DNA of 64,000 bases from an uncultured Candidatus Saccharibacteria bacterium. Lineage in GTDB: Bacteria > Patescibacteriota > Minisyncoccia > Phycocordibacterales > WO2-35-19. Both the position numbers and the translations under genes were made by a program. Under the pieces are notes generated by a model. It had not been told where the DNA came from. It searched no databases and saw only the letters and a list, made by a program, of their open reading frames with translations. Location of the stretch: assembly GCA_964589445.1 (NCBI GenBank), contig CAZPQX010000001.1:110098-174097 (forward strand). Reading direction: 5' to 3'. This document shows positions 1 through 64,000 of the stretch, in pieces. Position 1 is the first letter of the stretch. Each line of letters begins with the position of its first letter.

Positions 1-64
1 AAAAGCACCCCCTTTTCTTTATTTATCTTTTTTATTATTTGTTTTTTGTTATTTGTCATTTCCA

Positions 65-688
65 TTAGAGATTGTCTTTAAGATTTCTTAAGAAAACCTG
101 AGTAGTTACGACTATTGGACCCAAAGATCTGTTTGGATACTTGTCTATTTCGACACTTACCTTTATAAATCTGACACTGGTAACAGGTACAGGACTAGAA
201 AGGGGTGTGCTTGTACCTGCATAATTTGAATCAAAATATTGAAATATAGGACTAGAGGTACTATTTCTAACATTGTTTATCAAAGTAACTACCGATTCAT
301 TTGCACTATTATAAACAAGAGGATTTCCTGAAGGATTTATAACACCCTTTTTTAAGGAACCATTTTGAAGGAAGTACCTTACTTGCTCTTTATGTGAATC
401 ATTATCTATGTTACTAAAGAAGGTTATGCTTGATGTAGCTGCCTGGGAAATAGGGTAAGAACCTAGGCTAGACGGAGAAGTACTGCGAAGCTCCTTTGCT
501 ATGGTCTTAAGCACCCTCCTACCATCACTCTGTGCACTCAAGTTTTCTTGGGAAGTTGAATTGAACAAAAATATACTATTACTAAAATTAAAAACAGCGA
601 TAAGTATAGCTCCTCCCACAGCAACAGAAATAATAACCTCTGCGAGACTGAAACCATTATATTTTTTTATTTTTATAAATTTAGTCAT
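65..688 (-). CDS. Type IV pilin / pseudopilin with prepilin N-terminal cleavage-methylation motif
   Basis: N-terminus ...KKYNG|FSLAEVIISVAVGGAILIAVF matches the prepilin peptidase site (G, F+1, E+5) followed by a hydrophobic helix; overlaps the next pilin gene by 4 nt. Confidence 0.6.
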   Translation of the reverse strand: MTKFIKIKKYNGFSLAEVIISVAVGGAILIAVFNFSNSIFLFNSTSQENLSAQSDGRRVLKTIAKELRSTSPSSLGSYPISQAATSSITFFSNIDNDSHKEQVRYFLQNGSLKKGVINPSGNPLVYNSANESVVTLINNVRNSTSSPIFQYFDSNYAGTSTPLSSPVPVTSVRFIKVSVEIDKYPNRSLGPIVVTTQVFLRNLKDNL

Positions 689-2511
689 GGTGTCATCAAA
701 ATCTCCGTTCTCTTGGAAGAAGAGTTTAGGTTGAAGTCATTTACTGTTTGGGTTGAGTACCCCGGAGCAACCACCTCTATGTCATACAAACCAGTGGATA
801 ATCCACCAAAAGTGACTTGTCCAGGAGGAATGCAAGATGAAGAGAAAGAGATGACAAAATCAGAAACGGTAGGAGAAAGCGCTGGATTTATTGTACTTAA
901 AAATATTTTGTATCTTATATACCTACTTCCGTTGTGTACAGAATTTATTGAATTATTTGTTATGGTGTAAAAACTAGAAGCTGTACCGTCAGGCCCTAGG
1001 AAATTCCATGTAGTTGTAGCTGTATTATCAGGAGAAGTAGCTATTTGATATTTCACCGGGTCACTACCCAAAGAAGGGTTTTGATCAGTTGGCAATATAT
1101 CCACCTTACTCCAATTTGAAGATGTGCCTGTATCAAATATGGATGAGACAAGGAACCCAGAAGGTACAAAGTTACCGAGTGATTGTACAAGCTTCAAATC
1201 TCCCGCAGGGTTGCTTGTATCAATATTTCCGTCTGATGTATGAAATCTAGTCTCATCTGACCAATTGACTTGCCCACTACCACCCGACCAATTTGTTTGT
1301 CTAAAATAACCTTGATTTGTATCAAGTGTCTCAGAAAAACCAGTACGCGAAATAGTGACACTAGCTCCAGAAATAGGTAAACCAGTTGAACCATCTTTTA
1401 CGCCCACAGAAAGAAAAGATGGGCTACCTTCGGCCACTACAAGATCAATATTTTGTGTTGAGTCTGGAAGTATTGAAATCGGGAAGATTGGGTTGGTACC
1501 CGCAAGATAATTGCCTCCTGAAAGAGCGAAAGAAAAAACATCCCACTCCAAATTATTTATATTATATTCACCAGAAGAGTTGGTACTGAAGCTACCATTC
1601 CACTTAAATACATTTGGCGAAGTACCTATGAGCTTGGTGCCGTCTATAGAAAAAGGGACATTTGGTACAGGTAAACACTTGTCTGTTATGGTCCTGATAT
1701 TCAAATCACTAACTCTGTCTATAACAAAAGAAACCTGAGTGAGCTGTTGAAGCAAAACAGTCGCATCACTTTTTACTGGATTTGGGTTTGAAGTAGAAGT
1801 GGCATAAGTACGATCTGTAGTAAATCCTGATTTTGTAGCTGTAATCCTATAAGAATTTTGTCCTGGCGGTGCATCCACGATCTGGAGGAGACCTTCGTTG
1901 TTTGTTGTTTCGTTTATAGATATACCAAGAGTTGGATTTTGGACACTGACGTTTGCCTGAGGTACTGGGTTGCCATTTGCATCAAACACTCTTACGAACA
2001 ATGCTCCATTGGTAGAAGCCGACTCAAGATTTTTGGGAGCAAATACAGTATGAGCTTCAAAATCTGAGCTATCTTTACAATTTTGACACACCACATTAAC
2101 CTGCATCATTTTATAATCTGCGGGGGATAAATCATTGGGTGAGCCGCCTATAGTACCATCAAACGGATCGTCAATATTTCTGATTACTCTAGTAACAGAA
2201 AACTGCCTACCGTCGACCATAACCGTCGAAGTTGGTGCCACCACCCCGACGGGAATACCCCCTAACAACCCCACCTTGGCAAAGGGTATATTTCGGACAA
2301 GCTCAAATTCAGCATTCATCAAATCTATTGCTGCTATCTTGTCTCTGGAGACAGATACTAGTCTTGTGATAGAGACAAACCCTTGATAGATGGCCATAGA
2401 GACAACCGCAAAAATAGCAGCAGCTATCACCACTTCAATCATTGAAAAACCCCTACTAATACTTAGTTTAGTGATCAAAAAACTTTTTTGTTTTGGTTTA
2501 TTGGATAGCAT
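685..2511 (-). CDS. Large (608 aa) prepilin-type N-terminal domain protein (minor pilin/tip-like), S/T/N-rich C-terminal region
   Basis: N-terminus ...SISRG|FSMIEVVIAAAIFAVVSMAIYQGF carries a class III signal peptide motif; long low-complexity Thr/Ser/Asn-rich body; overlaps the pilC start. Confidence 0.55.
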   Translation of the reverse strand: MLSNKPKQKSFLITKLSISRGFSMIEVVIAAAIFAVVSMAIYQGFVSITRLVSVSRDKIAAIDLMNAEFELVRNIPFAKVGLLGGIPVGVVAPTSTVMVDGRQFSVTRVIRNIDDPFDGTIGGSPNDLSPADYKMMQVNVVCQNCKDSSDFEAHTVFAPKNLESASTNGALFVRVFDANGNPVPQANVSVQNPTLGISINETTNNEGLLQIVDAPPGQNSYRITATKSGFTTDRTYATSTSNPNPVKSDATVLLQQLTQVSFVIDRVSDLNIRTITDKCLPVPNVPFSIDGTKLIGTSPNVFKWNGSFSTNSSGEYNINNLEWDVFSFALSGGNYLAGTNPIFPISILPDSTQNIDLVVAEGSPSFLSVGVKDGSTGLPISGASVTISRTGFSETLDTNQGYFRQTNWSGGSGQVNWSDETRFHTSDGNIDTSNPAGDLKLVQSLGNFVPSGFLVSSIFDTGTSSNWSKVDILPTDQNPSLGSDPVKYQIATSPDNTATTTWNFLGPDGTASSFYTITNNSINSVHNGSRYIRYKIFLSTINPALSPTVSDFVISFSSSCIPPGQVTFGGLSTGLYDIEVVAPGYSTQTVNDFNLNSSSKRTEILMTP

Positions 2512-3724
2512 CTACTAGAGAATATGTAGGCAACATCATGGCTATAGCAAAAATACCAACAGCGATACCCATGAGCACCATTAGAAATGGCTCGATGATA
2601 GTAGAGAGATCTTTTGTTTTTTGATCTATTTCTGCCTCATAATAATCAGCTATGTTACCGAGCATCTCAGACATCTTACCTGTCTCCTCACCCACTGAGA
2701 GCATTTCTGAAAGAAATACAGGGTAAAGATTTTGATTTTCGGAATTTAAAGATACAGACAAAAGCTCGCCAAGCTCTACTTTTTTGGTTGCAGTAATTAC
2801 AATTTCTTTAAAATAATGATTTTGCAAAACATCTGATGTAGTTTCGAGAGCAGAAACAATAGGCACCCCAGAAGAAATAAGTGATGAGAGTGTCCTCGCT
2901 GTACGAGCGGCATTTACCTCCCTCGACATACTGCCTATCACAGGCAAATGCAAAACAAGAGAGTCTGAAAAGTCTTTGCCTCTTTTTGTTTTTAAACTGA
3001 AAAATACTGTAAGGAAAATAGCCATAAGTGAACCCAATGTAAGCAAAATGTTTAATCTCAAAAAGTCACTTATAGCCACAATAATCCTGGTAGGCAAAGG
3101 CAACTCAATATTTAAACCTTTAAATGTTTCTGTGAGAGTAGGTACCATATAAACCATGAGTACGATACCGATGACTAACATTATAGTCATGATAACGACA
3201 GGGTAAATCATCGCGCCCTTAACCTTCTTGGTAAGAAGGTAAGATTTTTCAAGTTGCTGCCCTATTGTCCTAAGGGACTCCGAAAGTTTGCCCGACTCTT
3301 CCCCCGCTCTCACCATAGAGACGAAAAGCTGAGAAAAAACTTCAGGGTGAGCTTCGAGTGATTTTGAAAAAGTCTCTCCAGAGCTAACTGAATTAGAGAT
3401 AGACTCGAGGAGAGAAATCATGTTTTTCTTCTTGGCCTGCTTTTGAAGTACAGAAAGAGCACGAGAAATAGAAAGGCCTGCATCTACCATAACTGCTATA
3501 TTTTTAGCAAAATTTATTTGATCTTCTGGCTTTATCTTTTTTCTAAAAGAAAAAATGTTTATACTAGGCCCCTTACTTTTTATTTCTTCTACAGAAACTA
3601 CAGAGCCGTTTTCACCCCTTATAGCAGAATATAATTCACCCTTGTCAGCAAAAGATTTTGTTTCCTGTTTTTCTACTCCATTTACTATGTATTTGTATTT
3701 ATAGTTTGGCATGCGATTTTGCAA
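2498..3724 (-). CDS. pilC: Type IV pilus assembly platform protein PilC (GspF family)
   Basis: 408 aa with duplicated GspF domains and three TM segments (MIYPVVIMTIMLVIGIVLMV..., IEPFLMVLMGIAVGIFAIAMMLP). Confidence 0.85.
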   Translation of the reverse strand: MQNRMPNYKYKYIVNGVEKQETKSFADKGELYSAIRGENGSVVSVEEIKSKGPSINIFSFRKKIKPEDQINFAKNIAVMVDAGLSISRALSVLQKQAKKKNMISLLESISNSVSSGETFSKSLEAHPEVFSQLFVSMVRAGEESGKLSESLRTIGQQLEKSYLLTKKVKGAMIYPVVIMTIMLVIGIVLMVYMVPTLTETFKGLNIELPLPTRIIVAISDFLRLNILLTLGSLMAIFLTVFFSLKTKRGKDFSDSLVLHLPVIGSMSREVNAARTARTLSSLISSGVPIVSALETTSDVLQNHYFKEIVITATKKVELGELLSVSLNSENQNLYPVFLSEMLSVGEETGKMSEMLGNIADYYEAEIDQKTKDLSTIIEPFLMVLMGIAVGIFAIAMMLPTYSLVDAIQ

Positions 3725-3805
3725 GATGCGACGTCATGCTAAATTATAGCAACATACAAAAATATTTTGAAAAAAATCTGTTTATAATAAAAAAATTTTT
3801 ATTAT

Positions 3806-5557
3806 TTATTCAGACACCACTCTCAAGACTTCTTCGATAGTTGTGAGACCTTGCGCAGCTTTGAAGACTCCGTCTTCGAGCATTGTGAGCATACCTTCTT
3901 TTTTTGCATGTAGCTCTATGTCTTCAGTAGTTGCACCTTTGATTATCAAATTTTTGACAGCAGAAGAAACATTGAGTACTTCGTATATACCTATACGCCC
4001 CTTAAATGCGTCCTCTTTAGCATCTTTCTCTGGCCTGAAGAAAGGCACATTTTCCCAGTCATCATTTTTGCCTATTATCTTTTCTTCTTTGAGCACATTG
4101 AGCACCACATCCAAATTGACCACTTTTGAAAGAGAGTCGAGCTCCGCTTTTGATAAATAATATTTTTCTTTTTTGTCTACCAATTTTCTTACGAGCCTTT
4201 GAGCAATGATAGCATCGAGAGTTGATATAAGTAGAAACGGCTCAACTTTCATATCGATGAGGCGGGGGATGGCGCCAGCGGCTGAGTTGGTGTGCAAAGT
4301 AGAGAGCACCAAGTGCCCAGTGAGGGATGCGTTGATAGCGAGGCTCGCTGTCTCTCCATCGCGGATCTCCCCCACCATTATGATATCTGGGTCCTGACGC
4401 ACGAGAGTACGTAGACCAGCACTAAATGTAAGCCCAATCTCTGGCTTCACTTGAGTTTGGTTGACCCTTTTCATTTGGTACTCCACAGGATCTTCGATGG
4501 TAGAAATATTTACATCATTGGTATTTAAAATATCGATCATTGTATAGAGTGTAGTAGACTTTCCGCTTCCTGTTGGGCCCGTGACTAGTATCATGCCTGT
4601 AGTGTGCTGCAAAACTTTGTGAAGCAAATCCAAACCTTGGCCATGGAAGCCGAGTGACTCGAGCGTAAAGCCCGAGACTGATTCGCGTAGTAACCTCATC
4701 ACTATCTTCTCACCATAATAAACAGGCAAAGTAGATACACGGAAAGAAACTTTTTCCCCATTCATGTCTATCTTGAACCTTCCATCTTGCGGAAGCCTCT
4801 TTTCGTCGAGCCTCAAATTTGAAAGCACTTTTATACGCGCAGCGAGCGAGTTGCCTATGTGTTTTGGCAACACCATGGCGTCATGCAACACCCCGTCTAT
4901 CCTATACCTTACAAGTATCTGATCTTCGAGTGGCTCGATGTGGATATCAGAAGAGTTTTGGATGATTGAGTGCTTGAGCAGTGTGTCGACTATCCTGACC
5001 ACAGGCAACTCTTCGGCAAGTTTCTTGAGATCGCTCGCACTTGCCTCTTCGCCAGGTATTTTTTCGGCTATTGTTTTTATGTTGTCAGACTCCTCCTTTA
5101 TCAAATCTCCGAAGTCGTCTTTGAGGTTTTTTTGGTATTGGATAAGTACACTCCTCATCGACTCCGAGTCAGTCAGGCGTGGCAAAATTTTGAGCCCCAC
5201 CTTTTTCTTTATGGAGTTGAGAGCCTGGAGGTCATCAGTATCGAGCATGGCGACTTCGAGAGAGTCGTCCCTTCTTTCGAAAGCTACCACGTTGTGCTTC
5301 CTGGCTATCGGCTCTGGGATAAGGGTGAGTATGTCTCTATCTATATTTTGACCTTTGAGATTTATGAAAGGGATACCCAGTATATATGCTTGTATCCTCC
5401 TTATGTCATCGTCAGAAAATTTGCCCTTAGAAACAAGAATATCGCTTATCGATTTCTTTTTTGTTTTAGCTTCTCCTTCGGCCTCTTCTACCTCCGTCTT
5501 TGAGATGAGGCCAGCATCAACTATAAATTCTTTTATTTGTGAGTCTTCTACATGCAT
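3806..5557 (-). CDS. pilB: Type IV pilus assembly ATPase PilB (GspE family)
   Basis: N-terminal GspE_N-like domain; Walker A LVTGPTGSGKSTTLYT; Asp box and His box (GEIRD, LVLSTLHTNSAAGAI) in the C-terminal domain. Confidence 0.9.
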   Translation of the reverse strand: MHVEDSQIKEFIVDAGLISKTEVEEAEGEAKTKKKSISDILVSKGKFSDDDIRRIQAYILGIPFINLKGQNIDRDILTLIPEPIARKHNVVAFERRDDSLEVAMLDTDDLQALNSIKKKVGLKILPRLTDSESMRSVLIQYQKNLKDDFGDLIKEESDNIKTIAEKIPGEEASASDLKKLAEELPVVRIVDTLLKHSIIQNSSDIHIEPLEDQILVRYRIDGVLHDAMVLPKHIGNSLAARIKVLSNLRLDEKRLPQDGRFKIDMNGEKVSFRVSTLPVYYGEKIVMRLLRESVSGFTLESLGFHGQGLDLLHKVLQHTTGMILVTGPTGSGKSTTLYTMIDILNTNDVNISTIEDPVEYQMKRVNQTQVKPEIGLTFSAGLRTLVRQDPDIIMVGEIRDGETASLAINASLTGHLVLSTLHTNSAAGAIPRLIDMKVEPFLLISTLDAIIAQRLVRKLVDKKEKYYLSKAELDSLSKVVNLDVVLNVLKEEKIIGKNDDWENVPFFRPEKDAKEDAFKGRIGIYEVLNVSSAVKNLIIKGATTEDIELHAKKEGMLTMLEDGVFKAAQGLTTIEEVLRVVSE

Positions 5558-5651
5558 ACGATTTTGCGAAATCGTTTAGAGCACGATTTACACTGTATGC
5601 ATTTATTATATTGTTATAGAAAAATAAAATCTAGGGAAAAACTCTGAAAAA

Positions 5652-6188
5652 TTAAATTTCTTTTCTGTTTCTGTTGTTTCTTGGATTTCCGATCAAATAT
5701 TTTTTTGGATTTTGATCTAAGTCGATGAAGTCATCAGCTGACTCGATAAGGCGAGCAGAAGTAGATTTGCCAAACGAAGCGACTTCCACCTGACAACCTT
5801 GGTTTTTTAAGTATTCAACAAGAGGCACGAAGTCTCCGTCACCTGTTATCAAGATGATCGCATCAAGTTTGGGTGCGAGCTTGATAGCGTCTACCGCGAG
5901 CCCCACATCCCAGTCACCCTTTTTTGCACCTCCTGCAAAAATCTGCAAATTTTTTGTTTTTGTTTCTATGCCCACTTTTTCAAGTGCGTCAAAAAAACTT
6001 CTTTCTTCACCGCTCTCTGTAGTGACTACATAAGCAACTGCTCGAGTCAAAGAACGGCCAGCGAGAGACTCTCTCACCACCTGATCAAAGTTTACTTTTG
6101 ATTTGTAAATGTTTTTTGCACTGTGATACAAATTTTGTGTGTCTATAAAAATACCGACACGTTGGCTTTTTTGTTTTATAACCGCCAT
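5652..6188 (-). CDS. NYN-domain (LabA-like, DUF88) predicted RNA nuclease
   Basis: IGIFIDTQNLYHS...ILITGDGDFVPLVEYLKNQGCQVEV is the NYN/LabA signature. Confidence 0.6.
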   Translation of the reverse strand: MAVIKQKSQRVGIFIDTQNLYHSAKNIYKSKVNFDQVVRESLAGRSLTRAVAYVVTTESGEERSFFDALEKVGIETKTKNLQIFAGGAKKGDWDVGLAVDAIKLAPKLDAIILITGDGDFVPLVEYLKNQGCQVEVASFGKSTSARLIESADDFIDLDQNPKKYLIGNPRNNRNRKEI

Positions 6189-6286
6189 AAATATAAAAAT
6201 TAGAGTATTAAAAAATCTAACATTCGAGAATTAAATAAATTAATTCCCAAATTCTAAAATTTAAAAACTAGACCGACAATAGAATA

Positions 6287-6559
6287 TTAAGCAGCTTTCT
6301 TTAGACCAAGCTTCTTAACTACTGAATTATACCTCTTAGCGTCTTTCTTTTCCAAATACTTCATGTGTGATTTCCTTGCAGCCACAAGTCCCAAAAGCCC
6401 TCTTCTTGAGTGCTTGTCTTTTTTATTTTTCTTTAGGTGAGAAGAAAGGTCGTCTATCCTACGGGAAAGTACGGCTATCTGAACCTCAGGAGAGCCAGTG
6501 TCTGTATCATGCACCTTTACTTCTTTTATTATTTTTTGCTTCTTTGTCTTTGTAAGCAT
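6287..6559 (-). CDS. rpsO: 30S ribosomal protein S15
   Basis: 90 aa; ...SPEVQIAVLSRRIDDLSSHLKKNKKDKHSRRGLLGLVAARKSHMKYL is canonical S15. Confidence 0.9.
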   Translation of the reverse strand: MLTKTKKQKIIKEVKVHDTDTGSPEVQIAVLSRRIDDLSSHLKKNKKDKHSRRGLLGLVAARKSHMKYLEKKDAKRYNSVVKKLGLKKAA

Positions 6560-6659
6560 TACCCCACAAGGTTAGCATAAATACCAATTTTTGGCAAGTG
6601 CCAAGGCAAAAGCCCCATTTTGGCTGATTTTGGGCTCTTTTGACTGTTGAGTTATCCAC

Positions 6660-6688
6660 TTGACATATCTACCTGTTTGGTATATAAT
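6660..6688 (+). promoter_or_regulatory. Perfect sigma70 consensus promoter TTGACA-17 nt-TATAAT
   Basis: ttgaca(6660-6665) tatctacctgtttggta tataat(6683-6688), then AAAGGAG RBS and ATG at 6706. Confidence 0.5.
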
Positions 6689-6705
6689 ATATAAAGGAGT
6701 TCCCA

Positions 6706-7038
6706 ATGACAATCAATATGAACGGCCTCGCTGAGGCCAAGATGAAGTGGTTTTCGGTCAGGATCTTCCTGATCACACTGATCATGTCCCTTGGTTGGAC
6801 GGGAGCTATGGTAGCTTCCCGCACGAGGGGGACCTACCAGGAGGTAAGTCACGAAGTTGGAATGATCATGGCGATGTTAACTTTAATGATCGTACTTCTG
6901 GCGATCCTCTGCCTCTGTGAGGGCAATTGGCAACCCGACCCCAGACCATGGAGCGACCGGACTTATGTGTCTGGGCGAGCATGGGTCTCCATGGCCCTTG
7001 CCCTCCCAATCACCAATATTTTCCTCCTACTACAGTAG
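6706..7038 (+). CDS. Hypothetical small membrane protein; first gene of the high-GC islet
   Basis: ORF with strong promoter and RBS; 2-3 predicted TM helices; GC content far above flanking host genes. Confidence 0.45.
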   Translation: MTINMNGLAEAKMKWFSVRIFLITLIMSLGWTGAMVASRTRGTYQEVSHEVGMIMAMLTLMIVLLAILCLCEGNWQPDPRPWSDRTYVSGRAWVSMALALPITNIFLLLQ

Positions 7039-7112
7039 GAGCAAACCGCCCCGTTTTAGACAAAGCTCCGTGCTCGTCTAGACGGGGCTTTCTGTTTGCT
7101 ATAATAAAGTAG

Positions 7113-8069
7113 ATGGATAAAAAACTTTTAAATACAGATGCAAACGAGCTCCCCTCTCACCCACTCGGGCAACTCGCACGACAATTCCTCGAATACATAG
7201 AGATAGAAAAAGGCCGCAGCCTGAAGACAGTAGATAATTACAAAAGGTACCTCTCAGTATTCCTACAACACACCAAAGTAGAAGATGCGGGAGATATCAC
7301 AGATTCCCTTGTAAGAGAGTTCCGCCTTTGGCTAAACAGGAAAGTGAGCGGCAACAATACGAAGACTGGCGACACTCTCTCACGCAAAACTCAAAACTAT
7401 TATCTGATAGCTTTGCGCGCCTTCCTCAAATATTTAGCTCGTCAAGAAGTGAAGACGCTGCCCGCAGAGAGGATCGAGCTCGCCAAGACTCCTGAGAGGT
7501 CACTCGACCTCATCACCCAAGACGAGCTAGAGCGCCTGATGGAAGCTCCTAAAGGAGAAGATTTGAAATCAATAAGAGACAGGTCTATCCTCGAGCTCCT
7601 CTTTTCAACTGGCCTCCGCGTCTCCGAGCTTTGCTCGCTGAGGCGCGATATCAACCTCAAGGCAGACGAGCTTTCGATACGAGGTAAGGGTGGCAAAGTG
7701 CGTGTCGTCTTCCTTTCTGAAAAGGCCAAAACTTGCGTCAAAGAATATTTGGCAAAAAGGAAAGATATGGACGACGCGCTTTTTGTAAAAGTAGATACTG
7801 AAAAAAGAGCGACCAAGATAGACCCACTCACCCCGCGCTCAGTAGAGAGGATCATCAAGCACTACGCGATAAAGTCCGGCATTTCCAAAAAAGTGACCCC
7901 TCACGTGATAAGGCACTGCTTTGCTACCGACCTCCTTAGCAACGGTGCTGACCTCCGCTCTGTACAAGCACTCCTCGGCCACGCTCACATAGGCACCACA
8001 CAGGTTTATACCCACGTGACCGACAAGCACCTCAAAGAAATCCACAAAAAATTCCATAACAAACGATAG
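7113..8069 (+). CDS. Tyrosine site-specific recombinase (XerC/XerD/phage integrase family)
   Basis: C-terminal catalytic signature ...TGLRVSEL...HVIRHCFATDLLSNGADLRSVQALLGHAHIGTTQVYTHV (R, H-x-x-R, H, Y); N-terminal SAM-like core-binding domain. Confidence 0.85.
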   Translation: MDKKLLNTDANELPSHPLGQLARQFLEYIEIEKGRSLKTVDNYKRYLSVFLQHTKVEDAGDITDSLVREFRLWLNRKVSGNNTKTGDTLSRKTQNYYLIALRAFLKYLARQEVKTLPAERIELAKTPERSLDLITQDELERLMEAPKGEDLKSIRDRSILELLFSTGLRVSELCSLRRDINLKADELSIRGKGGKVRVVFLSEKAKTCVKEYLAKRKDMDDALFVKVDTEKRATKIDPLTPRSVERIIKHYAIKSGISKKVTPHVIRHCFATDLLSNGADLRSVQALLGHAHIGTTQVYTHVTDKHLKEIHKKFHNKR

Positions 8070-8139
8070 CTTGATTTTTATACTCTTTTGGTGTATAATA
8101 TAATTTAGATTGATCTAACAAAAGAAAGGATGGCCCATC

Positions 8140-8862
8140 ATGGGAAAATCAGGAGTAGAACCGGAGGGGAAACCCTCGGTAGAGGCGATGTGGAAGAACC
8201 AGTCCAACCGCCTCCAACTGGCAAGAAATCAGGCTATGGTCGCTCGCAAGCTGGGCGACTATGCCTCCGCCCACAGCGGAATGCTGTCGGCGTACATCAC
8301 CATCCTCGGGGGCAACCCCGTTGAAGGTCGGCACCCAGTGAAGTTTTTCTTGCTGGCGCTGTGGCATGCATTTTGCATGTCGTGGCGGTTGGAGAAGCTC
8401 AACCACAACCAGCTGGATGTATGGATTTCATTCATACTGAAGCTGCGCGCCAAGATGCCGGCGTTTAAAAGCGTGCTAAATAAGACGCTTATAGACGCGG
8501 CTGTCCGCGAAGTAAGGGGCGCAAACACCAACGGCAAGCATCACCAGCTAGGTCTTGCACTGCTCACCTATGCCGAGGTGTTGCTTGCAACAGTTTACTG
8601 GGGTGATGAAACCCCTACCATAGTTAAAAATAAGATCAGAGTGGCTCTTGATCTGGAGCCACTGATCCGAGAAGAGTCCGAACAACCCCAAGGCCTGCAG
8701 CAGCTTGTCCGGATTCTCCGGAAAGCGGGCGAGCTCTACATCGCCCTTGGAGAACCACTCCAAGGGAAAGCGTACCTCAACTATGCTCTCGTCCTCGCCC
8801 AAGGCGAGGCAGATGCCCCAGACCAAGTCCCCAAGATCAAGGCTATACTGGCCAAGATCTAA
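8140..8862 (+). CDS. Hypothetical protein (240 aa), high-GC islet cargo
   Basis: Long ORF with RBS (aaaggatggcccatcATG) and an intrinsic terminator downstream; its start region is conserved with the gene at 35683. Confidence 0.5.
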   Translation: MGKSGVEPEGKPSVEAMWKNQSNRLQLARNQAMVARKLGDYASAHSGMLSAYITILGGNPVEGRHPVKFFLLALWHAFCMSWRLEKLNHNQLDVWISFILKLRAKMPAFKSVLNKTLIDAAVREVRGANTNGKHHQLGLALLTYAEVLLATVYWGDETPTIVKNKIRVALDLEPLIREESEQPQGLQQLVRILRKAGELYIALGEPLQGKAYLNYALVLAQGEADAPDQVPKIKAILAKI

Positions 8863-8869
8863 AACCCAA

Positions 8870-8911
8870 CCGCCCCTTCGGCACAAAATCCGAAGGAGGC
8901 GGATTTTGTTT
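8870..8911 (+). terminator. Rho-independent terminator
   Basis: ccgccccttcgg ... ccgaaggaggcgg hairpin followed by attttgttt. Confidence 0.5.
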
Positions 8912-8964
8912 ATATAAAGAGGAAAAATTTGAAAAAAAATGGTTTTCGTGTTAATTTTTTGCTC

Positions 8965-10032
8965 ATGCAATACAACGTAAAATCAAAAAAACTTCCTAAT
9001 TCGGAAGTTGAAATAGAGGTTAGTTTACCAGCTGAGGAGCTTGAAAAAGCCAGGAAAACAGCCATAAAAGAATTATCAGAAACCATGGAGATAGATGGCT
9101 TCAGGAAAGGCCATGTACCAGAAAATGTGGTACTCGAAAGAGCTGGAGAAGACCTTTTGCTCGAGAGAGCCGCTGATGTAGTACTCCAAAAACACTTCCA
9201 ATCAATAGTACTACAGGAGAAGTTTGATACCTTAGGTCACCCAGAAGTTTCTGTGACCAAACTTGCTCTTGGTAACCCTTTTGAATTTAAGGCAAAGTTT
9301 GCCGTGATGCCAGAGTTTGAGCTCCCCGACTACAAAAAAATAGCCAAGAAAATAAGAGAAGAAAACAAAAAAGAAGATAAGGAGTTTGAGGCAACCGAAA
9401 AAGAAGTTGATGATGTGCTTTTGCAAATAAGAAAGAACAAAGCTCACATCGAATGGCACAAAAACAACCCAGAAGCAGATCATCACGACCATGGAGATTT
9501 GGAAAATCCAGAGAGCCTCCCCGAGCTTACCGACGAGCTTGCAAAAGAAGCTGGTAATTTCAAAGATGTCGAGGAGCTTAAGGCAAAAATAAAAGAAAAT
9601 ATTATTTCAGAAAAAAAGCAGCGCGAAGCAGACAAGACAAGAGCTAAGATGATGGAGGCGATACTCAAAGACACTAAGATAGAGCTTCCAGAGGTACTTG
9701 TCGAAGCCGAGATAAACAAATCGATCGCACAGCTCAAAGACGATGTCGCAAGGATGGGCGGCAGTTGGGAAGATTATCTTTCACATACCAAAAAGACAGA
9801 GGATGACTTAAGGAAGGATATGCGCAACTCTTCTGCAGAAAGAGCCAAGATACAGCTCATATTCAACAAGATAGCTATAGCCGAAAAAATTGAACCGAAT
9901 GAGGAGATAATGGAGCAGGAAGTGAAGGTAATAAAAGAGCATTATAAAGATGCTTCAGAGCAAAGCGCTCGCATCTATGTGGCTACTATCCTCATCAATC
10001 AAGCAGTTTTGAAACTTTTGGAGAGCCAGTAG
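8965..10032 (+). CDS. tig: Trigger factor
   Basis: MQYNVKSKKLPNSEVEIEVSLPAEELEKARK... fits the trigger factor N-terminal domain, then PPIase-like and C-terminal domains; the ORF-table start at 8929 is probably a 12-codon over-extension. Confidence 0.8.
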   Translation: MQYNVKSKKLPNSEVEIEVSLPAEELEKARKTAIKELSETMEIDGFRKGHVPENVVLERAGEDLLLERAADVVLQKHFQSIVLQEKFDTLGHPEVSVTKLALGNPFEFKAKFAVMPEFELPDYKKIAKKIREENKKEDKEFEATEKEVDDVLLQIRKNKAHIEWHKNNPEADHHDHGDLENPESLPELTDELAKEAGNFKDVEELKAKIKENIISEKKQREADKTRAKMMEAILKDTKIELPEVLVEAEINKSIAQLKDDVARMGGSWEDYLSHTKKTEDDLRKDMRNSSAERAKIQLIFNKIAIAEKIEPNEEIMEQEVKVIKEHYKDASEQSARIYVATILINQAVLKLLESQ

Positions 10033-10050
10033 AAGAATTTAATCAAAAAA

Positions 10051-10124
10051 CCTGAAACAAAATTCTGACTCCTCCTCCCTAAAGGGTTCCCTTGGGAGTC
10101 AAAATTTTGCTTCAGGTTTTTTTT
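10051..10124 (+). repeat. Type-B palindromic element copy (22-bp arms around tcctccctaaagggttccc) plus T-run; acts as the tig terminator
   Basis: cctgaaacaaaattctgactcc ... ggagtcaaaattttgcttcagg tttttttt; the same element occurs twice in-frame inside fmt (56193-56240, 56411-56460). Confidence 0.55.
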
Positions 10125-10304
10125 GGAGCTTCTGGAGAGTGGATAGAACAGATAAGTAAAAAGTAAAAATAGAATAAAAAAGGTGAAAAGTTATTGAGCG
10201 TGCCTTGCGGAGGCTGACTGAGCCGAGCAGAGCAAAAAACCAGCAGGTTTTTATGCGTGCTAAGCGAAATAAGCTTTTCACCTTTTTTATTAGGACCAAA
10301 TAAA

Positions 10305-10997
10305 CTACAAAAACTTAGAGAGAGCAACAATAGCTGCTGTCTCGGCGCGGAGAGTGAGTTTGCCTAGAGAATAAACTTGAGCACCGGCGTTTTTAAATTG
10401 CCCTATCTCCCCTTCCGACCAGCCGCCTTCGGGACCGATAAAAATAGATAATGGTTGAGAGTCAGCAGTAACAAGTGAGGAATCAAAATAAACGCCAGAA
10501 GAATCAAAAAACACAATATTTTTTGCCGTCTCCAATGCCTCATTTAAGCTCAAAATACTTCCGATCTCGGGGACATCGGCCCTACCGCACTGCTCGCTTG
10601 CTTCGATTATTATCTTTTCAAGTCTTTCTATATTTAAATCTTTCTTTTCACTTCTCTCTGAAAGCACTGGCACTATCTTGGAAACCCCGAGCTCAGTCGC
10701 TTTCTCGGCAATCCACTCCATTTTATCTTTTTTGACGAGCGACTGGTAAAGAGTAATTTTTTTCTCGGGAATAACCCCTTCTCTTTTTGAAATAACAGAC
10801 ACCTCGGCTTCCCTATTTGTCATTCTTTCCAAAACACAATCAAACTCATTTCGAGAGCCATCGAAGAGCACCACTTGCGAGCCGACATTGTATCTAAAAA
10901 CATTTCTCCATTGGTGAATAAGCCTTTCATCTGAAATGCAAAATTTGTCTCCCACAACCCTCTCTTTAATGAAAAATCTATGAAGCCTCATAATCAT
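10305..10997 (-). CDS. rsmE: 16S rRNA (uracil1498-N3)-methyltransferase RsmE
   Basis: PUA-like N-terminus, C-terminal SPOUT fold with FIGPEGGWSEGE motif. Confidence 0.8.
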   Translation of the reverse strand: MIMRLHRFFIKERVVGDKFCISDERLIHQWRNVFRYNVGSQVVLFDGSRNEFDCVLERMTNREAEVSVISKREGVIPEKKITLYQSLVKKDKMEWIAEKATELGVSKIVPVLSERSEKKDLNIERLEKIIIEASEQCGRADVPEIGSILSLNEALETAKNIVFFDSSGVYFDSSLVTADSQPLSIFIGPEGGWSEGEIGQFKNAGAQVYSLGKLTLRAETAAIVALSKFL

Positions 10998-11030
10998 ATT
11001 TTCAAATAAAATAAATAAAAAGTAAATATA

Positions 11031-11384
11031 TTGACAAATACAATATATTTATGTAAAATAAAAAATAGAATGACTATCAACTTCACAATCAAAACCCGCC
11101 AAGGGATGGACTACTCCTTGGAATTTTCATCCGAGATTATTCCCACTGTAGGGAGCACTGTATGTTTCGGATGCGACACCGAGGGAGGCCCCAACGGATA
11201 CTACTTCAGGGTAGAAGAGGTCATATACTACCCCCTTAAGAGAGGCTCCCTAGCTTCCCTTAATCAGGGTAGTATGGCTATACAGGTAATACTCGAAAAC
11301 AATCATCAGAACCTGGGGAAACTTATCAGTCCAAAGAACTTACTCAACCCCGGAAAATGGGAGAAGAGACCTAGGGTGGCCTGA
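11031..11384 (+). CDS. Hypothetical protein (start may be 11070, MTINF...)
   Basis: ORF with upstream TTGACA-17-TAAAAT promoter-like sequence (11030-11059) and a clean terminator; no family recognised. Confidence 0.4.
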   Translation: MTNTIYLCKIKNRMTINFTIKTRQGMDYSLEFSSEIIPTVGSTVCFGCDTEGGPNGYYFRVEEVIYYPLKRGSLASLNQGSMAIQVILENNHQNLGKLISPKNLLNPGKWEKRPRVA

Positions 11385-11411
11385 TACGGTATTATCCTGT
11401 AATGATACCAA

Positions 11412-11441
11412 GGCCGGCGAGCAGTCGCCGGCCTTTTTTAT
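11412..11441 (+). terminator. Rho-independent terminator
   Basis: ggccggcgagcagtcgccggcc followed by tttttta. Confidence 0.6.
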
Positions 11442-11502
11442 TTTGCAAAATATGCTATAATTATATGGTAAAAGCTTATCAAAAATTAATAAAAATACAC
11501 AT

Positions 11503-12078
11503 ATGAGCATACTTGTACCCACAGTTATAGAAAAAACACACCAAGGTGAGCGAGCTTACGATATTTACTCTCGCCTACTCAAAGAAAGGATAATATTCCT
11601 AGGCGGCCCAATAGAAGACAATATGGCCAACCTCATAGTTGCCCAGCTTCTATTTTTGCAAGCAGAAGATGCAAAGAAAGATATTTCTATCTATGTAAAT
11701 AGTCCCGGCGGCTCAGTCTCTTCTACTCTTGCGATTATAGATGCTATGAACCATATAAAGCCTGATGTTTCTACTGTTTGCGTTGGTATTGCAGCATCAG
11801 GTGCCGCACTCGTACTTTCTGCGGGAGCTAAAGGTAAAAGGTTTATACTTCCAAATGCAGAGGTTATGATCCACCAGCCACTTGGCGGTGCAGAAGGTCA
11901 AGCTACTGATATCGCCATCACAGCAAAACACATACTCAAAACAAAAGACTCACTAAACAAAATGTTGGCTGCCAATACAGGCCAGCCCCTCTCCAAGATA
12001 GAAACAGATGTGGAAAGAGACTTCTTTATGGATAGCCAAGAGGCCAAAAAGTACGGGATAATAGACAAAATAATCTAA
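11503..12078 (+). CDS. clpP: ATP-dependent Clp protease proteolytic subunit
   Basis: ...[26 protein letters not shown]...[19 protein letters not shown]...MIHQPLGG; catalytic Ser/His context conserved. Confidence 0.9.
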
Positions 12079-12221
12079 AATACACACAAAAATAGATGCA
12101 AAAAGGCTGCCAAAGGGCGGCTTTTTTGTATTTGCCCTTCTTCAAGAAGTTTTGTATAATGCTTTCATTAACATTTAATAAATAGTATTTACAGTGACGA
12201 CAGATACTTACAACGAAACAT

Positions 12222-13751
12222 ATGTCATTAAAATTAGCGATACTGCTTGCAGGCTTCGCTTCTTTGATTGGTGTGGCATTCGGTTACTTCCTAAGGTGGA
12301 TAATATCACTCGGGCAGAAGGGATCGATGGAGCTCCGCATAAAGCAGATGGAGCTTCACGCCAAAGAAGAAGCTAAAAAAATAATCGAAGAGGCAGAAAA
12401 AAGGGCTGAAGAAACAGCCAAAGAACAGAGACAAGAATTCAAGGAGAGAGAAGAAAAAATAAAGAAAACAGAAGATAGACTGATAAAAAAAGAGGAGTTT
12501 CTAGACAAAAGACAAGTCGATATAGATAAAGAAATCGAGCAAGTCAAAGAAAGAGTAGTAGAAGTAAAGGCAATAAAAGAAAAGGCCGAAACAATCGAAA
12601 AAAAGAGAGCTGAAGAGCTTGAAAGAGTGGCTGGTATGAGCCAGGAAGACGCCAAAAACCTTTTGCTCAAAGAGGTGGAGAAAAAGTGTGAGGAAGATTT
12701 GATAGTAAAACTAAAGAAACTCGAAACTACTGGTATAGAAAAAATAGAGTCAAAGGCAAAAGAAATACTTACTACTTCTATCCAAAGGTTCGCCAATTCT
12801 GTTTCAGCAGAAGTGTTTTCAACTACAGTTGCTATCCCCTCTGATGAGATAAAGGGTAAAATCATAGGAAAAGAAGGTAGGAACATAAAAGCGTTTGAGA
12901 GAGTTTCTGGTGTTGAAGTGATAGTGGATGACACCCCAGGTCTTATCACCATATCTTCTTATGACCCGGTGAGGAGGCAGATAGCGAGAGTGGCGCTCGA
13001 AAACCTTATCCAAGACGGCAGGATCCAACCGGCAAAGATCGAAGAAATGGTTGATAAGGCAAAGCAAGAGATAAATAAAATAATGAAAGAGAAGGGTGAG
13101 CAGGCTGTTTATGAGTGCGGCGTATTCAACCTCGACCCAAGGATCATCGCCATCCTCGGCAGACTATACTTCAGGACTTCGTATGGTCAAAATGTCCTCC
13201 AGCACTCAGTTGAGATGGCACATGTAGCCGGTATGATAGCCACCGAAGTCGGAGCAAATGTCGCCATTGCAAAAGCCGGCGCCCTCCTCCACGACATAGG
13301 CAAAGCAGTCGACCATGAAATCACAGGTACTCATGTAGAAATAGGAAGGAGGATACTCCAAAAATTTGGCGCTGACGAAAGGATCATACGCGCTATGGAA
13401 GCTCACCACGGTGAATACCCTTACACCACTCTCGAGTCTTATATCGTACAGACTGCCGACGCAATATCAGGAGCAAGACCTGGAGCTAGAAGAGACAGTG
13501 TAGAAAACTACCTCAAGAGGCTTGCAGAGCTCGAAGGTATTGCTACTTCTTTCAACGGAGTAGATAAGGCTTATGCATTACAAGCCGGAAGAGAAGTAAG
13601 AGTGTTTGTCACCCCTTCACAAGTAACCGACCTAGAAGCCAAAAACATGGCTCGAGACATAGCTATAAGGATAGAAAACGAACTCAAATATCCAGGAGAA
13701 ATCAAAATACTCGTCATCCGCGAATCCCGCACAATCGAATTTGCGAGGTAA
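12222..13751 (+). CDS. rny: Ribonuclease Y
   Basis: N-terminal TM helix, long Glu/Lys coiled coil, KH domain (IGKEGRNIKAFE) and HD domain (LLHDIGKAVDHE). Confidence 0.9.
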   Translation: MSLKLAILLAGFASLIGVAFGYFLRWIISLGQKGSMELRIKQMELHAKEEAKKIIEEAEKRAEETAKEQRQEFKEREEKIKKTEDRLIKKEEFLDKRQVDIDKEIEQVKERVVEVKAIKEKAETIEKKRAEELERVAGMSQEDAKNLLLKEVEKKCEEDLIVKLKKLETTGIEKIESKAKEILTTSIQRFANSVSAEVFSTTVAIPSDEIKGKIIGKEGRNIKAFERVSGVEVIVDDTPGLITISSYDPVRRQIARVALENLIQDGRIQPAKIEEMVDKAKQEINKIMKEKGEQAVYECGVFNLDPRIIAILGRLYFRTSYGQNVLQHSVEMAHVAGMIATEVGANVAIAKAGALLHDIGKAVDHEITGTHVEIGRRILQKFGADERIIRAMEAHHGEYPYTTLESYIVQTADAISGARPGARRDSVENYLKRLAELEGIATSFNGVDKAYALQAGREVRVFVTPSQVTDLEAKNMARDIAIRIENELKYPGEIKILVIRESRTIEFAR

Positions 13752-13790
13752 ATCACACTTCTAAAAATTTCCATTTTTCATCATGATATA

Positions 13791-13997
13791 ATGAAGTTTA
13801 TGGTAAGGTTATCTGAAGTACAGATAGAAAAAACTTCTTCTTACTTGATTGATTTATCCAAACTCTTATTTGGTGCAACTGTTGTTCCAGTTTTTGTTCC
13901 AGGAAGTATTTTTAATGTTTGGTTTTTTATAGCTGGAGCAGGTGTAGCAGTATTCTTTTTTGGTTTCGGATTGTCACTAACAAAACAAAAAATATGA
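13791..13997 (+). CDS. Small hydrophobic protein (68 aa, about 2 TM), apparently leaderless
   Basis: TGATATAAT extended -10 ends 1-2 nt before the ATG; Gly/Phe-rich TM segment FFIAGAGVAVFFFGFGLSL. Confidence 0.4.
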   Translation: MKFMVRLSEVQIEKTSSYLIDLSKLLFGATVVPVFVPGSIFNVWFFIAGAGVAVFFFGFGLSLTKQKI

Positions 13998-14089
13998 GTC
14001 CCTCAGAATATTTACAAATTTTCTTTATTATTATGGGAATTTTTGGTATAATAATATACGTTATAGCAAAGAATAGTAGGCAAAAATAA
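13994..14089 (+). CDS. Small hydrophobic peptide (31 aa, MSPSEYLQIFFIIMGIFGIIIYVIAKNSRQK)
   Basis: ATGA start/stop overlap with the preceding ORF; single TM helix; one of three tandem paralogous peptides too short for the ORF track. Confidence 0.3.
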   Translation: MSPSEYLQIFFIIMGIFGIIIYVIAKNSRQK

Positions 14090-14090
14090 T

Positions 14091-14189
14091 ATGACAAATA
14101 TAATATTAAACATATTGACTGTGGCAGTGATATCAACAATGGCTTACTTGCTTTTCTTCTACCACCCAGAAAAAGAAGGTGGTAAATAA
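14091..14189 (+). CDS. Small hydrophobic peptide (32 aa, MTNIILNILTVAVISTMAYLLFFYHPEKEGGK)
   Basis: Starts 1 nt after the previous stop; paralogous to the next peptide. Confidence 0.3.
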   Translation: MTNIILNILTVAVISTMAYLLFFYHPEKEGGK

Positions 14190-14190
14190 T

Positions 14191-14292
14191 ATGGACAACA
14201 TACTCTTAAATATCTTCTCTGCGACAGTCGTCGCTATAATGGTTTATTTAGCCTTTTTCGACAATTCCGAAAAATGTCGTAACCACAAATAA
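14191..14292 (+). CDS. Small hydrophobic peptide (33 aa, MDNILLNIFSATVVAIMVYLAFFDNSEKCRNHK)
   Basis: Starts 1 nt after the previous stop; shares the N(I/L)LLNI...V..(M/I)(A/V)YL.FF pattern with the 14091 peptide. Confidence 0.3.
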   Translation: MDNILLNIFSATVVAIMVYLAFFDNSEKCRNHK

Positions 14293-14296
14293 TACT

Positions 14297-15697
14297 CTAT
14301 ACCAATTTATATTCCTTGTTTGGCTCAGGATATATTGATTCGACACCTACATAGTCGTGGAGTCGCTGGCAAAGGAAGAGTGAGGAGTGCGGCTCGCCCA
14401 TTATTACAAAAACTTTTTTAAGTTTGGTTTCTGAAGATTTATTTACTATTTGATCTACAAAATCAACCAAGTTGTCAGAATCTTTGTGCGAGGAATACCC
14501 CGATATCTTTTTTATTTTGGCTCTTACTTCTATCCTCTCTTTGCCGTTTTCTTTATTACCATCAGCTTCAATAAATACATGACTCTCCCCCTCTTCGAGC
14601 CTCTTGCCCAAAGACCCACTCGACTGATAACCAGCAAGCAAAATAGTAGAATTGGGGTCGCCAAGATAAAAGGCTTCGTGACTCAGCACCCTTCCACCCT
14701 CTGACATACCAGAGCCGGCTATGATTATTTTAGGGCCTTCTGTCTTTTTTATAGCGTCCGACTCTCTTATGTTTGAAATAAGTTTCAAACCTTTAAATTC
14801 AAAAATATCATCACCACCCTCTATTTCACTTTTTATAGAATCATTAAAATCTTTATTGTATTTTGAATATATTTTTAATACCTTGAGTCCTAGGGGTGAA
14901 TCAAGGAAAACAGGTAAAGGGGTGACTTCTCCATCTTCTATCATGTTATTTATCTCATAAAGCAAAACTTCCGTCCTCTCTATCGAAAATGCAGGGATGA
15001 CAAGTGCCCCTCCCCTTTTTTGAATATCAATTATAGCTTCTTTGAGCTCCTCCCTTCTATTTTCTCTGCCCTCATGATTCCTATCTCCATACACACTCTC
15101 CATAACCATATAATCTATATTCTCGGGTATTTCAGTATCTTTAAGCAAAGGAGAAGGTGAGTTGCCAAGGTCCCCAGTAAAAGCAAGTCTCCTAACACCT
15201 TCTTTTGTTTCTAAAGAAACCACGACAATAGATGATCCGAGTATATGCCCAGCATCAACCATCTCTACCTCTACCCCATCAAAAAGTTTTATTTTCTTGT
15301 GATAATCAAAACCTTCCCAAAGTGCAAAACTGTTTTCTATATCTTGCTTACCGAAGAGTTCTTTATGATGACGCTGCTTCAAGACCCTCATTTCGTCCTC
15401 AAGCATAGGCAAAGAAAGCTCTTTTGTTTCTTTTGTAGAAATTATCCTTCCGTTAAATCCCTCCCTTACTAGCTTTGGTATGCGGCCAATATGATCCATG
15501 TGAGCATGAGTGACCAGAAGAAAGTCTATAGAAGCAGGATCGTAAACAAAGTTTTTAAAATTTTCTTCCTCCTCTTTTCTGCCCCCTTGTTTCAGGCCGG
15601 CATCTACAAGTATTTTTTTTCCTCTAAACTCGAGGCAAATATTTGCCCCTGTAGCCGAACCTACCCCACCATAAAAACTTAAATTAAAATCTTCCAT
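14297..15697 (-). CDS. MBL-fold metallo-hydrolase with beta-CASP/RNA-specificity domain (RNase J/CPSF-like)
   Basis: Metallo-beta-lactamase motifs incl. LLVTHAHMDHIG (HxHxDH) and a C-terminal beta-CASP-like region; 466 aa. Confidence 0.65.
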   Translation of the reverse strand: MEDFNLSFYGGVGSATGANICLEFRGKKILVDAGLKQGGRKEEEENFKNFVYDPASIDFLLVTHAHMDHIGRIPKLVREGFNGRIISTKETKELSLPMLEDEMRVLKQRHHKELFGKQDIENSFALWEGFDYHKKIKLFDGVEVEMVDAGHILGSSIVVVSLETKEGVRRLAFTGDLGNSPSPLLKDTEIPENIDYMVMESVYGDRNHEGRENRREELKEAIIDIQKRGGALVIPAFSIERTEVLLYEINNMIEDGEVTPLPVFLDSPLGLKVLKIYSKYNKDFNDSIKSEIEGGDDIFEFKGLKLISNIRESDAIKKTEGPKIIIAGSGMSEGGRVLSHEAFYLGDPNSTILLAGYQSSGSLGKRLEEGESHVFIEADGNKENGKERIEVRAKIKKISGYSSHKDSDNLVDFVDQIVNKSSETKLKKVFVIMGEPHSSLFLCQRLHDYVGVESIYPEPNKEYKLV

Positions 15698-16205
15698 CTG
15701 CTATTTTAGTTAACTCTTTTTTAATGGAGTCAATTTCTTTTATAAACCCATACATACATGCAGTGAGACCCCCCAAAGAGTCCATTATGAAATCAAGGGT
15801 TGTGTCATACGCATAATTGTCTCCAGCAAAAACAGCTTCTCCTATCAAAAGCTCATAAATCTCCCAAGACACAGCTATAAATGCCATACCCACAAAAGAA
15901 ATAAAGAAAAATTGTTTGAATCCTCTTTTTTCTGGTTTGAAGTATCCTGAAAAAAAGTAAAACCATATAAAAAACAGACCAGCAAAAGCTCCGCCAAAAA
16001 AATGTACCAGGCTATCAAACTCATTTACGCTCCAATAAAGACTTCTATCTATGGCTATTTCATTTAATAAAAAAGTACAAAAAAGTACAAAAAATGTTTC
16101 GAAAAAAAGTGTGGTTTTTAACATCAAAATAATTTTAACACAAAATCCGTCTTGCGACGGAATCTTGTGTAGGACCACCAGAGTATAATTCCTAATTGCT
16201 TGCAA
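15684..16205 (-). CDS. Hypothetical polytopic membrane protein
   Basis: 4-5 predicted TM helices; overlaps the MBL gene by 14 nt. Confidence 0.4.
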   Translation of the reverse strand: MQAIRNYTLVVLHKIPSQDGFCVKIILMLKTTLFFETFFVLFCTFLLNEIAIDRSLYWSVNEFDSLVHFFGGAFAGLFFIWFYFFSGYFKPEKRGFKQFFFISFVGMAFIAVSWEIYELLIGEAVFAGDNYAYDTTLDFIMDSLGGLTACMYGFIKEIDSIKKELTKIADGRF

Positions 16206-16357
16206 TCAGGTGGGTGGCCTCGACTCTATCCCGTAATGGTTTAGAGAAAGTTAGCCTCCCAAAATATTTTCAAGTTAGAAAATATATCCAGCAGTCCTGT
16301 ACTTATTATAGTAAAGTACCAGAAGTTATGAAGTTTACAAGCACGTTTAAGTGTTTC

Positions 16358-16960
16358 TTATTCTAAGATACCGTCTAGGTTTACATCATACATTATTTGC
16401 TCCTGTACAAGACGGTAATTCATAAGCTCATTTTCATCAAACCAGTGTTTTATCTCGTTGTTTGCCTCATCTACCGAACCTGAAGCGTGTACTAAGTTTC
16501 TAACCGATCTATTGTCCATGTCTGACATTTGGTAAGAATCAAGCACAAAGTCACCCCTGATAGTACCTGTATCGGTAGAAAGAGGCTCTGTACCTCCTGT
16601 TATTTTTCTTACGATTTTGACAGCGTGAGCCCCTTGCCAAACCATGGCAAATACTGGGCCACTAGTCATATATTTCTTTAGATTCTCCAGGATCCTTGCT
16701 GTGATCTCAAGAGGGTCGTTTGAAGGCGGCTCCATGCCCTTATCTTTATAGCTCTTTATTGTTTTCTCTCCTGTCACTCTCCTCCATTCTGGATCAAGAG
16801 TATAGTGCTTTTCTATAAAATCAGCAGTGGGTACAAGCATTTTTACACCCACGAGTTTCAAACCAACTCTTTCGTATCTTTTTATTATCTCGCCTACGAG
16901 AGACCTCTGGATACCGTCTGGCTTTATAACAACTAAAGTTTTTTCTGTTTTTGGATGCAT
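16358..16960 (-). CDS. ndk: Nucleoside diphosphate kinase (long form with insertion)
   Basis: TLVVIKPDGIQRSLVGEIIKRYE... and NLVHASGS active-site His context. Confidence 0.8.
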   Translation of the reverse strand: MHPKTEKTLVVIKPDGIQRSLVGEIIKRYERVGLKLVGVKMLVPTADFIEKHYTLDPEWRRVTGEKTIKSYKDKGMEPPSNDPLEITARILENLKKYMTSGPVFAMVWQGAHAVKIVRKITGGTEPLSTDTGTIRGDFVLDSYQMSDMDNRSVRNLVHASGSVDEANNEIKHWFDENELMNYRLVQEQIMYDVNLDGILE

Positions 16961-17016
16961 GTTAAAAAATTAATTTAATATTAATAAAATTTAATCCTAT
17001 TAAATTAGATGTCAAA

Positions 17017-17781
17017 CTAAATCTTGGTCAATACCTCGATACCATCTTTGGTCACAGCCACTGTGTGCTCGAAGTGTGCAGAAAGAGACTTGTCTTTGGT
17101 GACAAAAGTATAACCATCTTTCATACGTTTAATATTGCGACTACCCAAACTAAACATAGGCTCTATAGCTATCACAAGTCCCGGCACAAGTTCAGGACCT
17201 TCGCCTCTCTCAGCTCTATTTGGCACATATGGCTCCTCATGCACATCGTACCCTACACCATGGCCCGAAAGTCCCTCTATAATCCCCATGTCGTGTTTTA
17301 CAGCTGCCTGCATCACAGCGTCCCCTATGTCGCCTATATGCCCACCCACCCTCATGGCTCTTATAGCCCTATCAAGAGCGTCACTTGTAGCGCTTATAAG
17401 TTTTTCCGCTTCTTCACTTATTTTTCCTACTGGCACAGTGATGGCTGCATCGGTGATAAGACCTTTATAGGTGACCCCGAGGTCGAGTGTGACTATGTCG
17501 CCTTCAAAAAGCATATTTTCACTCGGTATACCATGTACAATTTCTTCGTTTATAGAAACACAGAGAGAGGCAGGGTAAGGCCTCTTGGCATCGTATGGTT
17601 GGTAGCCAAGGAAAGAGCCTGTGCAACCTGCTTCATCCAAAAGATGCTCAGCATAATCATTGAGTTCTTGTGTCTTGACTCCAGGGGCAACTTTTTTAGC
17701 TACTTCTTTAAGTATTTTGGCATGAATCCTGCCACCCTCTTTCATTATTTCGATCTCCTCGTCTGTCTTGTATTTGATCAT
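17017..17781 (-). CDS. map: Methionine aminopeptidase type I
   Basis: Pita-bread fold metal ligands (D..D...H...E...E) in a 254-aa protein at the classic position after adk. Confidence 0.9.
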   Translation of the reverse strand: MIKYKTDEEIEIMKEGGRIHAKILKEVAKKVAPGVKTQELNDYAEHLLDEAGCTGSFLGYQPYDAKRPYPASLCVSINEEIVHGIPSENMLFEGDIVTLDLGVTYKGLITDAAITVPVGKISEEAEKLISATSDALDRAIRAMRVGGHIGDIGDAVMQAAVKHDMGIIEGLSGHGVGYDVHEEPYVPNRAERGEGPELVPGLVIAIEPMFSLGSRNIKRMKDGYTFVTKDKSLSAHFEHTVAVTKDGIEVLTKI

Positions 17782-17798
17782 TATCTAATTATAGGATT

Positions 17799-18392
17799 TT
17801 ATTCACCGATTGTCGCTTGTAGAATTTGCTTGTGCACGTCTTCTATTGCACCAGAACCGTCTATAGAAATAAATTTATAGTTTGGATTGTCTCTAAAGTA
17901 ATTTATAGCAGGGACCACATTTTCCTTGTACCACTTAAGGCGCGCCTCTATGTCTATCTTGTTGTCATCGCTCCTTCCTCTATTCCTGAGCCTCTCTGAA
18001 GCTACCTCATCAGACAACTCTATGGAAATAACGACAGGTTTTTTTCTACCATAAAACTTCATAGCTGAATCGAGTATAGGAGCCTCATGAGCCCTTCTTG
18101 AAAGACCGTCTAGCACTATATGCTCATTTCCTGAAACATGCCTTACGAAGTATTCTGTCCAAATCCATATAGGCAAAAATTCTGGGAGCAAGCCTCCTTC
18201 ATCTATAATCCTTTTTGTCTCGTGAGCAGTAAAGGAAGATTCGGTAGTAAAGTCTCTAAACTTCTGCCCTGTCTCTATGTAGAGGACTTTGGTCGCTCTG
18301 TCCCTCTCCTTCAATTTTTCTATGAGCATCTTGGCCTGAGTACCTTTACCGCATCCTGATGGTCCAAAAAATATGAAGGTTTGTTTGTCCAT
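17799..18392 (-). CDS. adk: Adenylate kinase
   Basis: P-loop GPSGCGKGTQAKML; located between secY and map as in canonical spc operons. Confidence 0.75.
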   Translation of the reverse strand: MDKQTFIFFGPSGCGKGTQAKMLIEKLKERDRATKVLYIETGQKFRDFTTESSFTAHETKRIIDEGGLLPEFLPIWIWTEYFVRHVSGNEHIVLDGLSRRAHEAPILDSAMKFYGRKKPVVISIELSDEVASERLRNRGRSDDNKIDIEARLKWYKENVVPAINYFRDNPNYKFISIDGSGAIEDVHKQILQATIGE

Positions 18393-18409
18393 TTTTATAT
18401 TATTTTATT

Positions 18410-19681
18410 TTAATATTCTCTTGCAGAGACTTGAGTGTCTATTTTTTTAACTAAATCAATAACAACTGAAACTACAATAAGTATACCAGTTCCTCCGATA
18501 GCTACAGCGCTTATGCCTGTGAGTGCTCCTATAGCTATAGGTAATACTGCTATAGCACCAAGGAACAAAGCACCTACCATTGTAAGTCTGAAAAGTATAT
18601 TTGATATGTAGCTTGAAGTAGAGCTACCAGGTCTCACCCCTGGTATAAAGGCGCCACTTCTCTGCAAATTTTTAGATATACTGTCTGGATCAAAAGTAAC
18701 TGCTGTGTAAAAGTAAGTAAAGATAAATACGAGTAGGAAATATAGTGACCCGTAAAATGCCTTATTAGTAAGTAGAGCCAAAGCTGAAGTAGCAAAGGAG
18801 CTAATACTTTGATTTGTTACGTTTACCAAGAATCCCAAGATCATCTGAGGGAAAGTGATTATAGAAATCGCAAATATGAGAGGTATCACTCCTGACTGAT
18901 TAACCTTCAAAGGAAGGTAAGTAGAAACGCCACCATAAACTTTGTTACCTCTCACCTGCTTTGCATAAGTTACTGGTATTGGCCTCTCTGCTTCGTTGAT
19001 AACTACCACACCCCAAACAACAATAGCAGTGACTATGGCGAATCCAATATAAGATGGGAGTTGCGCTGGATCAAAAGCAAGCAAGAGTCTACTTACAGCA
19101 CCAGGAAGGGCTGACACAATACCTGCGAAAATTATAAGAGAAAGACCATTACCAAGACCAAATTCAGTGATAAGTTCACCTATCCACATGATAAGCATAG
19201 AGCCAGCTGCTATGATTATCAGGTTTGTCAAAAGTTCAAAAGGAGCAAGTGGAGCCAAAACCCCCTGATTTTGCAAAAGTGCCATAAAAGAATAACCTTG
19301 TATAAAAGCTAGAGGCACTGTAAGGAGTCTCGAGTATTGAGAAAATTTGCGTCTACCCATTTCCCCTTCCTCTTGGTACATCTCTTTAAGACGAGGCCAC
19401 ATCACAGTAAGAAGCTGCATTATGATAGAAGCTGTGATACTTGGAGAAACTCCGAGCATGACAATAGAGAGGTTTGAAAGACCTCCTCCAGAAAATATAT
19501 TTAGAAGACCAAAAAAGTCATTACCAGAAACAAACTGTTCAAGCCTCATGGTATCTATACCTGGTATAGGGATCACCGCCAAAAACCTAAAGACAATAAG
19601 AAGAACTGCTGTAAAAAATATCCTCTTCATTAAAACAGCATCCTCGATAACAAGCCTAATTTTATGCATGAAGCCGTTCAT
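18410..19681 (-). CDS. secY: Preprotein translocase subunit SecY
   Basis: 423 aa, 10 TM helices, conserved SecY plug and lateral gate regions; follows rplO. Confidence 0.9.
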   Translation of the reverse strand: MNGFMHKIRLVIEDAVLMKRIFFTAVLLIVFRFLAVIPIPGIDTMRLEQFVSGNDFFGLLNIFSGGGLSNLSIVMLGVSPSITASIIMQLLTVMWPRLKEMYQEEGEMGRRKFSQYSRLLTVPLAFIQGYSFMALLQNQGVLAPLAPFELLTNLIIIAAGSMLIMWIGELITEFGLGNGLSLIIFAGIVSALPGAVSRLLLAFDPAQLPSYIGFAIVTAIVVWGVVVINEAERPIPVTYAKQVRGNKVYGGVSTYLPLKVNQSGVIPLIFAISIITFPQMILGFLVNVTNQSISSFATSALALLTNKAFYGSLYFLLVFIFTYFYTAVTFDPDSISKNLQRSGAFIPGVRPGSSTSSYISNILFRLTMVGALFLGAIAVLPIAIGALTGISAVAIGGTGILIVVSVVIDLVKKIDTQVSAREY

Positions 19682-19706
19682 TTTTTAATTTTTATTCCTG
19701 ACTAAA

Positions 19707-20150
19707 TTAAACTACAACCTTACCACCAACAGATTCTACTATCTTCTTTGCACCTTCTGAAATCTTAAGACCTTCTATATTTAGTGATTTTGTAAGCTCT
19801 CCTGAACCTAGTATTTTTACTTTAGGAAACTTACCGCTAATCTTGCTTATTACCCCCTTCTCAAGAAGAGAATTTAGATTTATTGTATCACCTTTAGAAA
19901 AGGATGCCTCGAGTACCGAAAGGTTGATCGCTGCAAATTCTGCGTTTCTTGTTTTAAGAGAATTTTTACCTCTTCCGCGAAGCTTAGGAAGCTTCTTGAT
20001 TATATCTCTCATCTCAGGTCTCTTTTTCCTTCCTGATCTTGCGTTCTGTCCTTTAGTACCCTTACCAGATGTTTTACCACGTTTACCACCACGCCCAACT
20101 CTAATAGGATTTCTGTTGCCTTTATTCTTTTTTAAATTATGAACCTGCAT
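19707..20150 (-). CDS. rplO: 50S ribosomal protein L15
   Basis: RVGRGGKRGKTSGKGTKGQNARSG... Gly/Lys-rich L15 N-terminus. Confidence 0.9.
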   Translation of the reverse strand: MQVHNLKKNKGNRNPIRVGRGGKRGKTSGKGTKGQNARSGRKKRPEMRDIIKKLPKLRGRGKNSLKTRNAEFAAINLSVLEASFSKGDTINLNSLLEKGVISKISGKFPKVKILGSGELTKSLNIEGLKISEGAKKIVESVGGKVVV

Positions 20151-20151
20151 T

Positions 20152-20709
20152 TTATTTTATCTTAGAAAGAGCCTTTATTGTTGCTCTAGCTATATTTAGC
20201 TTATTTTTTGACCTTGAAAGTATCTTTGAGGAAACCTCCTTTATACCAGCGAGCTCGAGCACTGTCCTCACTGAGCTTCCTGCTATCACTCCCTTTCCAG
20301 GAGCTGGCATGATAGTGACAAGAGCACTTGAGTATTTAGCATCAACTTCGTGAGCAATTGAACCCTTTTTATTTATAAGGACTTTTACCATGTTCTTCTT
20401 TGCTGATCTCAAAGCTTTTTCCACAGCTACTGGAGTGTCTGTAGCCTTGCCGATACCCACACCTACTCTACCCTTTCTGTCTCCCGCAACTACAGCGATA
20501 CTAAAAGCAAATCTTCTACCACCTGAAGTAACTCTTGTAACCCTTCTTACACTTATCACTTTATTATCAAATTCAGACCTTGGCTTTTCCGCACGTCTAA
20601 AAGGCTTGCGTTCGTTTTTGCGCCTGTCTCTTCCTCCATCTCTATCTGCTACAGGAGCTGCTGGAATATTTGTTGTTTCTTTTTCTGTTTTTACTTGATT
20701 TTCATCCAT
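20152..20709 (-). CDS. rpsE: 30S ribosomal protein S5
   Basis: VRRVTRVTSGGRRFAFSIAVVAGDRKGRVGVGIGKA... S5 dsRBD and C-terminal domain; ends 1 nt before L15 (no L30 gene between them). Confidence 0.9.
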   Translation of the reverse strand: MDENQVKTEKETTNIPAAPVADRDGGRDRRKNERKPFRRAEKPRSEFDNKVISVRRVTRVTSGGRRFAFSIAVVAGDRKGRVGVGIGKATDTPVAVEKALRSAKKNMVKVLINKKGSIAHEVDAKYSSALVTIMPAPGKGVIAGSSVRTVLELAGIKEVSSKILSRSKNKLNIARATIKALSKIK

Positions 20710-20719
20710 ATTTTTTCAA

Positions 20720-21067
20720 TTAAAACTCGAGACCACCCTCTCTCGCCCCTTCTGCAAGAGCAGCGACAGAACCAGTATAAATATAACCTCCTCTATCAAA
20801 AACTACTTTGCTTATACCTTTTTCCTTTGCCTTTTTAGCAAGACTTGCACCAGTAGCCTTAGATCTAAGGACAGCAGTCTTTTCTTTTACTGACATACTT
20901 GTTTCAGAAGCAAGAGTCACACCCTTGGTGTCGTCTATGATTTGAGCACTTATGTACCTATTTGATTTAAAAACACTGAGTCTAGGCCTCTCTGTTGTGC
21001 CAAAAACCTTAGCCCTGATGCGCTTTTGTCTTCTTTCTCTTTTTTGTTTTTTATTTTTAGTATCCAT
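20720..21067 (-). CDS. rplR: 50S ribosomal protein L18
   Basis: [20 protein letters not shown]...[22 protein letters not shown]. Confidence 0.9.
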
Positions 21068-21087
21068 TTTGTTTTCTAAATTTTAGA

Positions 21088-21621
21088 TTAGACGTTTTTC
21101 TTACCCTGCTTCCTTCTTATGATTTCACCTTCGTATCTAAAACCCTTTCCCTTGTAAGGTTCTGGCTTTTTAAGGCTTCTTACTTTTGCTGCGAAGCTTC
21201 CTACAAGCTCCTTATCGCTTCCTGATACTGTAACCACATTTTTATCAGCTGTAACTGTAAGTTCTTTAGGTATTTCTACATTTACTGGGTGAGAAAAACC
21301 AAGGTTTAGTACTAGATTTGTGCCGTTAACTTGAGATTTGTAACCCACACCTTCAAGTATAAGTTTCTTTTGGAAACCTTCACTTACACCCTTTATCATG
21401 TTTTTTATGTGAGAAGCGTAAGTACCCCAAAGAGCCATCAAGTTGTTACTGTTTCTGATCGGAGTAAGCATTACCTGCTTACCATCTACTTTTATTTCTA
21501 TATCAGAAGTAAACTTCCTCTCAAGAGAACCCTTGGGACCTTTAGCAGTGAAAACACCCGAGTTGAATGATACTTCAACATTGTTTCCTGCCACTATTTC
21601 TTTTTTACCTATTCTGCTCAT
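21088..21621 (-). CDS. rplF: 50S ribosomal protein L6
   Basis: 177 aa, duplicated L6 alpha/beta domains (MSRIGKKEIVAG..., GVGYKSQVNGTNLVLNLGFSHPV). Confidence 0.9.
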   Translation of the reverse strand: MSRIGKKEIVAGNNVEVSFNSGVFTAKGPKGSLERKFTSDIEIKVDGKQVMLTPIRNSNNLMALWGTYASHIKNMIKGVSEGFQKKLILEGVGYKSQVNGTNLVLNLGFSHPVNVEIPKELTVTADKNVVTVSGSDKELVGSFAAKVRSLKKPEPYKGKGFRYEGEIIRRKQGKKNV

Positions 21622-21627
21622 TTTTGT

Positions 21628-22020
21628 TTACCAAAGTTTAAAAAGTACTTCACCTCCAAGGTTTTGCTCTTTAGCATCACTGTCAGCAAGGATACCTTTT
21701 GGAGTAGAAAAAACTGAAATACCGAAGCCTCTCTTAAATTTCTTTATATCTTTAGCCTTCTCGTAAATTCTTCTTCCTGGCTTTGAAATTCTCTGCACAT
21801 CTCTTACTTTTGGAGTACCGTCTTCTCTGTATAAAAGAGTTACTGTCATTACATTTTTACCATCTTTAGCTTTACTTGAAACTTCGCCTAGAAAGCCTTT
21901 TTTAGACAAAAGCTCAGCTATCGCAAGCTTCATTTTTGAAGATGGCAAAGAAACGGTCTCCTTACTGACCATTCCTGCGTTCTTTATTCTTATTATGAAA
22001 TCTCCTATTGGGTCTGTCAT
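21628..22020 (-). CDS. rpsH: 30S ribosomal protein S8 (true start MTDPIGDFIIRIKNAG at 22020; the ORF-track N-terminal 30 aa are probably not translated)
   Basis: MTDPIGDFIIRIKNA... canonical S8 N-terminus. Confidence 0.85.
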   Translation of the reverse strand: MTDPIGDFIIRIKNAGMVSKETVSLPSSKMKLAIAELLSKKGFLGEVSSKAKDGKNVMTVTLLYREDGTPKVRDVQRISKPGRRIYEKAKDIKKFKRGFGISVFSTPKGILADSDAKEQNLGGEVLFKLW

Positions 22021-22103
22021 GTTTTTTCTAGGCAGTATCTTGCTCGTCAGTAGGCTACTATCCTTCGCGTTGCTCAGGATCTCGCTTCCTTCGGAAGCTC
22101 GAC

Positions 22104-22298
22104 TTACCAAGATGATTTTTTAATTCCCGGAATTTTCCCCTCGTTTGCAAGCTCTCTGAAACAGATTCTGCAAAGACCGAAATCTCCCATATAGCCTCTT
22201 CCGCGACCACACTTAAAACATCGGTTAACTGCCCTACTTGGAAACTTAGGTTTCTTTAGCGCTCTCGCTTTAACTGATGCTTTTGCCATACGGGTCAA
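22104..22298 (-). CDS. rpsZ: 30S ribosomal protein S14 type Z (zinc-binding)
   Basis: 61-64 aa with [20 protein letters not shown] zinc ribbon. Confidence 0.85.
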
Positions 22299-22352
22299 AG
22301 GTTAACAAATATCCCAAAAATAGTCAAATACGGACTTCCCACTTTGTTAAAA

Positions 22353-22449
22353 TTCGGCTAGATATTTTCTGAGGAAAGCCTTGAACCAAAGAAGTAGCGG
22401 GTACCACTCCCGGGTTAGGGGTGCTTTTCGAAGAATATATCTAGCCGGA
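22353..22449. promoter_or_regulatory. Long inverted repeat between the uvrB stop and the S14 start; candidate structured leader of the S14-S8-L6... operon or an atypical uvrB terminator
   Basis: arms ttcggctagatattttct (22353-22370) and cgaagaatatatctagccgga (22429-22449) around a 58-nt GC-richer core (gggtaccactcccgggttagggg). Confidence 0.3.
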
Positions 22450-22457
22450 TTAAAAAA

Positions 22458-24581
22458 CTACTTTGTGAGCATTTTTTCGAGTTCCTTGATCTCGTCGCGG
22501 AGGATAGAAGCCGTCTCAAAGTCGAGGATTTTGACTGAGGCATTCATTTGTTTCTCTTTAGTTTTTATGAGCTTCTGTATACTCTTGGCACTTGCGTTTT
22601 TGGTGTCTATCGCCAAAAGCTGCCCTACTGCCTGCCTGTGCTCCTTCTGAAGCTGGTCAGTGATGTCTTTGATCTCTTTCTTGATAGTCATCGGTGTGAT
22701 GCCGTGCTCTGTGTTGTAAGCCACTTGGAGGGCTCGCCTCCTGTTTGTCTCATTTATAGCACGCTCCATAGAGCCAGTGAGGTTATCTGCATAAAGCACC
22801 ACCTTACCTTCTACATTCCTAGCCGCCCTACCTATAATTTGGATGAGCGAAGTCTCGCTACGAAGGAAACCTTCTTTGTCAGCATCGAGGATACCGATAA
22901 ACTCAACCTCAGGAAGATCGAGCCCTTCTCTCAATAGGTTGACCCCCACGAGCACATCAAACTCACCTCTCCTAAACTTTGTAAGTATCTCGATCCTCTC
23001 TATCGTCTTGATATCACTGTGCAAATATTCTGCTTTTATTTTTCTTTCTTTCAAAAACTCTGACAAATCTTCTGCCATTTTTTTGGTCAAGGTAGTAGCG
23101 ATGGCTCTGTTGCCTTTTTTGATTGCTTTCTCAGCTTCGTTTATAAAATCAAATATTTGTCCCGGATACGCAGAAATCTTTTCGAGAGCAACTTTCGGAC
23201 CGCGACCGGCGGGAGAAGGAGGGGATTTTTCAGCAGAAAAATACCCCGGTTGATCGAGAGAAGATTTCTGGGTATCCGACTTCTTTGCAATAATCGGTCT
23301 GATGAAAATCTCTGGATCGATAAGACCAGTAGGCCTGATCACTTGCTCAACGATATTTTGCGAATGCTCAGCTTCATATTTACCAGGAGTAGCAGAAGTA
23401 TAAATAGTTTGACCCACTCTTTTTTCAAACTCATCAGCCTTGAGTGGCCTGTTGTCCTTGGCACTTGGAAGCCTGAAACCGTGCTCTACGAGAGTTTGCT
23501 TCCTCGCTTGGTCACCATTGAACATGGCACCAATCTGAGGCACAGCTACATGCGACTCATCTATGATAGTCAAAAAGTCCGGGGTACCATCTGCCTTGTG
23601 TGGAAAATAAGAAAGGAGAGTATGGGGTGCTTCGCCTTCTTTCCTTCCGTCAAAATGCCTGGAGTAATTTTCAATACCACTGCAATACCCCACCTCCTTT
23701 ATCATCGAAAGATCATAAGTAGTCCTCCTCTTTATCCTCTCTGCTTCAAGTATCTTACCTTCCTTTTCAAACTTCTTTAATTGTTTAGCGAGCTCTTCTT
23801 TTATGTCTTTGATTGCCCTCTTAGTTTCAGCTTCTGGAGTGATGAAATGCTTGGCAGGAAAGAGAAAGAAAGCCTGTTTTTCTTCTACCACCTGCATAGT
23901 GATAGCATCTATAATTTCTATCTTGGCTATCTCATCACCAACTATTTCAAGTCTGAATATTTTTTTCTCTGACACAGGCATGATCTCAACTACATTTCCA
24001 GTTGAGCGGAAAACTCCAGGCGAAAGGTCTGCATTTGTCCTTTCATAATGGATAGCCACGAGCTTCAAAAAGAAATCTTTCCTATCGAACTTGTCCCCCT
24101 TTTTTATTTTTAGATTTACTTTTTGATATTCCACCGGAGAGCCTAGACCATATATACAAGAAACAGAGGCTACAATAATCACATCTTTCCTTGTAAGCAA
24201 AGCTTCGGTCGATGCATGGCGGAGCCTTTCTATCTCTTCGTTTATCATCGCCTCCTTCTCAATATATGTATCAGTCACGGGCATATAAGCTTCTGGCTGA
24301 TAGAAGTCGTAGTAAGAAACAAAATAATGAACAGCATTTTCAGGGAAAAATTCACGATACTCCTGTGCGAGCTGAGCGGCTAGAGTTTTGTTGTGAGCAA
24401 TCACAAGAGTCGGCTTTTGGAATTGTTGTATCACATTTGCAGCAGTAAAAGTCTTACCGCTCCCAGTCACACCTAGGAGTGTTTGTTTGTCTAAACCTTT
24501 TTTTAAGCCTTCAACAAGACCTTTTATAGCTTTAGGCTGATCTCCTGCTGGCTCGAATTTTGAATGTATTTTAAATTCCAT
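22458..24581 (-). CDS. uvrB: Excinuclease ABC subunit B, carrying an in-frame insertion of about 40 aa
   Basis: Helicase motifs, UvrB interaction domain and C-terminal UVR coiled coil; extra segment DTQKSSLDQPGYFSAEKSPPSPAGRGPKVALEKISAYPGQ between ...IRP and TTLTK relative to canonical UvrB. Confidence 0.9.
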   Translation of the reverse strand: MEFKIHSKFEPAGDQPKAIKGLVEGLKKGLDKQTLLGVTGSGKTFTAANVIQQFQKPTLVIAHNKTLAAQLAQEYREFFPENAVHYFVSYYDFYQPEAYMPVTDTYIEKEAMINEEIERLRHASTEALLTRKDVIIVASVSCIYGLGSPVEYQKVNLKIKKGDKFDRKDFFLKLVAIHYERTNADLSPGVFRSTGNVVEIMPVSEKKIFRLEIVGDEIAKIEIIDAITMQVVEEKQAFFLFPAKHFITPEAETKRAIKDIKEELAKQLKKFEKEGKILEAERIKRRTTYDLSMIKEVGYCSGIENYSRHFDGRKEGEAPHTLLSYFPHKADGTPDFLTIIDESHVAVPQIGAMFNGDQARKQTLVEHGFRLPSAKDNRPLKADEFEKRVGQTIYTSATPGKYEAEHSQNIVEQVIRPTGLIDPEIFIRPIIAKKSDTQKSSLDQPGYFSAEKSPPSPAGRGPKVALEKISAYPGQIFDFINEAEKAIKKGNRAIATTLTKKMAEDLSEFLKERKIKAEYLHSDIKTIERIEILTKFRRGEFDVLVGVNLLREGLDLPEVEFIGILDADKEGFLRSETSLIQIIGRAARNVEGKVVLYADNLTGSMERAINETNRRRALQVAYNTEHGITPMTIKKEIKDITDQLQKEHRQAVGQLLAIDTKNASAKSIQKLIKTKEKQMNASVKILDFETASILRDEIKELEKMLTK
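23171..23270. repeat. MITE-like palindromic element (type A), about 100 bp with about 22-bp TIRs, inserted in-frame in uvrB
   Basis: TIR cagaaatcttttcgagagcaac / gttgatcgagagaagatttctg; core gggagaaggaggggatttttcagcagaaaaataccccgg; near-identical copy in tgt. Confidence 0.6.
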
Positions 24582-25905
24582 AATAATTTTTCAAAAACTC
24601 CTGCTTATACTCCACGAAATTATCTTCGATAATAGACTCCCTTATTTTGTCTGTCATATTAACAACAAAATGTAAATTGTGAATAGTGGCGAGTGTAGCC
24701 GCCAGCATTTCCTTCGCCCTAAAAAGATGAGCGAGTATACTTCTATTATAATGAGTACAAGTATAACATTTGCACGAGTCATCTACTGGCCTCAGGTCAC
24801 TTCTAAAACTACTATTTAAAATTGAAATCCTGCCATGGATGGTGTGTAGGGTGCCATTGCGCGCCATCCTTGTCGGAGCCACACAGTCAAAAGTGTCACA
24901 ACCATTTTCAACCCCAAGGAAAATATCGATAGGCTCACCCACCCCCAAAAGGTGCCGCGGCTTTTCTTCGGGCAAAATTTCATTTACCCACCTCACAGCA
25001 GTACTCATGTCTTCTTTTATAAAAGTGCCTCCGATGCCGAAGCCGTCAAAATCGAGAGCAGCGATTTGTTTTGCACTCATCTTGCGAAGTTCTTCGTGCC
25101 TGCCACCTTGGACGATACCAAAAAGTTGTTGCCCTCTGGGACTTTCATTCTGCTCAGCAGGAGAAAAAATGTTCTTGAGAGCAACTTTCGGACCGTGAAT
25201 GACGGGAGAAGGAGGATATTTTTCAGCAGAAAAATAATCCGGTTGCTCGAGAGAATATTTTTTCTCCTGATGATTTTTCTGTAATATTTTATGCTCAACC
25301 AAACACCTCTTGGCCCAACGCTCGGTGCGCTCGATAGTTGATTTTATTTTTTCAAAAGAAGCGTGAGGAGAAGTGAATTCGTCGAGTGCAAAGATGATAT
25401 CCGCACCTATCTTACTCTGTATTTGCATCGAGTCTTCAGGCGACATAAACCTAGGGCTACCGTCTATTACAGATTTGAAGTGAACACCATCTTCAGTGAC
25501 TTTGGCCATTGAGCCCTCTTTTTCCTCTTCAATACTTTCTACCACCTCTCTTTCTGGGGAATCAGCCGAGACAAACTTACCTATACCACTACCACTCGCG
25601 ACACCAAGCGAAAAAGCCTGGAAGCCACCAGAGTCTGTCATAGTAGGAAGTTGCCAATTCATCATGCCGTGCAGACCTCCATTTTTTTCCACCAAATCTT
25701 CGCCTGGCTGCAAATGCAAGTGATATGTGTTGGCGAGCACTACCTGAGCGCCCAAATCTCTGACTTGCTCTGAAGTTACAGCTTTAACTGTGGCCTTTGT
25801 ACCTACAGGCACAAAGGCGGGGGTCTTGATACGCCCATGTACTGTCGATATCAAACCCGCCCGCCCTAGTGAACCTTTTAGTCTTTTTTCTATTTTAAAA
25901 CCCAT
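24571..25905 (-). CDS. tgt: Queuine tRNA-ribosyltransferase, carrying an in-frame insertion of about 45 aa
   Basis: DSGGFQ, LGVGEPIDIFLGVENGCDTFDCVAPTR and zinc site CKCYTCTHY; extra segment KKYSLEQPDYFSAEKYPPSPVIHGPKVALKNIFSPAEQ before LFGIVQGG. Confidence 0.9.
   Translation of the reverse strand: MGFKIEKRLKGSLGRAGLISTVHGRIKTPAFVPVGTKATVKAVTSEQVRDLGAQVVLANTYHLHLQPGEDLVEKNGGLHGMMNWQLPTMTDSGGFQAFSLGVASGSGIGKFVSADSPEREVVESIEEEKEGSMAKVTEDGVHFKSVIDGSPRFMSPEDSMQIQSKIGADIIFALDEFTSPHASFEKIKSTIERTERWAKRCLVEHKILQKNHQEKKYSLEQPDYFSAEKYPPSPVIHGPKVALKNIFSPAEQNESPRGQQLFGIVQGGRHEELRKMSAKQIAALDFDGFGIGGTFIKEDMSTAVRWVNEILPEEKPRHLLGVGEPIDIFLGVENGCDTFDCVAPTRMARNGTLHTIHGRISILNSSFRSDLRPVDDSCKCYTCTHYNRSILAHLFRAKEMLAATLATIHNLHFVVNMTDKIRESIIEDNFVEYKQEFLKNYYGI
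25158..25269. repeat. MITE-like palindromic element (type A), about 112 bp with 24-bp TIRs, inserted in-frame in tgt
   Basis: TIR caggagaaaaaatgttcttgagag / ctcgagagaatattttttctcctg (22/24 complementary); core gacgggagaaggaggatatttttcagcagaaaaataatccgg. Confidence 0.6.
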
Positions 25906-26409
25906 TTATTGTACGATCTGTGCAGGAGCAGCTTCAGTAGATACAAGCTCTACAGTAAAGACAAGAGTTGAATTTGGAGGTATTGGACCTACTTGTGCGG
26001 AGCCGTATCCGAGCTCAGGAGGTATTGTCATTGTCCTTGTACCACCAACTTTCATACCAGCAAATCCCTGCTCCCAACCTTTTATGACTTCACCAGCTCC
26101 AAGCACAAATTGGAAAGGCTGACCAAAGTCTTTTGAATTTTGAAGTACTGTGCCATCAGAGAGAGACAATATATAGTGCACAGTCACAAGATCGCCTTGT
26201 TTGACTTCTGCTCCATTGCCTGGAGTTAGGTCATTTATAACAACACCTGTCCCTGTATTTGTATCGGCGTTTATAGCGGCCGCTGCGTTTTCATCCATTT
26301 GATTTTTATTAGTAAATAAAGCAGTAATGCTTGAACCAAAAAGAGTGTACCCCGTGAAAGCTATTGCCGCAAACACAGCTACCCATTCGGCTTTAGATAA
26401 TTTTCTCAT
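25906..26409 (-). CDS. FKBP-type peptidyl-prolyl cis-trans isomerase with N-terminal signal/anchor
   Basis: GDLVTVHYILSLSDGTVLQNSKDFGQPFQFVLGAGEVIKGWEQGFAGMKVGG...TVELV. Confidence 0.8.
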   Translation of the reverse strand: MRKLSKAEWVAVFAAIAFTGYTLFGSSITALFTNKNQMDENAAAAINADTNTGTGVVINDLTPGNGAEVKQGDLVTVHYILSLSDGTVLQNSKDFGQPFQFVLGAGEVIKGWEQGFAGMKVGGTRTMTIPPELGYGSAQVGPIPPNSTLVFTVELVSTEAAPAQIVQ

Positions 26410-26506
26410 TTAAAAATGGTTAAAATTTTAAATTTTTACTTTTAATTTAACTTCACCCCATATTAACATATTGCCTTAATTATTTAAAACCAATAAAATT
26501 AGCAAT

Positions 26507-27574
26507 ATGAAAGAACAAAATGCCAGTATCACGCTAAGTGAAATATCCGAGTCAGCAGAAAGAAGGGTCGCCCTCATATCGCAAGAATTTAAAGCTGGAT
26601 TTGAGTTCGTAAAAAACTACCCCAAGTCCGTCACCTTTTTTGGTTCAGCGAGGACCAAGACGGGAGATGAATATTATGAAAAGGCACGTGACCTCGCCAA
26701 GATGATAGTCGAAAAGCTCCACTACTCTGTAGTCACAGGTGGAGGCCCAGGCATAATGGAAGCAGCCAACAGAGGTGCCTATGAAGCAGGTGGCAACTCC
26801 ATCGGCCTCACCATAGAGCTACCACACGAACAAGTGACCAACCCCTACATCACAAGCCAGATGGGCTTTCATTATTTTTTTAGCCGAAAGGTCTGTCTTT
26901 CTTTTTCTGCTGAAGCTTACATATTTTTCCCTGGAGGCTTCGGCACACTCGACGAGTTCCTTGAGATTATGACCCTAGTACAAACCAAAAAAATACCCGC
27001 CGCACCAATCATACTTTTTGGTGAAAAATACTGGCAACCTCTTGATAAGTTTTTTAAAGGCTTCCTCAGAGACAAAGGTATGATAGACGAGCTCGATACT
27101 TCCCTTTACCTCATATCGGACGATGAGGCAGAAATATTGAAACTTATCGAAAAGGCACCAGTAAGATTTGGCATAAAATACAACGACTCTTCCGAAAAAT
27201 ATCTAGAACAAAATGGTAAAAATGCGACAGGCCCCCTAAGTCAACTTTCAGAAAAGCACTGCGTACCTTGCGAAGGTGGCATGCCTCCCCTTTCAAAAAC
27301 AGAGTCCGAGGTACTACTCAAAGAAGTAGATGAGTGGACCTTGATGGGAGAAAAAGAAATTCTAAAAACTTACAAATTCGAAGATTTCAAAGAAGCCATG
27401 CAGTTTGTAGTAAATGTAGGCAAAATAGCAGAAAAAGAAGGACACCACCCAGATATAAAAATATTTGATTACAAAAAAGTCGAGATACGCATCTCGACTC
27501 ATGCTATCGACGGCCTCTCCGAAAACGACTTTATCCTTGCATCAAAAATCGACGAGCTTCTGAGAGATAAGTAA
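26507..27574 (+). CDS. Fusion protein: LOG-family (TIGR00730) domain + pterin-4a-carbinolamine dehydratase (PCD/DCoH) domain
   Basis: N-terminus VTGGGPGIMEAANRGA and FFPGGFGTLDEFLE (LOG signatures); C-terminus ...EGHHPDIKIFDYKKVEIRISTHAIDGLSENDFILASKIDEL (PCD signature). Confidence 0.7.
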   Translation: MKEQNASITLSEISESAERRVALISQEFKAGFEFVKNYPKSVTFFGSARTKTGDEYYEKARDLAKMIVEKLHYSVVTGGGPGIMEAANRGAYEAGGNSIGLTIELPHEQVTNPYITSQMGFHYFFSRKVCLSFSAEAYIFFPGGFGTLDEFLEIMTLVQTKKIPAAPIILFGEKYWQPLDKFFKGFLRDKGMIDELDTSLYLISDDEAEILKLIEKAPVRFGIKYNDSSEKYLEQNGKNATGPLSQLSEKHCVPCEGGMPPLSKTESEVLLKEVDEWTLMGEKEILKTYKFEDFKEAMQFVVNVGKIAEKEGHHPDIKIFDYKKVEIRISTHAIDGLSENDFILASKIDELLRDK

Positions 27575-27651
27575 ACAAAAAGACCGAGCACTCGCGCGTT
27601 CGGCCTCCGAAAATACCCGACTGAAAGAACTGAGTCTGCATCCACCACCGC

Positions 27652-28125
27652 CTACCCTCCCTTCGAAACCATAAATTTTGCGACAGCTTTTTCAACCAGA
27701 CCCCTGCTGCCGAATTTGAAAGTATGGACATCCCCTGCTGCCATAACAGGATTACTCTCCGGCTCAGGGATAAGTACGAAGGAGTTAGCGGAAACAACCT
27801 CAACACTCCAAACCACCGAAAGAGTCTTTGTGTGCAAAACCTGGACAACAGATAGGTTTTTCCGCCCAACCTCCTCTGTTTTATAAATCACATGGAAAAA
27901 CTCTCCCATACCCCATTCTCTTAGAGCTTCTTCATAAAAACCAACTAAGGCTCTAATAGAGAGATAAATCTCAAGTGCTGGTTGCATAGCAGTCTTTATC
28001 TGCTTAGTATTGTCAGGTTTGTTGCGAAACTTGGACCAAAGGGCCAAAAGATCCCTATCTGCCCAACCCCTGTCATTCATGAGGGCTTTTAATACCCCCC
28101 AGGCAGTAACCAAAAGAGACAGCAT
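27652..28125 (-). CDS. Hypothetical protein (157 aa), high-GC islet
   Basis: GGAGG RBS 8 nt upstream of the ATG; GC content well above host; no family recognised. Confidence 0.45.
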   Translation of the reverse strand: MLSLLVTAWGVLKALMNDRGWADRDLLALWSKFRNKPDNTKQIKTAMQPALEIYLSIRALVGFYEEALREWGMGEFFHVIYKTEEVGRKNLSVVQVLHTKTLSVVWSVEVVSANSFVLIPEPESNPVMAAGDVHTFKFGSRGLVEKAVAKFMVSKGG

Positions 28126-28244
28126 GTGAGCAAACCTCCAGAAATACTATTAAACACTTCATCAAATAAAGCAATAGTGCTGGCGCCCTGCCTATCCACA
28201 GCCTCACTTGCAAAAATACTTAAATATGCTATAATGTAGTAAGA

Positions 28245-28451
28245 ATGACCGACAAAAATCGGTACCCTAAGGTGGATCAGGCTCTTGCTGAGCTTAACCA
28301 CACCGAGCTGTCACGGCTCGGTAAAAAGGGGGCGGCATCAAGAAAAAGAAGGAAAAAGAAAGTTAACCCCTTCAGAATAAAATTCCTGCTTCGTGGAGCA
28401 GCAGAAGCTGAGCGCGAAGCAAACCTCGATGTTTGCCCCATCCCCGACTGA
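28245..28451 (+). CDS. Small basic hypothetical protein (68 aa, RKRRKKK stretch), high-GC
   Basis: TATAAT box 12 nt upstream; GC-rich hairpin terminator downstream (gagccgcccccgagcggctc). Confidence 0.3.
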   Translation: MTDKNRYPKVDQALAELNHTELSRLGKKGAASRKRRKKKVNPFRIKFLLRGAAEAEREANLDVCPIPD

Positions 28452-28500
28452 GATTAGAGCCGCCCCCGAGCGGCTCATTTCTTCGCCCAAAAATTCTAAA

Positions 28501-31242
28501 CTAAAGAGAGTATTTTTTCATTACCAACTCTTCGATCTCTTGGCGAGGTCGACCATACTTTTCATAAGACAGATTTTTCAAATGTTCTACCATGAGAGTG
28601 TCGCCCTTTTGAGGCGGCAAAACTTCCATATTGAAAGGTTTGGCTGGTTTTCCATTTACCAAAAGTCTTAGGTAAGCGTTGCGATTGTCTATATTCATCA
28701 GGTCACTCGCGGCAAAAATCGGAGCAAATTGTTTTTCTAAATATTCACTGTCTTCTGCCCCGACACGGAAGGCACAAATGGAGCCGACATTGCCGAAAAC
28801 TGCGTCTCTTATACCCTCTTCTATTTGAGCTATAAATTGGTGAGCGATATTGAGTGAGAGTTTGTACTTCCTAGCTTCAGAGAGGATAGTGGAAATGGAG
28901 TCGGTGGTGATATTTTGGAATTCGTCGATATATAAATAGAAAGGTGGCTGATGGGAGCCGAGCGAGTCAGCTCTCGAAAGTGCAGCCATGAGTATCTTGC
29001 CTACCAATATAAGCCCGATGAGGTTGGCATTTATGTCCCCTAGCCTACCTTTAGAAAGATTTACTAGGAGGATTTTTTTGTTATCCATGATGTCGCGGAA
29101 ATTGAAAGAAGATTTTTCTTGAGCGATGACGGGTCGCATGATTTCGTTGGCGAGGAAGACATCAAACTTGTTGGTCACATATTGCACATAGTTGGCGAGA
29201 CCCTGCTCACCGCTAGTCTTTTCTGCATTTACCCAAAACTGTTTTACTAAAGGATTTTTACATTTAGAAACCTTATAATCTCTATAAGTTTTGTCAGAAA
29301 GCACGCGCGACATGTCGACGAGAGTGTTGCCTGAGGCTGGGTCTTCCATCACGAGGAGTGCTGAGTTCCTAAAATACTGCTCGAAGGCTGGACCCATCGA
29401 CTCTGGCACATTGCCATAAAGCTTCCTGAAAATACTAAAGAGTTCGTTGACTACAAAAGTTTTTTGTTCTGGGAATCTTTCGTCATATTCGAGCATGTTG
29501 AGAGCCATCGGCCTCTCTGTAAAGCCTGGGTCGAAATATATGACATCATCCATCCTTTCCTTTGGGACATTTGCGAGCACATCTTGGATATCAGAGCCAT
29601 GAGGGTCGATCATACAAACACCATTACCCATTTTTATATCTTGGATAATCATATTTTTGAGCAAAGTAGACTTACCTGTGCCAGTCTGGCCTATACAATA
29701 AAAGTGTCGTAAGCGATCGTCTTCGGACATCTTGATTTGAGTCTCTACACTCCTATGTTTGTTTACCCCAAGCACGATACCTTCACCTGAAATATCGAGA
29801 GGTGCCTGTGCAGTCGCGGCTCTCGACTGACGGAGGCCTTCAGAGACTTTGAGGGCGCTAGTTTGGAAGTGCATAAAAGAAGTAATCTCTCTTATGTTCA
29901 TGGGCAAAAAAGAATCCTGATCAAAAATCCTAAAACTAAAATTCTTTACCAAGTTTCTCAAATTGCCTTTTTCTGACTTATGCCACTTTAGGGAATTGCC
30001 GAGAGTATTGTTGAACTGATTGAAACTGGACTTGATACTCTCCAAGATTTCTTCTGCCTCTTCTTGGGTAGCGGATGAAGCGAGCACTCTCAGGTTGCAG
30101 CGTACTATGGGTGTGGTTATCTTCCTGCCTATTTCTTCAATTACAGTTTGGTCTATCGGCTCTGGCTTCTTTGGCTCTTCGCCCTCTTTCTCTTTTGGTT
30201 TGGAAGGTCCAAACATACCCTTGAGCGTGTGGAATACTTCGCCTCCTACACTATCAGGAATATCGAGCGCTTCGCTTAGTGGTGCGCCTGCCTTTATTTT
30301 ATCTAAAGCCTTCCTATATTTTTTGATATACCTATCCCCGACTGGCGACCAAAGTAGCTGTATGGCAGCTCCTTCACCATCGCGATTTACTTTTGAAAAA
30401 CCAGAAATAATAAGGTTGAGCGGGTCATGACTAAAGCTTTCATAAGTCTTGAGTGGATAGATTGGATTTTTCTCAAAGAGTGCATAGCTGGCTGCAGTGT
30501 GGCCTGTCTCGTTGAAGATATTGTAGTCGTCGTTTTTTTCTTCTATTTTTGCATTATGGAAAATCGAGAGAATAGACTTTTCAAAAAGACCCTTCCTAGA
30601 TAAAGGCACGGCCACATAAAAAACTACTTCCTTAGAAAAGTTGGAGTTGGCTATCTCGAGTGATATCCAATTTTCTTCACCTTCCTTTGAAACCGAGAGC
30701 ATGCTCGCATAAAACTGCTCCATGCCAGAAATAATTTCTTCCAGCTTTACGTTTTCCTTTCCTTCTTCTTCTTTTATCAAAACTTGGTACAAGACCATGT
30801 TCATAATCTTCCACATCTTCTCTTTTTCACTCACGCCGGGGATGGTGAAGCCCTCTCTTATGTACTCAGAAACAAAACGATGGAAGTCGTCTGTGATATG
30901 AAAGTTTGAAAGCTTCTCGACGGCAGAAAGAGCATTTTTGATACCCTTCTCTTTGGCGAGCTTCACGAGCTCACTCACCTGCTTGTCGTGACTCTCGGGA
31001 GATAGTTTGACTATGAAATTTTCAACCTCATCTTGTGAAGCGTGGAATTCTGGGTGCACCACTTCTTCTGACTTCACAGTTTTGTATTCGGCGAGTGTCT
31101 CTCGTGCTAGAAAAACCGGGTCTTTGTTTATACCCACCTGCTCTAGAGCTTTTTCTTTTTCGGCGACAAGCCCACGCAAATAAGAAACCTCCTCCTCTGG
31201 GTTTTTGAACGGGGCTTCGGGCATTTTAAATTTGTAGTCCAT
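28501..31242 (-). CDS. Soluble TraG/VirD4/TrwB-family (FtsK/HerA superfamily) P-loop ATPase, 913 aa
   Basis: Walker A FYCIGQTGTGKSTLLKNMI...CMIDPHGS; TraG-D_C-like Walker B region PFYLYIDEFQNITT...ARKYKLSLNIAHQFIAQ; no N-terminal TM helices. Confidence 0.65.
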   Translation of the reverse strand: MDYKFKMPEAPFKNPEEEVSYLRGLVAEKEKALEQVGINKDPVFLARETLAEYKTVKSEEVVHPEFHASQDEVENFIVKLSPESHDKQVSELVKLAKEKGIKNALSAVEKLSNFHITDDFHRFVSEYIREGFTIPGVSEKEKMWKIMNMVLYQVLIKEEEGKENVKLEEIISGMEQFYASMLSVSKEGEENWISLEIANSNFSKEVVFYVAVPLSRKGLFEKSILSIFHNAKIEEKNDDYNIFNETGHTAASYALFEKNPIYPLKTYESFSHDPLNLIISGFSKVNRDGEGAAIQLLWSPVGDRYIKKYRKALDKIKAGAPLSEALDIPDSVGGEVFHTLKGMFGPSKPKEKEGEEPKKPEPIDQTVIEEIGRKITTPIVRCNLRVLASSATQEEAEEILESIKSSFNQFNNTLGNSLKWHKSEKGNLRNLVKNFSFRIFDQDSFLPMNIREITSFMHFQTSALKVSEGLRQSRAATAQAPLDISGEGIVLGVNKHRSVETQIKMSEDDRLRHFYCIGQTGTGKSTLLKNMIIQDIKMGNGVCMIDPHGSDIQDVLANVPKERMDDVIYFDPGFTERPMALNMLEYDERFPEQKTFVVNELFSIFRKLYGNVPESMGPAFEQYFRNSALLVMEDPASGNTLVDMSRVLSDKTYRDYKVSKCKNPLVKQFWVNAEKTSGEQGLANYVQYVTNKFDVFLANEIMRPVIAQEKSSFNFRDIMDNKKILLVNLSKGRLGDINANLIGLILVGKILMAALSRADSLGSHQPPFYLYIDEFQNITTDSISTILSEARKYKLSLNIAHQFIAQIEEGIRDAVFGNVGSICAFRVGAEDSEYLEKQFAPIFAASDLMNIDNRNAYLRLLVNGKPAKPFNMEVLPPQKGDTLMVEHLKNLSYEKYGRPRQEIEELVMKKYSL

Positions 31243-31313
31243 CTTCTTTTAAATTATACAAAAACAAAAGCGCTTTAAGAAGCGCTTGTTGTTTAAAAAC
31301 TCATGAAATAAAT

Positions 31314-31508
31314 TTACATAGGCATCGAGTTGTTGCTCTTTGGCTTCAAAGAAACCAAAGCAGAAACACCTACGAGTATGTAAACTATTCTTGGGATCCA
31401 TCCCATCATGCTCATGCCAAGGAAACCAAACAAATCGTTTTGGAAGAGTCCTACTAGGAGCCAGTTGATGCCCCCTATGATGAGAAGCCAAAATGCTATT
31501 TTGCTCAT
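31314..31508 (-). CDS. DUF378-family small membrane protein (start at internal MSKIAFWLL...)
   Basis: MSKIAFWLLIIGGINWLLVGLF matches the DUF378 signature (LLI.GG.NW.LVG). Confidence 0.55.
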   Translation of the reverse strand: MSKIAFWLLIIGGINWLLVGLFQNDLFGFLGMSMMGWIPRIVYILVGVSALVSLKPKSNNSMPM

Positions 31509-31671
31509 AAAAATTTGAGTTAGTGTTTTAATAAAAACGACCACTTTTAATACATCTAAATTATACGACACAATAGTTTTGAAATAAAACCAAAAATTGT
31601 GTATTATTCTGCTTGTCCGCTAAATGCGTTTGGTTTGGTAGGCTTGCCCCGCGAAGCTTTAGCGTAGTGGG

Positions 31672-31850
31672 GGCCCTATCGTAAACGGTTAGTCGCCTCC
31701 TCGGCGACCCGCCGAGGAGGCGGGGACGGAGCCTTCTCAAGACTTAAAGAGGGGTTGAATTGCGAAAGCTTGGAGCAATTCAAAGCCGGACTGAGCGGAG
31801 GCGAAGGAGGCGGGGTCGTGGAAATTTTTAGCAAAAAATTATCTGTGACC
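31672..31850 (+). pseudogene. tRNA-Glu-like unit 1, disrupted by GC-rich hairpin insertions in the D-loop and T-loop regions (probably non-functional)
   Basis: Starts ggccctatcgtaaacggttag, then a 31-nt perfect hairpin (cgcctcctcggcg accc gccgaggaggcg), then ggacggagccttctcaagactt (CUC anticodon loop) and a disrupted T arm; no matching 3' acceptor strand. Confidence 0.3.
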
Positions 31851-31887
31851 GATTCCCAAATCGAACGTTGTGTAGTAAAAATATATG

Positions 31888-32050
31888 GCCCTATCGTCTA
31901 ACGGTTAGGACGGAGCCTTCGAGAGGTGAGGTTGGGATATGGGACCCAACCGCAAGACCTTTTGAGAATTTTTATGAGTAGAACGAAATAAAAAGCCCAA
32001 AAGGTGTACAGCGACTGTAAGTCGGAAAATTCGGGTTCGATACAATTAAA
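31888..32050 (+). pseudogene. tRNA-Glu-like unit 2: first 33 nt identical in register to the intact tRNA (through U33), then about 115 nt of unrelated GC-rich sequence and a T-arm remnant
   Basis: ggccctatcgtctaacggttaggacggagcctt | cgagaggtgaggttggg... ttcgggttcgatac; no 3' acceptor complement. Confidence 0.3.
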
Positions 32051-32054
32051 TAAT

Positions 32055-32126
32055 GGCCTCATCGTCTAACGGTTAGGACGGAGCCTTCTCAAGGCTTAAA
32101 TCGGGGTTCGATTCCCCGTGAGGTCA
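32055..32126 (+). tRNA. tRNA-Glu (anticodon CUC), 72 nt, CCA not encoded
   Basis: Cloverleaf by hand: acceptor ggcctca/tgaggtc (one G-U), D stem gtct/ggac, anticodon stem gagcc/ggctt with loop ttCTCaa, T arm cgggg-ttcgatt-ccccg. Confidence 0.75.
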
Positions 32127-32160
32127 CATTCAACAGCTAGCACGAGAAGCGTGCGAAATA

Positions 32161-32859
32161 ATGCTTCTTTACTGCCGAAGTTTTGTACATAATTACATTA
32201 TGAAGGAACACTTTGACAAAAATAAACGCCAGATATTGATGACAATTACACATCTGAATCGTTTTCATCTGCGCGCAGTAAGAAAAGATACTAAAGTAAG
32301 TGAAATTAGTTTAGATAATATTTTTGCAAAAATTATTATAGGGCTCTGGGTATCTCTATTAGAGGTTGAGTATGAATTATTAAACAGTAAAGTTGGATTA
32401 AAAAAAGAAAAAGATTCTTTAAAAGATAAATATTTGAAATTGTTAGATAGATTGTTTCAAGAAAAGTATTTAAATAATAGCGGAAAAGATATTAACCAAA
32501 GGAATTTAGGTCACGATAGTTATCATCGTTACAAAACTCTTAATGACATTATAAATAATGAATTAGCTAATTATATTGAGATTAGAAATAAAATAGCTCA
32601 TGGTCAATGGCATGTTGCTTTTTCAGATTCCGGAAAGGTTAATAATGACATAACCGCACATGTATGGAAATTATCTAAAAAAGATCTCCTCATTCTGAAA
32701 ACACTTGTCATAAATATACCTGCAATTTTAAATATTCTTTTTCAAAGCAAGAAAACTTTTGAAAGAGATTTTAATAAAATAATAAATAAAGTCTTATTAT
32801 CAAAAGAAGATAATGAAATCAGGTTTGGCTGGCTAAAAAATAAAGCTAGGAAAATATGA
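32161..32859 (+). CDS. Rx4H (HEPN-type) motif protein A, Abi-like; possible start at 32200 (MKEHFDK)
   Basis: ...ELANYIEIRNKIAHGQWHV... contains R-N-K-I-A-H in an alpha-helical context, resembling the RNxxAH signature of Abi_2/AbiD-type HEPN proteins; AT-rich accessory DNA next to a tRNA. Confidence 0.5.
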   Translation: MLLYCRSFVHNYIMKEHFDKNKRQILMTITHLNRFHLRAVRKDTKVSEISLDNIFAKIIIGLWVSLLEVEYELLNSKVGLKKEKDSLKDKYLKLLDRLFQEKYLNNSGKDINQRNLGHDSYHRYKTLNDIINNELANYIEIRNKIAHGQWHVAFSDSGKVNNDITAHVWKLSKKDLLILKTLVINIPAILNILFQSKKTFERDFNKIINKVLLSKEDNEIRFGWLKNKARKI

Positions 32860-33515
32860 GCCTTCTAGAAAATAAACCCAATAGTAAAGAGGAAAAAGTT
32901 CTAGAACTTTTCTATAATAGATTTTACGATTTGTACGAGGAATTATATCAAGAGGAGTTTTTTAAGAGAGAAGAATCCTACAGATTCTATCGAATACGAG
33001 AAATCTTTTCTGTATACAAAGAACTACTAGGGTATGAACCAATCCAATACTATATTAAATATGTTAAAAATGGGGGTAGACCACCTCTTGAGGGTTTAAT
33101 TGTTGATGATCTTTTTAGTTTTGTAAGAAACCTACTTCTACACTTTCCAGTTTTTGATAAATGGGAAGATGTTTACATAAGTAAAGATTTAGCTACTTGG
33201 AATAAAGTAGGTACTATTCATAAGTTTCTATTAAAAAGCAGTAAAATAAAAATCGATGATAGTGGAGTTATAAAATATAGGATATGGGAAAAGAGCAAAA
33301 AGCTAATGACTTATATTCAATTCCACTTACCAGAAGAATACAACGATAGTAGAAAAATATTCCTTAAAGAGGTTATTTCTGAAACAGATGGTATCAAACT
33401 TTGCATATCTTTTATGAAGCAAGTTCTAGATACACAAGTTCATTCTAATACTGAGGAGGATATTGTAATAATGTCTCAAGTTTACATGCCAATTCCTGAA
33501 ACTAGAAATCCATAG
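32856..33515 (+). CDS. Rx4H (HEPN-type) motif protein B, translationally coupled to protein A (ATGA overlap)
   Basis: ...DLFSFVRNLLLHFPVFDKWE... contains R-N-L-L-L-H; 4-nt overlap with the upstream gene. Confidence 0.5.
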   Translation: MSLLENKPNSKEEKVLELFYNRFYDLYEELYQEEFFKREESYRFYRIREIFSVYKELLGYEPIQYYIKYVKNGGRPPLEGLIVDDLFSFVRNLLLHFPVFDKWEDVYISKDLATWNKVGTIHKFLLKSSKIKIDDSGVIKYRIWEKSKKLMTYIQFHLPEEYNDSRKIFLKEVISETDGIKLCISFMKQVLDTQVHSNTEEDIVIMSQVYMPIPETRNP

Positions 33516-33679
33516 TCGCACGGGAAGGGTCATTAGAAACTTAATAACGTTACTCAGAATAACCTTACTGGACAACAAATCAGACAGGTTCTATCTCGAG
33601 AAGGCTCACCTTTTAGAGAGCGCTCGGGAAGGATATGAAAATTGGAGACTTTTTTCATTAAAAATGTATAATTTATTAA

Positions 33680-34303
33680 ATGGAATTTGTCTATATAGGT
33701 TTTGGATGGCTACTGGGTCTTTTAGCCCCAGCAACCACAAAACGGATTGCGGATCATTATGAAAAACAGAATCTTGAAAAGATTATTCTTAATGACATAA
33801 AAGATTTAAAGAAAAGACTCGGGGGAATACCCTATCTTGTATACCCTAAGCACGGAAAATTAAATCAAGAGATTTTTAATTGGATTAAAAGTAATTCTAG
33901 TATTGACTTCGATACCGGATTAACGCAACTTGCTGAACAAGGATTAACTGAGACCCAGATAATAAATCATCTAAATACAATAGGACAACAAGATGTAACA
34001 ACAACATACTTTAAGAAAGTAAACCTTTTTGCGACAGACTCTCATCTTACTAAATTAAGTTTAATTGAAAATAATCTAATGGAGAAAATTTTAGAGATAA
34101 AATTCCATGTACAAGCACTAAATGAAGACATCGATAGTTTTAGGGATGATCTAAAAATGACGTTTATGCCAGGAATCACTCCACAAAATCATATAATAGT
34201 ATCGGTTGAAATTGATAAAAAGAGTTTAATGATTGCAAAAAAGTCTATGTTTATAGTTGATAAAATTAATGAAATTCTATTCTCTCGAAAAGGGTCGAAA
34301 TAA
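33680..34303 (+). CDS. Hypothetical membrane-anchored protein (1 N-terminal TM helix), third gene of the accessory island
   Basis: MEFVYIGFGWLLGLLAPATT... TM helix, then a soluble domain with no recognised family; TGTATAAT box at 33657-33664. Confidence 0.45.
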   Translation: MEFVYIGFGWLLGLLAPATTKRIADHYEKQNLEKIILNDIKDLKKRLGGIPYLVYPKHGKLNQEIFNWIKSNSSIDFDTGLTQLAEQGLTETQIINHLNTIGQQDVTTTYFKKVNLFATDSHLTKLSLIENNLMEKILEIKFHVQALNEDIDSFRDDLKMTFMPGITPQNHIIVSVEIDKKSLMIAKKSMFIVDKINEILFSRKGSK

Positions 34304-34376
34304 TATACTTAAAAAACTTTAAATAGCCTTACGGAACAATGAACCCTGAGGCTCTATCTTGCTATACGCCCACAAA

Positions 34377-34405
34377 TTGACAATTACTTAATTTAGGAGT
34401 ATAAA
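34377..34405 (+). promoter_or_regulatory. Sigma70-like promoter TTGACA-17-TATAAA, followed by a 15-aa uORF (34422-34469, MKKLLGKDVCVYEKK) whose TGA overlaps the ATG of the downstream gene
   Basis: ttgaca(34377-82) attacttaatttaggag tataaa(34400-05); AGGAG RBS; ATGA coupling at 34466-34469. Confidence 0.35.
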
Positions 34406-34465
34406 AAAATAGGAGTACCTCATGAAAAAACTACTAGGTAAAGATGTTTGTGTATATGAGAAAAA

Positions 34466-35035
34466 ATGAATACGACTAATAGAACACAACAGCTCTGCGA
34501 CGCCCTCAAACAAGGCGCACCCTGGGGTTCACTCGCAAGATTCCTCGACACGATCAATTTGATCGAAGAATTGGAACAATTGGCCCCTATACTCCATGGA
34601 TCAAATAAAGCGGATCTAGCCGAGTACTACAAGGAGAACCTCCTTCGGTGGCCTGACCCCCAATTGCCGGCAGGGTTCAGCGAGAAGTACCCCCTGTTCT
34701 CTGCACGGCTAGATACACCAGGAAAAATTCGCATTCTTTTGCGGGGTGCATACTACCGCGATGTCCCCCCAGAAATTATGGGCGATGTTTTCGAAGAGAT
34801 CATCCGCCGTCACGAGGTGGAAGGCGAGAGAAAAATCGTTTATCGCAACTACCGCAACACTACGCGCGATCGCGCTTTGCGAATCGTATACCACACCCAG
34901 CTCCCATACTGGACCCTGACGGAACTGGCCCTGAATGGAATGCCCAACGTCGGCATTTCTACCAAAGAAGGTCTCTTCCTCGATTGGAGAACAAAAGAGG
35001 AGAGACTCGCAGCCGGCGAAACCGTGTATTCATAG
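34466..35035 (+). CDS. Hypothetical protein (189 aa), high-GC islet
   Basis: Abrupt GC jump exactly at the start codon; terminator with the same 3' end (ggcggattttgtt) as the 8140 gene. Confidence 0.5.
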   Translation: MNTTNRTQQLCDALKQGAPWGSLARFLDTINLIEELEQLAPILHGSNKADLAEYYKENLLRWPDPQLPAGFSEKYPLFSARLDTPGKIRILLRGAYYRDVPPEIMGDVFEEIIRRHEVEGERKIVYRNYRNTTRDRALRIVYHTQLPYWTLTELALNGMPNVGISTKEGLFLDWRTKEERLAAGETVYS

Positions 35036-35042
35036 TCAATTA

Positions 35043-35090
35043 GCCGCCCACAACAGGACAAGATCCGTTGGAGGGCGGATTTTGTTATCT
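35043..35090 (+). terminator. Rho-independent terminator
   Basis: gccgccc...ggagggcgg hairpin + attttgttatct; the 3' half is nearly identical to the terminator at 8890-8911. Confidence 0.45.
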
Positions 35091-35328
35091 AAATTTTCCA
35101 TAAGAATAGTTTATTCCTAAATAAACTTATTTTCAAAAACCTACCCCCCCATTGACTTCCCCATCATTTGAAGGCCGGCGGCTTTTTTTAAAAAATTCCA
35201 AATATCCCCTTCAAAAATTCAACAAATTTGTGGAGAAGAAATAATAATCAAAATTCTCTTTACAAAGTTTAAAAATACTTGCAAAACTGTATTGGCCTGA
35301 TAAGATCTGCAACGGAAAGGAGAAAGCC

Positions 35329-35553
35329 ATGAAGGTTTGCCCACATCGTGGTGAAAAATTCTCTAAGCGCAGGTGGGATAGAGAGACCAACCCACCCAAG
35401 ATGCGCTGTGCATCGTGCAGTGTCACTCTATTTTCCAGAGAAGGAATCCTAGACACCTGGGAATTTCTTCATCCTCCCGACGAAGGAGGGATAGGGAAAA
35501 AGCTGAATAAGCAAAAACCCAAAGAAGAACCTTCGTTCGGGGAGGAATACTAG
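35329..35553 (+). CDS. Small zinc-ribbon-like protein (74 aa)
   Basis: GGAGAAAGCC-ATG RBS; CPHRGEKF...CASCS Cys/His pairs. Confidence 0.4.
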   Translation: MKVCPHRGEKFSKRRWDRETNPPKMRCASCSVTLFSREGILDTWEFLHPPDEGGIGKKLNKQKPKEEPSFGEEY

Positions 35554-35682
35554 AACCTAAGTCTCCCTCACCCCCCTCAGCCGCCGCCCCACCACGGGCG
35601 ACCTTTCTTTTTCTCCTCTTTTTATCGCCTTGACACACCATATTTAATATTGTAATTTCTTAAAAGAAAGGCTTTTCATCAT

Positions 35683-35970
35683 ATGGGGAAATTAGGAGTT
35701 GAGCCTCAGACCGAGGCCATGATCCTGGAGAACTTAGGTAAGTCTCTCCAGACACTTCGAGATGAAAATCCCGAAGCCACCTTCGACAAAGAATTGGTCG
35801 AGGCGATTTGCTTAGAGCGAGTGTTCCCTCATCAAGCAGCAGGCCTGCTTGGAATGACAGAAGACGCCTCGCTCGACTTGTTTTTTGGGCTGTTTCGCCA
35901 AGAGTCGTCGCGACAGGAGTTCTTCTCGTTCTACGTGGTGCGGTGGAAGCAGAAGCACCAAGAACACTAA
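35683..35970 (+). CDS. Hypothetical protein (95 aa), high-GC; N-terminus MGKLGVEPQTE similar to the 8140 gene (MGKSGVEPEGK)
   Basis: About 45 nt spanning RBS and start are conserved with 8100-8160 (aaaagaaagg....catcatgggaaaatcaggagt.ga.cc). Confidence 0.4.
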   Translation: MGKLGVEPQTEAMILENLGKSLQTLRDENPEATFDKELVEAICLERVFPHQAAGLLGMTEDASLDLFFGLFRQESSRQEFFSFYVVRWKQKHQEH

Positions 35971-36069
35971 AACGAACCCCTCGCCCGCCGCGCCCACAAG
36001 GCCGGCGGCTTTCTTTTTGTTAAAATTTTAAGTCCCCCGCCCCAACCCACAATTTGCTATAATATACTC

Positions 36070-36402
36070 ATGAATCAAAATACTTTTAAATTTAAAAAAT
36101 GGTTTGGGAGGGTTTTAGGAGCTATGTTAGTTTTTGTACCAAATTTTGTCTATGCATTTTCTTTTGAATTCGTACAACAAAGCAACTACTCCGCTAGTAG
36201 CCCAGCAGGGCTCATCTCGGGGCTGTGGCATGGCATGATAGCCCCTTGGTCTCTCATCGCAAGATGGTTTTTTAGTGACATTGGGCTATATGCCTTTTCC
36301 AACACGGGCTGGTTTTATGATGCTGGCTTCCTCATTGGAGCTGGTGGCTCTATCCCTCTCGGCTGGCTCGCAGCCATAATCGCTACAATAGCAATGTTTT
36401 AA
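36070..36402 (+). CDS. Hypothetical membrane protein
   Basis: 3 predicted TM helices, low-GC host-like composition. Confidence 0.4.
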   Translation: MNQNTFKFKKWFGRVLGAMLVFVPNFVYAFSFEFVQQSNYSASSPAGLISGLWHGMIAPWSLIARWFFSDIGLYAFSNTGWFYDAGFLIGAGGSIPLGWLAAIIATIAMF

Positions 36403-36406
36403 ATAT

Positions 36407-36811
36407 ATGAACGAAACCTATATCTACAACGACCTGGTCAAGCCATTTTGGTCTCCTCCATCATGGATATTTGGTCCAGTGTGGAGCGTTTTGTATTTTA
36501 TAATAGCAATATCTTTCAGTACCATATTTTATAAAGCAATCAAAAAGGAAATCCCTTTCGCAACAGCCCTACCCTTTATACTCAATCTACTTTTCAACTT
36601 TTTGTTTACCCCGCTCCAATTTGGAATACAAAACAACATCTTGGCTTCTGTAGACATATTGCTAGTACTCGCGACCCTTGTCTGGGCACTCCTCACTGTG
36701 TATAAAAAGCACAAAAACCTACGCTGGATAGCCTACGCCAACATACCCTATTTGCTTTGGGTGACTTTCGCGACTTTTTTACAACTCACCATCACTTATT
36801 TGAATATGTAA
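36407..36811 (+). CDS. TspO/MBR-family (tryptophan-rich sensory protein) membrane protein
   Basis: FWSPPSWIFGPVWSVLYFIIAIS...LNLLFNFLFTPLQFG matches the TspO signature. Confidence 0.65.
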   Translation: MNETYIYNDLVKPFWSPPSWIFGPVWSVLYFIIAISFSTIFYKAIKKEIPFATALPFILNLLFNFLFTPLQFGIQNNILASVDILLVLATLVWALLTVYKKHKNLRWIAYANIPYLLWVTFATFLQLTITYLNM

Positions 36812-36856
36812 AAAAGCTTGTAATAAAATATGATAAAATATTTTTATTAAAATAAT

Positions 36857-37180
36857 TTGAAAGGTATGACAAATTCAAACCCAGCTATTGAAGCACTCAA
36901 AAGAGAGATCGAAAAAGAAGTACAAGAACTTAAAGAAAAACAAAACGAACAAAGGAAAAAAGACTCTGAGTTATCACGCAAAAAACAAGAATACGAGCGC
37001 AAACAAGCTGAGGCTGACAAACTAAAAAAGGAGCTTGAAGATTTGGAAAAGGAAGTAAACGATATTAAGTCAGATATACAGAAGCTAGAACAAGAAAGGA
37101 CGAACAAAGAATCTTCTTTAAGGGAGATGCAGCAAGAACTTGCAAATTCAATAAAAGAATCTGAAAAAGACAAAAAATAG
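36857..37180 (+). CDS. Coiled-coil hypothetical protein
   Basis: Continuous E/K/Q-rich heptad pattern over about 100 aa. Confidence 0.4.
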   Translation: MKGMTNSNPAIEALKREIEKEVQELKEKQNEQRKKDSELSRKKQEYERKQAEADKLKKELEDLEKEVNDIKSDIQKLEQERTNKESSLREMQQELANSIKESEKDKK

Positions 37181-37501
37181 GTAAAATTTTTAGACAAAGA
37201 AAAAGACGCTGTAGTGTTGCAAGTCACCGCAGCGCCTCGTCGAAAGTTTCCGTACTTATCCCCCGGGGAGGGGGCCCTAATGACTACCAGTCCTAGTCTG
37301 ATAGGCACCAGAAACATTCGAACAAAATCAAATCTAAACTATTTATTTAAAAAGTCAACAAAAATAAAGAGGGGTGTGGTACAGGGACAGAAACCACGAC
37401 CCCTCAGTGCTCACTTACTCTAACCTCCCACGAGGGTCGAGTGGCCACCATGGCTGAATGGCTGTGAGCTATATTGAGTATTAAATATAATAGATTTTTT
37501 G

Positions 37502-39220
37502 TCAAATGCCCTTTGAAATCGTTTCCTCTGGCCTATCGGGTGGCAGCTCGTAGTAGTTGATGAGGAATTTGGTGATATTGAGGAATGGGTCAGTCAAAGT
37601 CTCCGAAGCGTACCTAACATTTTTTGGGTAAGTATGGAAAAGAAAAACAAGGAACCTTGGTTTGAAAGCGGGGAAATATCCAAAAAATGAGTGGAGGTAT
37701 TTGTTTGGGGCATAACCAGCTATACCCTCCTCTGTCATCTGGGCTGTCCCAGTCTTCGCTGCCACGGAGTAGCCTGGTATCTTGGCTGTGCCATTCCTAA
37801 GAGAAGTGTCCACCACCTTTACAAGCATGCGAGTTATTTCTTCTGAAGTCTCAGGTTTTATCACTTGCTTTGCCGGAGCAAAAGAAGTCTTCTTTGTGAT
37901 ACCACTCTCATACTCTATTTTTTGGACTATATGAGGCACGATGAGTTTGCCACCGTTTGCAAGAGAAGAAAGTGCCCTCACAGTGGCTATAGGGGTAAGG
38001 GCGATACCTTGGCCGTAGCTCGCAGTTGCCATTTCTATATCTCTACCTGAGTCTAAGTTGTTTATCAGGCCAACTGTCTCGTTGGGTAAATCAATACCAG
38101 TCTCAGTGCCTATACCAAAACTTTTCATGTATTCAGGAAATTTGTCTCCCATCTTCATGGCCACATGAGCCACCCCTGTGTTTAAGGACTGATTTAAAAC
38201 ATCTTGCATAGTAGCTGTGCCTCTCCCCCTACCATCATAATTTGAAATGCGTTTTCCATTCAAAACAAGAAACCCAGCATCATAGTATGTACTCTCTGAA
38301 GTGATGACTCCTGTATCCAACCCAGAGGCTATGGTGAGGGGCTTTATTATCGAACCCATTTCAAAAACATCTTCCACCATAGGGTTCCTAAACGCAGAAA
38401 TACTACTCTCTTTAAAATTATTTAAATCGAAAGTTGGATCTGAGGCGATGGCGAAAATCTCTCCTGTGACTGGATCTATAATTATACCCCCCGCCAATTC
38501 ACTGCCCCAAGTTTCCTTTATATTTTCAAGTTCTTTTTGAAGGAAAACTTGTACAGAAGGTTCTATAGAAGTCACGATATCCCCCTCCTCTTCTGGTTTG
38601 TCACTAAATGTCTGCTTAACTCCAGAAAAAAATTCCGCAAAGAAATTATTAAATGCTTTGCTTTGATCTCTTTTTAATGTCTCTTCATAATACCTCTCAA
38701 GGCCATACCTCCCGGCAAGCTTATCTTCAAGGAAAGCCACGAAGCCAATACTTTGTGCTGCTAGGCTGCCCCCTGGGTAAAACCTCCATTTATCACCTGA
38801 GACATTCACACCATATAAATTTAGCTCTTTTATTTTATTTGCTGTTTCTGAATTCAGATTTTTTGCTATCTCTCTGTTTTTTTCTTTTTTATTAGATATT
38901 TTTGAGAAAAATTCTTCCCTAGTTATCGACATTACTTTGCTCAATTTTTCATAAATAAAATCACCGTCTTCTATCACGCTTGGATTTAGAGAAATAGTAA
39001 ATCCGGACCTTGAGATGGCCGCCGGTATCTTTTCACCCTTTCTATCTTGAAGATAAATTTCCCCACGATCAAAAGAAACTGTATTTTTGTTTACATACTG
39101 TCTTTCAGCAGAAGCAACAAAAGTCTCGCCCCTTACTATCTGAAGAAAATACAGTTTTATAACAAGAAATAAAGCAGCGACAATTAGAGCGACTGAAATA
39201 ATACGAATCCTGCCGTTCAT
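37502..39220 (-). CDS. ftsI: Peptidoglycan D,D-transpeptidase FtsI (class B PBP) of the dcw cluster
   Basis: N-terminal TM anchor, dimerisation domain, transpeptidase motifs SIIKP (SxxK), SxN and KTG(T); sits downstream of ftsL/rsmH/mraZ. Confidence 0.8.
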   Translation of the reverse strand: MNGRIRIISVALIVAALFLVIKLYFLQIVRGETFVASAERQYVNKNTVSFDRGEIYLQDRKGEKIPAAISRSGFTISLNPSVIEDGDFIYEKLSKVMSITREEFFSKISNKKEKNREIAKNLNSETANKIKELNLYGVNVSGDKWRFYPGGSLAAQSIGFVAFLEDKLAGRYGLERYYEETLKRDQSKAFNNFFAEFFSGVKQTFSDKPEEEGDIVTSIEPSVQVFLQKELENIKETWGSELAGGIIIDPVTGEIFAIASDPTFDLNNFKESSISAFRNPMVEDVFEMGSIIKPLTIASGLDTGVITSESTYYDAGFLVLNGKRISNYDGRGRGTATMQDVLNQSLNTGVAHVAMKMGDKFPEYMKSFGIGTETGIDLPNETVGLINNLDSGRDIEMATASYGQGIALTPIATVRALSSLANGGKLIVPHIVQKIEYESGITKKTSFAPAKQVIKPETSEEITRMLVKVVDTSLRNGTAKIPGYSVAAKTGTAQMTEEGIAGYAPNKYLHSFFGYFPAFKPRFLVFLFHTYPKNVRYASETLTDPFLNITKFLINYYELPPDRPEETISKGI

Positions 39221-39228
39221 GAAAGAGG

Positions 39229-39555
39229 CTACCTAGAATTAAAATTAATGGCTGTTCTCGCGTTGCCCTTGATGATGAATGTTTTACTATTTGCTTCTAC
39301 GAACCCGAGAGATACAGCAAGATCTGGGTTGATGGTATTTTCGGAAATAAGTCTTTGTGACTCCATTTCGCTCACCCTCATAGTAATCGACTGAACTTCT
39401 TCTTTGGTATTTTGAAGAACAGACAAAGTGCGCACTGTGCTGTTTGCAAAAAATATGTAGAGAGCGATGCAGAAAACAATAGAGAGCCCCACGGAAAACA
39501 AGGCACTCCTACTTTCTGCTATCGCTATCGCTTTTTCTTTTATTTGAACTCCCAT
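39229..39555 (-). CDS. ftsL: FtsL-like small bitopic cell-division protein
   Basis: 108 aa, single TM helix + short coiled coil, canonical position between rsmH and ftsI. Confidence 0.4.
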   Translation of the reverse strand: MGVQIKEKAIAIAESRSALFSVGLSIVFCIALYIFFANSTVRTLSVLQNTKEEVQSITMRVSEMESQRLISENTINPDLAVSLGFVEANSKTFIIKGNARTAINFNSR

Positions 39556-39578
39556 TTGTTTTTAATTATTTAATAAAT

Positions 39579-40481
39579 TTATATTTTTCTTATTACTCTA
39601 AGTTTGGCGCTACGGCTGCGAGGATTTTCGGCTATCTCTTGCTCGCTTGGAGTCATAGGTTTTTTACCAAAATCTTCTATGTACTCTGCTTCGCCACTTT
39701 CTACCTTTTCCCTAAAAAAATTCTTGACTATCCTGTCTTCAAGACTGTGGAATGAAATGACTGCCACTCTGCCGCCCTTTCTAAGGATAGTAAACGCACC
39801 ACGAAGGCCTTCTTCTAAAGCACGGAGCTCATCATTTACCGCTATGCGTATAGCCTGGAAAGTCTTGGTGGCTGGATGTATCCTGCCAAATCGGTAAAAG
39901 ACAGGCACTGCTCTCTTGATGATTTCTGCGAGCTCGAGTGATGTCTCGATTGGCTTATTTGCTCTCGCTTCGATAATAGCCTTGGCTATCCTCCTCGAAT
40001 ACTTTTCTTCGCCGTAGCCATATATCACAGTGGCAAGATTTTCTTCGCTCCAAGTATTGACCACATCATGAGCTGTGATGTCTTCTTCGCTTAAGTTACT
40101 CTTGAGACTCATGATAAGCGGCTCCTCCTTTTGAAAACTAAAACCCCTAGCCCCTTCTTCAAATTGAGGCGAGCTCCAACCAAGGTCGAAGACTATTTTT
40201 GAAGGCTGTTTTGCATCCAGAAGCTCTGGTGCTTTTTCGATATTTCTGAAATTTAGCTCTACTGCTTTATATCTGACCCCTGAGAGATCTAAATTTTCTT
40301 TTGCAATAGCAAGGGACATTTGGTCTGTGTCTATCCCGAAAAGCCCCACTGTGCCCTTGGTACGCCTAGAAACTTCCTCTAGGTGCCCACCTGACCCCAG
40401 CGTCGCATCAAGATAAACATCACCCTCTTCGAGAGCTAAACAATCTATCGCTTCTTTTAAAAGAACACTTTTATGGGCCAT
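39579..40481 (-). CDS. rsmH: 16S rRNA (cytosine1402-N4)-methyltransferase RsmH (MraW)
   Basis: MAHKSVLLKEAIDCLALEEGDVYLDATLGSGGHLEEV... SAM-binding motif. Confidence 0.9.
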   Translation of the reverse strand: MAHKSVLLKEAIDCLALEEGDVYLDATLGSGGHLEEVSRRTKGTVGLFGIDTDQMSLAIAKENLDLSGVRYKAVELNFRNIEKAPELLDAKQPSKIVFDLGWSSPQFEEGARGFSFQKEEPLIMSLKSNLSEEDITAHDVVNTWSEENLATVIYGYGEEKYSRRIAKAIIEARANKPIETSLELAEIIKRAVPVFYRFGRIHPATKTFQAIRIAVNDELRALEEGLRGAFTILRKGGRVAVISFHSLEDRIVKNFFREKVESGEAEYIEDFGKKPMTPSEQEIAENPRSRSAKLRVIRKI

Positions 40482-40486
40482 GGCGA

Positions 40487-40924
40487 TTACATTATCCCAA
40501 GTGAAGAAAGTTTTTCGGCCAAACTGTCGGCCTGCTTCTCCACCTGCCTCTTGTAATCAACCCACGACTTCTCATTCCATATTTCGAGCCTGTTTTGCAC
40601 ACCGATCAAAACTACTTTAGTTTTGAGATTGGCGCGCTCACGAAGGAAATCTGGAACCAAAACTCGCCCCATACCATCGATCTCTACTTCGACTGCTCCT
40701 CCAAACATATACCTGTTGAAGCTTCGCATGTCAGCAGAGAGGATAGATGAATTCTCCGAAAGTTTCGAAGAAATAGTCTTCCATTCTTCAGTGGTAAAAA
40801 CGAAGAGACATTGGTCGAGTCCAGGAGTAATAAATATTTTTTTACCTAGGAGGCTCCTCAGCTTTGAAGGCAGCGAAATCCTGTTTTTGTCGTCTATCGT
40901 ATGTGTGTATTCGCCTATAAGCAT
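40487..40924 (-). CDS. mraZ: Transcriptional regulator MraZ
   Basis: MLIGEYTHTIDDKNRISLPSKLR... duplicated DXXXR motif. Confidence 0.85.
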   Translation of the reverse strand: MLIGEYTHTIDDKNRISLPSKLRSLLGKKIFITPGLDQCLFVFTTEEWKTISSKLSENSSILSADMRSFNRYMFGGAVEVEIDGMGRVLVPDFLRERANLKTKVVLIGVQNRLEIWNEKSWVDYKRQVEKQADSLAEKLSSLGIM

Positions 40925-40939
40925 ATTTATTTATTACTC

Positions 40940-40985
40940 CTGTCACAACCCACTTCTTCCCACTTGGTTCCATTTTACACCACCT
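40940..40985 (-). promoter_or_regulatory. Candidate MraZ operator: direct GTGG(G) repeats with about 10-bp periodicity upstream of mraZ
   Basis: minus strand: aggtggtgtaaaatggaaccaagtgggaagaagtgggttgtgac. Confidence 0.3.
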
Positions 40986-41036
40986 GATTGCACCGGTCTA
41001 CCACAAAGCCCCATTTCCTGTGGATAAAAGCAAAAT

Positions 41037-41074
41037 CGCCCTATTTCTAGAGCGATTTTGCTTTCCAAAACCAA
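41037..41074. terminator. Perfect 13-bp inverted repeat hairpin downstream of lysK / upstream of mraZ
   Basis: aaagcaaaatcgc cctatttctaga gcgattttgcttt. Confidence 0.4.
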
Positions 41075-41089
41075 ATCCTGAACACTTTT

Positions 41090-42724
41090 TTATATGCTCA
41101 GTAGCTTGAGGCAAGTACCTCTGTCTATAGCCCAAATAAATGTGGACAGTCTAGGACCCGCATCTTTACTTATGAGAAGGTTGTAGAGATGTTTGAAAAA
41201 TGCTTTTTGAGCTGGAGCGTTTTCTTTGTCTGTCTTTGCAAGGTCTTTGGGGATGGAGTAAACCAATTTTTCCAACTCCTCCACTGAATCATATTCCTTT
41301 TCTAGTTCCTCCTTTAGTTTTCTAACTTGGTTTTTGGAGTTTTCATCCATAGAATCACTATAATTTTCATTTACAGAATCTCGGAGGGTAATAGACTCTT
41401 CTGGGTTATATTTTTGAAGCCAGTTCTTTGCTTTTTCTATTCTTACCTCTACAGAATTTTTATCATAATCAGCATTCAAATCTGTTATAAGATTCATTGT
41501 TTTATCCAAATTCCATTGAGTGATTTGGCCCAAAGAAACTGCTTGTTTGAAAGGAATAGGATTTTGGTATTTTTCATACCCACTGAGAGAAACCGACTTA
41601 GAGTCAGAAGGATTTTCTACTTCTCTATCAAACTCGTCATACTGTCTATATATTTCTGTGTCAAAAGCCAGACTAAAAGGTTGATCTGGTCTTCTTCTAA
41701 AATAAAGCCACTTAAGCAGTGAGGGCTCATATATGTCCAAAAGTTCTTTAGGAGAAATGGCATTGCCTTTAGAACCAGACATTTTACTTCCTCCTCCTTG
41801 TATACCTACAAATTTATATTCTGCAAAGAAAGGCTGTTCTATACCAAATATTTTTTCAGCTATCACACTAGAAACATCATAGCTGCTGCCCGGTGAAGCA
41901 TGGTCATGCCCGCCCGGTTCAAACACCACACCTTCTTGCTTCCATCTCATCGGCCAATCTACTTTCCATGCAAGCTTTGCTATCCTATCTTTTGATAGAT
42001 CCACGGTTTCCTCTTTTCCAGTTTCTACACACTTATAAGTAATGGAAGTCGCTCCGTCACAAGACAATACCTTGGTTGCATCTTTGTTTGTAAACCTAGA
42101 ATAAACAGATATGGGATAATAATTTTCAATATAATCTTCTTCATTGATTCCACCCTCTTCCTTACCCTTTTCAGTCATAAAAGAAAGCAACACTTTTGCA
42201 ATCTCCTTTCTCTTTTGAAGACTCAGGAAGATCATTTCATCGTATCGCCCACTCTTGTATTCGTCAGTCTGATATTTATATTCAAGCTCTATACCAAGCT
42301 CTCGCATAGCATTTTCAAAGGGTTTCTGAAAGTATTCTGCATAAGAAGAAAACCCCTCCACTGGACTAGGGACCATAGATAGTGGCATACCGATATACTT
42401 TTCAAATTCCTTGGGAATATTTACAGGAACCTTTCTAAATCTATCGAAGTTGTCCCAAGAAAAAATACATCTGGAATTTTTACCTTCTTTTTTTAAAGCC
42501 AAATGTACAGCAAAAGCAGTTATGACATCTCGGAAATTTCCAAAATGAACTATCCCAGACGGGCTAATACCAGCTGCGCAAGTAAAAACATCACTTTTTA
42601 CTTTGTTTATTATTTCAGAAGCAATTGCCTCACTCCAGTGTTTATTGTTTAGATCAAACTTATCTAGGTTTAGTCTTTTGTCATTCATTCTAGCTATTCT
42701 ACACCCAGAATTACTCAATACCAA
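41090..42724 (-). CDS. lysK: Lysyl-tRNA synthetase, class I (archaeal-type LysK)
   Basis: Class I motifs: ...ISPSGIVHFGNFRD (HIGH-like) and GGGSKMSGSKGNAIS (KMSKS); 544 aa. Confidence 0.7.
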   Translation of the reverse strand: MVLSNSGCRIARMNDKRLNLDKFDLNNKHWSEAIASEIINKVKSDVFTCAAGISPSGIVHFGNFRDVITAFAVHLALKKEGKNSRCIFSWDNFDRFRKVPVNIPKEFEKYIGMPLSMVPSPVEGFSSYAEYFQKPFENAMRELGIELEYKYQTDEYKSGRYDEMIFLSLQKRKEIAKVLLSFMTEKGKEEGGINEEDYIENYYPISVYSRFTNKDATKVLSCDGATSITYKCVETGKEETVDLSKDRIAKLAWKVDWPMRWKQEGVVFEPGGHDHASPGSSYDVSSVIAEKIFGIEQPFFAEYKFVGIQGGGSKMSGSKGNAISPKELLDIYEPSLLKWLYFRRRPDQPFSLAFDTEIYRQYDEFDREVENPSDSKSVSLSGYEKYQNPIPFKQAVSLGQITQWNLDKTMNLITDLNADYDKNSVEVRIEKAKNWLQKYNPEESITLRDSVNENYSDSMDENSKNQVRKLKEELEKEYDSVEELEKLVYSIPKDLAKTDKENAPAQKAFFKHLYNLLISKDAGPRLSTFIWAIDRGTCLKLLSI

Positions 42725-43175
42725 TTATTTTGTAAGTAACAGACCCAGCTGGAGTATTGAACTTGAAGCTCTCGCTCTTTTTCTTCCCGAGCACTGCTTC
42801 ACCAAAAGGAGATTTGACCGAAATCTTGCCTGTAGAAATATCAGACTCTTCGCCACCTACGATAGTGTAAACCTTTTCAGCTTTGTCGCCTTCTTTGACT
42901 ACTTTGACTACAGAGCCGACTACCACGAGGTCGGTATTGTGAGAAGAAACTATGACAGCATTTTTGAGTACAGACTCGATTTTTTGTATCCTGTCTTCCA
43001 CCACACCCTGCATATCGCGAGCTTCATGATATTCTGCATTTTCAGATAAGTCGCCAAGTGACTTCGCATATTCGAGCTGTTCGGCTATCTCCTTCCTTCT
43101 TACCTTTTTTAAATGTTCGAGTTCCTCTATAAGAGTTTTCTCTTTTTCTTTAGTTATATATTCTTTTTCGTTCAT
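42711..43175 (-). CDS. greA: Transcription elongation factor GreA
   Basis: N-terminal coiled coil with LSENAEYHEARD and C-terminal FKBP-like domain. Confidence 0.85.
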   Translation of the reverse strand: MNEKEYITKEKEKTLIEELEHLKKVRRKEIAEQLEYAKSLGDLSENAEYHEARDMQGVVEDRIQKIESVLKNAVIVSSHNTDLVVVGSVVKVVKEGDKAEKVYTIVGGEESDISTGKISVKSPFGEAVLGKKKSESFKFNTPAGSVTYKIIGIE

Positions 43176-43225
43176 ATTTTTAAATTAAATAGGAAATAGG
43201 CATTGTACTCGTTTTTGACCAAAAG

Positions 43226-44554
43226 TCAATGTGGATTTTTCTTGGTTTTCCACTCCTCGCCTTGCCTTACAAGCCTTTTTTGGTCTTTTGGGTCAGCGAG
43301 GAGCGGCTTTATGGCCTCCTCTGCAAATACTCCATTTTGAGAACCTTTGACCAAAATCACAGAATCTTCTTTCAAATTTCTAAAAACTATTTCACCCGCC
43401 TCTTTAGAACTTTGAGCTCTGTATACAGTGACACCTTTTGCTTGTGCAGCGTCAGCAAGGAAGCTATTTGCATCCCTACCTATCGTGACCACGAAATCCA
43501 GAGTCTCTGGATTACAGTATCTTCCCACTTCTGTGTGTGCATCAGGTGAAGAGACGCCAAGCTCATTCATCATGCCGAGCACTGCCACCTTGTGAATCTT
43601 TGGGTGAGTATACAGAGCGTCTAGAGCGATCTTCATGGATGCCGGGCTTGCGTTGTACGAATCGTCGATGATGACAGACTTTTTAATTCCACCAAGTGTT
43701 TGCATGCGACCTTCAAAACTTTGCAAGCCAGACAGAGAGTCTTTGGCTTCTTCGATAGAAAGTGACATGTGTCTCACAATAGCGAGGCCAACACAAACAG
43801 AGTAAAGCTGCACTTCTGAGACTGCGGGGTAAAATACTTCTGTCATCTTGCCTCCTTTGTAAGATATTTCGAAATTAAATCCGTTTTCTTGTTTTTTTAT
43901 ATTTTCAATCTTATAAACCGAGCCAAAACCCTTTCCGTAAAAAATTATCTTCTTATGATCTACATTTTCAGGTACTGTCTCGCACAAGTCTCTGTTTACA
44001 AAAATCACATCACTAAAGAAACTGACTGACCACTCTTCTTCCATCACATTTTCAAGTGACCCAAAAAACTCCATGTGCTCGGGAGTGACAGCTGTGAGCA
44101 CTGCGATATCGACATGCAGGTATTTGCGAAACTCTGCGATGTCGCCCGGCTTGTCAGTGCCTAGCTCTAGCACCACAAAGTCAAATGGGAAATCACTCAA
44201 TATTTGACCCTCGTTTTGTAAAATTACTTTTGCCCAAGCGAAAGGATTATATAAACTCGGCATCTCCTGACCAAACATACATAGGGGCACACTCAAAATG
44301 TCATTATAATTTCCTTCTTGGTATCGCACTCTTTTTTCTGCCGAAAGAGCTTTGGCTACCGCCATCTTAGTGCTCGTCTTGCCGATACTACCTACCACTC
44401 CGACAATTTTAAAATTGTGCTTGGCACGGAGTCTCCTGACCTGCGAGCCCAGGATAGAGACCAAGATACCTTTGAGAAGTGATTTCATTAAGATAAATTC
44501 TAGCCTACTTTGCCCACTCAAACACACTTGACAAAGTTGCAATATTCGTTGCAT
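43226..44554 (-). CDS. murF: Mur ligase family, likely UDP-MurNAc-tripeptide--D-Ala-D-Ala ligase MurF
   Basis: P-loop VVGSIGKTSTK, Mur ligase central and C-terminal domains (NASPASMKIALDAL). Confidence 0.6.
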   Translation of the reverse strand: MQRILQLCQVCLSGQSRLEFILMKSLLKGILVSILGSQVRRLRAKHNFKIVGVVGSIGKTSTKMAVAKALSAEKRVRYQEGNYNDILSVPLCMFGQEMPSLYNPFAWAKVILQNEGQILSDFPFDFVVLELGTDKPGDIAEFRKYLHVDIAVLTAVTPEHMEFFGSLENVMEEEWSVSFFSDVIFVNRDLCETVPENVDHKKIIFYGKGFGSVYKIENIKKQENGFNFEISYKGGKMTEVFYPAVSEVQLYSVCVGLAIVRHMSLSIEEAKDSLSGLQSFEGRMQTLGGIKKSVIIDDSYNASPASMKIALDALYTHPKIHKVAVLGMMNELGVSSPDAHTEVGRYCNPETLDFVVTIGRDANSFLADAAQAKGVTVYRAQSSKEAGEIVFRNLKEDSVILVKGSQNGVFAEEAIKPLLADPKDQKRLVRQGEEWKTKKNPH

Positions 44555-44587
44555 ACACTTTCCCGCGGCCGCGATTTTTTGTATAAA

Positions 44588-46303
44588 TTATTTTATATAT
44601 TCGGGAGTATTGATAGCCATCCAGTCGAGGAGTTGGCGCATTACATAAGTCGCACCAGTCAGGTTGGTCACAGGCCCTCTTTCCATCACCACAGCAAAAG
44701 CGTATTTTGGATTTTCATAAGGGAAAAATCCGATCACCCAAGAGTTTACAAATTGCTTCCTTGCTCCGAGCTCGGCGGTACCAGTCTTGCCTGCGACAGC
44801 AAGTCCGGGGACACTGAGACCTCTCGCGGTACCGTCAGTCACAGCAAGTCGCATGCCTTCTCGGGCAATTTGAAAGTGCTCTGGGTCACCTTCTACCCTA
44901 CCACCATCTACTACTGTCGAAGTCGAAGTAAACAAAATACTAGGCACCAAAAGCTTGCCGCCATTTGCAAGACTCGCAGTTGCTACGACAGCTTGTATTG
45001 GAGTGATTTGAGTACCGTATTGGCCGATCGATGTGTTGTAGGTGTCCCCGACTCTCCATATTTCACCATCAAAAGTTTTGGCTTTCCAATCAGGATCAGG
45101 GATGACTCCTGCGGCTTCTTTTTCATTATCAAATCCTGTCTTTTTGGTAAAGCCGAATTTTTCTAAATATTCTTTTATCCTCTGGACACCCAAACCTTTT
45201 TGAGAACCAAACCCGCCCCCTATTTGATAAAAGTAAACATCCGAAGAAACAGATATAGCCTTCCTCATATCTGTCGCGCCGTGAGCCTTCCAGTCTCTAA
45301 AAATAGTTGGTTGATCTGGATTGTATGGGTTGGGTATCACGAGGCGGCCCTCACTCACGATTTCTTTTTCTGGAGAAATTATATTTTCCTCAAGGGCCGC
45401 GAAGGCAAGGAAAGGCTTCACTATAGACCCTGGTGTATATAGACCTGATATAACCCTATTTAAAAATGGGTTGTTTGGATTTTGGAAATACCCTTGTATG
45501 GTTTCAGCGTCTGTCCCGTCAGTCATTACCGAAGGTTTATATTCAGGGAAAGTAGACATGGCCAAAACTTCTCCAGAGTGTATATCCATTATTATCCCTG
45601 AGCCACCCTGGAAACCTACTTTTTGTGCCAAACCTTCTATTGTTGAGTAAAGTTTATTTTGTACTCTTGAATCAACCGAGAGTACGGCATCCTCACCTAT
45701 CCTAGCCCTCCTTACGACACTTTCAGAAACAACATTGCCTGAGACATCAGTCTCCATAAATTTGATACCATTGCTCCCTGCCAATATTTCATCCAAGTAA
45801 AGCTCGGCTCCGTCTTTTGGCACAAACTCATCTTCATAATAAAAGCCGGCACTGTCTTTGGCAGGATATTTTATAAACCCAAGTAAGTTTCCGAGGCCAT
45901 CTAGTTCAGTGTACTTTCTTCTAGGAAACTCTTCCTGATCCAAAGACTCACTCTCTTTTTGATTCCACGAAAGCTTGGCACCCTCTCTGCTCAAGATAGA
46001 GCCGCGTGGCGCCACCACCACAATCTCTTTCAGTTTGTTGTTTTCACTTCTTTCTCTGTACTCCTCACCATTTACAACCTGCAAAGAAAAAATCTTAAAC
46101 AAAAAAACAGTTCCGATTAAAATAAAAAAAGTAAAGAAAAATGTAAAAGCCCAGGGAGACAAAGATTTTTCGAGGCGACCTTCGAGCTGATAGGTGTTGA
46201 ACTCTGGAAGATTTTTGGAATCTAGAAATATCAAATCAGGATCTATATCCTCATAGCTCCTTTTATTAAAACTCTTTATTATTTTTTTTAGATTGCCAAA
46301 CAT
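44588..46303 (-). CDS. mrdA: Penicillin-binding protein 2 (elongasome transpeptidase)
   Basis: TM anchor, SIVKP (SxxK), KTGT motif; immediately downstream of mreB-mreC-mreD-like. Confidence 0.8.
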   Translation of the reverse strand: MFGNLKKIIKSFNKRSYEDIDPDLIFLDSKNLPEFNTYQLEGRLEKSLSPWAFTFFFTFFILIGTVFLFKIFSLQVVNGEEYRERSENNKLKEIVVVAPRGSILSREGAKLSWNQKESESLDQEEFPRRKYTELDGLGNLLGFIKYPAKDSAGFYYEDEFVPKDGAELYLDEILAGSNGIKFMETDVSGNVVSESVVRRARIGEDAVLSVDSRVQNKLYSTIEGLAQKVGFQGGSGIIMDIHSGEVLAMSTFPEYKPSVMTDGTDAETIQGYFQNPNNPFLNRVISGLYTPGSIVKPFLAFAALEENIISPEKEIVSEGRLVIPNPYNPDQPTIFRDWKAHGATDMRKAISVSSDVYFYQIGGGFGSQKGLGVQRIKEYLEKFGFTKKTGFDNEKEAAGVIPDPDWKAKTFDGEIWRVGDTYNTSIGQYGTQITPIQAVVATASLANGGKLLVPSILFTSTSTVVDGGRVEGDPEHFQIAREGMRLAVTDGTARGLSVPGLAVAGKTGTAELGARKQFVNSWVIGFFPYENPKYAFAVVMERGPVTNLTGATYVMRQLLDWMAINTPEYIK

Positions 46304-46304
46304 T

Positions 46305-46577
46305 TTATATTTTCCTTTGCCAATTTATCCTATCTCCTAAGAAGAATGCCACAAAAATTAGGGCTATCGAAAATAAGCTGAAGATGTTGTCCCTCCAAAA
46401 TCCTTCGCCGAAATAATATATATTATCTAATAGAGCTGCGAAAATTATTATTTCATATGGTAGCTTTGCCAGGTATACATATATAAGAGCAAGTGGGAAA
46501 AATATCCACCACCCAAATACAAGGGTAAGGATGACCATGATGACAGAGTAAATAATCCTCAACATTTTATTCTTCAA
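46305..46577 (-). CDS. Small polytopic membrane protein in the MreD position (MreD-like)
   Basis: 90 aa, 3 TM helices, between mreC and PBP2. Confidence 0.35.
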   Translation of the reverse strand: MKNKMLRIIYSVIMVILTLVFGWWIFFPLALIYVYLAKLPYEIIIFAALLDNIYYFGEGFWRDNIFSLFSIALIFVAFFLGDRINWQRKI

Positions 46578-47412
46578 AAAAATCTAGTGCTTTCTCGATA
46601 AAAACAATCCTTGTCTTGAGTATGTTGCTAGGGAGCGACATGAGTACTAGCTTGAACCCGAGTGATTGGTTTTCTTCTACTGACTCCACTATCGCGAGTA
46701 TGTAAGGACGAGACCCTTCAAGCACAACTTTGTCCCCTGGGACTACATCGAAGTCTATCGGAAGCCTTGCTTCCATACCTCCACCACCCACACCCACCAC
46801 CTCAACCGGCTCGAGTGTCCTCTCTATAAACCCAAAAGAATTTTTATCAGCAAAAGAACTCAGAGCAACTACACTATTTTTGTTTGAAATTTTTACCACC
46901 CGGCCAATAAGGCTCACTCCATCACTGAAAACAAGGTCATTCTCTTCTATACCATCACTCAGGCCCCTATCTATGATAACAGAATCAAGTGGGATTTGTG
47001 GAGACCTGGCCAAGATCCGCGCGCCTACAAAGTCGGCTTGGGGACGCAACTTTAATTCACCATTTAATCTTTCGTTTTCAATTTTTAAGGAATTGTACTC
47101 GTGAGCGATGGCCGTGAGTCTCTCTACCTCCACAGAAAGTTTTGTATTTTCTTCTACCAAAGCCGCTCTTTCAGAAAAGAACTTACCAAAGAAGAAAAAG
47201 TTATTATAAAAAGTATTGCCACTATTCAAAAATGGAGAGGCGGGCCCGAGGAGAGAAACTCCGATATAATAAAACAAAGACACAAGGACTATCAAAGAAA
47301 CAAAGATTTTCAAAAACCTTTTGCTTCCTGATTTATTCCTATTATATTGATTTACTTGAAATATCATTTTCGTCTTGGACGAGTACATCTTTGTAGCTTT
47401 CGAGATTTTCAA
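46567..47412 (-). CDS. mreC: Rod shape-determining protein MreC
   Basis: N-terminal TM, coiled coil (ENTKLSVEVERLTAIAHEYNSLKIENERLNGELKL), C-terminal beta domain. Confidence 0.75.
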   Translation of the reverse strand: MKISKATKMYSSKTKMIFQVNQYNRNKSGSKRFLKIFVSLIVLVSLFYYIGVSLLGPASPFLNSGNTFYNNFFFFGKFFSERAALVEENTKLSVEVERLTAIAHEYNSLKIENERLNGELKLRPQADFVGARILARSPQIPLDSVIIDRGLSDGIEENDLVFSDGVSLIGRVVKISNKNSVVALSSFADKNSFGFIERTLEPVEVVGVGGGGMEARLPIDFDVVPGDKVVLEGSRPYILAIVESVEENQSLGFKLVLMSLPSNILKTRIVFIEKALDFFEE

Positions 47413-48409
47413 GGATTATGCCTGTGCCTCGCACCACACAAGTGAGTGGGTCATCAGCAATATAAACTGGCATATTTACTTCTTCTTCTAAGATTTGTGC
47501 CAAGCCTCTCGTTAGAGCACCACCCCCAGAAAGGTGCATTCCCCTGTGCATTATGTCAGAGAGTATTTCAGGAGGAGTAAGTTCCAAAACCTCTTTGGAA
47601 GCTGCCACCAACCTTTCTATGGAATGAGAAATTGCATTTCTAACATCAGAGTCCGTCACGATCACTTCCTTAGGGAGACCCGTCACCAAATCTCTACCTC
47701 TAGCTTTTGTTTCTATTGGCATCTCGCCAGGCAAAAGAGAGCCAATTGTTACTTTTATATTCTCGGCGGTCTTGTCGCCTATGACCATTTTGAATTCACT
47801 CCTTATATAAGAAGATATGTCACTATTTAACTTGTCTCCGGCGATTCTGACATTTTTTGAACTAACCACCCCGCCCATCGATATCACGGCGATATCAGCT
47901 GTGCCGCCACCTATATCTATCACCATATTACCCACCGGGTCATTTATCGGAAGATGCATACCTATAGCAGCAGCTATTGGCTCTTCTACTATATGCACTT
48001 CACTTGCGCCAGCGTTCATGGTCGCATCCCTCACCGCTCTAGTTTCAACATTTGTAATATGAGAAGGTACACCGACTACTACTCTTGGACCCAAAAACTT
48101 TTTAGATATCTCTTGAGATTTTCGAAGAAGAAAATGTATCATCTCTTCTGTAACTTCAAAATCAGAAATGACTCCGCCGACTATTGGTCTCACCACAGAT
48201 ATATGCGGCGGTGTACGACCAAGCATGTTTTTTGCCTCTCTTCCGAGAGCTACAATTTGGCCAGTTTTTTGGTTGAGCGCCACCACAGATGGTTCGTTGA
48301 TTATTATGCCCTTACCCTTCACATAGACAAGCACATTGGCAGTACCGAGGTCTATGCCGATATCATTTCGCAGCATGCTCTTCCACTTTTCTATTTTTTC
48401 TTTAAACAT
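47342..48409 (-). CDS. mreB: Rod shape-determining protein MreB
   Basis: IGIDLGTANVLVYVKGKGIIINEPSVVA... actin-fold ATPase motifs. Confidence 0.9.
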   Translation of the reverse strand: MFKEKIEKWKSMLRNDIGIDLGTANVLVYVKGKGIIINEPSVVALNQKTGQIVALGREAKNMLGRTPPHISVVRPIVGGVISDFEVTEEMIHFLLRKSQEISKKFLGPRVVVGVPSHITNVETRAVRDATMNAGASEVHIVEEPIAAAIGMHLPINDPVGNMVIDIGGGTADIAVISMGGVVSSKNVRIAGDKLNSDISSYIRSEFKMVIGDKTAENIKVTIGSLLPGEMPIETKARGRDLVTGLPKEVIVTDSDVRNAISHSIERLVAASKEVLELTPPEILSDIMHRGMHLSGGGALTRGLAQILEEEVNMPVYIADDPLTCVVRGTGIILENLESYKDVLVQDENDISSKSI

Positions 48410-48416
48410 TTTTAAA

Positions 48417-49649
48417 TTAGAGGTCTTTTATTTCTACATTTTTTACTTCTTGAGTCTTTCTGTTTTTAAGTTCTACTTTACCAGTGCCTACGTTTTTTTC
48501 GCTCACTACTATTTGATATGGGAGACCGATCAAATCTGCGTCATTAAACTTTTCTCCGGCTCTCAAATCGCGGTCATCATAAAGTACATTGTCTTCGCCA
48601 AGCTTCTCATATATTTCTTTGGCAGCCTTTTCCACTTCAGGATTTTGGGATTTTATCTCCAACAAGTGGTATTTGAAAGGAGCCACAGCCTCTGGCCAAA
48701 ACATTGAATTTTCGCCGCCATTTACCTCAACCAAGACACCCATGAGCCTTGTCACACCAATACCATATGAGCTGAGGTATGCCGGCCTCTTTTCTCCAGC
48801 GCTATCGGCAAAATTCAAGCCCATCTGCTCGGATTTCTTGGTTCCAAAATCAAATATATTACCTACTTCTGCAGCCTTCTTTTTCTCAAAGTCTTCTTCT
48901 TTCATTCCCATTTTTTCGAGAGCCTCCTTACCATAAACCTCTTCATTTATAGCAATACCCTTTTCTTTATTTACATAAATCCAGTCCTCGCCAGCTTCAC
49001 AAACAGTTTGAAATTCGTGACTAAATTTATCAGTAAACACACCCCCAGAAGCTGAAGTAACATAAGTAATGTCGCCAAGACCTACCCTATTGAAAACATT
49101 TTTATAAGCCTCAATTGTTTTGTTATAAAATTCTGTATTCTGAGCTTCTGTTGCTGCAAAATAATACATGTCCTTCATGACAAATTCTCTGCATCGCATA
49201 ATACCGCTCTTAGCTCGGAGCTCGTTTCTGAGTTTGTTTTGAAATTGATGAACACCTCTTGGTAAATCGTTATAACTTGAAATAAATGATTTGATCATTT
49301 CAGTTATAGCTTCTTCGTGTGACCAACCAAAACCTACTTCTGTATCATTTTTAAGTTTTGATTTGAACCACACATCAACCGCTTCATCATCCCACCTACC
49401 TGTTTTTTCCCAAGTTTCTTTTTTTTGGAGAGTAGACATGATTATTTCTACAGAGCCCAAACTCTCCATTTCTTCAGCAATGATCTTTTTGATTTTATTT
49501 ATAGTGATAAGACCCAGAGGTAAAATAGAATACACCCCTGCCATCTCCTTATTTATAAAGCCAGCTCTGATAAGTAACTGCGCGTTTTTGGAAGTCTCGT
49601 CGCTAGGAGCCTCTCTCCTTGTTTTAGTAAAAAGTTTTGATTGCCTCAT
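48417..49649 (-). CDS. proS: Prolyl-tRNA synthetase (short form, no editing insertion)
   Basis: MRQSKLFTKTRREAPSDETSKNAQLLIRAGFI... class II motifs and C-terminal anticodon-binding domain. Confidence 0.85.
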   Translation of the reverse strand: MRQSKLFTKTRREAPSDETSKNAQLLIRAGFINKEMAGVYSILPLGLITINKIKKIIAEEMESLGSVEIIMSTLQKKETWEKTGRWDDEAVDVWFKSKLKNDTEVGFGWSHEEAITEMIKSFISSYNDLPRGVHQFQNKLRNELRAKSGIMRCREFVMKDMYYFAATEAQNTEFYNKTIEAYKNVFNRVGLGDITYVTSASGGVFTDKFSHEFQTVCEAGEDWIYVNKEKGIAINEEVYGKEALEKMGMKEEDFEKKKAAEVGNIFDFGTKKSEQMGLNFADSAGEKRPAYLSSYGIGVTRLMGVLVEVNGGENSMFWPEAVAPFKYHLLEIKSQNPEVEKAAKEIYEKLGEDNVLYDDRDLRAGEKFNDADLIGLPYQIVVSEKNVGTGKVELKNRKTQEVKNVEIKDL

Positions 49650-49687
49650 GGACTTTATGTTATATCAGGCTGTCAATAAGGTCAAAA

Positions 49688-50902
49688 TTAGATAAGTTTC
49701 AATATGTCACGGTATGTCACAAAAAGCATGAGCGCTATCAGGATGAAAAATCCTGCCACATTTGTATACTCTGCGAACTTTTTGTTTATGGGCCTCTTTG
49801 TGATTGCCTCGACAGCCACAAACACAAGCCTACCGCCATCGAGAGCTGGAAATGGCAGAAGATTTATAACCGCCAAGTTTATAGAAATAAGAGCAGTAAA
49901 TGTCACGAGATAAGAAAACCCGAGTTTGGACGCGTCTCCCACCAAACCAACAATACCCACAGGACCAGAAACCTGAGAAACATCAGCCTGCCCCATGAAC
50001 GCATCTTTTATGAGACTCAGAGTCCCAGAGACAGTGAGATAAGTGATAGTAAAAGTAGCTTTGACTCCTTGATATAGTGCCTTATGGATAGGAAGCTTTA
50101 AGGTGCCTACTGTGTCCATACTTATACCAATGGCTTTCTTGCCTTCAACCAAATTTGAATTTGGCTCTATTTCAAAATCAAAAATTTCGTTACCTCTCTC
50201 AACTTTCACACCCACCAAACCTTCTGAAGTATTTATGAGACCTGAGACTTGCTCTGTAGTCGGACTTTTGAAAGAAGAATTTTTGTCAGAAACTTCTATG
50301 ATTTTGTCGCCCGTCTTGAGACCAGAAAGACTAGCAGGAGAGTCTTCGAGCACGCTCACTACTGTAGTTACAGGATTTTCGACTTGGCCTCCAAAATCAT
50401 TTTCGAGTGGAGCTGGTACTCCAATAAGGAAACTTAAAGAAAAAAGCATCCAGGCAAAAATAATATTGAACGTGACACCTGCTGCAAGTATAGTCGCCTG
50501 CCACTTTTTTGAAACTTCTGTAAATCTAAAATTTTTCTGAACAAAATATTCAGAAGAGGCTAGCGAGCCTGACTGAGGCGAGCTCGAGGAAAAATTCAGC
50601 AGAATTTTATCCGTGCTCTTCTGGGTATTTTGTGAAGAAAAATTTTCATTCTTTCGACTCGCAGAAACAACTTCACTGTCTTCCTCATAATTTTCTCCCA
50701 AAATTTTGACGAACCCACCAAAAGGAATCCAGTTGATACTAAAAAGAGTGCCCCATCTTTTACCAAGAGAAATAGCTCTCGGCGGATATCCAAAACCAAA
50801 CTCCTCTACTGCGACACCCGCTTTTTTAGCAGCAAGAAAGTGCCCAAGTTCATGGACAAAAACCAAAACGCTTAAAATTAAGATGAAAATAATTACAGTC
50901 AT
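49688..50902 (-). CDS. rseP: Site-2 protease RseP (M50 zinc metalloprotease with PDZ domain)
   Basis: HELGHFLAAK (HExxH) in the first TM region, PDZ domain, C-terminal LDGG motif. Confidence 0.85.
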   Translation of the reverse strand: MTVIIFILILSVLVFVHELGHFLAAKKAGVAVEEFGFGYPPRAISLGKRWGTLFSINWIPFGGFVKILGENYEEDSEVVSASRKNENFSSQNTQKSTDKILLNFSSSSPQSGSLASSEYFVQKNFRFTEVSKKWQATILAAGVTFNIIFAWMLFSLSFLIGVPAPLENDFGGQVENPVTTVVSVLEDSPASLSGLKTGDKIIEVSDKNSSFKSPTTEQVSGLINTSEGLVGVKVERGNEIFDFEIEPNSNLVEGKKAIGISMDTVGTLKLPIHKALYQGVKATFTITYLTVSGTLSLIKDAFMGQADVSQVSGPVGIVGLVGDASKLGFSYLVTFTALISINLAVINLLPFPALDGGRLVFVAVEAITKRPINKKFAEYTNVAGFFILIALMLFVTYRDILKLI

Positions 50903-50905
50903 TTT

Positions 50906-51454
50906 TTAGTTCCTTATCTCCTCTTCTTTCTTGTCTGCAATCTCCTGAAATTTACTACCGAACTCCTCTACATATTTTTGCATTTCTTCTTTGAGTCTAA
51001 ACTTATCGTCTTCACCCATGCCACCCTGCTTTTCTTTTTCATCTATTTCTTTGGAAGTTTTGTCGCGAATACCACGAAGAGAAACTCTCGCCTCTTCAAG
51101 TTTACTCTTCACGACCTTCACAAATTGCTCTCTCCTTTCTGAAGTAAGCTCGGGGAATATTACGCGCAAACCTTTTTCAAAAGGAGAAACAGAAAGACCA
51201 AGGTTTGATGTGGTGATTGATTTTTCGATGGCCTTTAGTACCGACTGATCCCAAGGCTCAACTTTTATGGTTCGAGCATCTTCCATGCCGATGTTTGCGA
51301 GCTCCCTTATGGACATTTGGCTACCATATGCCTCGACAGTCACGTTATCAAGAATTGAAATATTGGCCCTGCCAGTCCTTATAGAGGAGAGCTCCTTGCG
51401 AAGCCACTCTTCTACCGCTTTTGATTTTTCTTTGAATTCAGCGAAATTAAACAT
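50906..51454 (-). CDS. frr: Ribosome recycling factor
   Basis: 182 aa, RRF fold: ...LSSIRTGRANISILDNVTVEAYG... Confidence 0.9.
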   Translation of the reverse strand: MFNFAEFKEKSKAVEEWLRKELSSIRTGRANISILDNVTVEAYGSQMSIRELANIGMEDARTIKVEPWDQSVLKAIEKSITTSNLGLSVSPFEKGLRVIFPELTSERREQFVKVVKSKLEEARVSLRGIRDKTSKEIDEKEKQGGMGEDDKFRLKEEMQKYVEEFGSKFQEIADKKEEEIRN

Positions 51455-51474
51455 GTGATTTAGCTATACGATTA

Positions 51475-52098
51475 TTATAACACGGAACAAATCCACTCCA
51501 GAAGCATTTTTTGAGAAGCGCCTCTCTGCATAGAATAGATTTTGGCTTTTAATATACTATTTTTCTGTGAAAAATTTAATGAATTTTCTGAAGCCAAATC
51601 CTCTAGCCCCGCAATAAAATCTTTTATTTTAGATTTATCTGCATTTTTATGGAGAGACCTGACTACAGAGAGCCTCTCTGCCATACTACCTTCTAAAAAT
51701 TTTTGTGCCTTTGTACTTACTTCTTTTTTATCCAACAAATCCAATATCTCCACCCTGGAAAGAAGGGTTGGTAATATGGAGCCGATGCTTTCAAGTACCA
51801 AGAAAAAGTAAGTTCCCTCCTTTGGCTCCTCTAAAGTTTTGAGCATCGCATTTTGAGCCTCAAAATTTATTGACCTTGAAATGACAACACAAACTTTTGA
51901 GCCTCCTAAAAGAGGCTTACCGATAGCCCACCTCTCTAGCATCCTCGCACCCTCTATACTAAAAGACTCTTCTTCTAAAAGTAAAAAGTCTGGGTTGCCT
52001 TTTGTTTCAAAAGATATTTCTCTAAGCAAAATATCTTGTACCTTTTGCATATGACTTTCATTCGAAAGTATTATATTGGCATGATGAAGCTTGCTCAT
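51475..52098 (-). CDS. DNA polymerase III delta-prime (HolB)-like protein lacking the N-terminal ATPase P-loop region
   Basis: QNAMLKTLEEPKEGTYFFLV matches the clamp-loader box VII/sensor region (NALLKTLEEPP); 207 aa is short for HolB. Confidence 0.5.
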   Translation of the reverse strand: MSKLHHANIILSNESHMQKVQDILLREISFETKGNPDFLLLEEESFSIEGARMLERWAIGKPLLGGSKVCVVISRSINFEAQNAMLKTLEEPKEGTYFFLVLESIGSILPTLLSRVEILDLLDKKEVSTKAQKFLEGSMAERLSVVRSLHKNADKSKIKDFIAGLEDLASENSLNFSQKNSILKAKIYSMQRGASQKMLLEWICSVL

Positions 52099-52104
52099 TT
52101 TGGT

Positions 52105-53118
52105 TTACTTCTTAGATATTACTGCTTTTTTGTATGTACCAAGATAACCAAGAGCAATACCAGTACCCTCGACAACGCAAAATAGCGGCTTGTCTGCGAG
52201 TACTGCCTTTACGCCAGTCTTCGAAAAAATAAATTCAGGAAAATTGCGGAGAGATGATGTGCCTCCGGTCATTATTATCCCGTTGTCTATTATGTCAGCA
52301 GCGAGCTCTGGCGGCGTCTCTTGGAGTACATCTTTGACGGCCTTGACCATCTCGCGCAAATCTTTGGAAATAGCTTTTACGATTTCATTTGTTTTTATCT
52401 CGATTGACTTTGGAAGACCTGAGACTATGTCTCTACCTTTAATGGTCATAGAAAGCTCTTCTTCAAGTGGCAATGCAGAACCAATCGTAATTTTTATATC
52501 CTCAGATGTTTTGTCGCCTATAGAAAGATTGAAAGATTTTTTAATGTACTCGATTATGCTTTCATCGAGCCTGTTGCCTGCACATTTGACTGAAGTTGAA
52601 GCTACGATACCGCCAAGCGAGATCACCGCCACATCAATAGTACCTCCACCAATATCTGCAATCATGTGACCCTTGGCTTCATATATAGGGATACCTGCTC
52701 CGATAGCTGCAAGTATTGGCTCTTTTATCACATAAGCGTTTTTGGCACCTGCTTTTATCGCAGCCTCTATCACCGCCCTCCTTTCTGTAGAAGTCACTCC
52801 TGCGGGCACACTTATAAGGACTTCGGGTTTTATAAAACTCCAACCACCTAATGCTTTTTTAATATAGTAAGAGAGCATCACTTCAGTCACCTTATAATCT
52901 GCAATGACACCGTCCTTCATCGGCCTGTAGGCTTTGATGGCGTCAGGTGTCCTGCCTATCATGACTTTAGCTTCGCTACCTACAGCCAGTATCCTGTTGC
53001 TCTCTGCACCAACCGCTACCACAGATGGTTCGTTGAGTACCACACCCTTACCAGGGACGTAAACTAGAGTATTTGCCGTACCGAGATCGATTCCCAGTTT
53101 TTTAGAAAAAAATGACAT
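52105..53118 (-). CDS. MreB/Mbl-family actin homolog (second paralog)
   Basis: LGIDLGTANTLVYVPGKGVVLNEPSVVAV... full actin fold. Confidence 0.8.
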   Translation of the reverse strand: MSFFSKKLGIDLGTANTLVYVPGKGVVLNEPSVVAVGAESNRILAVGSEAKVMIGRTPDAIKAYRPMKDGVIADYKVTEVMLSYYIKKALGGWSFIKPEVLISVPAGVTSTERRAVIEAAIKAGAKNAYVIKEPILAAIGAGIPIYEAKGHMIADIGGGTIDVAVISLGGIVASTSVKCAGNRLDESIIEYIKKSFNLSIGDKTSEDIKITIGSALPLEEELSMTIKGRDIVSGLPKSIEIKTNEIVKAISKDLREMVKAVKDVLQETPPELAADIIDNGIIMTGGTSSLRNFPEFIFSKTGVKAVLADKPLFCVVEGTGIALGYLGTYKKAVISKK

Positions 53119-53191
53119 TACCTAAATACTACATACTAAGACGGAAATCGGCAATATTGAGAATATGTCAAATCTCTGACAAAATTTAATT

Positions 53192-55102
53192 ATGTTTGTA
53201 ATAGATTGCCTCCCCTTTTCAAAAGGTCTCAAGAAAGATAATCTTTCATACTTTTCTTCAGAATATGTGACCCCCGGCTCTTTGATCAAAATAACAGTAA
53301 GAAACCAAAAATTATCAGCTCTGGTCATAGACTCAAAAGATGCCCGTGAACGCAAAGCAGAAATAAAATCTGCAGATTTCAAACTAAGCAAAATATCCTC
53401 TCTCGTCTCAAAGCCTTTTTTGAGCAAAGAGTTCCTTTCTGCTGTCCAAGAAACTTCTAGTTTTTTCTCTGCAAACGAAGGCTCCATACTCTCTCAGCTC
53501 ATCCCCGCATCATTTCTTGAAAATCCCTCCCTTATCACATCTAAAAAGAAAAATATTTCTTTCAATACCGAGGAAAAGAAAAAAGCAGATGTGCTAGCCA
53601 TACAGTCTGAAGAGGACGACAGGATGAGCAATTATAGACTGCTCATAAGAGAAGAATTCGCTAAAAACAAATCTGTTTTCTTTTGCATTCCACAAAATGA
53701 AAGTATATTAAATCTCAAAAAAGAACTTTCTCGTGGTATAGACTCATATATATGTACTTTCCACAAAGACATGAGCAAAAAAGAATTCAAGGAGGAATGG
53801 GAAAGAGCAAATGACTCTTCACACCCAGTGGTGATAATAGGCACATCTAAATGGCTTTTTATGGAAAGAGAAGACCTCGGGGCTATCGTGCTTGAAAATG
53901 AAAACAAAAATGGCTGGAAAACTCTCTTTAGGCCTTTTGTGGATATGCGTTTCCTTATTGAAAAATATGCTGAAAAAAGAAGAGTGAGAATTATATTTGG
54001 AGACTTGGTTTTAAGGCTTGAGACACTTAGCCGATATAAACAAGGAGAAATATTGAGTTTTGAAAACGTGAAATGGCGAATAAGTGAGGATGTTGAAACA
54101 AGAGTGATAGACATGAAAAAAGACTTAAAAAAAAGCAGCGAGTTCCGATCTGTGTCTCTTGAGCTACTTGAATCAATAAAAGAAAATATAGAAAACAAAT
54201 CTAACATGTTTATCTTTTCTTCTAGGAAGGGATTTTCTTCAAACATAATATGCAGGGATTGTGGAGAAGAAGTAAAATGTTTCAACTGTGAGAGCCCTAT
54301 GGTTTTGTATAAAAAGAAAAATTTTGATGGAGGAGAAGAAAATATATTTCGCTGCCACCAGTGTGACGAGAGGAGAGATGCCTTAGAGCACTGCCAAAAA
54401 TGCCGCAGCTGGAGGCTTGAGGCTTTTGGGTCGGGCATAGAGAGAGTGGTTGAAGAAATAAAAAAGGTACTACCAGGGGTAGCTTTGTATGAACTAAGTA
54501 GTGACACTGCTACAAGCAGCAACAAGGCTTCAATTATCGTAAACAATTTTTATGAAAACAGAGGAGCAATACTTATCGGGACAGAAATGGCACTCCCCTA
54601 CCTTCATAAAAAAGTTTCTTCTACAGCTATAGCATCTTTTGACTCACTCTTTTCTGTACCTGACTTCCGTATAGGAGAAAAGATTTTTAGTATCATCCTC
54701 GAAACCAAATCTCTAGCAAAAACACGCTTTTTTATACAAACAAGAAACACAGAAGATGAGTACGTAAAAAGTGCTATGAGTGGAAACGTAAATAAATTTT
54801 ATGAAGACGAGCTTGGTGACAGGAGAGCTCTCGGATATCCTCCTTTTGGCATTTTTATCAAAATTACAGTACGAGGACAGAGAAACCTGGTGCAAAAAGA
54901 ATCAGAAAAATTGAAAAAATATTTCTCTGAATATGACAGTTCGTTTTTCTCATCACTCCACGAAAAAAAGGGTGAGGCTTCCTGCTTTAATGCTGTTATA
55001 AAAGTTAAAAAAGAAGAGTGGCCTGACCCAGAAATCAGCTCGATACTCAAATCCCTACCCCCTCACTTCGAAATCAAAGTCGACCCAGACAACCTACTAT
55101 AA
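53192..55102 (+). CDS. Primosomal protein N-prime (PriA)-like with degenerate helicase motifs
   Basis: N-terminal 3'BD-like region; C-terminal Cys4-Cys4 zinc region (CRDCGEEVKCFNCESP...CHQCDERRDALEHCQKC) typical of PriA; Walker A GxGKT not found and the DEEH box reads LENE. Confidence 0.55.
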   Translation: MFVIDCLPFSKGLKKDNLSYFSSEYVTPGSLIKITVRNQKLSALVIDSKDARERKAEIKSADFKLSKISSLVSKPFLSKEFLSAVQETSSFFSANEGSILSQLIPASFLENPSLITSKKKNISFNTEEKKKADVLAIQSEEDDRMSNYRLLIREEFAKNKSVFFCIPQNESILNLKKELSRGIDSYICTFHKDMSKKEFKEEWERANDSSHPVVIIGTSKWLFMEREDLGAIVLENENKNGWKTLFRPFVDMRFLIEKYAEKRRVRIIFGDLVLRLETLSRYKQGEILSFENVKWRISEDVETRVIDMKKDLKKSSEFRSVSLELLESIKENIENKSNMFIFSSRKGFSSNIICRDCGEEVKCFNCESPMVLYKKKNFDGGEENIFRCHQCDERRDALEHCQKCRSWRLEAFGSGIERVVEEIKKVLPGVALYELSSDTATSSNKASIIVNNFYENRGAILIGTEMALPYLHKKVSSTAIASFDSLFSVPDFRIGEKIFSIILETKSLAKTRFFIQTRNTEDEYVKSAMSGNVNKFYEDELGDRRALGYPPFGIFIKITVRGQRNLVQKESEKLKKYFSEYDSSFFSSLHEKKGEASCFNAVIKVKKEEWPDPEISSILKSLPPHFEIKVDPDNLL

Positions 55103-55140
55103 GATAGAAAAAATAAGAGAAATGTTGTAAATTATGAAGC

Positions 55141-55698
55141 ATGGAAGGAATATTACAAAGAGAAAATAAGATCTTGAGAAATAAGTCTCTCGAGGTGCCA
55201 GTGGAAGCAATCAAGACTCGCAAAATAGAAGTCATCATAAACATGATGAAAAAAGCGCTTGATTCTCAGGAAGACGGCGTGGCTATCGCAGCTCCTCAAA
55301 TAGGAGAAAATTTGCGCATCTTTGTAGTATCCAAAAGGATATTTGAGATAATGGAAGAGGAAAAAAGTAAGTCCAGGTCAAAGAGAGAAAACTTAGAGAG
55401 CTTCGAGAAAGAGGGACTGGACTACACAGATATGGTTTTTATAAATCCAGTCATTCTCAAACAATCAAAAAAGAAAAGTTTAGTAGAAGAAGGATGCCTA
55501 TCTGTGAGGTGGTTGTATGGAAAAGTAGAGAGGTTCGACAAAACACTTGTACGTGCCTATGACGAGAATGGCCAAATATTTACCATGGGTGGCTCTGGAC
55601 TAATGTCACAAGTTTTCCAACACGAAATAGACCACCTCGACGGAATACTTTTCATAGATAAAGCAAAAAAATTAAAAGAAATGCCACCAAAATCATAA
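55141..55698 (+). CDS. def: Peptide deformylase (with a Lys/Glu-rich insertion)
   Basis: Motifs GVAIAAPQIG, EGCLSV, QHEIDHLDG. Confidence 0.85.
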   Translation: MEGILQRENKILRNKSLEVPVEAIKTRKIEVIINMMKKALDSQEDGVAIAAPQIGENLRIFVVSKRIFEIMEEEKSKSRSKRENLESFEKEGLDYTDMVFINPVILKQSKKKSLVEEGCLSVRWLYGKVERFDKTLVRAYDENGQIFTMGGSGLMSQVFQHEIDHLDGILFIDKAKKLKEMPPKS

Positions 55699-55701
55699 TT
55701 C

Positions 55702-56832
55702 ATGATTCATGATTCAAAAAAAATAGCATTTTTCGGTAGCTCAGAATTCAGTGTTTATGTCCTAGATGAACTCCTTTTGCATGGTATAAAACCCTCACTC
55801 ATAGTCACTACACCAGACAAACCAAAAGGTAGGAAGCTAGTGCTCACCCCCAACCCCTGCAAAGTTTGGGCAATAGAAAATGATATTGAAGTTATCGCCC
55901 CTGCTTCTCTTAAAAAAGACAACGAATCCCTGATCCAAAACCTGAAAACTAAAAACTACGACCTATTTTTGGTCGCTTCTTATGGCAAAATAATCCCCAA
56001 AGAGATTTTTGAAATCCCTACAAAACAAACTTTGAACATCCACCCTTCTATGCTCCCGAAATACAGAGGTGCCTCCCCTATCCAATCACAAATTTTAAAT
56101 AATGAAAAAGAAATCGGCGTGAGCATCATGGTCATTAGTGAGGGTATGGATGAGGGGCCGGTGATAACTCAAAAAATTCTTCCGCATCATGCAAATTTTG
56201 ATCGTTCCTCCCTGAAGGGTTCCCACACGACTCAAAATTTCCACGATGCTTCAGAATTTCTGAAGCCGCAGGGTTTTGGGGGGCTTGCGAGCTTGACTGA
56301 AGCGAGCACGAGGAATTTTTTAGCAGAAAAATATCCGTGCCCCCAAAACTCTGTGGCGGAAGAAATTTCCTCGAATCAAAATTTTGATCGTTCTTCAGGC
56401 AAACCAAATGAAAATTTTGACTCCTCCTCCCTAAAGGGTTCCCACGGAGATCAAAATTTTCATTTGGTTTGCCTTGGGAGGATAGAGCTCGAAAGGGTAT
56501 TAGCTATTGAAGGCGCTCGCCTTTTCGCCCACATACTCCCAGAATGGATGCAAGGAGCTATTGACCCCATAATGCAAAACGAAGCAGAGGCGACTTACTG
56601 CAAAAAAATAGAAAAAGAAGATGGGCTTTTGGACTTAAACGACGACCCATACAAAAATTATTTAAAAATAAAAGCCCTTGAAGGCTGGCCTGGCACTTAC
56701 TTTTTCCTAGATGGTAAAAGAGTGATAATCAAAGAAGCCACATTTGAAAATGGTGAACTCGAAATATTAAAAGTCATCCCCGAAGGCAAAAAAGAAATGC
56801 CTTACTCTGACTTCCTCCGTGGACAAAAATAA
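55702..56832 (+). CDS. fmt: Methionyl-tRNA formyltransferase carrying an in-frame insertion of about 70 aa built from palindromic repeat elements
   Basis: N-terminal formyltransferase domain (IHPSMLPKYRGASPIQSQIL) and C-terminal domain intact; 376 aa vs about 310 typical; inserted region contains NFDRSSLKGSHTTQNFH / NFDSSSLKGSHGDQNFH repeats and RNFLAEKYP. Confidence 0.85.
   Translation: MIHDSKKIAFFGSSEFSVYVLDELLLHGIKPSLIVTTPDKPKGRKLVLTPNPCKVWAIENDIEVIAPASLKKDNESLIQNLKTKNYDLFLVASYGKIIPKEIFEIPTKQTLNIHPSMLPKYRGASPIQSQILNNEKEIGVSIMVISEGMDEGPVITQKILPHHANFDRSSLKGSHTTQNFHDASEFLKPQGFGGLASLTEASTRNFLAEKYPCPQNSVAEEISSNQNFDRSSGKPNENFDSSSLKGSHGDQNFHLVCLGRIELERVLAIEGARLFAHILPEWMQGAIDPIMQNEAEATYCKKIEKEDGLLDLNDDPYKNYLKIKALEGWPGTYFFLDGKRVIIKEATFENGELEILKVIPEGKKEMPYSDFLRGQK
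56193..56460. repeat. Cluster of repeat elements inside fmt: two type-B palindromic copies (56193-56240, 56411-56460), a half copy (56377-56400) and a type-A-related core (about 56305-56340)
   Basis: gaaaattttgactcctcctccctaaagggttcccacggagatcaaaattttc matches the intergenic copy at 10051-10124; aggaattttttagcagaaaaatatccg matches the uvrB/tgt element core. Confidence 0.5.
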
Positions 56833-57019
56833 AAAGGGAGGATTGCGGAATCCCCCCATTTTGCCACATAAGCAGGCTTCCAAGGGCTACACGTGGCCAC
56901 CTTACCCAGAGAAGGTCTGTCCTGAACAGACCTAAACAGACTAACAAATCTGGAATAAAAAAACAAGTATAAAAAATGATTTTGGAAATAATATACCAAA
57001 GGTGTTTGCGCCAAATATG

Positions 57020-57385
57020 TTATTTCTCTCCCCTCAGCATCCTCTTGATCATCGCGCTGCCTTTTCTAAATAGATGCAAGACTTTCTTTTTGTTGGTAGA
57101 AAGCTTGCGCGCGATTTCGTCTTTCACTTCGTCTATCGATGCATACAAATCTTCGGTCTCGGCTACTGCATAATGGTCGTTGCCGTTTTCCATCACATGA
57201 AATTCTGCCTTGAAAAATTCGCCTGACTTGTGATGTTTGGTGGTCTTGCCCACTTCGACATTTACAAGCACTTCGTCTGTATTTTTAAGAAACTTCTCGA
57301 GCATGGCTACTTTCTTTTCTACATATTCGGAGATAGCAGGAGTAAGACTAATATTTGTACCTTTTGTGTTTATATTTATTTTCAT
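57020..57385 (-). CDS. hpf: Ribosome hibernation promoting factor / RaiA family (short form); true start MKININTKG
   Basis: MKININTKGTNISLTPAISEYVEKKVAMLEKF... RaiA fold; the upstream 53 aa of the ORF-track model are unlikely. Confidence 0.75.
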   Translation of the reverse strand: MKININTKGTNISLTPAISEYVEKKVAMLEKFLKNTDEVLVNVEVGKTTKHHKSGEFFKAEFHVMENGNDHYAVAETEDLYASIDEVKDEIARKLSTNKKKVLHLFRKGSAMIKRMLRGEK

Positions 57386-57463
57386 ACCCATATTATACAC
57401 CCGAGGCAAACTAATTTGAATACAAGCCGGTTCACATAAACACTCTGAACCCTTTCTCAAAAT

Positions 57464-57481
57464 GTAGCGATGCATCGCTAC
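57464..57481. promoter_or_regulatory. Perfect 18-bp palindrome GTAGCGATGCATCGCTAC about 80 nt upstream of hpf (candidate operator)
   Basis: Exact dyad symmetry, intergenic, between hpf and the small GC-rich gene. Confidence 0.3.
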
Positions 57482-57519
57482 AAAAAGATAAAATAGATAA
57501 ACAAAAGCTCGGCCACTCC

Positions 57520-57702
57520 CTAAGGAGCGCCGAGCCACTGGCATAAATCGTGCCAGATGTAGTCTGTTCCGGGGGATACGGCTAGCGCCAATAGCCCCCC
57601 GAAAATGAAAACGAACAACCCTTCCCGCCGCCCTGACATGGCCAGGGCAAACGAGGTGGCGGAAGACACAAAAAGTGCGGACCTAAGGAGAATCATCTCC
57701 AT
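57520..57702 (-). CDS. Small GC-rich membrane protein (60 aa)
   Basis: Strong RBS GGAGGTGAACC-ATG; two hydrophobic segments; GC-rich hairpin terminator downstream (gctcggc...gccgagc). Confidence 0.35.
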   Translation of the reverse strand: MEMILLRSALFVSSATSFALAMSGRREGLFVFIFGGLLALAVSPGTDYIWHDLCQWLGAP

Positions 57703-57784
57703 GGTTCACCTCCACTAATATATTATATCACAAAGTAGGAAAAAAGCAAGGATTTTTGGATTTAGGCAGATGGCCTAAAAACCT

Positions 57785-58669
57785 TTAATTATCAAATATT
57801 TTTAGGAGATATGGGTCTATTTGCGACTGCTTCAAATCATAAAACCTCTCCTTCTCTTCGTGGAGTCTGAAAGCAAGCGCTTTACCCACAAACCTCCAAT
57901 GCCATGGCTCATACTGGTAGTACTCATTGCCGTCTGGGTATGAAAGTATAAAGCCGTACCTGTAAGCATTGTCGATGAGCCACTTATAACCCTCTGTAGT
58001 GTCAAAAGCGTTGAAGTTGCTACCTGTCTTTGAAGTAGTGAAGTCTAGCGTGGTACCGAGTTGATGCTCTGAGTACCCTTGGTCGGCAGAAAATTTATTG
58101 GCACCACTACCATAAGTGACGCTGTACTGATTTTTGAGAGAAGTTTGCTCAGCAAAAGACCTGTAAGCAGAGATTATTTTTAGATCTACACCAGCATTCA
58201 TGGCGTCTTTTATCATTGTTTCCAAAAATGGATATGCCTTGGAGTGAAAATAAAAATTCCTTGATGGCTCATGCAAAAAATCTTTATTTATTTCTGCTAA
58301 AGATTCTGGTACATAGTGCTCGTTTAAAAAGTAAACTTTAGAATACTTTTGCAAAAGCTCTTTGTCAGTTTTGGACAGCTTGTCCAAATTGCCTACTGTA
58401 CTTGCTATCTCTTGTATTTGGCCACTGAAAAGCGAGTTTTTATACTTCTCTGCTTCTAGCTCATTTGCAAGCTGACTATTCTCCCCTTCTAGCTCGATCA
58501 TTGCTAGCTTTTCCTTTTCGAGCTCAGAGCTCAAGAGACTAGCCTTGCTTGTCGAAGTAAAATAGAAATATCCAAAAATTATAGCGAGAGCCATAAATAC
58601 AAGAGAAATCACTACCCAGATTTTAGTTTTAGCAAAAACACTATTACTCATTTGTTTTATCAAGTTCAT
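57785..58669 (-). CDS. Peptidase M15B (VanY / D-Ala-D-Ala carboxypeptidase-like) with N-terminal TM and coiled coil
   Basis: ...ISAYRSFAEQ...SEHQLGTTLDF...WHW... matches the VanY/M15 signature. Confidence 0.7.
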   Translation of the reverse strand: MNLIKQMSNSVFAKTKIWVVISLVFMALAIIFGYFYFTSTSKASLLSSELEKEKLAMIELEGENSQLANELEAEKYKNSLFSGQIQEIASTVGNLDKLSKTDKELLQKYSKVYFLNEHYVPESLAEINKDFLHEPSRNFYFHSKAYPFLETMIKDAMNAGVDLKIISAYRSFAEQTSLKNQYSVTYGSGANKFSADQGYSEHQLGTTLDFTTSKTGSNFNAFDTTEGYKWLIDNAYRYGFILSYPDGNEYYQYEPWHWRFVGKALAFRLHEEKERFYDLKQSQIDPYLLKIFDN

Positions 58670-58883
58670 TGCCGATATCTTCTACAAAAGTGCCTGCCGG
58701 AGAAGTGCACTGTCTCGGATAACTCTCCATTATGGGGAAACCTGCAAGCATACATTCTTCAAAGTTTGAGACAACTACAGAAAATTCCTCCCCATCATTT
58801 CTAAAGGCAAAATAATACATAGTGTAAATAACACCAAGTATCAAAAGTGATACAAATAATTTTTTCATAAAACTACTAAACAT
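58644..58883 (-). CDS. Small membrane protein, hypothetical
   Basis: N-terminal TM helix; overlaps the M15 gene start by 26 nt. Confidence 0.3.
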   Translation of the reverse strand: MFSSFMKKLFVSLLILGVIYTMYYFAFRNDGEEFSVVVSNFEECMLAGFPIMESYPRQCTSPAGTFVEDIGNELDKTNE

Positions 58884-58914
58884 TTTTTAGAATGATATCA
58901 CGTTGCTCAATTAT

Positions 58915-61900
58915 TTATCTACTCTTTTGCAATTTTAGGAGCAGCTCTTGAACCTGACTTTGCAAAACCTTTATTTGATCTTGCAGCATCTGGTTGCTCT
59001 GACCCACACTAGACTGAAGAGTATTGCAGCTAGTACCAAGCATTGAATTTATTTTTAACCGAGTAACAGGTCCTGCCATACCATAACCAGTAGTACGATA
59101 ATCCCCTGAAGAAACTATATTGTTATCTCTTTGAAATCTTTTTACTGACTCTATAGTTACAGGGCCAAAAAAACCGGTCACATTGTCTGCTGTTGTATAG
59201 CCCTTCTGTACCAGAAAGTTTTGAAGGGTCTTAACATCTTCTCCTTCAGATCTAAAAGCCAGGTTTCGACTCAAGGCAGAAGAAGAAGGTGTGCATGTCA
59301 CGGTAGGACTAACAGTATCGGGAGCAGAGGAAACAGATAAATTTCTTCGACCTGAAGAAGTACTACCGCCCCCACCACCACCCGAAGAAACTGGTGCTGG
59401 ATCGGAAGCGTGAGATTCACTATCAACCAGAAACTCAACAAACAAAGGATCAGAATAAACGCCCAAATCATCTACCACAAAAAGAGAATAATAATATGTA
59501 TTTGGTGTCACATTTGTATCTCTAAAACTTGTAGAAGTACAATCAATGGTTGCAATGCGTTTTGATTCGTCAGGAGTTGAGACATAACCAGTAGTTGATC
59601 TGTATATTTTTATGTTCTGACAAAGATCATAATCGATACTTCCCCACTCGAGTATAACAGAGCCCTTCCTAGCATTTATAAACTGTATCTTTGGAGGCTT
59701 GACCAACCTATCTTTGGTCTTAAAGTTCTTTAGTTCAGAAACTAATTTATTTTGTGAAGCATCTGTCGCAGTAATTTTGTAATAGTAAGTAGTACCTGGC
59801 TCCAAATCTCTTATCAATAGACTGTGATTTTTTTTCATATCTGAAGTGGATATGCTTGTACCAAGAGAAGTAGTCTCCCCATATTCTATCTTAATTGCCG
59901 AATTTTCATTTGTAGTAAAGCCGACCAAAGCAGAGACCCAACCCAGATCAGAAACATCTATTGAGGATATATTCGGTGGAGTGGTGTCTTGTGCTGGCTC
60001 TGATGGTATAGAAGGTGATGGAAGTATTGGTATTTGGCTAGCACTAGTTTTAACTCCCGCAATAGCATTGTTCAAAATATCCATATTTACACCTATGTCT
60101 GCACCATCTGTACCTGCATTTTTATATACAGAACTGCTATTTAATTTGAAATTACCACTAGATAAATCTGTAAACCCCACGCCCACCAATGATGACACCA
60201 ATGTCCCACTTGGATACATCCTCAGCAAGTTATCGTTTGATATATTTACGTCTGCATACCTAGAAGATGTATTGATTAAAAGATTTTTAGCATAAGAATA
60301 ATTAGGGAAATATGTATCCAAATACCCCTTACCCTCCATTACATTTCCAAAACCATAAGCTGACCTTTCAAATATATTGTTGGTTAAAACAATGTTCGGA
60401 TTTCTAACGTTGTCTTCGTAGTTTGTAAAGAAAGTGTTGTAGGTACTAAATATAGTGTTGTGGTTGAACTCAACATCAGACGTGCCATTATATATTTGTA
60501 CGCCTCGACTGAGCTCGTTAGTCCATGAAGGATCATTGTAAAACAAGTTATTCTGCACCTTTACTCTTTTTGTAACTGGGGTTAACTTGGTCCAATCATT
60601 GTAACTTTCACTACCTTGAAACATGATCCCAACTTCGACATTTTTTATAATGTTATTGGTTATTGTCATATCTTGTGCAAAACAAAACGGACATGTTCCG
60701 TCCTGATTGGATGATTTTATAAGCAAACCATAACCAATCTGAGCACTCATCCAACTATTTTCAAAGATGTTACTATCGAGCAAAACGCGTTGCATAGATT
60801 TTGTTTCAAACAAATTTTTTATCGCATAATTTTTACCCGCGAATGTAGAATGTTTTGGATTCCAATATGCTGGCTTAATAAAATAATTTTTTCTGATTTC
60901 GAAATCCGAAGGTATCACTCCGAAATACGCTTTACTATTTGCATCAGGCACATTTGCAATAGGATCAAAAGTTATATTGTTTCCGCTTATAGACCTTACG
61001 GTTGTCCAATTTGCTTCTCCAGTCTTACCACCCACCGTAAACATAATACCCTGCCCCACACCCAAACCCTGGACTGAAGACAAAGTAGCAGAGCTAGTAG
61101 TCTGACCTGTAACAGTAGGCGAATAGCTAATAGAAGGGTCTGCCCCTCCAAACATAATATTTTCACCAGATGCTTCTAAATAATTATTTACGAATTTAAA
61201 AGGTCCAGCCGCATTCCAACCCATTATGGTTTGGGTATCTTGCCAAGTACTTTGGATCTGTGATATATGCGAATCTATGACAGCACAGTTGTTACAGTTC
61301 ATCCTAATACCTCTTTTAGTTTCGCTTGCTATATCTCCATGGATATATACGCGATCAAAAATAATATTTCTTGGCTGCTCTTGAGGGTCAGTGTCTATAC
61401 CATTGCGTAATTTTGATTGCCACCAATCCCCCAAAACAACAAGTTCACTAACAAAAGAATCAGGAAATTGTTGAGTGATTTCGAGACCTATAAGTCTATA
61501 ATTACTCGCAGCCGTTTTTGTCTGAATTACTGCTGCATTTGACCCGGGACTTACCAACTTTGCCATTTTTGAAGCATCACTCGGAGACACACGAGTACCT
61601 GGAGCCACAAAATTTGAACCTAGATTTGCAGTTCTTATTGTGACCCAACCACTGCCGGTGGTTTTTTTAGGTAAGTAAAAAGGCCCCACAAAAGTAGCCC
61701 CAGCCTGCACACAAACAGTATCGCCAAGTTTTGCTGAATCTATAGCTGCCTGCAAATCACCACCACTAGCCACATTTATAGTACAAGTATCAGATGTTGA
61801 AGGTAGTGTCGTGTCTACATAAGCCCTTGGTAGCTCTGGAGTTGATGCTCCTAAAACTTGTCCATTTATATTAGGGACCTGAGCAACTTGAGTTTTGGGC

Positions 61901-61980
61901 AATACACCCAAATTAGTACCAAGCAACATGCTGAGTGCAGCGAGAGCAGAAGCCAATTTAGACATTAATTCTATTTGCAT
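58915..61980 (-). CDS. Large secreted/surface protein (1021 aa): signal peptide, right-handed parallel beta-helix repeats, Gly-rich linker, putative peptidoglycan-binding domain and C-terminal coiled coil
   Basis: N-terminal hydrophobic signal; many N/G/T-rich PbH1-like repeats; GGGGGGSTSSG linker; LQNFLVQKGYT...GFFGPVTIESVKRFQRDNNI resembles PG_binding_1. Confidence 0.55.
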   Translation of the reverse strand: MQIELMSKLASALAALSMLLGTNLGVLPKTQVAQVPNINGQVLGASTPELPRAYVDTTLPSTSDTCTINVASGGDLQAAIDSAKLGDTVCVQAGATFVGPFYLPKKTTGSGWVTIRTANLGSNFVAPGTRVSPSDASKMAKLVSPGSNAAVIQTKTAASNYRLIGLEITQQFPDSFVSELVVLGDWWQSKLRNGIDTDPQEQPRNIIFDRVYIHGDIASETKRGIRMNCNNCAVIDSHISQIQSTWQDTQTIMGWNAAGPFKFVNNYLEASGENIMFGGADPSISYSPTVTGQTTSSATLSSVQGLGVGQGIMFTVGGKTGEANWTTVRSISGNNITFDPIANVPDANSKAYFGVIPSDFEIRKNYFIKPAYWNPKHSTFAGKNYAIKNLFETKSMQRVLLDSNIFENSWMSAQIGYGLLIKSSNQDGTCPFCFAQDMTITNNIIKNVEVGIMFQGSESYNDWTKLTPVTKRVKVQNNLFYNDPSWTNELSRGVQIYNGTSDVEFNHNTIFSTYNTFFTNYEDNVRNPNIVLTNNIFERSAYGFGNVMEGKGYLDTYFPNYSYAKNLLINTSSRYADVNISNDNLLRMYPSGTLVSSLVGVGFTDLSSGNFKLNSSSVYKNAGTDGADIGVNMDILNNAIAGVKTSASQIPILPSPSIPSEPAQDTTPPNISSIDVSDLGWVSALVGFTTNENSAIKIEYGETTSLGTSISTSDMKKNHSLLIRDLEPGTTYYYKITATDASQNKLVSELKNFKTKDRLVKPPKIQFINARKGSVILEWGSIDYDLCQNIKIYRSTTGYVSTPDESKRIATIDCTSTSFRDTNVTPNTYYYSLFVVDDLGVYSDPLFVEFLVDSESHASDPAPVSSGGGGGGSTSSGRRNLSVSSAPDTVSPTVTCTPSSSALSRNLAFRSEGEDVKTLQNFLVQKGYTTADNVTGFFGPVTIESVKRFQRDNNIVSSGDYRTTGYGMAGPVTRLKINSMLGTSCNTLQSSVGQSNQMLQDQIKVLQSQVQELLLKLQKSR

Positions 61981-62227
61981 AACATTTTATAAATATTTAA
62001 TGTATTTAAGTATAGACTAAACACAATAACACTCAACTCTGAATTAGCCTTATCTCTTCATCTTTTCTTCATGATTGCTTTTACCACCCAAATCCCCCAT
62101 TTGGCAATTTAAGACTATTTTGTTAATATGATTTTGTTCTTTAAAAGAGAATATTTTGTCTTAAAGTTTTTTACAAAACTTTAGTGACACATTCCGCGGT
62201 AGCTCAGCTGGTAGAGCGGCGAGCTGT

Positions 62228-62822
62228 GGATAGGTTTACACTCAAGGCTGGTATACTTATGTATATATGCCAGAGAAGAGAACCTATGCTGATCGTGCTG
62301 AATATTTGCGAGAAGCCGTCAAAAAAAGAAGGAAAAAACTTCGAGAAATGGCTCGCGAATATGGTGGAGGTAAGTGTGCAATATGTGGTTATAAAAAATC
62401 ACCAAGAGCACTAGCCTTTCATCATCTCAACCCACAAGAAAAAGATTTTGGACTTTCCGTTAAAGGATTGACCAGATCCTGGGAAAAGATGAGGAAAGAA
62501 ATAGATAAATGTATCTTGCTTTGCGCAAACTGCCACGCAGAAGTGCACGATGGTATTACGCAGCTTCCCGAGGTAACTCGGGTTGAAAAACGAGGTGAAT
62601 TCGGGGAAGCCCTTCGTGGGTAATCCCGAGCCAAGACCAGCACTAATTTTGGTTTTTAATTTTTATAAATCAAAATTAGTGCTGGTAAGGTGTAGAGACT
62701 ATCCGTAATTGGAGTACTTTTCGGACTAAAAGTCCGGATGGGAAGCGCCTCGCCACTTATATCTCACAGAGATTTTAAGTGGATGATATAGTCCATCCCT
62801 CTTAGAAATTTGAGGATAAATG
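62228..62822 (+). mobile_element. Group I intron (about 595 nt) within the tRNA anticodon loop
   Basis: Catalytic-core hallmarks near the 3' end: R-like tttcggactaaaagtccgg and S-like gatgatatagtcc (P7 pairing gacta/tagtc); intron ends with G before exon 2; encodes an HNH ORF. Confidence 0.6.
62267..62623 (+). CDS. HNH homing endonuclease encoded within the group I intron
   Basis: GGGKCAICGYKK...LAFHHLNPQEKDFG...LLCANCHAEVHDG (Cys pairs, HH and N...CANCH HNH motif). Confidence 0.75.
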   Translation: MPEKRTYADRAEYLREAVKKRRKKLREMAREYGGGKCAICGYKKSPRALAFHHLNPQEKDFGLSVKGLTRSWEKMRKEIDKCILLCANCHAEVHDGITQLPEVTRVEKRGEFGEALRG

Positions 62823-63002
62823 TAACTCGTTGGTCGTAGGTTCGAATCCTACCCGCGGAGCAACAAACACGAAGTCCTGATGCGTAGCATTAGGGCTTTT
62901 GTGTTTGTATCTGCCTGTAGGATTCGAACCGAAGGTGCCTGTTTTTAAGGAATAAGATGACTATAAAAACAGAGCATCTCGACCGGAAGAATGGAGGGAG
63001 AG

Positions 63003-63022
63003 GCGAATCCTACCCGCGGAGC
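63003..63022 (+). repeat. Direct repeat of the tRNA 3' end (T-loop half + acceptor + CCA), 160 bp downstream of the tRNA
   Basis: gaatcctacccgcggagcca vs tRNA 62843-62861 gaatcctacccgcggagca; an inverted partial copy (gtaggattcgaacc) lies at 62917-62930. Confidence 0.5.
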
Positions 63023-63094
63023 CATCAAAATGACCTTGTTCTGCAGGGTCATTTTGTTTGACCCAGATAGGGTTCAGAACCAATTTTTGTTATA

Positions 63095-63547
63095 ATGTTT
63101 TTTATGAAGCAAATACACTTAAAAGGTTCTTGGATAATTAAGGCACCTAAAGAAGAAATCTATAAGATAGTTTCTGACTTTGAAAATATGCCAAAACATT
63201 TTCCAACTATTGCGGAGTCAGTACGCATTACTGAAAAGCAAGGAAATCATCAGAAAATGGAGGCACGGGTAAAATCTTTTGGAAAAGTGTTTGATGTGCA
63301 GATGAATACCGAGCTTGTGCCTAATATAGGATTTAAGTCTACTAACTCTTCATCGTTTGGTACTTCTGGTTATGAGGAGCTATTGATGGAAGACGTTGAT
63401 GGTGGTACAAAAATTAACTACACATACGAAGTTGAAATCCATAAACCATTGTTAAGATTAATAGCAACGCCTTTGATAAAGTGGTTTGCAATGTGGTCTT
63501 GGAAACGTGCTTTTATTGATGTGCTACGAAAAATCGTAGAGAAATAG
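63095..63547 (+). CDS. SRPBCC-superfamily (START/polyketide cyclase-like) protein
   Basis: 150 aa; pattern ...WIIKAPKEEIYKIVSDFENMPKHFP... typical of Polyketide_cyc2/SRPBCC ligand-binding folds. Confidence 0.55.
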   Translation: MFFMKQIHLKGSWIIKAPKEEIYKIVSDFENMPKHFPTIAESVRITEKQGNHQKMEARVKSFGKVFDVQMNTELVPNIGFKSTNSSSFGTSGYEELLMEDVDGGTKINYTYEVEIHKPLLRLIATPLIKWFAMWSWKRAFIDVLRKIVEK

Positions 63548-63773
63548 TTTGTTTATAAGTTCTGAAGTGGAACCACTGGAAACAGTTCAAAAATCTTAGA
63601 AAAATCCAAATCTCTTTTAATAGTAGTCCAATTGAGAGTTCTGAAATCGTCCAACAGAGGGAGCAACAAAAAGAAAGCACTCTAGCTGAGTGTTTTTCTT
63701 TTTTATACACCTACACTTGGAGCCATTACATACCCTTGACAATATAATGTTTGAGTTATAATTTTTTTTCAGA

Positions 63774-64000
63774 ATGTTGAAAACAATTTTTGTTATACTC
63801 GTGGGGTGCATGACCGCATTCCACTTTCTCAAGAATGTGAGGTACTACAGCCGCAAAAACAGGATTGTGCTACCAATCCTATACACCACGAGCCTGGTAC
63901 TCCTGTGGCACCTTAGTCCCCTCTTCTTTGCCATCACAGCGGTAAAGACAGTGTTCTTTTGGGACCATGTATTGGAGACAAAATTCAACTACTATGGGAC
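63774..64000 (+). CDS. Partial CDS (runs off the window): hypothetical membrane protein
   Basis: ATG at 63774 followed by an open frame to the window edge; two hydrophobic segments. Confidence 0.3.
   Translation, partial: MLKTIFVILVGCMTAFHFLKNVRYYSRKNRIVLPILYTTSLVLLWHLSPLFFAITAVKTVFFWDHVLETKFNYYG

Follow-up and report, generated by a model that had tools for sequence, protein, structure and literature searches.

Between rpsO and tig, the stretch of DNA analyzed here (64 kb in length, hereafter the window) carries a 2.3-kb GC-rich block (positions 6600-8925) in which a tyrosine recombinase gene is placed between two small ORFs. This arrangement raises the question of whether the block is a mobile element that carries its own integrase, as an earlier note on this DNA had suggested, or whether its genes have separate histories. 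The features described in that note were all recovered where it had placed them (Table 1). Its reading of the block as an island held up in part: the two flanking ORFs, ORF1 and ORF3, are accessory DNA absent from close relatives, but the recombinase is a resident of the locus and not the integrase of an island.

Composition of the GC-rich block

The mean GC content of the window is about 0.40, and the highest values among its 64 1-kb bins are found at 7001-8000 (0.484) and 8001-9000 (0.491), in agreement with the GC contrast to rpsO and tig that had been noted before. GC3 values of ORF1 (0.667), xer (0.545), and ORF3 (0.643) all exceed those of rpsO (0.385) and tig (0.413). The GC-rich DNA is not a homogeneous block; it consists of three transcription units with AT-rich promoter regions between them. 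We consider it likely that the block is a composite of these three independent units, and we reject a single mobile element. A resident xer gene with two unrelated accessory genes, one on each side, represents fairly ordinary genome variation, and it shows where accessory genes collect in Patescibacteria, whose genomes are very small.

Table 1. Features of the rpsO-tig region, with positions counted from the first letter of the window
Feature	Position	Strand	Basis or remark
rpsO (ribosomal protein S15)	6287-6559	-	Pfam Ribosomal_S15, 6.4e-32; conserved left neighbor, divergent from xer
Sigma-70-type promoter of the ORF1 unit, TTGACA (6660-6665)-17-TATAAT (6683-6688)	6660-6688	+	12/12 consensus
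Left variable segment, cargo of the ORF1 cassette	6669-7090	+	blastn breakpoints 6668 and 7091
ORF1, predicted membrane protein of 110 aa, 2-3 TM	6706-7038	+	Hydropathy; GC 0.526, GC3 0.667
Long imperfect hairpin, then TTTCTGTTT	7040-7100	+	Abuts the xer promoter; predicted terminator of the ORF1 unit
Extended -10 promoter of xer, TGCTATAAT	7095-7103	+	Sequence; 9 nt ahead of the ATG
xer, Xer-family tyrosine recombinase, 318 aa	7113-8069	+	Pfam, NCBIfam, and PDB matches; synteny
Right insert, ORF3 cassette (promoter, 5'UTR, ORF3, terminator)	8070-8923	+	blastn breakpoints 8069/8924; L007 alignment
ORF3 promoter, TTGATT-17-TATAAT	8071-8099	+	76% identical to the ORF1 promoter across 33 nt
ORF3, all-alpha helical-repeat protein of 240 aa	8140-8862	+	GC 0.548, GC3 0.643
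3' hairpin of the ORF3 cassette with T-run, AACCGCCCCTTCGG-CACAAAAT-CCGAAGGAGGCGG-ATTTTGTTT	8866-8912	+	Fold -23 kcal/mol, z = -4.0
tig (trigger factor)	8965-10032	+	Pfam Trigger_N/Trigger_C; right neighbor

The start of tig is most likely the ATG at 8965, adopted from the gene call in the relative L007, and not the TTG at 8929. This gene lies to the right of xer in this genus only; in most other species xth is found downstream of xer (61 of 72 loci). We searched the interval 6450-9050 with a 7-nt seed for att-like direct or inverted repeats around the block or either insert and found only short repeats at chance level. Direct repeats bracketing 6600 and 8925 were likewise missing, and the only repeat family recovered was that of the three similar promoters.

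The resident xer gene

The deduced recombinase combines an N-terminal SAM-like domain (Phage_int_SAM_1, PF02899; 6.5e-13) with a C-terminal catalytic domain (Phage_integrase, PF00589; 1.5e-45). It passed the cut-off of the NCBIfam model NF040815 for archaeal XerA (recomb_XerA_Arch; 235.4 bits, cut-off 220) and stayed below the equivalog cut-offs for XerC (TIGR02224; 243 vs 335 bits) and XerD (TIGR02225; 241 vs 330 bits). Hence, it is a Xer-family recombinase, XerA-like by model, and no equivalog of XerC or XerD. Its best PDB matches were XerA from Pyrococcus abyssi (4a8e; 1.9e-43) and XerD from Escherichia coli (1a0p; 3.8e-42), with which it has the two-domain plan of about 300 aa in common. 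In an alignment with both proteins, the segments GLRVSEL, GKGGK, HVIRH, LLGH, and VYTHV fall on the catalytic motifs (R, K, HxxR, H, and Y), so that the catalytic residues attributed to the recombinase by the earlier note are indeed in place. Like its two counterparts, xer is conserved, chromosomal, and subject to strong purifying selection (dN/dS 0.03-0.07). It differs from XerC and XerD in its scores below the equivalog cut-offs. A cognate dif site would be a sequence of about 28 bp that is composed of two 11-bp arms in inverted orientation and located at the replication terminus; within the 64-kb window, no convincing candidate for a dif-like inverted repeat or palindrome was found.

The gene was present in all 80 loci that we retrieved, and homologues with 70-79% identity are widespread in Patescibacteria. 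The order NYN <- rpsO <- / -> xer, with the recombinase divergent from rpsO, was found in 71 of the 80 Paceibacteria-type species; in six of the nine remaining loci a contig end lies within 800 bp. The GC content of xer follows that of its locus across species (from 0.31 to 0.55). In the clade to which the window belongs, it exceeds the background by 0.06 to 0.08 regardless of whether flanking ORFs are present, e.g., 0.49 vs 0.43 in L007 and 0.50 vs 0.42 in L008. These data indicate that xer is a vertically inherited core gene of this organism at a class-wide conserved position. By sequence, its putative role would be chromosome dimer resolution or a related type of housekeeping recombination. 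An empty-site comparison of the rpsO-tig junction revealed that six relatives (L007, L088-L092) carry xer without ORF1 or ORF3. The synteny and empty-site data contradict the idea of a single mini-element with its own integrase, since relatives keep xer in the absence of one or both of its neighbors; a recombinase at the same position in relatives is what the earlier note itself had named as refuting its reading.

There is no Shine-Dalgarno sequence between the xer promoter and the start codon, and since the -10 element is only 9 nt away from the ATG, the xer mRNA is probably leaderless or nearly so. The TTTGCTATAAT element of this promoter is kept in L007, L088, and L091 and is equally placed in many other species.

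Throughout the class, insertion hotspots are found on either side of xer. Of 68 species, 25 have an rpsO|xer gap of more than 300 bp, as opposed to one with an NYN|rpsO gap of this size, and in about half of the species extra small ORFs, which are often GC-rich, are situated between xer and xth.

As a separate observation, a conserved 14-nt motif, ATGTCGCACAATAT, is found at the start of xer in 55 of 80 species; full palindromes are present in five species, among them L012, L034, and L072. The full palindrome had no match in viral contigs. A position-weight scan revealed no regular second arm, and we therefore rejected the motif as a classic two-arm dif site. Neither the 64-kb window nor L007, L088, and L091 contain it; in the window, no copy was found at up to two mismatches. 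A literature search for Xer or dif in Patescibacteria or the Candidate Phyla Radiation yielded no paper on this subject in the library searched. If these side observations hold, the 14-nt motif would offer a first way into the Xer/dif system of this phylum, which has yet to be characterised.

The accessory cassettes on both sides of xer

The left cassette opens with a promoter that matches the consensus at every position, as the earlier note had reported; its -35 region is shared with L007, while the -10 region and everything downstream are specific to the window (the alignment diverges after about position 6668). A ribosome-binding site, AAAGGAG (6693-6699), precedes the ATG of ORF1 by 6 nt. 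The predicted small, GC-rich membrane protein contains hydrophobic segments at residues 18-38, 50-72, and 92-110, and its TAG stop codon sits within the palindrome CCTAC-TACA-GTAGG. ORF1 is a singleton ORFan: a search of 5.8 billion clusters returned ORF1 alone. The promoter, the RBS, the length of the reading frame, and the GC3 value suggest that it is a coding sequence.

An 86-nt stretch (7025-7110), which includes the long imperfect hairpin together with the small one at the stop codon, folds with -36.5 kcal/mol (z = -6.1), and none of 200 shuffled sequences was as stable. A terminator scan located a terminator-like inner stem at 7073-7086, and the stable stem is followed by the T-rich tail TTTCTGTTT, as in a Rho-independent terminator. 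We therefore read the hairpin as the predicted terminator of ORF1, and not as a Xer recombination site, for which it had previously been considered. It cannot be the conserved site of Xer because it is positioned within the ORF1-specific insert and is missing from L007 and L091, which possess the same xer gene. A search of positions 6400-9100 against Rfam ruled out a known RNA for the hairpin or the region; there was no match at gathering level, and the only two sub-threshold sRNA matches cover the rpsO leader.

Other cargo may occupy the left site. In L007 and L088-L090 an unrelated segment of about 170 bp is found instead of the ORF1 cassette; that of L007 showed no homology in a global alignment, and we rejected it as a decayed ORF1. 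In L091 and L092, whose xer genes are 91% identical to that of the window, the site is empty and the rpsO-xer spacer amounts to 108 bp.

The right cassette begins 1 nt past the stop codon of xer and takes the place of 8 nt found in L007; the entire xer-tig gap is just 47 bp in L007 and L088-L090. L093 and L094 share this insert down to its ends, and in L095 xer is directly followed by an ORF3 homologue; ORF1 was found nowhere else. The two inserts are hence independent of each other. As had been stated before, the ORF3 protein eludes assignment: it matched no Pfam, NCBIfam, PHROG, or PADLOC entry. Its AlphaFold model (pLDDT 90.8) consists of 12 helices, and the fold matches in the PDB were generic (14-3-3, TPR, and designed-repeat proteins; TM 0.42-0.46, E 1e-3 or weaker). 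We found 35 homologues; the Patescibacteria-type family of ORF3 comprises about 119 clusters at 50% identity, and one protein of 1130 aa matches the C-terminal helix pair of ORF3 ten times. ORF3 is under purifying selection (dN/dS 0.12-0.24), and in L093 and L094 its dS equals that of the flanking genes.

Members of the ORF3 family reside at no fewer than nine unrelated chromosomal sites. Besides xer|tig, these include def|priA (L001), which is empty in the window (a 38-bp gap, 55102-55141), and a site at the ATP synthase genes (L004). At the sites in L097, L099, and L101, the ORF3 homologue is next to a gene for a DUF378-like small membrane protein in a region that matches 32-37 kb of the window. 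Further sites were found in L096, L104, L105, and L106, and in L103 the homologue belongs to an array of GC-rich ORFans with repeated elements between the ORFs, beside a serine recombinase and a weak match to a replication protein. With the exception of the most divergent one, all homologues compared have a GC content of 0.49-0.55 in hosts with 0.40-0.47. These findings indicate that ORF3 is a real and mobile gene that has been relocated many times among Paceibacteria genomes.

The stem downstream of ORF3 ends in the T-rich tail ATTTTGTTT and again has the properties of a Rho-independent terminator. Across nine elements of this type, both partners were changed in two stem pairs, and 84% of cells were paired. 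Where the gene resides elsewhere in the chromosome, it often retains this hairpin, which is also found 3' of unrelated ORFs. Unrelated GC-rich ORFs have an invariant 3' half-hairpin in common that contains a perfect 10-7-10 inverted repeat. With stable stems followed by T-runs, the hairpins would behave as terminators.

Three further cassettes are located in the window, 27 kb away from xer. The proteins of its five GC-rich cassettes showed no homology to the array ORFs of L103, L004, and L001, apart from ORF3. ORF1, ORF3, and the other cassettes had no match to PHROGs, PADLOC, or Pfam, and we rejected them as phage, defence, or plasmid genes; searches of IMG/VR (with proteins or the 3' element), INPHARED phages, and PLSDB plasmids for the origin of the cassettes also remained without a hit.

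Proposed arrival of the cassettes and a possible contribution of Xer

Most likely, each of the two intergenic borders of the xer unit received one small accessory module, which is monocistronic and equipped with a sigma-70-type promoter, an RBS, an ORF, and a hairpin terminator of its own. The DNA would have come from a mobile gene pool richer in GC and would have been taken up through homology-assisted or illegitimate recombination, probably without any part played by Xer itself.

The alternative that fares best, though we regard it as unlikely, is that the resident Xer enzyme inserted both cassettes beside its own gene through recombination between a site bordering xer and the conserved 3' hairpins, much as is the case for integron cassettes, pdif modules of Acinetobacter, or IMEX elements. 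Both cassettes adjoin the xer unit closely: the left insert ends (7091) 22 nt before the start codon, and the right one begins (8070) 1 nt after the stop codon. This tight abutment, combined with the class-wide hotspots at rpsO|xer and between xer and xth, may point to some involvement of the recombinase, although the boundaries of transcription units tolerate insertions anyway. The invariant half-hairpin on unrelated GC-rich ORFs would suit such a mechanism as well, but the hairpins of the cassettes run into T-runs as ordinary terminators do. Members of the ORF3 family are found at eight or more sites remote from any xer gene, and the three additional cassettes of the window are likewise distant from xer. 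Moreover, no site is duplicated at the ends of the inserts, and among the occupied gaps of the relatives an insert between two copies of the motif, as expected for IMEX- or pdif-like elements, was rejected as a general pattern: it was seen in L049 only (1 of 25 gaps), which is about chance level.

Genetic linkage of xer and dif may be a hallmark of single-recombinase systems, e.g., XerS/difSL of streptococci and XerH/difH of Helicobacter (PMC5357621). The presence of the 14-nt motif directly at the start of xer in most Paceibacteria recalls these modules and would favor capture by Xer. The motif is, however, a single half-site with no regular second arm, and it is missing from the lineage of the window; no recombination site was found next to xer there, and the hairpin belongs to the ORF1 insert. 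The recombinase itself is also unlike those of the XerS/XerH modules, to which it had tentatively been compared: it has 318 aa instead of about 356 aa, scored 114 bits with the XerS model (NF003462; cut-off 267), and matched XerH (5jjv) only weakly and in the catalytic domain (1.4e-14).

Integron cassettes and Acinetobacter pdif modules (PMC12907356, PMC11705084) resemble the cassettes in being small single-gene units next to a tyrosine recombinase gene and in the conserved 3'-end hairpin common to unrelated ORFs. Integron cassettes, however, are promoterless and form one array, whereas those of the window have their own promoters and flank xer on both sides. Unlike attC sites, the hairpins of the window end in T-runs and contain no RYYYAAC/GTTRRRY cores when inspected by eye; on direct reading, GTTRRRY is matched by none of GTTTATA, GTTTGCT, and GTTATCT. 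The flanking inverted Xer sites of pdif modules were likewise not seen in the window, most members of the ORF3 family are distant from any recombinase gene, and xer scored far below the cut-offs of the IntI models (TIGR02249, 128 vs 265 bits; NF011946, 79 vs 435 bits). We are still more doubtful that the XerA-like gene of Paceibacteria and the 14-nt site form a linked module and that its two flanks serve as a platform for the capture of small GC-rich cassettes that bring their own expression signals and a conserved 3' hairpin; it is just as doubtful that this would amount to a Xer-dependent, integron/pdif-like cassette system of the Candidate Phyla Radiation, of which the window would show two captured cassettes and a site that has since eroded.

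A rather improbable explanation is that the flanking ORFs are ancestral and were deleted in relatives, or that ORF1 is no gene, with the GC excess reflecting local constraints. The dS of ORF3 in L093 and L094 argues for long residence at the site, ORF1 lacks a homologue, and a single gain misfits the pattern of presence and absence. Judged by dS, the distance of L007 to the window is no greater than that of L094, which carries ORF3. Instead of having been gained once, ORF3 may therefore have disappeared from some lineages or have been swapped by homologous recombination. Ancestral residence is at odds with the many non-orthologous sites at which ORF3 homologues keep their high GC content and their own terminator, and with the def|priA site that is filled in L001 and empty in the window. 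The GC3 excess of 0.64-0.67 concerns synonymous sites, which speaks against local constraints, and the perfect promoter, the consensus RBS, and 110 stop-free codons speak against ORF1 being a non-gene. The reading of the whole block as a small integrative (mobilisable) element with its own integrase is hardly credible: the three genes are contiguous, their GC content is the highest of the window, and the central recombinase has intact catalytic residues, but xer keeps its position and its elevated GC in relatives without both other genes, no direct repeats were found at the flanks, and the distributions differ, with ORF1 unique, ORF3 patchy, and xer ubiquitous among the retrieved loci. A recombinase amid GC-rich ORFans need not be the integrase of an island, and an attractive misreading is hereby corrected.

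Entry of independent modules at the boundaries of the xer unit makes ORF1 and ORF3 similar to ordinary strain-variable accessory (ORFan) genes, with which they have in common the presence/absence polymorphism among close relatives, the atypical composition, the self-contained expression signals, and the lack of recombinase-specific scars. They differ from them in that several unrelated ORFs possess the same type of promoter and 3' element. A common donor pool may be behind this similarity; if these side observations hold, the shared promoter and 3' hairpin would point to a pool that shuttles genes among organisms in which known mobile elements are scarce.

A resident recombinase gene in a composite block

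The window is AT-rich (GC about 0.40), and the closest relatives of its genes are found in metagenome-assembled Patescibacteria of the Paceibacteria type (e.g., Nomura-, Zambryski-, Taylor-, and Wolfebacteria). All of the elements that an earlier note had listed for positions 6600-8925, between rpsO and tig (Table), were found in the window. The higher GC content ascribed to this block relative to both neighbors was borne out as well: the two highest values among the 64 1-kb bins are those of 7001-8000 (0.484) and 8001-9000 (0.491), and GC3 amounts to 0.667 for ORF1, 0.545 for the recombinase gene (xer), and 0.643 for ORF3, compared to 0.385 for rpsO and 0.413 for tig. The proposed interpretation held in part. 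The recombinase is Xer-like and its flanks are accessory DNA, but the same xer gene occupies a conserved position across species and is present in relatives without ORF1 and ORF3. This refutes a single mobile island spanning 6600-8925; the block is a composite.

The 318-residue xer product contains Phage_int_SAM_1 and Phage_integrase domains and aligns with XerA (4a8e, 1.9e-43) and XerD (1a0p, 3.8e-42) with every catalytic motif present, as had been read from the sequence. It passes the NCBIfam XerA model (235 bits; cut-off 220) and stays below the NCBIfam cut-offs of XerC, XerD, XerS, and IntI. The recombinase adds a member to the Xer family and, by model score, is XerA-like; it belongs to neither XerS nor XerH and, failing the IntI cut-off, is not of the integron integrase type. 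A scan of one genome per species yielded 80 loci coding for xer relatives (65-77% identical). In 71 of these, rpsO lies directly upstream in divergent orientation (six of the nine others have a contig end within 800 bp), and 68 possess, as in the window, a gene for a NYN-domain protein beyond rpsO. Downstream, xth (exonuclease III) follows in 61 of 72 loci, and only in the window's own genus does tig take its place. Across species, the GC content of xer varies with that of the locus, between 0.31 and 0.55; within the clade of the window, it exceeds the background by 0.06-0.08 even where the flanking ORFs are missing (0.49 vs. 0.43 in the relative L007; 0.50 vs. 0.42 in L008). The dN/dS ratio of xer is 0.03-0.07. 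The same recombinase at the same position across relatives is the pattern that the earlier note had itself set against its island; xer is a resident gene that was not imported.

At 7095-7115, the xer promoter carries an extended -10 region (TGCTATAAT) only 9 nt 5' of the start codon, and a Shine-Dalgarno sequence is missing. With this arrangement, the xer mRNA may be leaderless or nearly so, a trait that seems to be shared throughout the Paceibacteria; the extended -10 region occurs at the same position in L007, L088, L091, and many of the species loci.

Features of the window and, where an L number is given, of contigs or loci of relatives
Feature	Location	Strand	Remarks
rpsO	6287-6559	minus	left border of the region of interest
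ORF1	6706-7038	plus	110 aa
xer	7113-8069	plus	318 aa
ORF3	8140-8862	plus	240 aa
tig	8965-10032	plus	right border of the region of interest
Mini-cassette ORF	34466-35035	plus	189 aa, GC 0.52; ORF3-type hairpin at 35043-35090
Mini-cassette ORF	35329-35553	plus	74 aa, Cys-rich, possibly zinc ribbon
Mini-cassette ORF	35683-35970	plus	95 aa, GC 0.51
Left-site allele 1	L091, L092		108-bp spacer
Left-site allele 2	L007, L088-L090		300-bp spacer; same -35 box followed by an unrelated, hairpin-rich segment of ~170 bp
Left-site allele 3	window		553 bp, includes ORF1
Right-site allele 1	L007, L088-L090, L092		47 bp
Right-site allele 2	L091		134 bp, different hairpin
Right-site allele 3	window; L093, L094 (identical ends)		854-bp ORF3 module
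ORF3 homologue site	L001-L003		def-priA junction; in the window a 38-bp gap at 55102-55141
ORF3 homologue site	L097, L099-L101		beside a DUF378-like small membrane-protein gene (named from sequence)
ORF3 homologue site	L004-L006		beside the ATP synthase operon
ORF3 homologue site	L106		after a GDSL lipase gene
ORF3 homologue site	L105		between redox genes
ORF3 homologue site	L104		near a Schlafen/AlbA_2 gene
ORF3 homologue site	L096		context without annotation
ORF3 homologue site	L103		7.5-kb array of ~15 GC-rich ORFans; neighbors are a large serine recombinase and a weak match to a replication protein
Motif ATGTCGCACAATAT, examples	L010 4956-4969; L012 4915-4995; L034 2525-2604; L072 4396-4416		

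Alleles at the two flanks of xer

Comparison of the rpsO-tig junction, proposed as an empty-site test, revealed xer without its companions in L007. This contig, whose T2SSE, NYN, and rpsO genes are 98-99% and whose xer gene is 92% identical to those of the window, has the gene order T2SSE-NYN-rpsO-xer-tig-rsmE-clpP and lacks both ORF1 and ORF3. The window alignments break at 6668/7091 and 8069/8924. Three alleles exist at the left site (rpsO-xer) within the window's genus and three at the right site (xer-tig; Table), and an ORF3 homologue directly follows xer in L095. Since the alleles of the two sites are distributed differently, ORF1, ORF3, and xer have three separate histories, and the two inserts are independent. 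Direct repeats bracketing the block or either insert were searched for but not found; the sole repeat family around the block consists of three look-alike promoters at 6659, 7078, and 8070.

The ~170-bp segment of the second left-site allele (L007 2937-3112, the same in L088-L090, behind a shared TTGACG -35 box) contains two hairpins plus a stem resembling a terminator (GAGCCGTCAA...TTGGCGGCTC, then TTTATT) and could represent either a small RNA or an ORF of 61 codons that lacks a ribosome-binding site. Between the window (3806-10032) and L007, dS jumps at the rpsO/xer junction (rpsO 0.11; NYN and T2SSE 0.46-0.51; xer and tig 0.71-0.76), which suggests a recombination breakpoint there.

The elements described for the left insert were confirmed. 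A TTGACA-17-TATAAT promoter (6660-6688) matches the consensus at 12 of 12 positions, AAAGGAG lies 6 nt upstream of the ATG (6706), the product has two strong hydrophobic segments and a weaker one, and the TAG stop codon is embedded in the palindrome CCTAC-TACA-GTAGG. No homologues of ORF1 beyond this genome were found among 5.8 billion protein clusters; its putative coding status is judged from the promoter and RBS, both of consensus type, 110 codons uninterrupted by a stop, and a GC3 of 0.67, and the predicted product is a small membrane protein. The long hairpin (7040-7100) was confirmed as well (7025-7110, 86 nt, folds at -36.5 kcal/mol; z = -6.1). However, it lies entirely within the ORF1-specific segment, so that a conserved recombinase cannot have its conserved site there; this rules out the proposed role of the hairpin as the Xer recombination site. 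Its position and T-rich tail make it read as a putative ORF1 terminator.

ORF3 and a pool of small cassettes

The ORF3 product had been described as an unknown protein, and no family match was found in Pfam, NCBIfam, PHROGs, or PADLOC. It represents a genuine protein family, with 35 close homologues, 119 clusters at 50% identity, several invariant motifs (including LNHNQLDV and RILRKxxE), a dN/dS ratio of 0.12-0.24, and dS values equal to those of the neighboring xer and tig. Its confident AlphaFold model (12 helices; pLDDT 90.8) matches only generic helical-repeat proteins (14-3-3, TPR, designed repeats; TM <=0.46); a protein-binding scaffold is the most that this fold suggests. No homologue adjoining xer was found outside the window's genus. 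ORF3 has moved repeatedly and occupies many non-orthologous sites (Table). The GC content of its homologues is 0.49-0.55, compared to 0.40-0.47 for their hosts, except for the most divergent one (39% identity), which matches its host.

The hairpin 3' of ORF3 has been retained in seven distinct contexts. Its 3' half, ATCCGnnGGA(G)GGCGGATTTTGTT, does not vary even between loci whose proteins share just 42% identity, and the two stem positions that do vary are altered on both sides; the structure is conserved. It also follows two unrelated ORFs, of 189 residues (window 34466-35035) and 226 residues (L099), and the ORF1 hairpin opens with the same AACCGCCCC...ACAAA and has a similar end. Over 33 nt, the promoter of ORF1 is 76% identical to that of ORF3, and the 95-residue ORF shares its 5'UTR and first residues (MGKxGVEP) with ORF3. 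At least five small modules, GC-rich and self-expressed, are present in the window; given these shared hairpins, promoters, and 5'UTR, they look as if they were drawn from one gene pool. This pool is missing from IMG/VR, INPHARED, and PLSDB.

Three mini-cassettes on the plus strand, all equipped with a promoter and a terminator of their own, succeed one another at 34400-36000, and their ORFs have no family match. They are preceded by a tRNA gene (32055-32126) and three very AT-rich ORFs reaching to 34303 (GC 0.27-0.31; 232, 219, and 207 aa) without Pfam matches, probably another acquired segment. Together, these stretches form a variable region, which harbors an ORF3 homologue in L097, L099, and L101; the region with the DUF378-like gene (L097, L099-L101) corresponds to this variable stretch, at 32-37 kb. 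The L103 stretch 1-10814, with its 7.5-kb array, has the appearance of an integrated element and might be a donor pool for the cassettes: its ORFans have a GC content of 0.48-0.57, compared to 0.36-0.41 for flanking genes, and several of them have a repeated element in front, made up of a hairpin and then CTTCCAYCAAAG...TTTGATGGGAGTTCTTTC...TCAAATAT...AGGAG. Similar observations concern L004 (5880-5995), L096, L001, and L104.

Arrival of the modules and a motif at the start of xer

We regard as the likely explanation a resident xer gene beside which two accessory modules were independently inserted by homology-assisted or illegitimate recombination. The modules would have entered at both boundaries of the xer transcription unit, with the hairpins functioning as terminators. 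Allele exchange between conserved flanks, the absence of site-specific scars, the dS jump toward L007, and the tolerance of transcription-unit boundaries to insertions all point to this route. The modules are of the familiar general kind of accessory ORFan genes.

That the resident Xer helped to capture cassettes beside its own gene appears improbable. In its favor, the inserts abut xer tightly, and both xer flanks are insertion hotspots across the class: the rpsO/xer gap is longer than 300 bp in 25 of 68 species, compared to one of 68 for NYN/rpsO, and about half of the species carry extra small ORFs between xer and xth, often GC-rich singletons. Most ORF3-family cassettes, however, lie far from xer. 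A further point in favor is a 14-nt motif, ATGTCGCACAATAT, always located at the xer start (within ~100 bp) in 55 of 80 species, as counted by its exact 10-mer core ATTGTGCGAC. The motif stays with xer even without an adjacent rpsO and recalls the linkage of recombinase gene and site that has been described as a potential hallmark of Xer systems with a single recombinase (PMC5357621), but it lacks a regular second arm, is missing both from the window and from its close relatives L007, L088, and L091, and does not bracket the inserts with two copies.

The core occurs once per ~10-kb locus in 53 species loci and twice in two. Both orientations of the motif are found, and its placement takes four forms (ahead of the -10 box, within the -35 region, as the initial codons MSHNI, or downstream of the -10 box but before the ATG), with full palindromes in five loci. 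It could be a Xer-binding or dif-like arm, or an operator. Although it lies outside the window, it is a lead worth recording, since our literature search on Xer or dif in Patescibacteria or the Candidate Phyla Radiation found no relevant paper in the library searched.

The ORFs between xer and xth also include an apparent small toxin-antitoxin pair, judged from sequence features, and ORF6N-like genes. In three species (L064 4433-4950, L069 4400-4950, and L072 4416-4960), an ORF6N/KilA-N-like DNA-binding gene, recognized by eye (...IRGxKVMLDSDLAxLYGVxTKRLNEAVKRN...), lies between the motif with its promoter and xer; it contains an internal palindrome, GGTCGCAAATTGCGACC. Elsewhere in the window, positions 62535-62815 match a group I catalytic intron (Rfam RF00028; 64.5 bits, E = 4.7e-14).

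Follow-up and report, generated by a model that had tools for sequence, protein, structure and literature searches.

The closest described counterparts of the genes analyzed here are the morons of phages, which by definition combine a promoter and a terminator of their own with a deviant GC content (PMC3594210). Like HK97 gene 15 (PMC3594210), the genes that we found in a 64-kb stretch of patescibacterial DNA, hereafter the window, are single extra genes with their own predicted promoter and terminator, differ in GC content from their neighbours, are placed between unrelated genes and, in our reading, spread horizontally; unlike morons, they are chromosomal, stand among housekeeping genes instead of in a prophage, and no phage homologues of them were found in the collections searched. 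A second point of reference is provided by the Patescibacteria themselves, in which up to 13% of a genome consists of islands together with individually transferred genes, and in which most of the individual transfers that were detected had other Patescibacteria as their source (mSystems 2025, PMC12455944). The likeness extends to transfer mostly within the phylum and to a tRNA gene, which one cluster of the window abuts. Compared with the islands of 2.7–45 kb (PMC12455944), the units are far smaller; they are all orphans, and we define them by the build of their transcription units and by the 5′ and 3′ modules that they share. Integron cassettes, finally, also consist of one ORF with one imperfect palindrome at its 3′ end, and a tyrosine recombinase lies beside one of the cassettes in the window; however, this recombinase fails the IntI models, attC core sites and an array are missing, the genes have promoters of their own, and the palindrome precedes a U-tract, as a terminator would. 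To our knowledge, a terminator element and an N-terminal peptide that are common to cassettes of unrelated genes have not been described for morons.

Composition and Expression Signals of the GC-Rich Units

The first-pass annotation of the window had proposed that several segments of 55–60% GC are foreign cassettes. The 41 backbone genes in the window have a mean GC content of 40.4% (sd 2.7) and a mean GC3 of 0.371 (sd 0.064), and five genes deviate from them by z = 4.1–5.9 on GC and by z = 3.3–4.7 on GC3 (Table 1). The deviation thus holds at 6706, 8140, 34466, 35683 and 57520, yet the proposed GC range is slightly too high (51–56% were measured), and the segment at 27.6–28.5 kb deviates only weakly, its gene (27652–28125) having 44.9% GC with z = 1.7 on GC and 1.1 on GC3. 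Among the highly expressed backbone genes, rpsO, tig and clpP are without GC enrichment. The same annotation did not mention a low-GC island, which we observed at 32161–34303.

The units also differ from the backbone in their expression signals: Pairing with the anti-Shine–Dalgarno (SD) sequence at ≤ −6 kcal/mol was found for 6 of 7 cassette leaders vs 4 of 40 backbone genes (Fisher p = 1.3e-4), where backbone starts are those of the longest ORFs and some absent SDs may therefore reflect mis-called start codons. Promoters and terminators were called from consensus sequence alone; on this basis, the strongest promoter matches within 1–20 kb, located at 6660 (12/12), 11031 (11/12) and 8071 (10/12), are all owned by cassettes, and the predicted cassette hairpins reach −20 to −30 kcal/mol (z = −4 to −5.6), including one 3′ of g6706 at about 7047–7097 (−30 kcal/mol, z = −4.7). 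An assembly chimera can be ruled out because the arrangement of the window recurs in independent assemblies from several sequencing runs.

Table 1. Features of the window with their coordinates, strand and, for genes, composition.
Feature	Position	Strand	Details	GC (%)	GC3	z (GC3)
Promoter of g6706	6660..6688	+	consensus sigma-70, TTGACA-17-TATAAT, 12/12			
g6706	6706..7038	+	110-aa GC-rich orphan, predicted membrane protein; AAGGAG SD at 6694-6699	52.6	0.667	4.6
Xer-type tyrosine recombinase	7113..8069	+	318 aa; Pfam Phage_integrase 1.5e-45; GC moderately elevated			
Promoter-like site of g8140	8071..8099	+	TTGATT-17-TATAAT			
Leader copy 1	8120..8162	+	SD-type AAAAGAAAGG and codons for MGKSGVEP			
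g8140	8140..8862	+	240 aa, orphan family P0001; source names from Paceibacterota only	54.8	0.643	4.3
Element copy 1	8866..8918	+	hairpin 8870-8902, then ATTTTGTTT			
Unit at 11.0 kb	11031..11445	+	autonomous; promoter TTGACA-17-TAAAAT			
Gene of the 11.0-kb unit	11070-11384	+	104-aa orphan		0.571	
Hairpin terminator of the 11.0-kb unit	11410-11435	+	AAGGCCGGCG, predicted			
tRNA-Glu(CTC)	32055..32127	+	borders the variable slot housing the 34.4-36.0 kb cassettes			
Promoter and uORF of g34466	34377..34469	+	TTGACA-17-TATAAA			
g34466	34466..35035	+	189-aa orphan, family P0002; source names from Paceibacterota only	51.8	0.579	3.3
Element copy 2	35040..35095	+	hairpin 35044-35078; behind unrelated gene g34466			
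Orphan 3′ half of g35683-type terminator	35171..35189	+	AAGGCCGGCGGCTTTTTTT; no 5′ arm			
Cys-rich gene	35329..35553	+	74-aa orphan; AAGGAG SD			
Leader copy 2	35662..35705	+	AAAAGAAAGG and codons for MGKLGVEP			
g35683	35683..35970	+	95-aa orphan, family P0004; own predicted terminator about 35983-36020	51.4	0.615	3.8
g57520	57520-57702 (unit 57520..57749)	-	60-aa GC-rich orphan ORF; TTGCTT-17-TATAAT (57749-57722), GGAGGTG SD	56.3	0.672	4.7

Scans of Pfam, PHROGs, NCBIfam and PADLOC returned nothing for the orphan cassette proteins; g6706 has a sub-threshold Pfam match only and none in PHROG or NCBIfam. Between g6706 and g8140 lies the gene of the recombinase, which is probably transcribed as a leaderless mRNA, to judge by a TATAAT at 7099–7104. 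The protein scores 243, 241 and 235 bits with the NCBIfam models of XerC, XerD and XerA, respectively, and is 93–95% identical in the relatives L024 and L025 (tblastx). The g8140 family comprises 34 homologue clusters besides the query, with invariant motifs, and the g34466 family 40 clusters, each in a search of 5.8 billion proteins. The AF2 model of g8140 (pLDDT 89.7) is all-alpha with 12 helices and disordered residues 1–9, and its fold search yielded a weak, generic helical-repeat similarity (TPR/14-3-3-like, TM about 0.43); the model of g34466 (pLDDT 93.2) has no fold match in the PDB. The cluster counts and the confident models speak for both the 240-aa and the 189-aa families being real genes.

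In front of g34466, a uORF of 15 codons (34422–34469) has its own AGGAG SD, and its stop overlaps the g34466 start as ATGA. The slot at 32.1–36.0 kb that houses this gene contains no integrase; two partial tRNA copies are found upstream, and a repeat search around the slot revealed no downstream repeat of the tRNA-Glu 3′ end. Within the slot, a further hairpin motif had been reported to recur: The 19-nt motif AAGGCCGGCGGCTTT is indeed present at 35171 and again at 35998 (95% identical), but the copy at 35171 lacks the 5′ arm and does not fold, and it is probably a remnant of a g35683-type terminator. The autonomous unit at 11.0 kb had been missed so far.

The Shared 5′ Block

The sequence AAAAGAAAGG occurs without any difference at 8120 and at 35662 and has no further exact copy on the + strand of the window. 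In the first 23 coding bases of g8140 and g35683, 19 positions match, and of the four mismatches, three are synonymous changes at third positions. With up to three mismatches allowed, 0.07 matches to the 23-nt coding pattern are expected by chance, and the two exact copies as well as one match with three mismatches were obtained. The leader that had been noted as common to the two genes is hence confirmed and unique in the window.

Across genomes, the peptide MG(K/Q)xGVEP is found in most members of the 240-aa family and also in the closest relatives of the 95-aa family, and its codons vary: Pro is encoded by each of its four codons, Gly, Val and Glu are encoded by synonymous ones, and one ortholog (L024) starts with TTG. 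Because it is the peptide level that is conserved, we read the 5′ block as translated: On sequence grounds, it is a ribosome-binding site followed by the conserved N-terminus MG(K/Q)xGVEP and no insertion scar. The peptide is disordered and is connected to the protein body by a variable linker. Profiles of the 240-aa and the 95-aa family align over the first 9 residues only, which speaks against homology of the families as a whole. MGKxGVEP does not seem to follow the motif rules for N-myristoylation or for prepilins, and both of these readings were dropped.

The Shared 3′ Block

The terminators behind g8140 and g34466 had been described as similar in their 3′ half; they are shared and unique in the window, and the homology spans the whole of about 50 nt, beyond this half. 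Copy 1 has a hairpin of −22.4 kcal/mol (z = −5.3) that is followed by the U-tract AUUUUGUUU, the hairpin of copy 2 reaches −20.1 kcal/mol (z = −4.2), and the two score 76 and 62 bits, respectively, with a covariance model. In 332 kb scanned, eight copies were found at 60–78 bits vs 19 bits for the best other match, the model having been trained on these same eight copies. The element of about 43 nt has the form CCGCC(C), a variable inner stem, a ACAAAATCC loop and GGAGG(G)CGG-ATTTTGTT. One element is present per cassette, directly behind the gene and without a flanking duplicate, and the 10-mer CGGATTTTGT occurs once outside the element copies. The element belongs to the transcription unit of the 240-aa family across genomes, also stands behind two unrelated genes, and recurs in full length in five further distinct sequences from metagenomes or MAGs. 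A dispersed repeat of the REP, MITE or uptake-signal type was considered and rejected, as the motif is not over-represented (two copies in 64 kb, eight in 332 kb).

By sequence prediction, the element combines the features of an intrinsic terminator, namely a GC-rich hairpin, a U-tract and a position 3′ of the stop codon, and we infer that its hairpin would terminate transcription. Its copies are 76–98% identical, and the associated coding sequences share 46–60% of their residues and 33–42% of their third-codon positions; measured by these identities, the element is better conserved than the 240-aa gene with which it travels. This extra conservation may reflect a sequence-specific function. 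Rfam gave no match in 8060–8960 at E up to 1 and only the tRNA in 31500–36100. When the eight copies were aligned in fixed columns, the stem showed no significant covariation because the inner stems shift register, and the second hairpin of the element is invariant and therefore uninformative on covariation.

A far-reaching reading, which we put forward as doubtful, is that beyond acting as a terminator the element serves as a module for sequence-specific recognition, by which a cassette family or a regulon of the Paceibacteria is defined. It is favoured because the element outconserves the protein that it follows, because its loop does not vary and is the exact complement of the U-tract of the element, and because a gene of the 240-aa family is present in both genomes in which the element stands behind an unrelated gene. 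The element could be read by the 240-aa protein itself, by another RNA-binding factor or by a mobilisation machinery; a cognate protein–RNA pair with the 240-aa protein would possibly also mark g34466 and a 226-aa gene in L029. In enterobacteria, conserved mRNA 3′ ends yield 3′UTR-derived small RNAs, and there, too, conservation is higher in the terminator-proximal segment than at the wobble positions of the gene that precedes it; by contrast, the element described here is essentially the hairpin alone. We know of no RNA chaperones or small RNAs in this phylum.

Distribution and Genomic Context

All source names given for the 240-aa and 189-aa families are Candidatus Paceibacterota or Pacebacteria, and their genomic contexts vary. 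In the window, the 240-aa family is located next to xer/tig; in L003 it precedes the ATP synthase operon, in L006 it adjoins a GDSL lipase gene, and in L008 it is flanked by def/fmt and priA. Three other genomes have the 189-aa family in the interval of relA and topA, in the vicinity of RNR and in the vicinity of htrA, respectively. The relative L027 has the same backbone of ftsI…tRNA-Glu–DUF378–VirD4-like (67–72% nt), and its ftsI–tRNA-Glu slot holds a cassette of the 240-aa family where the slot of the window has entirely different genes. Relatives with tig synteny have no xer/8140 block in the 6 kb that precede tig. As the order xer–8140–tig is kept in L024 and L025 (82% nt identity), the insertion of the 8140 block is not very recent. 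The 11070 unit is absent between rsmE and clpP in L014 and also in L013, where tig directly precedes clpP.

The composition of the families was compared with that of their hosts: The 240-aa family has 49–54% GC in hosts of 39–43% GC (L003, L026, L027, L029 and L031) and equals its host in the 60% GC contig L033; copies from the high-GC hosts L033–L035 and from L006, the most distant homologue checked, are host-like in GC, and the GC content of the 189-aa family is native in host genomes of 53–56% GC. Since the GC excess persists among homologues that are only 46–60% identical, a simple recent transfer is not an easy fit, and repeated transfers or a selection that holds the GC content high would be needed. 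Searches around the islands at 6.6–8.9 kb and 32–36 kb found no att-type repeats or target-site duplication, and most copies of the families have no accompanying mobility gene. Of the first-pass view of foreign mobile cassettes with conserved boundaries left by insertion, the former part agrees with the deviant composition, the SD use, the patchy and lineage-restricted families, the variable contexts and the relocation in L027; the latter does not stand, as the 5′ block is an SD with a peptide and the 3′ block a predicted terminator inside the transcription unit.

Origin of the Units

It seems to us fairly probable that the GC-rich segments represent accessory genes which arrived by horizontal transfer and are built as self-contained expression units of a flexible gene pool of the Paceibacteria. 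Each unit would consist of a sigma-70-type promoter, a Shine–Dalgarno site, one orphan ORF and a strong, GC-rich intrinsic terminator, and units would have been inserted singly or as small clusters between housekeeping genes. The source is likely to be other Paceibacteria with genomes of 53–60% GC, in which the same families have their native composition; direction and route are deduced, and may for example have involved natural transformation, after which the DNA would have recombined into intergenic sites that tolerate insertion. The genes might instead be vertically inherited and lineage-specific, with GC content, SD sites and terminators kept by selection (e.g., for expression or mRNA stability) and with the motifs as common regulatory signals. 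This would explain the GC excess of many divergent homologues in low-GC hosts, which amelioration after a single transfer would erase, the synteny kept in L024/L025 and the purifying selection on peptide and terminator. It is nevertheless rather unlikely, because the positions differ among genomes, even between two relatives with the same backbone, because the families are rare and patchy despite the size of the search (34 and 40 clusters), because copies in L006 and L033–L035 are host-like in GC, and because the highly expressed rpsO, tig and clpP are not GC-rich. Mere generic similarity, that is, a plain strong RBS as the leader and a terminator likeness that any GC-rich hairpin with a U-tract would show, can draw on the purine-rich, SD-like character of AAAAGAAAGG and on the frequency of GGCGG followed by a T-run, a 16-nt pattern with three mismatches finding no more matches than 3 of 100 shuffles. 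We give it almost no credence: A generic block would precede many host genes, whereas the exact 10-mer precedes only two on the + strand and the 23-nt pattern is hardly expected by chance, backbone genes are mostly without an SD, and the 43-nt element recurs in five other sequences and scores 60 vs 19 bits against ordinary terminators.

The remaining explanations, both raised in the first-pass annotation, invoke mobile elements. Remnants of prophages or plasmids, i.e., true morons or cargo left after the decay of a mobile element, would share the moron-like build (own promoter, own terminator, deviant GC; PMC3594210); moreover, the 95-aa homologue P0083 in L011 lies beside genes for a large serine recombinase, a ParB-methylase and a LexA-methylase, and next to the 32–36 kb cluster there is a tRNA gene that is accompanied by partial duplicates. 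However, the orphan cassette proteins have no PHROG match, both families, the leader and the terminator have no relative in IMG/VR, and neither family matches GenBank phages or PLSDB plasmids (tblastn with the two main proteins), a negative result that is weak because the mobile elements of the phylum are poorly sampled there. Structural or replication genes are missing nearby, the neighbours being rpsO, tig, clpP, ftsI and tRNA-Glu, and elsewhere the genes stand singly between housekeeping genes, which makes such an origin unlikely. An integron-like or recombinase-driven origin, in which the 3′ hairpin is an attC-like or Xer/dif-like site used by the adjacent tyrosine recombinase, is suggested by the position of this recombinase, whose gene immediately precedes g8140 and shares its GC-elevated block, by the 3′ ends of the cassettes, each of which carries a single conserved imperfect palindrome, and by an invariant 10-bp inverted repeat (ACAAAATCCG / CGGATTTTGT) that flanks a 7–8-bp spacer inside the element, the geometry of a simple tyrosine-recombinase core site. 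Yet the Xer-type protein stays far below the cut-offs of the IntI subfamily TIGR02249 (128 vs 265 bits) and of the equivalog NF011946 (79 vs 435), most family copies elsewhere have no recombinase nearby, and no cassette is flanked by a second or hybrid element. The spacers in the window differ in sequence and length (AAGGAGG vs TTGGAGGG), so the two copies could not recombine together. The attC core (RYYYAAC...GTTRRRY) is not found, as the element ends in GGCGGATTTTGTT and the CCCAAC on its 5′ flank lacks complementarity to the 3′ GTTTAT. Furthermore, every gene is preceded by a promoter-like site and an SD of its own, in contrast to integron cassettes, which normally lack promoters. The cassettes are scattered (6.7, 8.1, 11.0, 34.5, 35.7 and 57.5 kb) instead of forming an array, and the hairpin is followed by a U-tract like that of an ordinary terminator. 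For an Xer-dependent element (IMEX or dif module), no repeat bounding the 6.6–8.9 kb block was found, and there is one palindrome per cassette; as a lead only, the element does not seem to resemble the E. coli dif sequence. Taken as a whole, this origin is very unlikely, and acquisition of the units from the flexible gene pool of the Paceibacteria remains the reading that we prefer.

Conclusion

Ultra-small Patescibacteria have streamlined genomes whose accessory genes are almost all unannotated. If the element is merely a terminator and the genes are ordinary transfers, the window represents a tidy and unsurprising case of horizontal transfer. The window illustrates how accessory genes of this kind may be identified as plug-and-play units that bring their own promoter, RBS and terminator into a mostly SD-free genome. 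The N-terminal peptide and the terminator-like element connect otherwise unrelated orphans and provide handles for finding the flexible gene pool; both modules may also aid in choosing expression signals for engineering and in testing a regulatory or mobilisation role.

Composition of the GC-Rich Genes and Their Host

The source genome of the window belongs to the Patescibacteria, of Paceibacteria/Zambryskiibacteria type, with a trigger factor 62% identical to that of a Candidatus Zambryskiibacteriota MAG and a tig-rsmE-clpP-rny order common to the window and three Zambryskiibacteriota-type genomes. The mean GC content of the window is 40.4%, and 41 long backbone genes served as compositional reference (GC 40.4 ± 2.7%, GC3 0.371 ± 0.064). 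Against this reference, the GC-rich segments that the first-pass annotation had perceived in a low-GC host are borne out by five genes, which deviate in both GC (z = 4.1 to 5.9) and GC3 (z = 3.3 to 4.7); a segment at 27.6–28.5 kb that it had listed with them is an outlier, too, but only a weak one. The gene of the Xer-type recombinase, located between the 6706 and 8140 genes, is moderately raised, and a further small unit downstream had been missing from the list.

Features of the window and of relatives' contigs (L-numbers)
Feature	Contig	Position	GC (%)	GC3
Outlier gene	window	6706–7038	52.6	0.667
TATAAT ahead of xer	window	7099–7104		
Xer-type recombinase gene (xer)	window	7113–8069	48.0	0.545
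Shared leader, + strand	window	8120; 35662		
Outlier gene (240-aa protein)	window	8140–8862	54.8	0.643
Further small unit	window	11031–11445		0.571
Weak outlier segment	window	27.6–28.5 kb	44.9	
Leaderless-looking gene	window	28501–31242		
Region of partial tRNA-Glu copies	window	31660–32050		
Partial tRNA-Glu copies	window	31724–31761; 31885–31920		
ftsI-tRNA-Glu slot	window	32127–37500		
ftsI-tRNA-Glu slot	L027	3050–6410		
Low-GC island	window	32161–34303	27–31	
uORF	window	34422–34469		
Outlier gene (189-aa protein)	window	34466–35035	51.8	0.579
19-nt motif	window	35171; 35998		
Outlier gene (95-aa protein)	window	35683–35970	51.4	0.615
Outlier gene	window	57520–57702	56.3	0.672
Group I intron match	window	62535–62815		
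Stretch resembling start of L003	window	62720–63080		
Recombinase/methylase block	L011	345–9700		
226-aa gene behind 240-aa cassette	L029	1409–2148		
165-aa gene behind 240-aa cassette	L031	5756–6253		
GCCCCGC/GCGGGGC element	L003	7069–7130		
GCCCCGC/GCGGGGC element	L008	8346–8405		
GCCCCGC/GCGGGGC element	L026	upstream of 3055		

Directly 3′ of tRNA-Glu lies a low-GC island, omitted by the first-pass annotation, of three adjacent orphan genes (z = −3.5 to −4.9) without a match in Pfam, PHROGs, NCBIfam or PADLOC; the high-GC cassettes, i.e. single-gene units with their own promoter, Shine–Dalgarno (SD) sequence and terminator, come straight after it. Two degenerate partial tRNA-Glu copies (87% and 94%, in order of position) contain GC-rich palindromes, for example CGCCTCCTCGGCG/CGCCGAGGAGGCG; ARAGORN and Rfam call neither copy a tRNA. 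The surrounding stretch of about 450 bp is missing from the related metagenome contig L027, in which tRNA-Glu and the DUF378 gene are directly adjacent. Elsewhere in the window, a group I intron is matched by Rfam RF00028 (64.5 bits, E = 4.7e-14), and part of this match together with the sequence just downstream is 88–94% identical to the start of L003, a contig from another Paceibacterota genome.

Orphan Protein Families

The orphan cassette proteins have no match at threshold in Pfam and none in PHROGs, NCBIfam or PADLOC. Their genes are nonetheless real: The 240-aa protein has 34 further homologue clusters with identities down to 35% and the invariant motifs AHSxMLSxY, L(N/S/T)HNQLD, RILRK and GE(A/S)xxxDQ, the 189-aa protein has 40 homologue clusters, and the 95-aa protein has three close and 28 distant homologues (not counting P0083, its homologue in L011), some of which form the C-terminal part of proteins of about 265 aa. 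All source names attached to these families are Candidatus Paceibacterota or Pacebacteria. The 240-aa protein is confidently modeled (pLDDT 89.7) as a predicted TPR/14-3-3-like solenoid of twelve helices with nine disordered residues at its start, for which a fold search returned generic matches only (TM about 0.43). The model of the 189-aa protein is very confident (pLDDT 93.2, pTM 0.87), and a Foldseek search of the PDB matched no solved structure (best E = 2.3); this family may have an undescribed fold. A uORF of 15 codons (MKKLLGKDVCVYEKK) with its own AGGAG site precedes the 189-aa gene, and since its stop overlaps the start of that gene as ATGA and the gene is without an SD of its own, translational coupling is suggested.

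The Shared 5′ Block Is Probably a Translated Tag

The leader had been reported as common to genes 8140 and 35683, and this proved correct: AAAAGAAAGG has exact plus-strand copies in the window at the two listed sites only, and a pattern search allowing up to three mismatches returned these two and one unrelated three-mismatch match, with a chance expectation of 0.07. In the first 23 coding bases the two genes are identical at 19; of the four mismatches, three are synonymous and fall at third-codon positions. Most members of the 240-aa family are headed by MG(K/Q)(S/A)GVEP, followed by a linker of variable length and the conserved body, while others begin directly at M(T)LQDAMW; one ortholog has a TTG start. 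Across loci, the codons of the peptide vary synonymously (GGA/GGG, GTA/GTT, GAA/GAG and all four Pro codons), so that what is conserved in the block is the peptide and not the DNA. Within the 95-aa family, the peptide occurs in the closest relatives only (MGKLGVEP, MGQSGTEP); P0083 starts with MTKAEINP, and the more distant members show nothing resembling MGKLGVEP. A profile comparison of the two families aligns nine residues and no more; the block is thus a short N-terminal module in two unrelated proteins. Its sharing could result from recombination of the 5′ end or from convergence, and one may guess that it serves as a flexible tag read by a partner, a protease or an export route. The block was not taken for an ordinary ribosome-binding site of the host, because host genes mostly have no SD.

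The Shared 3′ Block Is a Predicted Terminator

The terminators behind genes 8140 and 34466 resemble each other from end to end and not, as first noticed, in the 3′ half alone. This element of about 43 nt, predicted to be an intrinsic terminator, also follows 240-aa-family genes in L024, L027, L003, L029/L030 and L031, as well as genes unrelated to them, namely the 226-aa gene in L029 and 34466 in the window. A covariance model built from eight copies scores these same copies at 60–78 bits, the best other match in 332 kb reaching 19 bits. The hairpins of all copies except L031 fold at −19.6 to −23.5 kcal/mol (z = −4.1 to −5.3) and are followed by AUUUUGUU. Leaving out the two closest pairs, copies are 76–91% identical across loci, against 46–63% of residues and 33–42% of third-codon positions in the coding sequences there; the element thus evolves more slowly than the gene ahead of it. 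Nearly invariant are the outer stem CCGCC/GGCGG, the loop ACAAAAUCC and the 3′ arm with its tail GGAGG(G)CGGAUUUUGUU, whereas the inner stem varies with pairing kept (CUUCGG/CCGAAG, CACC-CGG/CCGGUG, CAAC-AGG/CC-GUUG). A column-wise count found no significant stem covariation, owing to register shifts of the inner stem and to there being only eight copies. The loop and first bases of the 3′ arm (ACAAAAUCCG) are exactly complementary to the stem end and U-tract (CGGAUUUUGU), which predicts a second, mutually exclusive hairpin with an SD-like AAGGAGG in its loop; as this hairpin is invariant, covariation speaks neither for nor against it. Elsewhere, genes of the 189-aa family end in terminators unrelated to the element, which therefore does not belong to that family but is common to cassettes of the window genome and of L029. 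No Rfam family matched it, and a pattern search did not find it in viral contigs.

A third GC-rich hairpin motif, the 19-nt AAGGCCGGCGGCTTT, does recur as described. Its second copy forms the 3′ arm of the terminator behind 35683; the first lacks a matching arm, does not fold stably and so looks like a remnant. Two related contigs differ in what comes after the 240-aa cassette: In L029, the cassette is followed by the 226-aa gene (acyltransferase-like by eye), which ends in a second copy of the terminator element, and in L031 by an unrelated 165-aa gene; both contigs continue with the same DUF378 gene. Another conserved intergenic element, a GCCCCGC/GCGGGGC hairpin followed by TTCCAyCA...GAAGAAT...GGGAG, lies upstream of the 240-aa-family gene in both L003 and L026, but on its downstream side in L008; the window has none.

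Proposed Integron, Phage and Plasmid Origins

An integron-like nature of the cassettes is not supported. The neighboring recombinase (93–95% identical in the relatives L024/L025 by tblastx) matches XerC, XerD and XerA at 235–243 bits and remains far below the cut-offs of the integron-integrase models (128 bits against 265, 79 bits against 435). Unlike integrons, the window cassettes display no attC-type core pair, array or promoterless cassette. No cassette is flanked by a second copy of the terminator element and the two window copies differ in spacer, so that this element is unlikely to be a recombination site. The proposed phage or plasmid derivation gained no homologue from PHROGs, IMG/VR, GenBank phages or PLSDB, a weak negative since phages and plasmids of this phylum are poorly represented there. 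The sole hint of a mobile element is P0083, which adjoins large serine recombinase and methylase genes. It sits at the edge of a block in L011 that encodes a large serine recombinase, a ParB-N6/N4 methylase, a LexA-cytosine methylase fusion and DUF1508, and that is likely an integrated element.

Cassettes as Probably Transferred Expression Units

The families change position between genomes. In the window, xer and tig flank the 240-aa-family gene; in GCA_036517695 it sits upstream of the operon for ATP synthase, in GCA_040384425 it has a GDSL lipase gene as its neighbor, and in GCA_964483435 def/fmt and priA enclose it. The 189-aa family is found in three other genomes as a single gene, located between relA and topA, close to RNR, or close to htrA. 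L027 shares with the window the backbone on both sides of tRNA-Glu at 67–72% nucleotide identity (ftsI/mraW on one side, DUF378 and a 913-aa VirD4-like gene on the other). Its ftsI-tRNA-Glu slot contains a permease, a 240-aa-family cassette (51% GC within a 39% GC contig) and a NUDIX-like gene, the slot of the window TspO, a membrane protein, genes 35683, 35329 and 34466 and the low-GC island. With no gene in common, the slot is hypervariable, and the 240-aa family thus occupies two different loci in two related genomes. In L024/L025, the order xer-8140-terminator-tig is kept with an 80% identical 240-aa protein; among relatives with a syntenic tig region, the three closest show no xer/8140 block within 6 kb upstream of tig. 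The small unit at 11031–11445 (gene 11070) would not fit into L013 or L014, and in L012 rsmE and clpP are separated by an unrelated gene of 161 aa. Independent assemblies from several sequencing runs show the same order of genes around each part of the finding, so the GC-rich segments did not arise as assembly chimeras. The composition of the 189-aa family is native in Paceibacterota contigs of 53–56% GC, as is that of a distant 240-aa homologue in a 60% GC contig; a donor pool among higher-GC Paceibacterota is plausible.

Backbone genes have A/T-rich upstream sequences and reach an SD complementarity of −6 kcal/mol in 4 of 40 cases (median −0.2), whereas AAGGAG, GGAGG or GAAAGGA is present in six of the seven leaders of cassette genes (Fisher p = 1.3e-4). 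The cassettes also hold the region's best sigma-70 matches, including the sole 12/12 match in the first 20 kb, and strong GC-rich hairpin terminators by predicted folding. Several window genes, among them xer, the 36070 gene and the gene starting at 28501, look leaderless, with TATAAT 7–10 nt ahead of the ATG.

Together, the changes of position, the candidate donor pool and the SD, promoter and terminator signals point to cassettes that are self-contained expression units, the same build as that of phage morons (PMC3594210). The idea of foreign cassettes is hence supported in the form of moron-like, horizontally acquired single-gene units; the idea of conserved boundary sequences is not supported, as both shared blocks lie inside the unit, the 5′ one being a ribosome-binding site with a translated N-terminal tag and the 3′ one a conserved terminator element. 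This picture also agrees with a published finding that, of the individually transferred genes detected in Patescibacteria, the majority originate from within the Patescibacteria themselves (PMC12455944). The GC-rich genes would be horizontally acquired single-gene transcription units from a flexible gene pool of the Paceibacteria.

Follow-up and report, generated by a model that had tools for sequence, protein, structure and literature searches.

A dispersed palindromic repeat of Paceibacteria that lies in frame in housekeeping genes and probably behaves like the Rickettsia palindromic elements

The uvrB gene (22458-24581, minus strand, 707 aa) and the tgt gene (24571-25905, minus strand, 444 aa) each carry a copy of one palindromic segment, raising the question of how such a sequence came to lie within two housekeeping genes without interrupting either of them. 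A repeat scan of the window, i.e., the whole 64-kb stretch of DNA that was analyzed, found a 94-nt direct repeat (23174-23267 versus 25167-25260) with 86% identity, and two core patterns were each present exactly twice, against zero expected in 100 shuffles. These results agree with a sequence-only reading of the locus, which had proposed a repeat common to both genes that keeps the reading frame and adds about 40 to 45 aa. Both ORFs are open. The UvrB protein, otherwise canonical (E = 1.9e-235 to solved UvrB), has an insert at query residues 431-472, i.e., 42 aa or 126 nt, with no counterpart between residues 427 and 428 of 9gy7_E, and in Tgt, residues 202-252 of the query align with only 7 residues of Z. 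mobilis TGT, leaving about 44 extra aa, which lie in a variable linker. In a moderate-quality structure model of UvrB, residues 433-473 were predicted as a coil with a pLDDT of <50, flanked by well-modelled elements. The encoding of FSAEK in either orientation (TTT TCT GCT GAA AAA and TTT TCA GCA GAA AAA) and the antisense ORF artifacts with the common ESNFRT..GRRR..FFSRKI, both pointed out in the same reading, were also present.

This segment, which we call the Y-element, forms a branched fold on the strand bearing the AGCA loop, i.e., the plus strand, which is antisense to both genes. The uvrB copy (23163-23278; 109 bits with the covariance model) is closed by a P1 stem with 30-nt arms at 23163-23192 and 23249-23278 that are 83% complementary. 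Inside it, P2a pairs TTC (23194-23196) with GAA (23215-23217), an internal loop places GGA (23197-23199) opposite GA (23213-23214), and P2b pairs CCGC (23200-23203) with GCGG (23209-23212) around a GACCG loop; J2/3 is GGA (23218-23220), and P3 pairs 23221-23231 with 23236-23247 around the AGCA loop (23232-23235). The tgt copy (25154-25273, plus strand; 109.3 bits) has P1 arms of 32 nt (25154-25185 and 25242-25273) that are 84% complementary, and it differs from the uvrB copy in P2b (CCGT/ACGG) and at the base of P3 (GGAT/ATCC), both changes being compensatory. The terminal inverted repeats of 22 to 24 bp that had been proposed held only in part, since a long inverted repeat does enclose each copy, but its arms are longer than claimed and are not conserved ends, with only the inner ~12 to 14 bp being common to the copies and the outer parts differing yet pairing.

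Searching the window with covariance model R1, we found five Y-element copies, i.e., those in uvrB, tgt, an M50/RseP-like protease gene, fmt, and the tig/rsmE spacer, and the folding strand was the plus strand in all five. One divergent copy (50528-50646, plus strand; 64.7 bits), with the P3 stem AAAATTC/GAATTTT, lies antisense to the M50 (RseP-like) site-2 protease gene (49688-50902, minus strand) and has the in-frame reading ..KILLNFSSSSPQSGS.., and another (56255-56367, plus strand; 70.2 bits) lies sense to fmt (55702-56832, plus strand, 376 aa) and has the in-frame reading ..ASLTEASTRNFLAEKYPCP.. there. The Fmt protein has ~100 extra residues separating its N and C domains, and their source is three adjacent hairpin elements (56174-56259, 56255-56367, and 56397-56474). 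The fifth copy (10173-10291, plus strand; 50.1 bits) occupies the spacer of the convergent tig and rsmE genes and has a perfect 18-bp outer stem, one side of which has an A-run and the other a T-run. A different hairpin element, at 22351-22451, has an 8-bp direct repeat resembling a target duplication and a clean empty site in relatives.

The dispersal beyond uvrB and tgt was not confined to the window. The names of homologs place the source organism within Paceibacteria/Parcubacteria, near Zambryskibacteria. A covariance model built from the copies found more than 120 distinct copies in about 110 Paceibacteria loci, and model R1 gave 27 matches in the genome and its syntenic loci and 107 in 92 metagenome loci. 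Copies in either orientation were spread over many unrelated loci, both between and within genes, and inverted-orientation pairs of copies were found in L017, L050, and L061. Searches of phage records, plasmid records, and IMG/VR gave no match to the Y-element, and a profile of the 42-aa insert peptide, a query too short for such searches, found nothing in sets of 5.8 billion proteins or 1.84 billion representatives.

About a third of the copies, 41 to 44 according to the criterion applied, are embedded in long ORFs, 24 to 26 of them antisense and 17 to 18 sense. A frame check of each found every one to be stop-free and in frame, with no gene interrupted; four of the six frames of the conserved unit are stop-free, and the chance of all the coding copies being open would then be about 0.67^44. 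The hosts comprise at least 12 unrelated housekeeping protein families, including Tgt, TsaD, TruB, UvrC, UvrB, RNase R, signal peptidase, an ABC ATPase, Fmt, and a methyltransferase, with the M50 protease of the window as a further one, and the insert is absent from solved homologous structures. From the open frames, we conclude that the gene-embedded copies are likely translated as loops of 35 to 45 residues.

Comparison with orthologs showed that these sites vary among relatives, the UvrB, Tgt, and TruB sites being filled, empty, flipped, truncated, or occupied by other insert families. The uvrB copy is flipped in L021, a 90%-identical relative, and truncated in L023, where the tgt site is empty; the TruB site is filled in L031, whereas in L103 and L081 the inner 83 nt are missing and the outer palindrome is retained. 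UvrB orthologs with 72 to 86% identity carry the same element family at the same site, interleaved with empty sites and opposite orientations, a pattern that, together with the many copies elsewhere, does not match an ancestral insertion. A simple inversion between the arms was rejected as the source of the flipped copies, whose outer arms differ. Where copies occupy orthologous sites in different genomes, their stems differ by compensatory changes, which could reflect selection on the structure in place and would be unexpected for a dead selfish insertion. No clean empty-site junctions came from the L015/L002 or L036/L109 pairs, and no clean empty site was found in a near-identical strain; because of this, and because there is no target-site duplication, the unit boundaries are approximate, and the contrasts between filled and empty sites may reflect either insertion or deletion.

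All the copies have a common fold, a three-way junction made of the long stem P1 and the hairpins P2 and P3, with a C-AGCA-G loop. The whole element is branched and 106 to 120 nt long, and its conserved unit (~75 to 95 nt) is the three-way-junction core closed by a short inner stem. This unit caps a longer stem, the outer part of which is copy-specific. Within the core, P2 has a tandem G-A internal loop, P3 ends in the C-AGCA-G loop, and the junction reads NGAG. Folding z-scores ranged from -4.6 to -7.1, and the plus strand folded better than its complement both as RNA (-60.5 and -57.6 versus -48.2 and -44.7 kcal/mol) and as DNA (-34.7 versus -26.7). In the 18 genome copies, 29 of the 38 pairs were compensatory and 91.2% of the cells were paired, compared with 70.2% in shuffles, none of 500 of which reached 91.2%, and with 39 to 61% in a slid-partner control; the 93 distinct metagenome copies gave 94.5% versus 60.2% in shuffles, with 36 of the 38 pairs compensatory. 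Among the mismatch-type pairs, G:T outnumbered A:C (145 versus 27) and G:A outnumbered C:T (97 versus 25), a roughly fivefold excess overall that was equal in sense, antisense, and noncoding copies, indicating that one strand folds, whatever the direction of the host gene. Hammerhead-like ribozymes, K-turns, integron attC sites, and ssoA origins were compared with the core by eye and rejected, with only generic tandem G-A motifs in common.

The copy dispersal, the in-frame coding copies, the variable orthologous sites, and the predicted coil of the UvrB insert support the proposal of a selfish palindromic element whose preservation of the frame lets it persist in essential genes, and we consider it probable that the Y-element is a nonautonomous, dispersed palindromic repeat of Paceibacteria (CPR) behaving like the Rickettsia palindromic elements (RPEs). 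The RPE families reportedly go back to Ogata et al. in 2000 and 2002. RPEs are short (about 100 to 150 bp) palindromes in the reduced genome of a host-dependent bacterium, which have repeatedly inserted in frame into unrelated housekeeping ORFs with a conserved peptide compatible with the fold, and they also have intergenic copies and no known transposase (PMC10969869). The Y-element is likewise a short palindrome of a reduced, host-dependent genome, located in frame in unrelated genes and in intergenic DNA, and it has the RPE-type traits that were tested, being dispersed, hairpin-forming, in frame, loop-sited, and lineage-variable, with the class defined by behavior and not by an RPE sequence family. 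It differs from RPEs in its phylum (Patescibacteria/CPR) and is set apart from them by its three-way-junction core with a variable outer stem, its strand-specific folding, its use of four frames and both orientations, and its nesting at recurrent hot spots with other insert families.

The sequence-only reading had called the element MITE-like. A classical MITE would derive from an insertion sequence by internal deletion and would move as double-stranded DNA, its terminal inverted repeats being recognized by a DDE transposase. The Y-element is indeed noncoding and palindromic, and it is small, nonautonomous, hairpin-forming, and multicopy, as are Correia/NEMIS, RUP, and Coxiella QMITE1/2; the duplication-like repeat and clean empty site of the hairpin element at 22351-22451 also indicate that MITE-type mobility exists in the lineage. 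Classical prokaryotic MITEs are sometimes intragenic with in-frame fusions (PMC10969869). However, the outer arms of the Y-element vary from copy to copy, including copies in the same genome, with shared sequence limited to the core and the short inner stem, and the boundary direct repeats of 105 copies, whose unit boundaries are uncertain, matched the control, giving no sign of target-site duplication. The window has no transposase either, and its gene content is housekeeping only, plus one XerC/D-type recombinase and an intron HNH endonuclease. Moreover, compensatory change in small internal hairpins and a one-sided excess of G:T and G:A would be unexpected for recognition of double-stranded DNA. 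With no conserved terminal inverted repeats, no target-site duplication, and no parent insertion sequence identifiable in the window, the MITE description was not supported, and we regard such an origin as unlikely.

Another explanation is a functional structured RNA, i.e., a cis-regulatory or protein-binding motif, or an intron-like hairpin whose excision from the mRNA would prevent any synthesis of the peptide. The very strong covariation, the conserved loop and junction nucleotides, the strand-specific folding, and the compensatory differences at orthologous sites would all fit this, as would the location of the intergenic copies, many of which adjoin gene 3′ ends (55 near 3′ ends versus 24 near 5′ ends), often directly 3′ of stop codons. 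However, among the coding copies, the folding strand runs antisense to the host gene 26 times and sense 18 times, and within 15 nt of a stop codon there are 20 antisense copies and 5 sense ones; such frequent antisense copies argue against a motif acting within mRNA, and an excised element would not need to be stop-free and in frame, as all the coding copies are. An Rfam search gave nothing at the gathering score and only chance-level matches at an E of ≤10, and no ribozyme-like features were recognized in the core on reading the sequence. A structured RNA thus appears very improbable. Still harder to believe are old, lineage-specific UvrB and Tgt loops with a protein-level function and an incidental DNA palindrome, since UvrB and Tgt orthologs with identities as low as about 72% do have the same peptide family at the same sites, but at least 12 unrelated proteins contain the same nucleotide element, which is read in four frames and both orientations, and close relatives have an empty site or a flipped element, with the intergenic and opposite-orientation copies contradicting this reading.

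The idea that every intergenic copy is sited in a terminator hairpin has partial support, with a terminator-like A-run plus T-run found in 9 of the 72 intergenic copies and the reverse arrangement in none. A simple terminator scan gave no matches, because the Y-element fills the terminator "loop."

As for how an RPE-like repeat of this kind may move, the compensatory pairing down to small internal hairpins, as well as the wobble and G-A pairs that are one-sided whatever the direction of host transcription, suggest that the Y-element spreads via a single-stranded, folded intermediate that always derives from the same strand. This intermediate would most likely be single-stranded DNA, handled by a trans-acting enzyme encoded outside the window. 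The copy-specific outer stems may come from landing in the apex of existing hairpins, such as terminators and older elements, a route that would account for both hot spots and nesting, or from hairpin-templated correction and extension of the stem. Selection would then remove all copies except those that are in frame, stop-free, and located in permissive surface loops, and the copies may decay through internal deletions. We also entertain, as a rather doubtful extension, that the three-way junction is the recognition structure of an undescribed mobility system, in which a dedicated enzyme would insert the folded single strand (single-stranded DNA or RNA) into hairpin apices and so build nested palindrome layers and ever more surface loops on essential CPR proteins, or else that the fold is kept in place for host use.

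REPs are extragenic, simple hairpins of 20 to 40 nt with a 5′ GTAG-type motif, and REP/BIME elements are mobilized by RAYTs, which are IS200/IS605-like Y1 HUH transposases. The Y-element resembles REP/BIME elements in having a hairpin conserved over terminal sequence, an implied single-strand fold, no target duplication, a frequent location at gene 3′ ends, and inverted pairs. Unlike REPs, it is about 110 nt long, branched, and intragenic in a third of its copies, and no RAYT/Y1 gene was found in the window. IS200/IS605-type elements prefer the lagging-strand template, whereas the folding strand of all five window copies is not the lagging-strand template by GC skew, an opposite placement, although gene direction confounds the skew here. 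Mobile hairpin and GC-cluster elements of fungal mitochondria (double-hairpin elements and small inverted repeats) also invade coding regions and keep the frame; like the Y-element they are small and structured, but they belong to organelle genomes and have another sequence and structure.

The sequence-only reading was not aware of such elements in CPR bacteria, and our literature search likewise found no paper tying RPE-like in-frame palindromic elements to CPR. If our reading is true, selfish DNA inside protein-coding genes, so far known mainly from Rickettsia, extends to the Candidate Phyla Radiation, and the analogy suggests that intragenic selfish DNA may be a recurrent outcome of genome reduction, CPR bacteria also being reduced and host-dependent. 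Many length differences in the CPR proteins UvrB, UvrC, Tgt, TsaD, TruB, RNase R, and Fmt may then be repeat insertions, not functional domains, and such insertions affect the annotation, alignment, phylogenomics, and structure prediction of CPR proteins. How RPE-like elements move is, to our knowledge, a question standing since 2000, and the Y-element is better suited than RPEs for studying it because of its many diverse copies (more than 120) and its sharply defined strand-specific fold. Near-identical copies also break MAG assemblies; one MAG contained seven such copies, several of them at contig ends.

Two minus-strand genes, uvrB (22458-24581, 707 aa) and tgt (24571-25905, 444 aa), were each found to contain one copy of a common repeat, as the sequence-only reading had proposed. 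A repeat finder aligned 23174-23267 in uvrB with 25167-25260 in tgt at 86% identity, and two core patterns occurred exactly twice each in the window, compared with no occurrence in 100 shuffles. The proposed in-frame insertion also held, with both inserts keeping the frame and adding residues relative to solved structures: UvrB residues 431-472 (42 aa) fell unmatched between chain residues 427 and 428 of 9gy7_E, and Tgt residues 202-252 lay opposite just seven residues of Z. mobilis TGT. In a moderate AlphaFold model of UvrB (mean pLDDT 62.9), residues 433-473 formed a coil (pLDDT < 50) flanked by a strand and a helix that were both modelled with confidence. Inverted repeats do bound the copies (23163-23192/23249-23278 and 25154-25185/25242-25273), but with arms of 30-32 nt (83-84% complementary) they are longer than the 22-24 bp claimed and are not conserved "terminal" repeats. 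Another Tgt insert of 30 residues relative to solved TGT structures (residues 102-131; 25512-25602) is not this repeat and is common to all four syntenic relatives.

Reading other long local hairpins revealed related elements at 50528-50646 and 56255-56367. A search with R1, a covariance model built from copies of the repeat, gave five copies in the window, at 10180-10284 (the tig/rsmE intergenic spacer), 23168-23273, 25161-25266, 50536-50638, and 56260-56362, all five with the folding strand, which carries AGCA, on the plus strand; their opposite strand scored only about 14 bits. Every copy folded took the same Y shape, hence the Y element. The shape comprises a long stem, P1; a small hairpin, P2, in which a GGA/GA or GA/GA internal loop separates 3 bp from 4 bp capped by a 4-5-nt loop; a junction NGAG; and a hairpin, P3, whose stem of about 10 bp has a bulged A and ends in a C-AGCA-G loop. 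Variants among copies were compensatory, both in P2b (CCGC/GCGG, CCGT/ACGG, GCCT/AGGC, GCTT/AAGC) and in P3 (ATTTTTC/GAAAAAT versus AAAATTC/GAATTTT). No Rfam family matched the element at the gathering score or at E <= 10.

A pattern scan of species-representative genomes yielded 20 loci, located in MAGs of Zambryskibacteria and other Paceibacteria; some of these are labelled Saccharibacteria, yet their UvrB is 78% identical to that of the window. A single MAG held seven near-identical copies, several at contig ends, and R1 picked up additional copies within genome loci. The alignment of 18 copies was almost gap-free, with both-sided changes in 29 of 38 predicted pairs and 91.2% of cells paired, versus 70.2% in shuffles (0/500 reaching the observed value); sliding the partners lowered pairing to 39-61%. 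A looser scan of metagenome contigs gave 92 loci with 107 R1 matches, and for 93 distinct copies, in an alignment that was fitted to R1 and hence leans towards it, pairing reached 94.5% of cells (shuffles, 60.2%), with compensatory change in 36 of 38 pairs. Some core columns are invariant through ascertainment by the scan patterns; copies outside these patterns, found only by R1, had identical loop and junction nucleotides. Copies within one genome shared only the core and 7-14 bp of inner stem. Close pairs in opposite orientation (L017:3955-4192, L050:2510-2737, L061:744-1007, and L008:5522-5840) resemble BIME-like REP pairs.

The AGCA strand folded more stably than its complement, both as RNA (-60.5 and -57.6 versus -48.2 and -44.7 kcal/mol) and as DNA (-34.7 versus -26.7). 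Paired columns of the metagenome set contained 145 G:T versus 27 A:C and 97 G:A versus 25 C:T, the G:A excess coming in part from a tandem G-A motif, CGAG facing CGAG, that recurs in P1 and beside P2. Because this bias was equal in copies sense to the gene, antisense to it, and intergenic, the fold is a property of the element's own strand and not of the host mRNA.

Among 128 distinct copies, 41 (24 antisense and 17 sense) lay well within open frames spanning 200 aa or more, and the remainder were mostly intergenic; a census by rough gene calls counted 26 antisense and 18 sense coding copies. Four of the six frames of the consensus are stop-free, and all four are in use ('..QPGYFSAEKSPxSRASRxPKVAL..', '..SREQLSERDWRESEGIFQQKNTP..', '..FLAEKYP..', and '..ILLNFS..'). 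The frame was open in every gene-embedded copy, and these copies are presumably translated. A search for split genes, i.e., an ORF ending in the element and another resuming on the same strand, found no gene broken by it; the five candidates proved to be elements just past a stop codon, or else copies that an opposite-strand ORF runs across. Hosts in 34 scanned ORFs included Tgt (7), TsaD (5), TruB (5), UvrC (4), UvrB (4), RNase R/II (3), signal peptidase, an ABC ATPase, Fmt, and a methyltransferase, to which the window added an M50 protease and Fmt. Intergenic copies were near gene 3' ends in 55 cases versus 24 near 5' ends, and 20 of the 25 within 15 nt of a stop codon were antisense to that gene.

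Comparison of orthologs showed the insert to be polymorphic among relatives. At the UvrB site, between 'RPIxxx' and 'YPGQI', seven of 25 homologs had the same peptide family (72-86% identity), several had different insert families, and four were empty. In three syntenic relatives, L021, L022, and L023 (UvrB 90%, 86%, and 81% identical), the uvrB site held, respectively, a complete inverted copy with the final ~40 nt of a window-type copy behind it, a Y element as in the window, and a truncated L021-type copy, while the Tgt site was filled, occupied by another insert family, and empty. At the TruB site, the copy was sense in L031, L068, and L077 and antisense in L024; L103 and L081 (89% identical flank) lacked the inner 83 nt and kept the outer palindrome AAGAATCAAGAGAATCTTTTTCTTGATTCTT, the junction falling on an AGAGAA direct repeat. 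Outer stems of same-site copies differed across genomes and all were still paired, as in the UvrB Y-P codons, TATCCG versus TACCCA, each with a matching partner arm. Variable sites of UvrB, Tgt, TsaD, and TruB also repeatedly carry members of several other families of short in-frame inserts, so the phenomenon is wider than one family. These other families include PLLxKERGxGGEV / SPASRRGAGGEV (P0010/P0016/P0027, L036, L030, L007, L074, L090), SKSPRVSS..ARLFS (L022 tgt, P0068, P0009), and DPSTSSGRAxI (UvrB C-terminal region), and they often adjoin or nest with the Y element.

The Y element is thus a dispersed repeat whose branched fold is conserved and specific to one strand. It occurs in both orientations, between genes and, always in frame, within them, and a few permissive sites have received insertions again and again and accumulated several families. 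Rickettsia palindromic elements (RPEs) behave in the same way (PMC10969869), and the RPE-like behavior suggested earlier was borne out. The other half of that suggestion was a MITE-like element with terminal inverted repeats; a classical MITE is argued against by unconserved termini, direct repeats at control level at the presumed boundaries, and the content of the 64-kb window, which has housekeeping genes plus one XerC/D-like recombinase and one intron HNH endonuclease but no transposase. The mixed orientation to host genes and the open frame in every coding copy speak against an excised intron and against an RNA element working within the host's transcript. We file the Y element as an RPE-like in-frame palindromic repeat by behavior, claiming no membership in a Rickettsia RPE sequence family; it differs from known RPE-like repeats in its new phylum and distinctive three-way-junction core. 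Phage records, plasmid records, and IMG/VR gave no match to it, and a full-text literature search found no relevant paper joining palindromic elements, MITEs, or RPEs with CPR, Patescibacteria, or Parcubacteria.

The Y element may move via a folded single strand, probably ssDNA, and would need a trans-acting enzyme. Its outer stems could derive from insertion into existing hairpins or from hairpin-templated correction and extension, and copies may decay via internal deletion. Landing in hairpins is partially backed by intergenic copies whose stem is bracketed by an A-run and a T-run (9/72, versus 0/72 for the reverse arrangement) and by the tig/rsmE spacer, where two stems have such flanking runs.

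Other elements were present in the window. A second hairpin-repeat family with core CCTCCCTRAAGGGTTCCC (10045-10122, 56174-56259, 56397-56474, and L095:1173-1190) has near-perfect, copy-specific outer stems. Two of its copies sit within fmt, in frame and either side of the Y element, and one intergenic copy has an A-run and a T-run around its stem. An unrelated 100-nt hairpin element (22351-22451) sits immediately past the uvrB stop codon and is missing in each of the three syntenic relatives. An 8-bp direct repeat borders it (CAAAGTAG / CAAAGTGG, gene strand), and it resembles a classical MITE that has duplicated its target site. Within 31700-32127, an intact tRNA-Glu (32055-32127) is preceded by two tRNA-Glu-like 5' halves (31724-31761 and 31885-31920), behind each of which lies about 100 nt of inserted sequence that includes a P3-like hairpin GGAAATTTTTAGCAAAAAATTATC (31819-31843). 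Beside this tRNA region, four consecutive ORFs (232, 219, 207, and 189 aa; 32161-35035) have no Pfam match. The region 62267-62862, uncalled by ARAGORN, is probably an intron-split tRNA gene: it holds a group I intron (62535-62815; Rfam RF00028, 64.5 bits) and an HNH endonuclease ORF (62267-62623) overlapping the intron's 5' part, followed by sequence reading as a tRNA 3' half, GGTCGTAGGTTCGAATCCTACCCGCGGAGCA.
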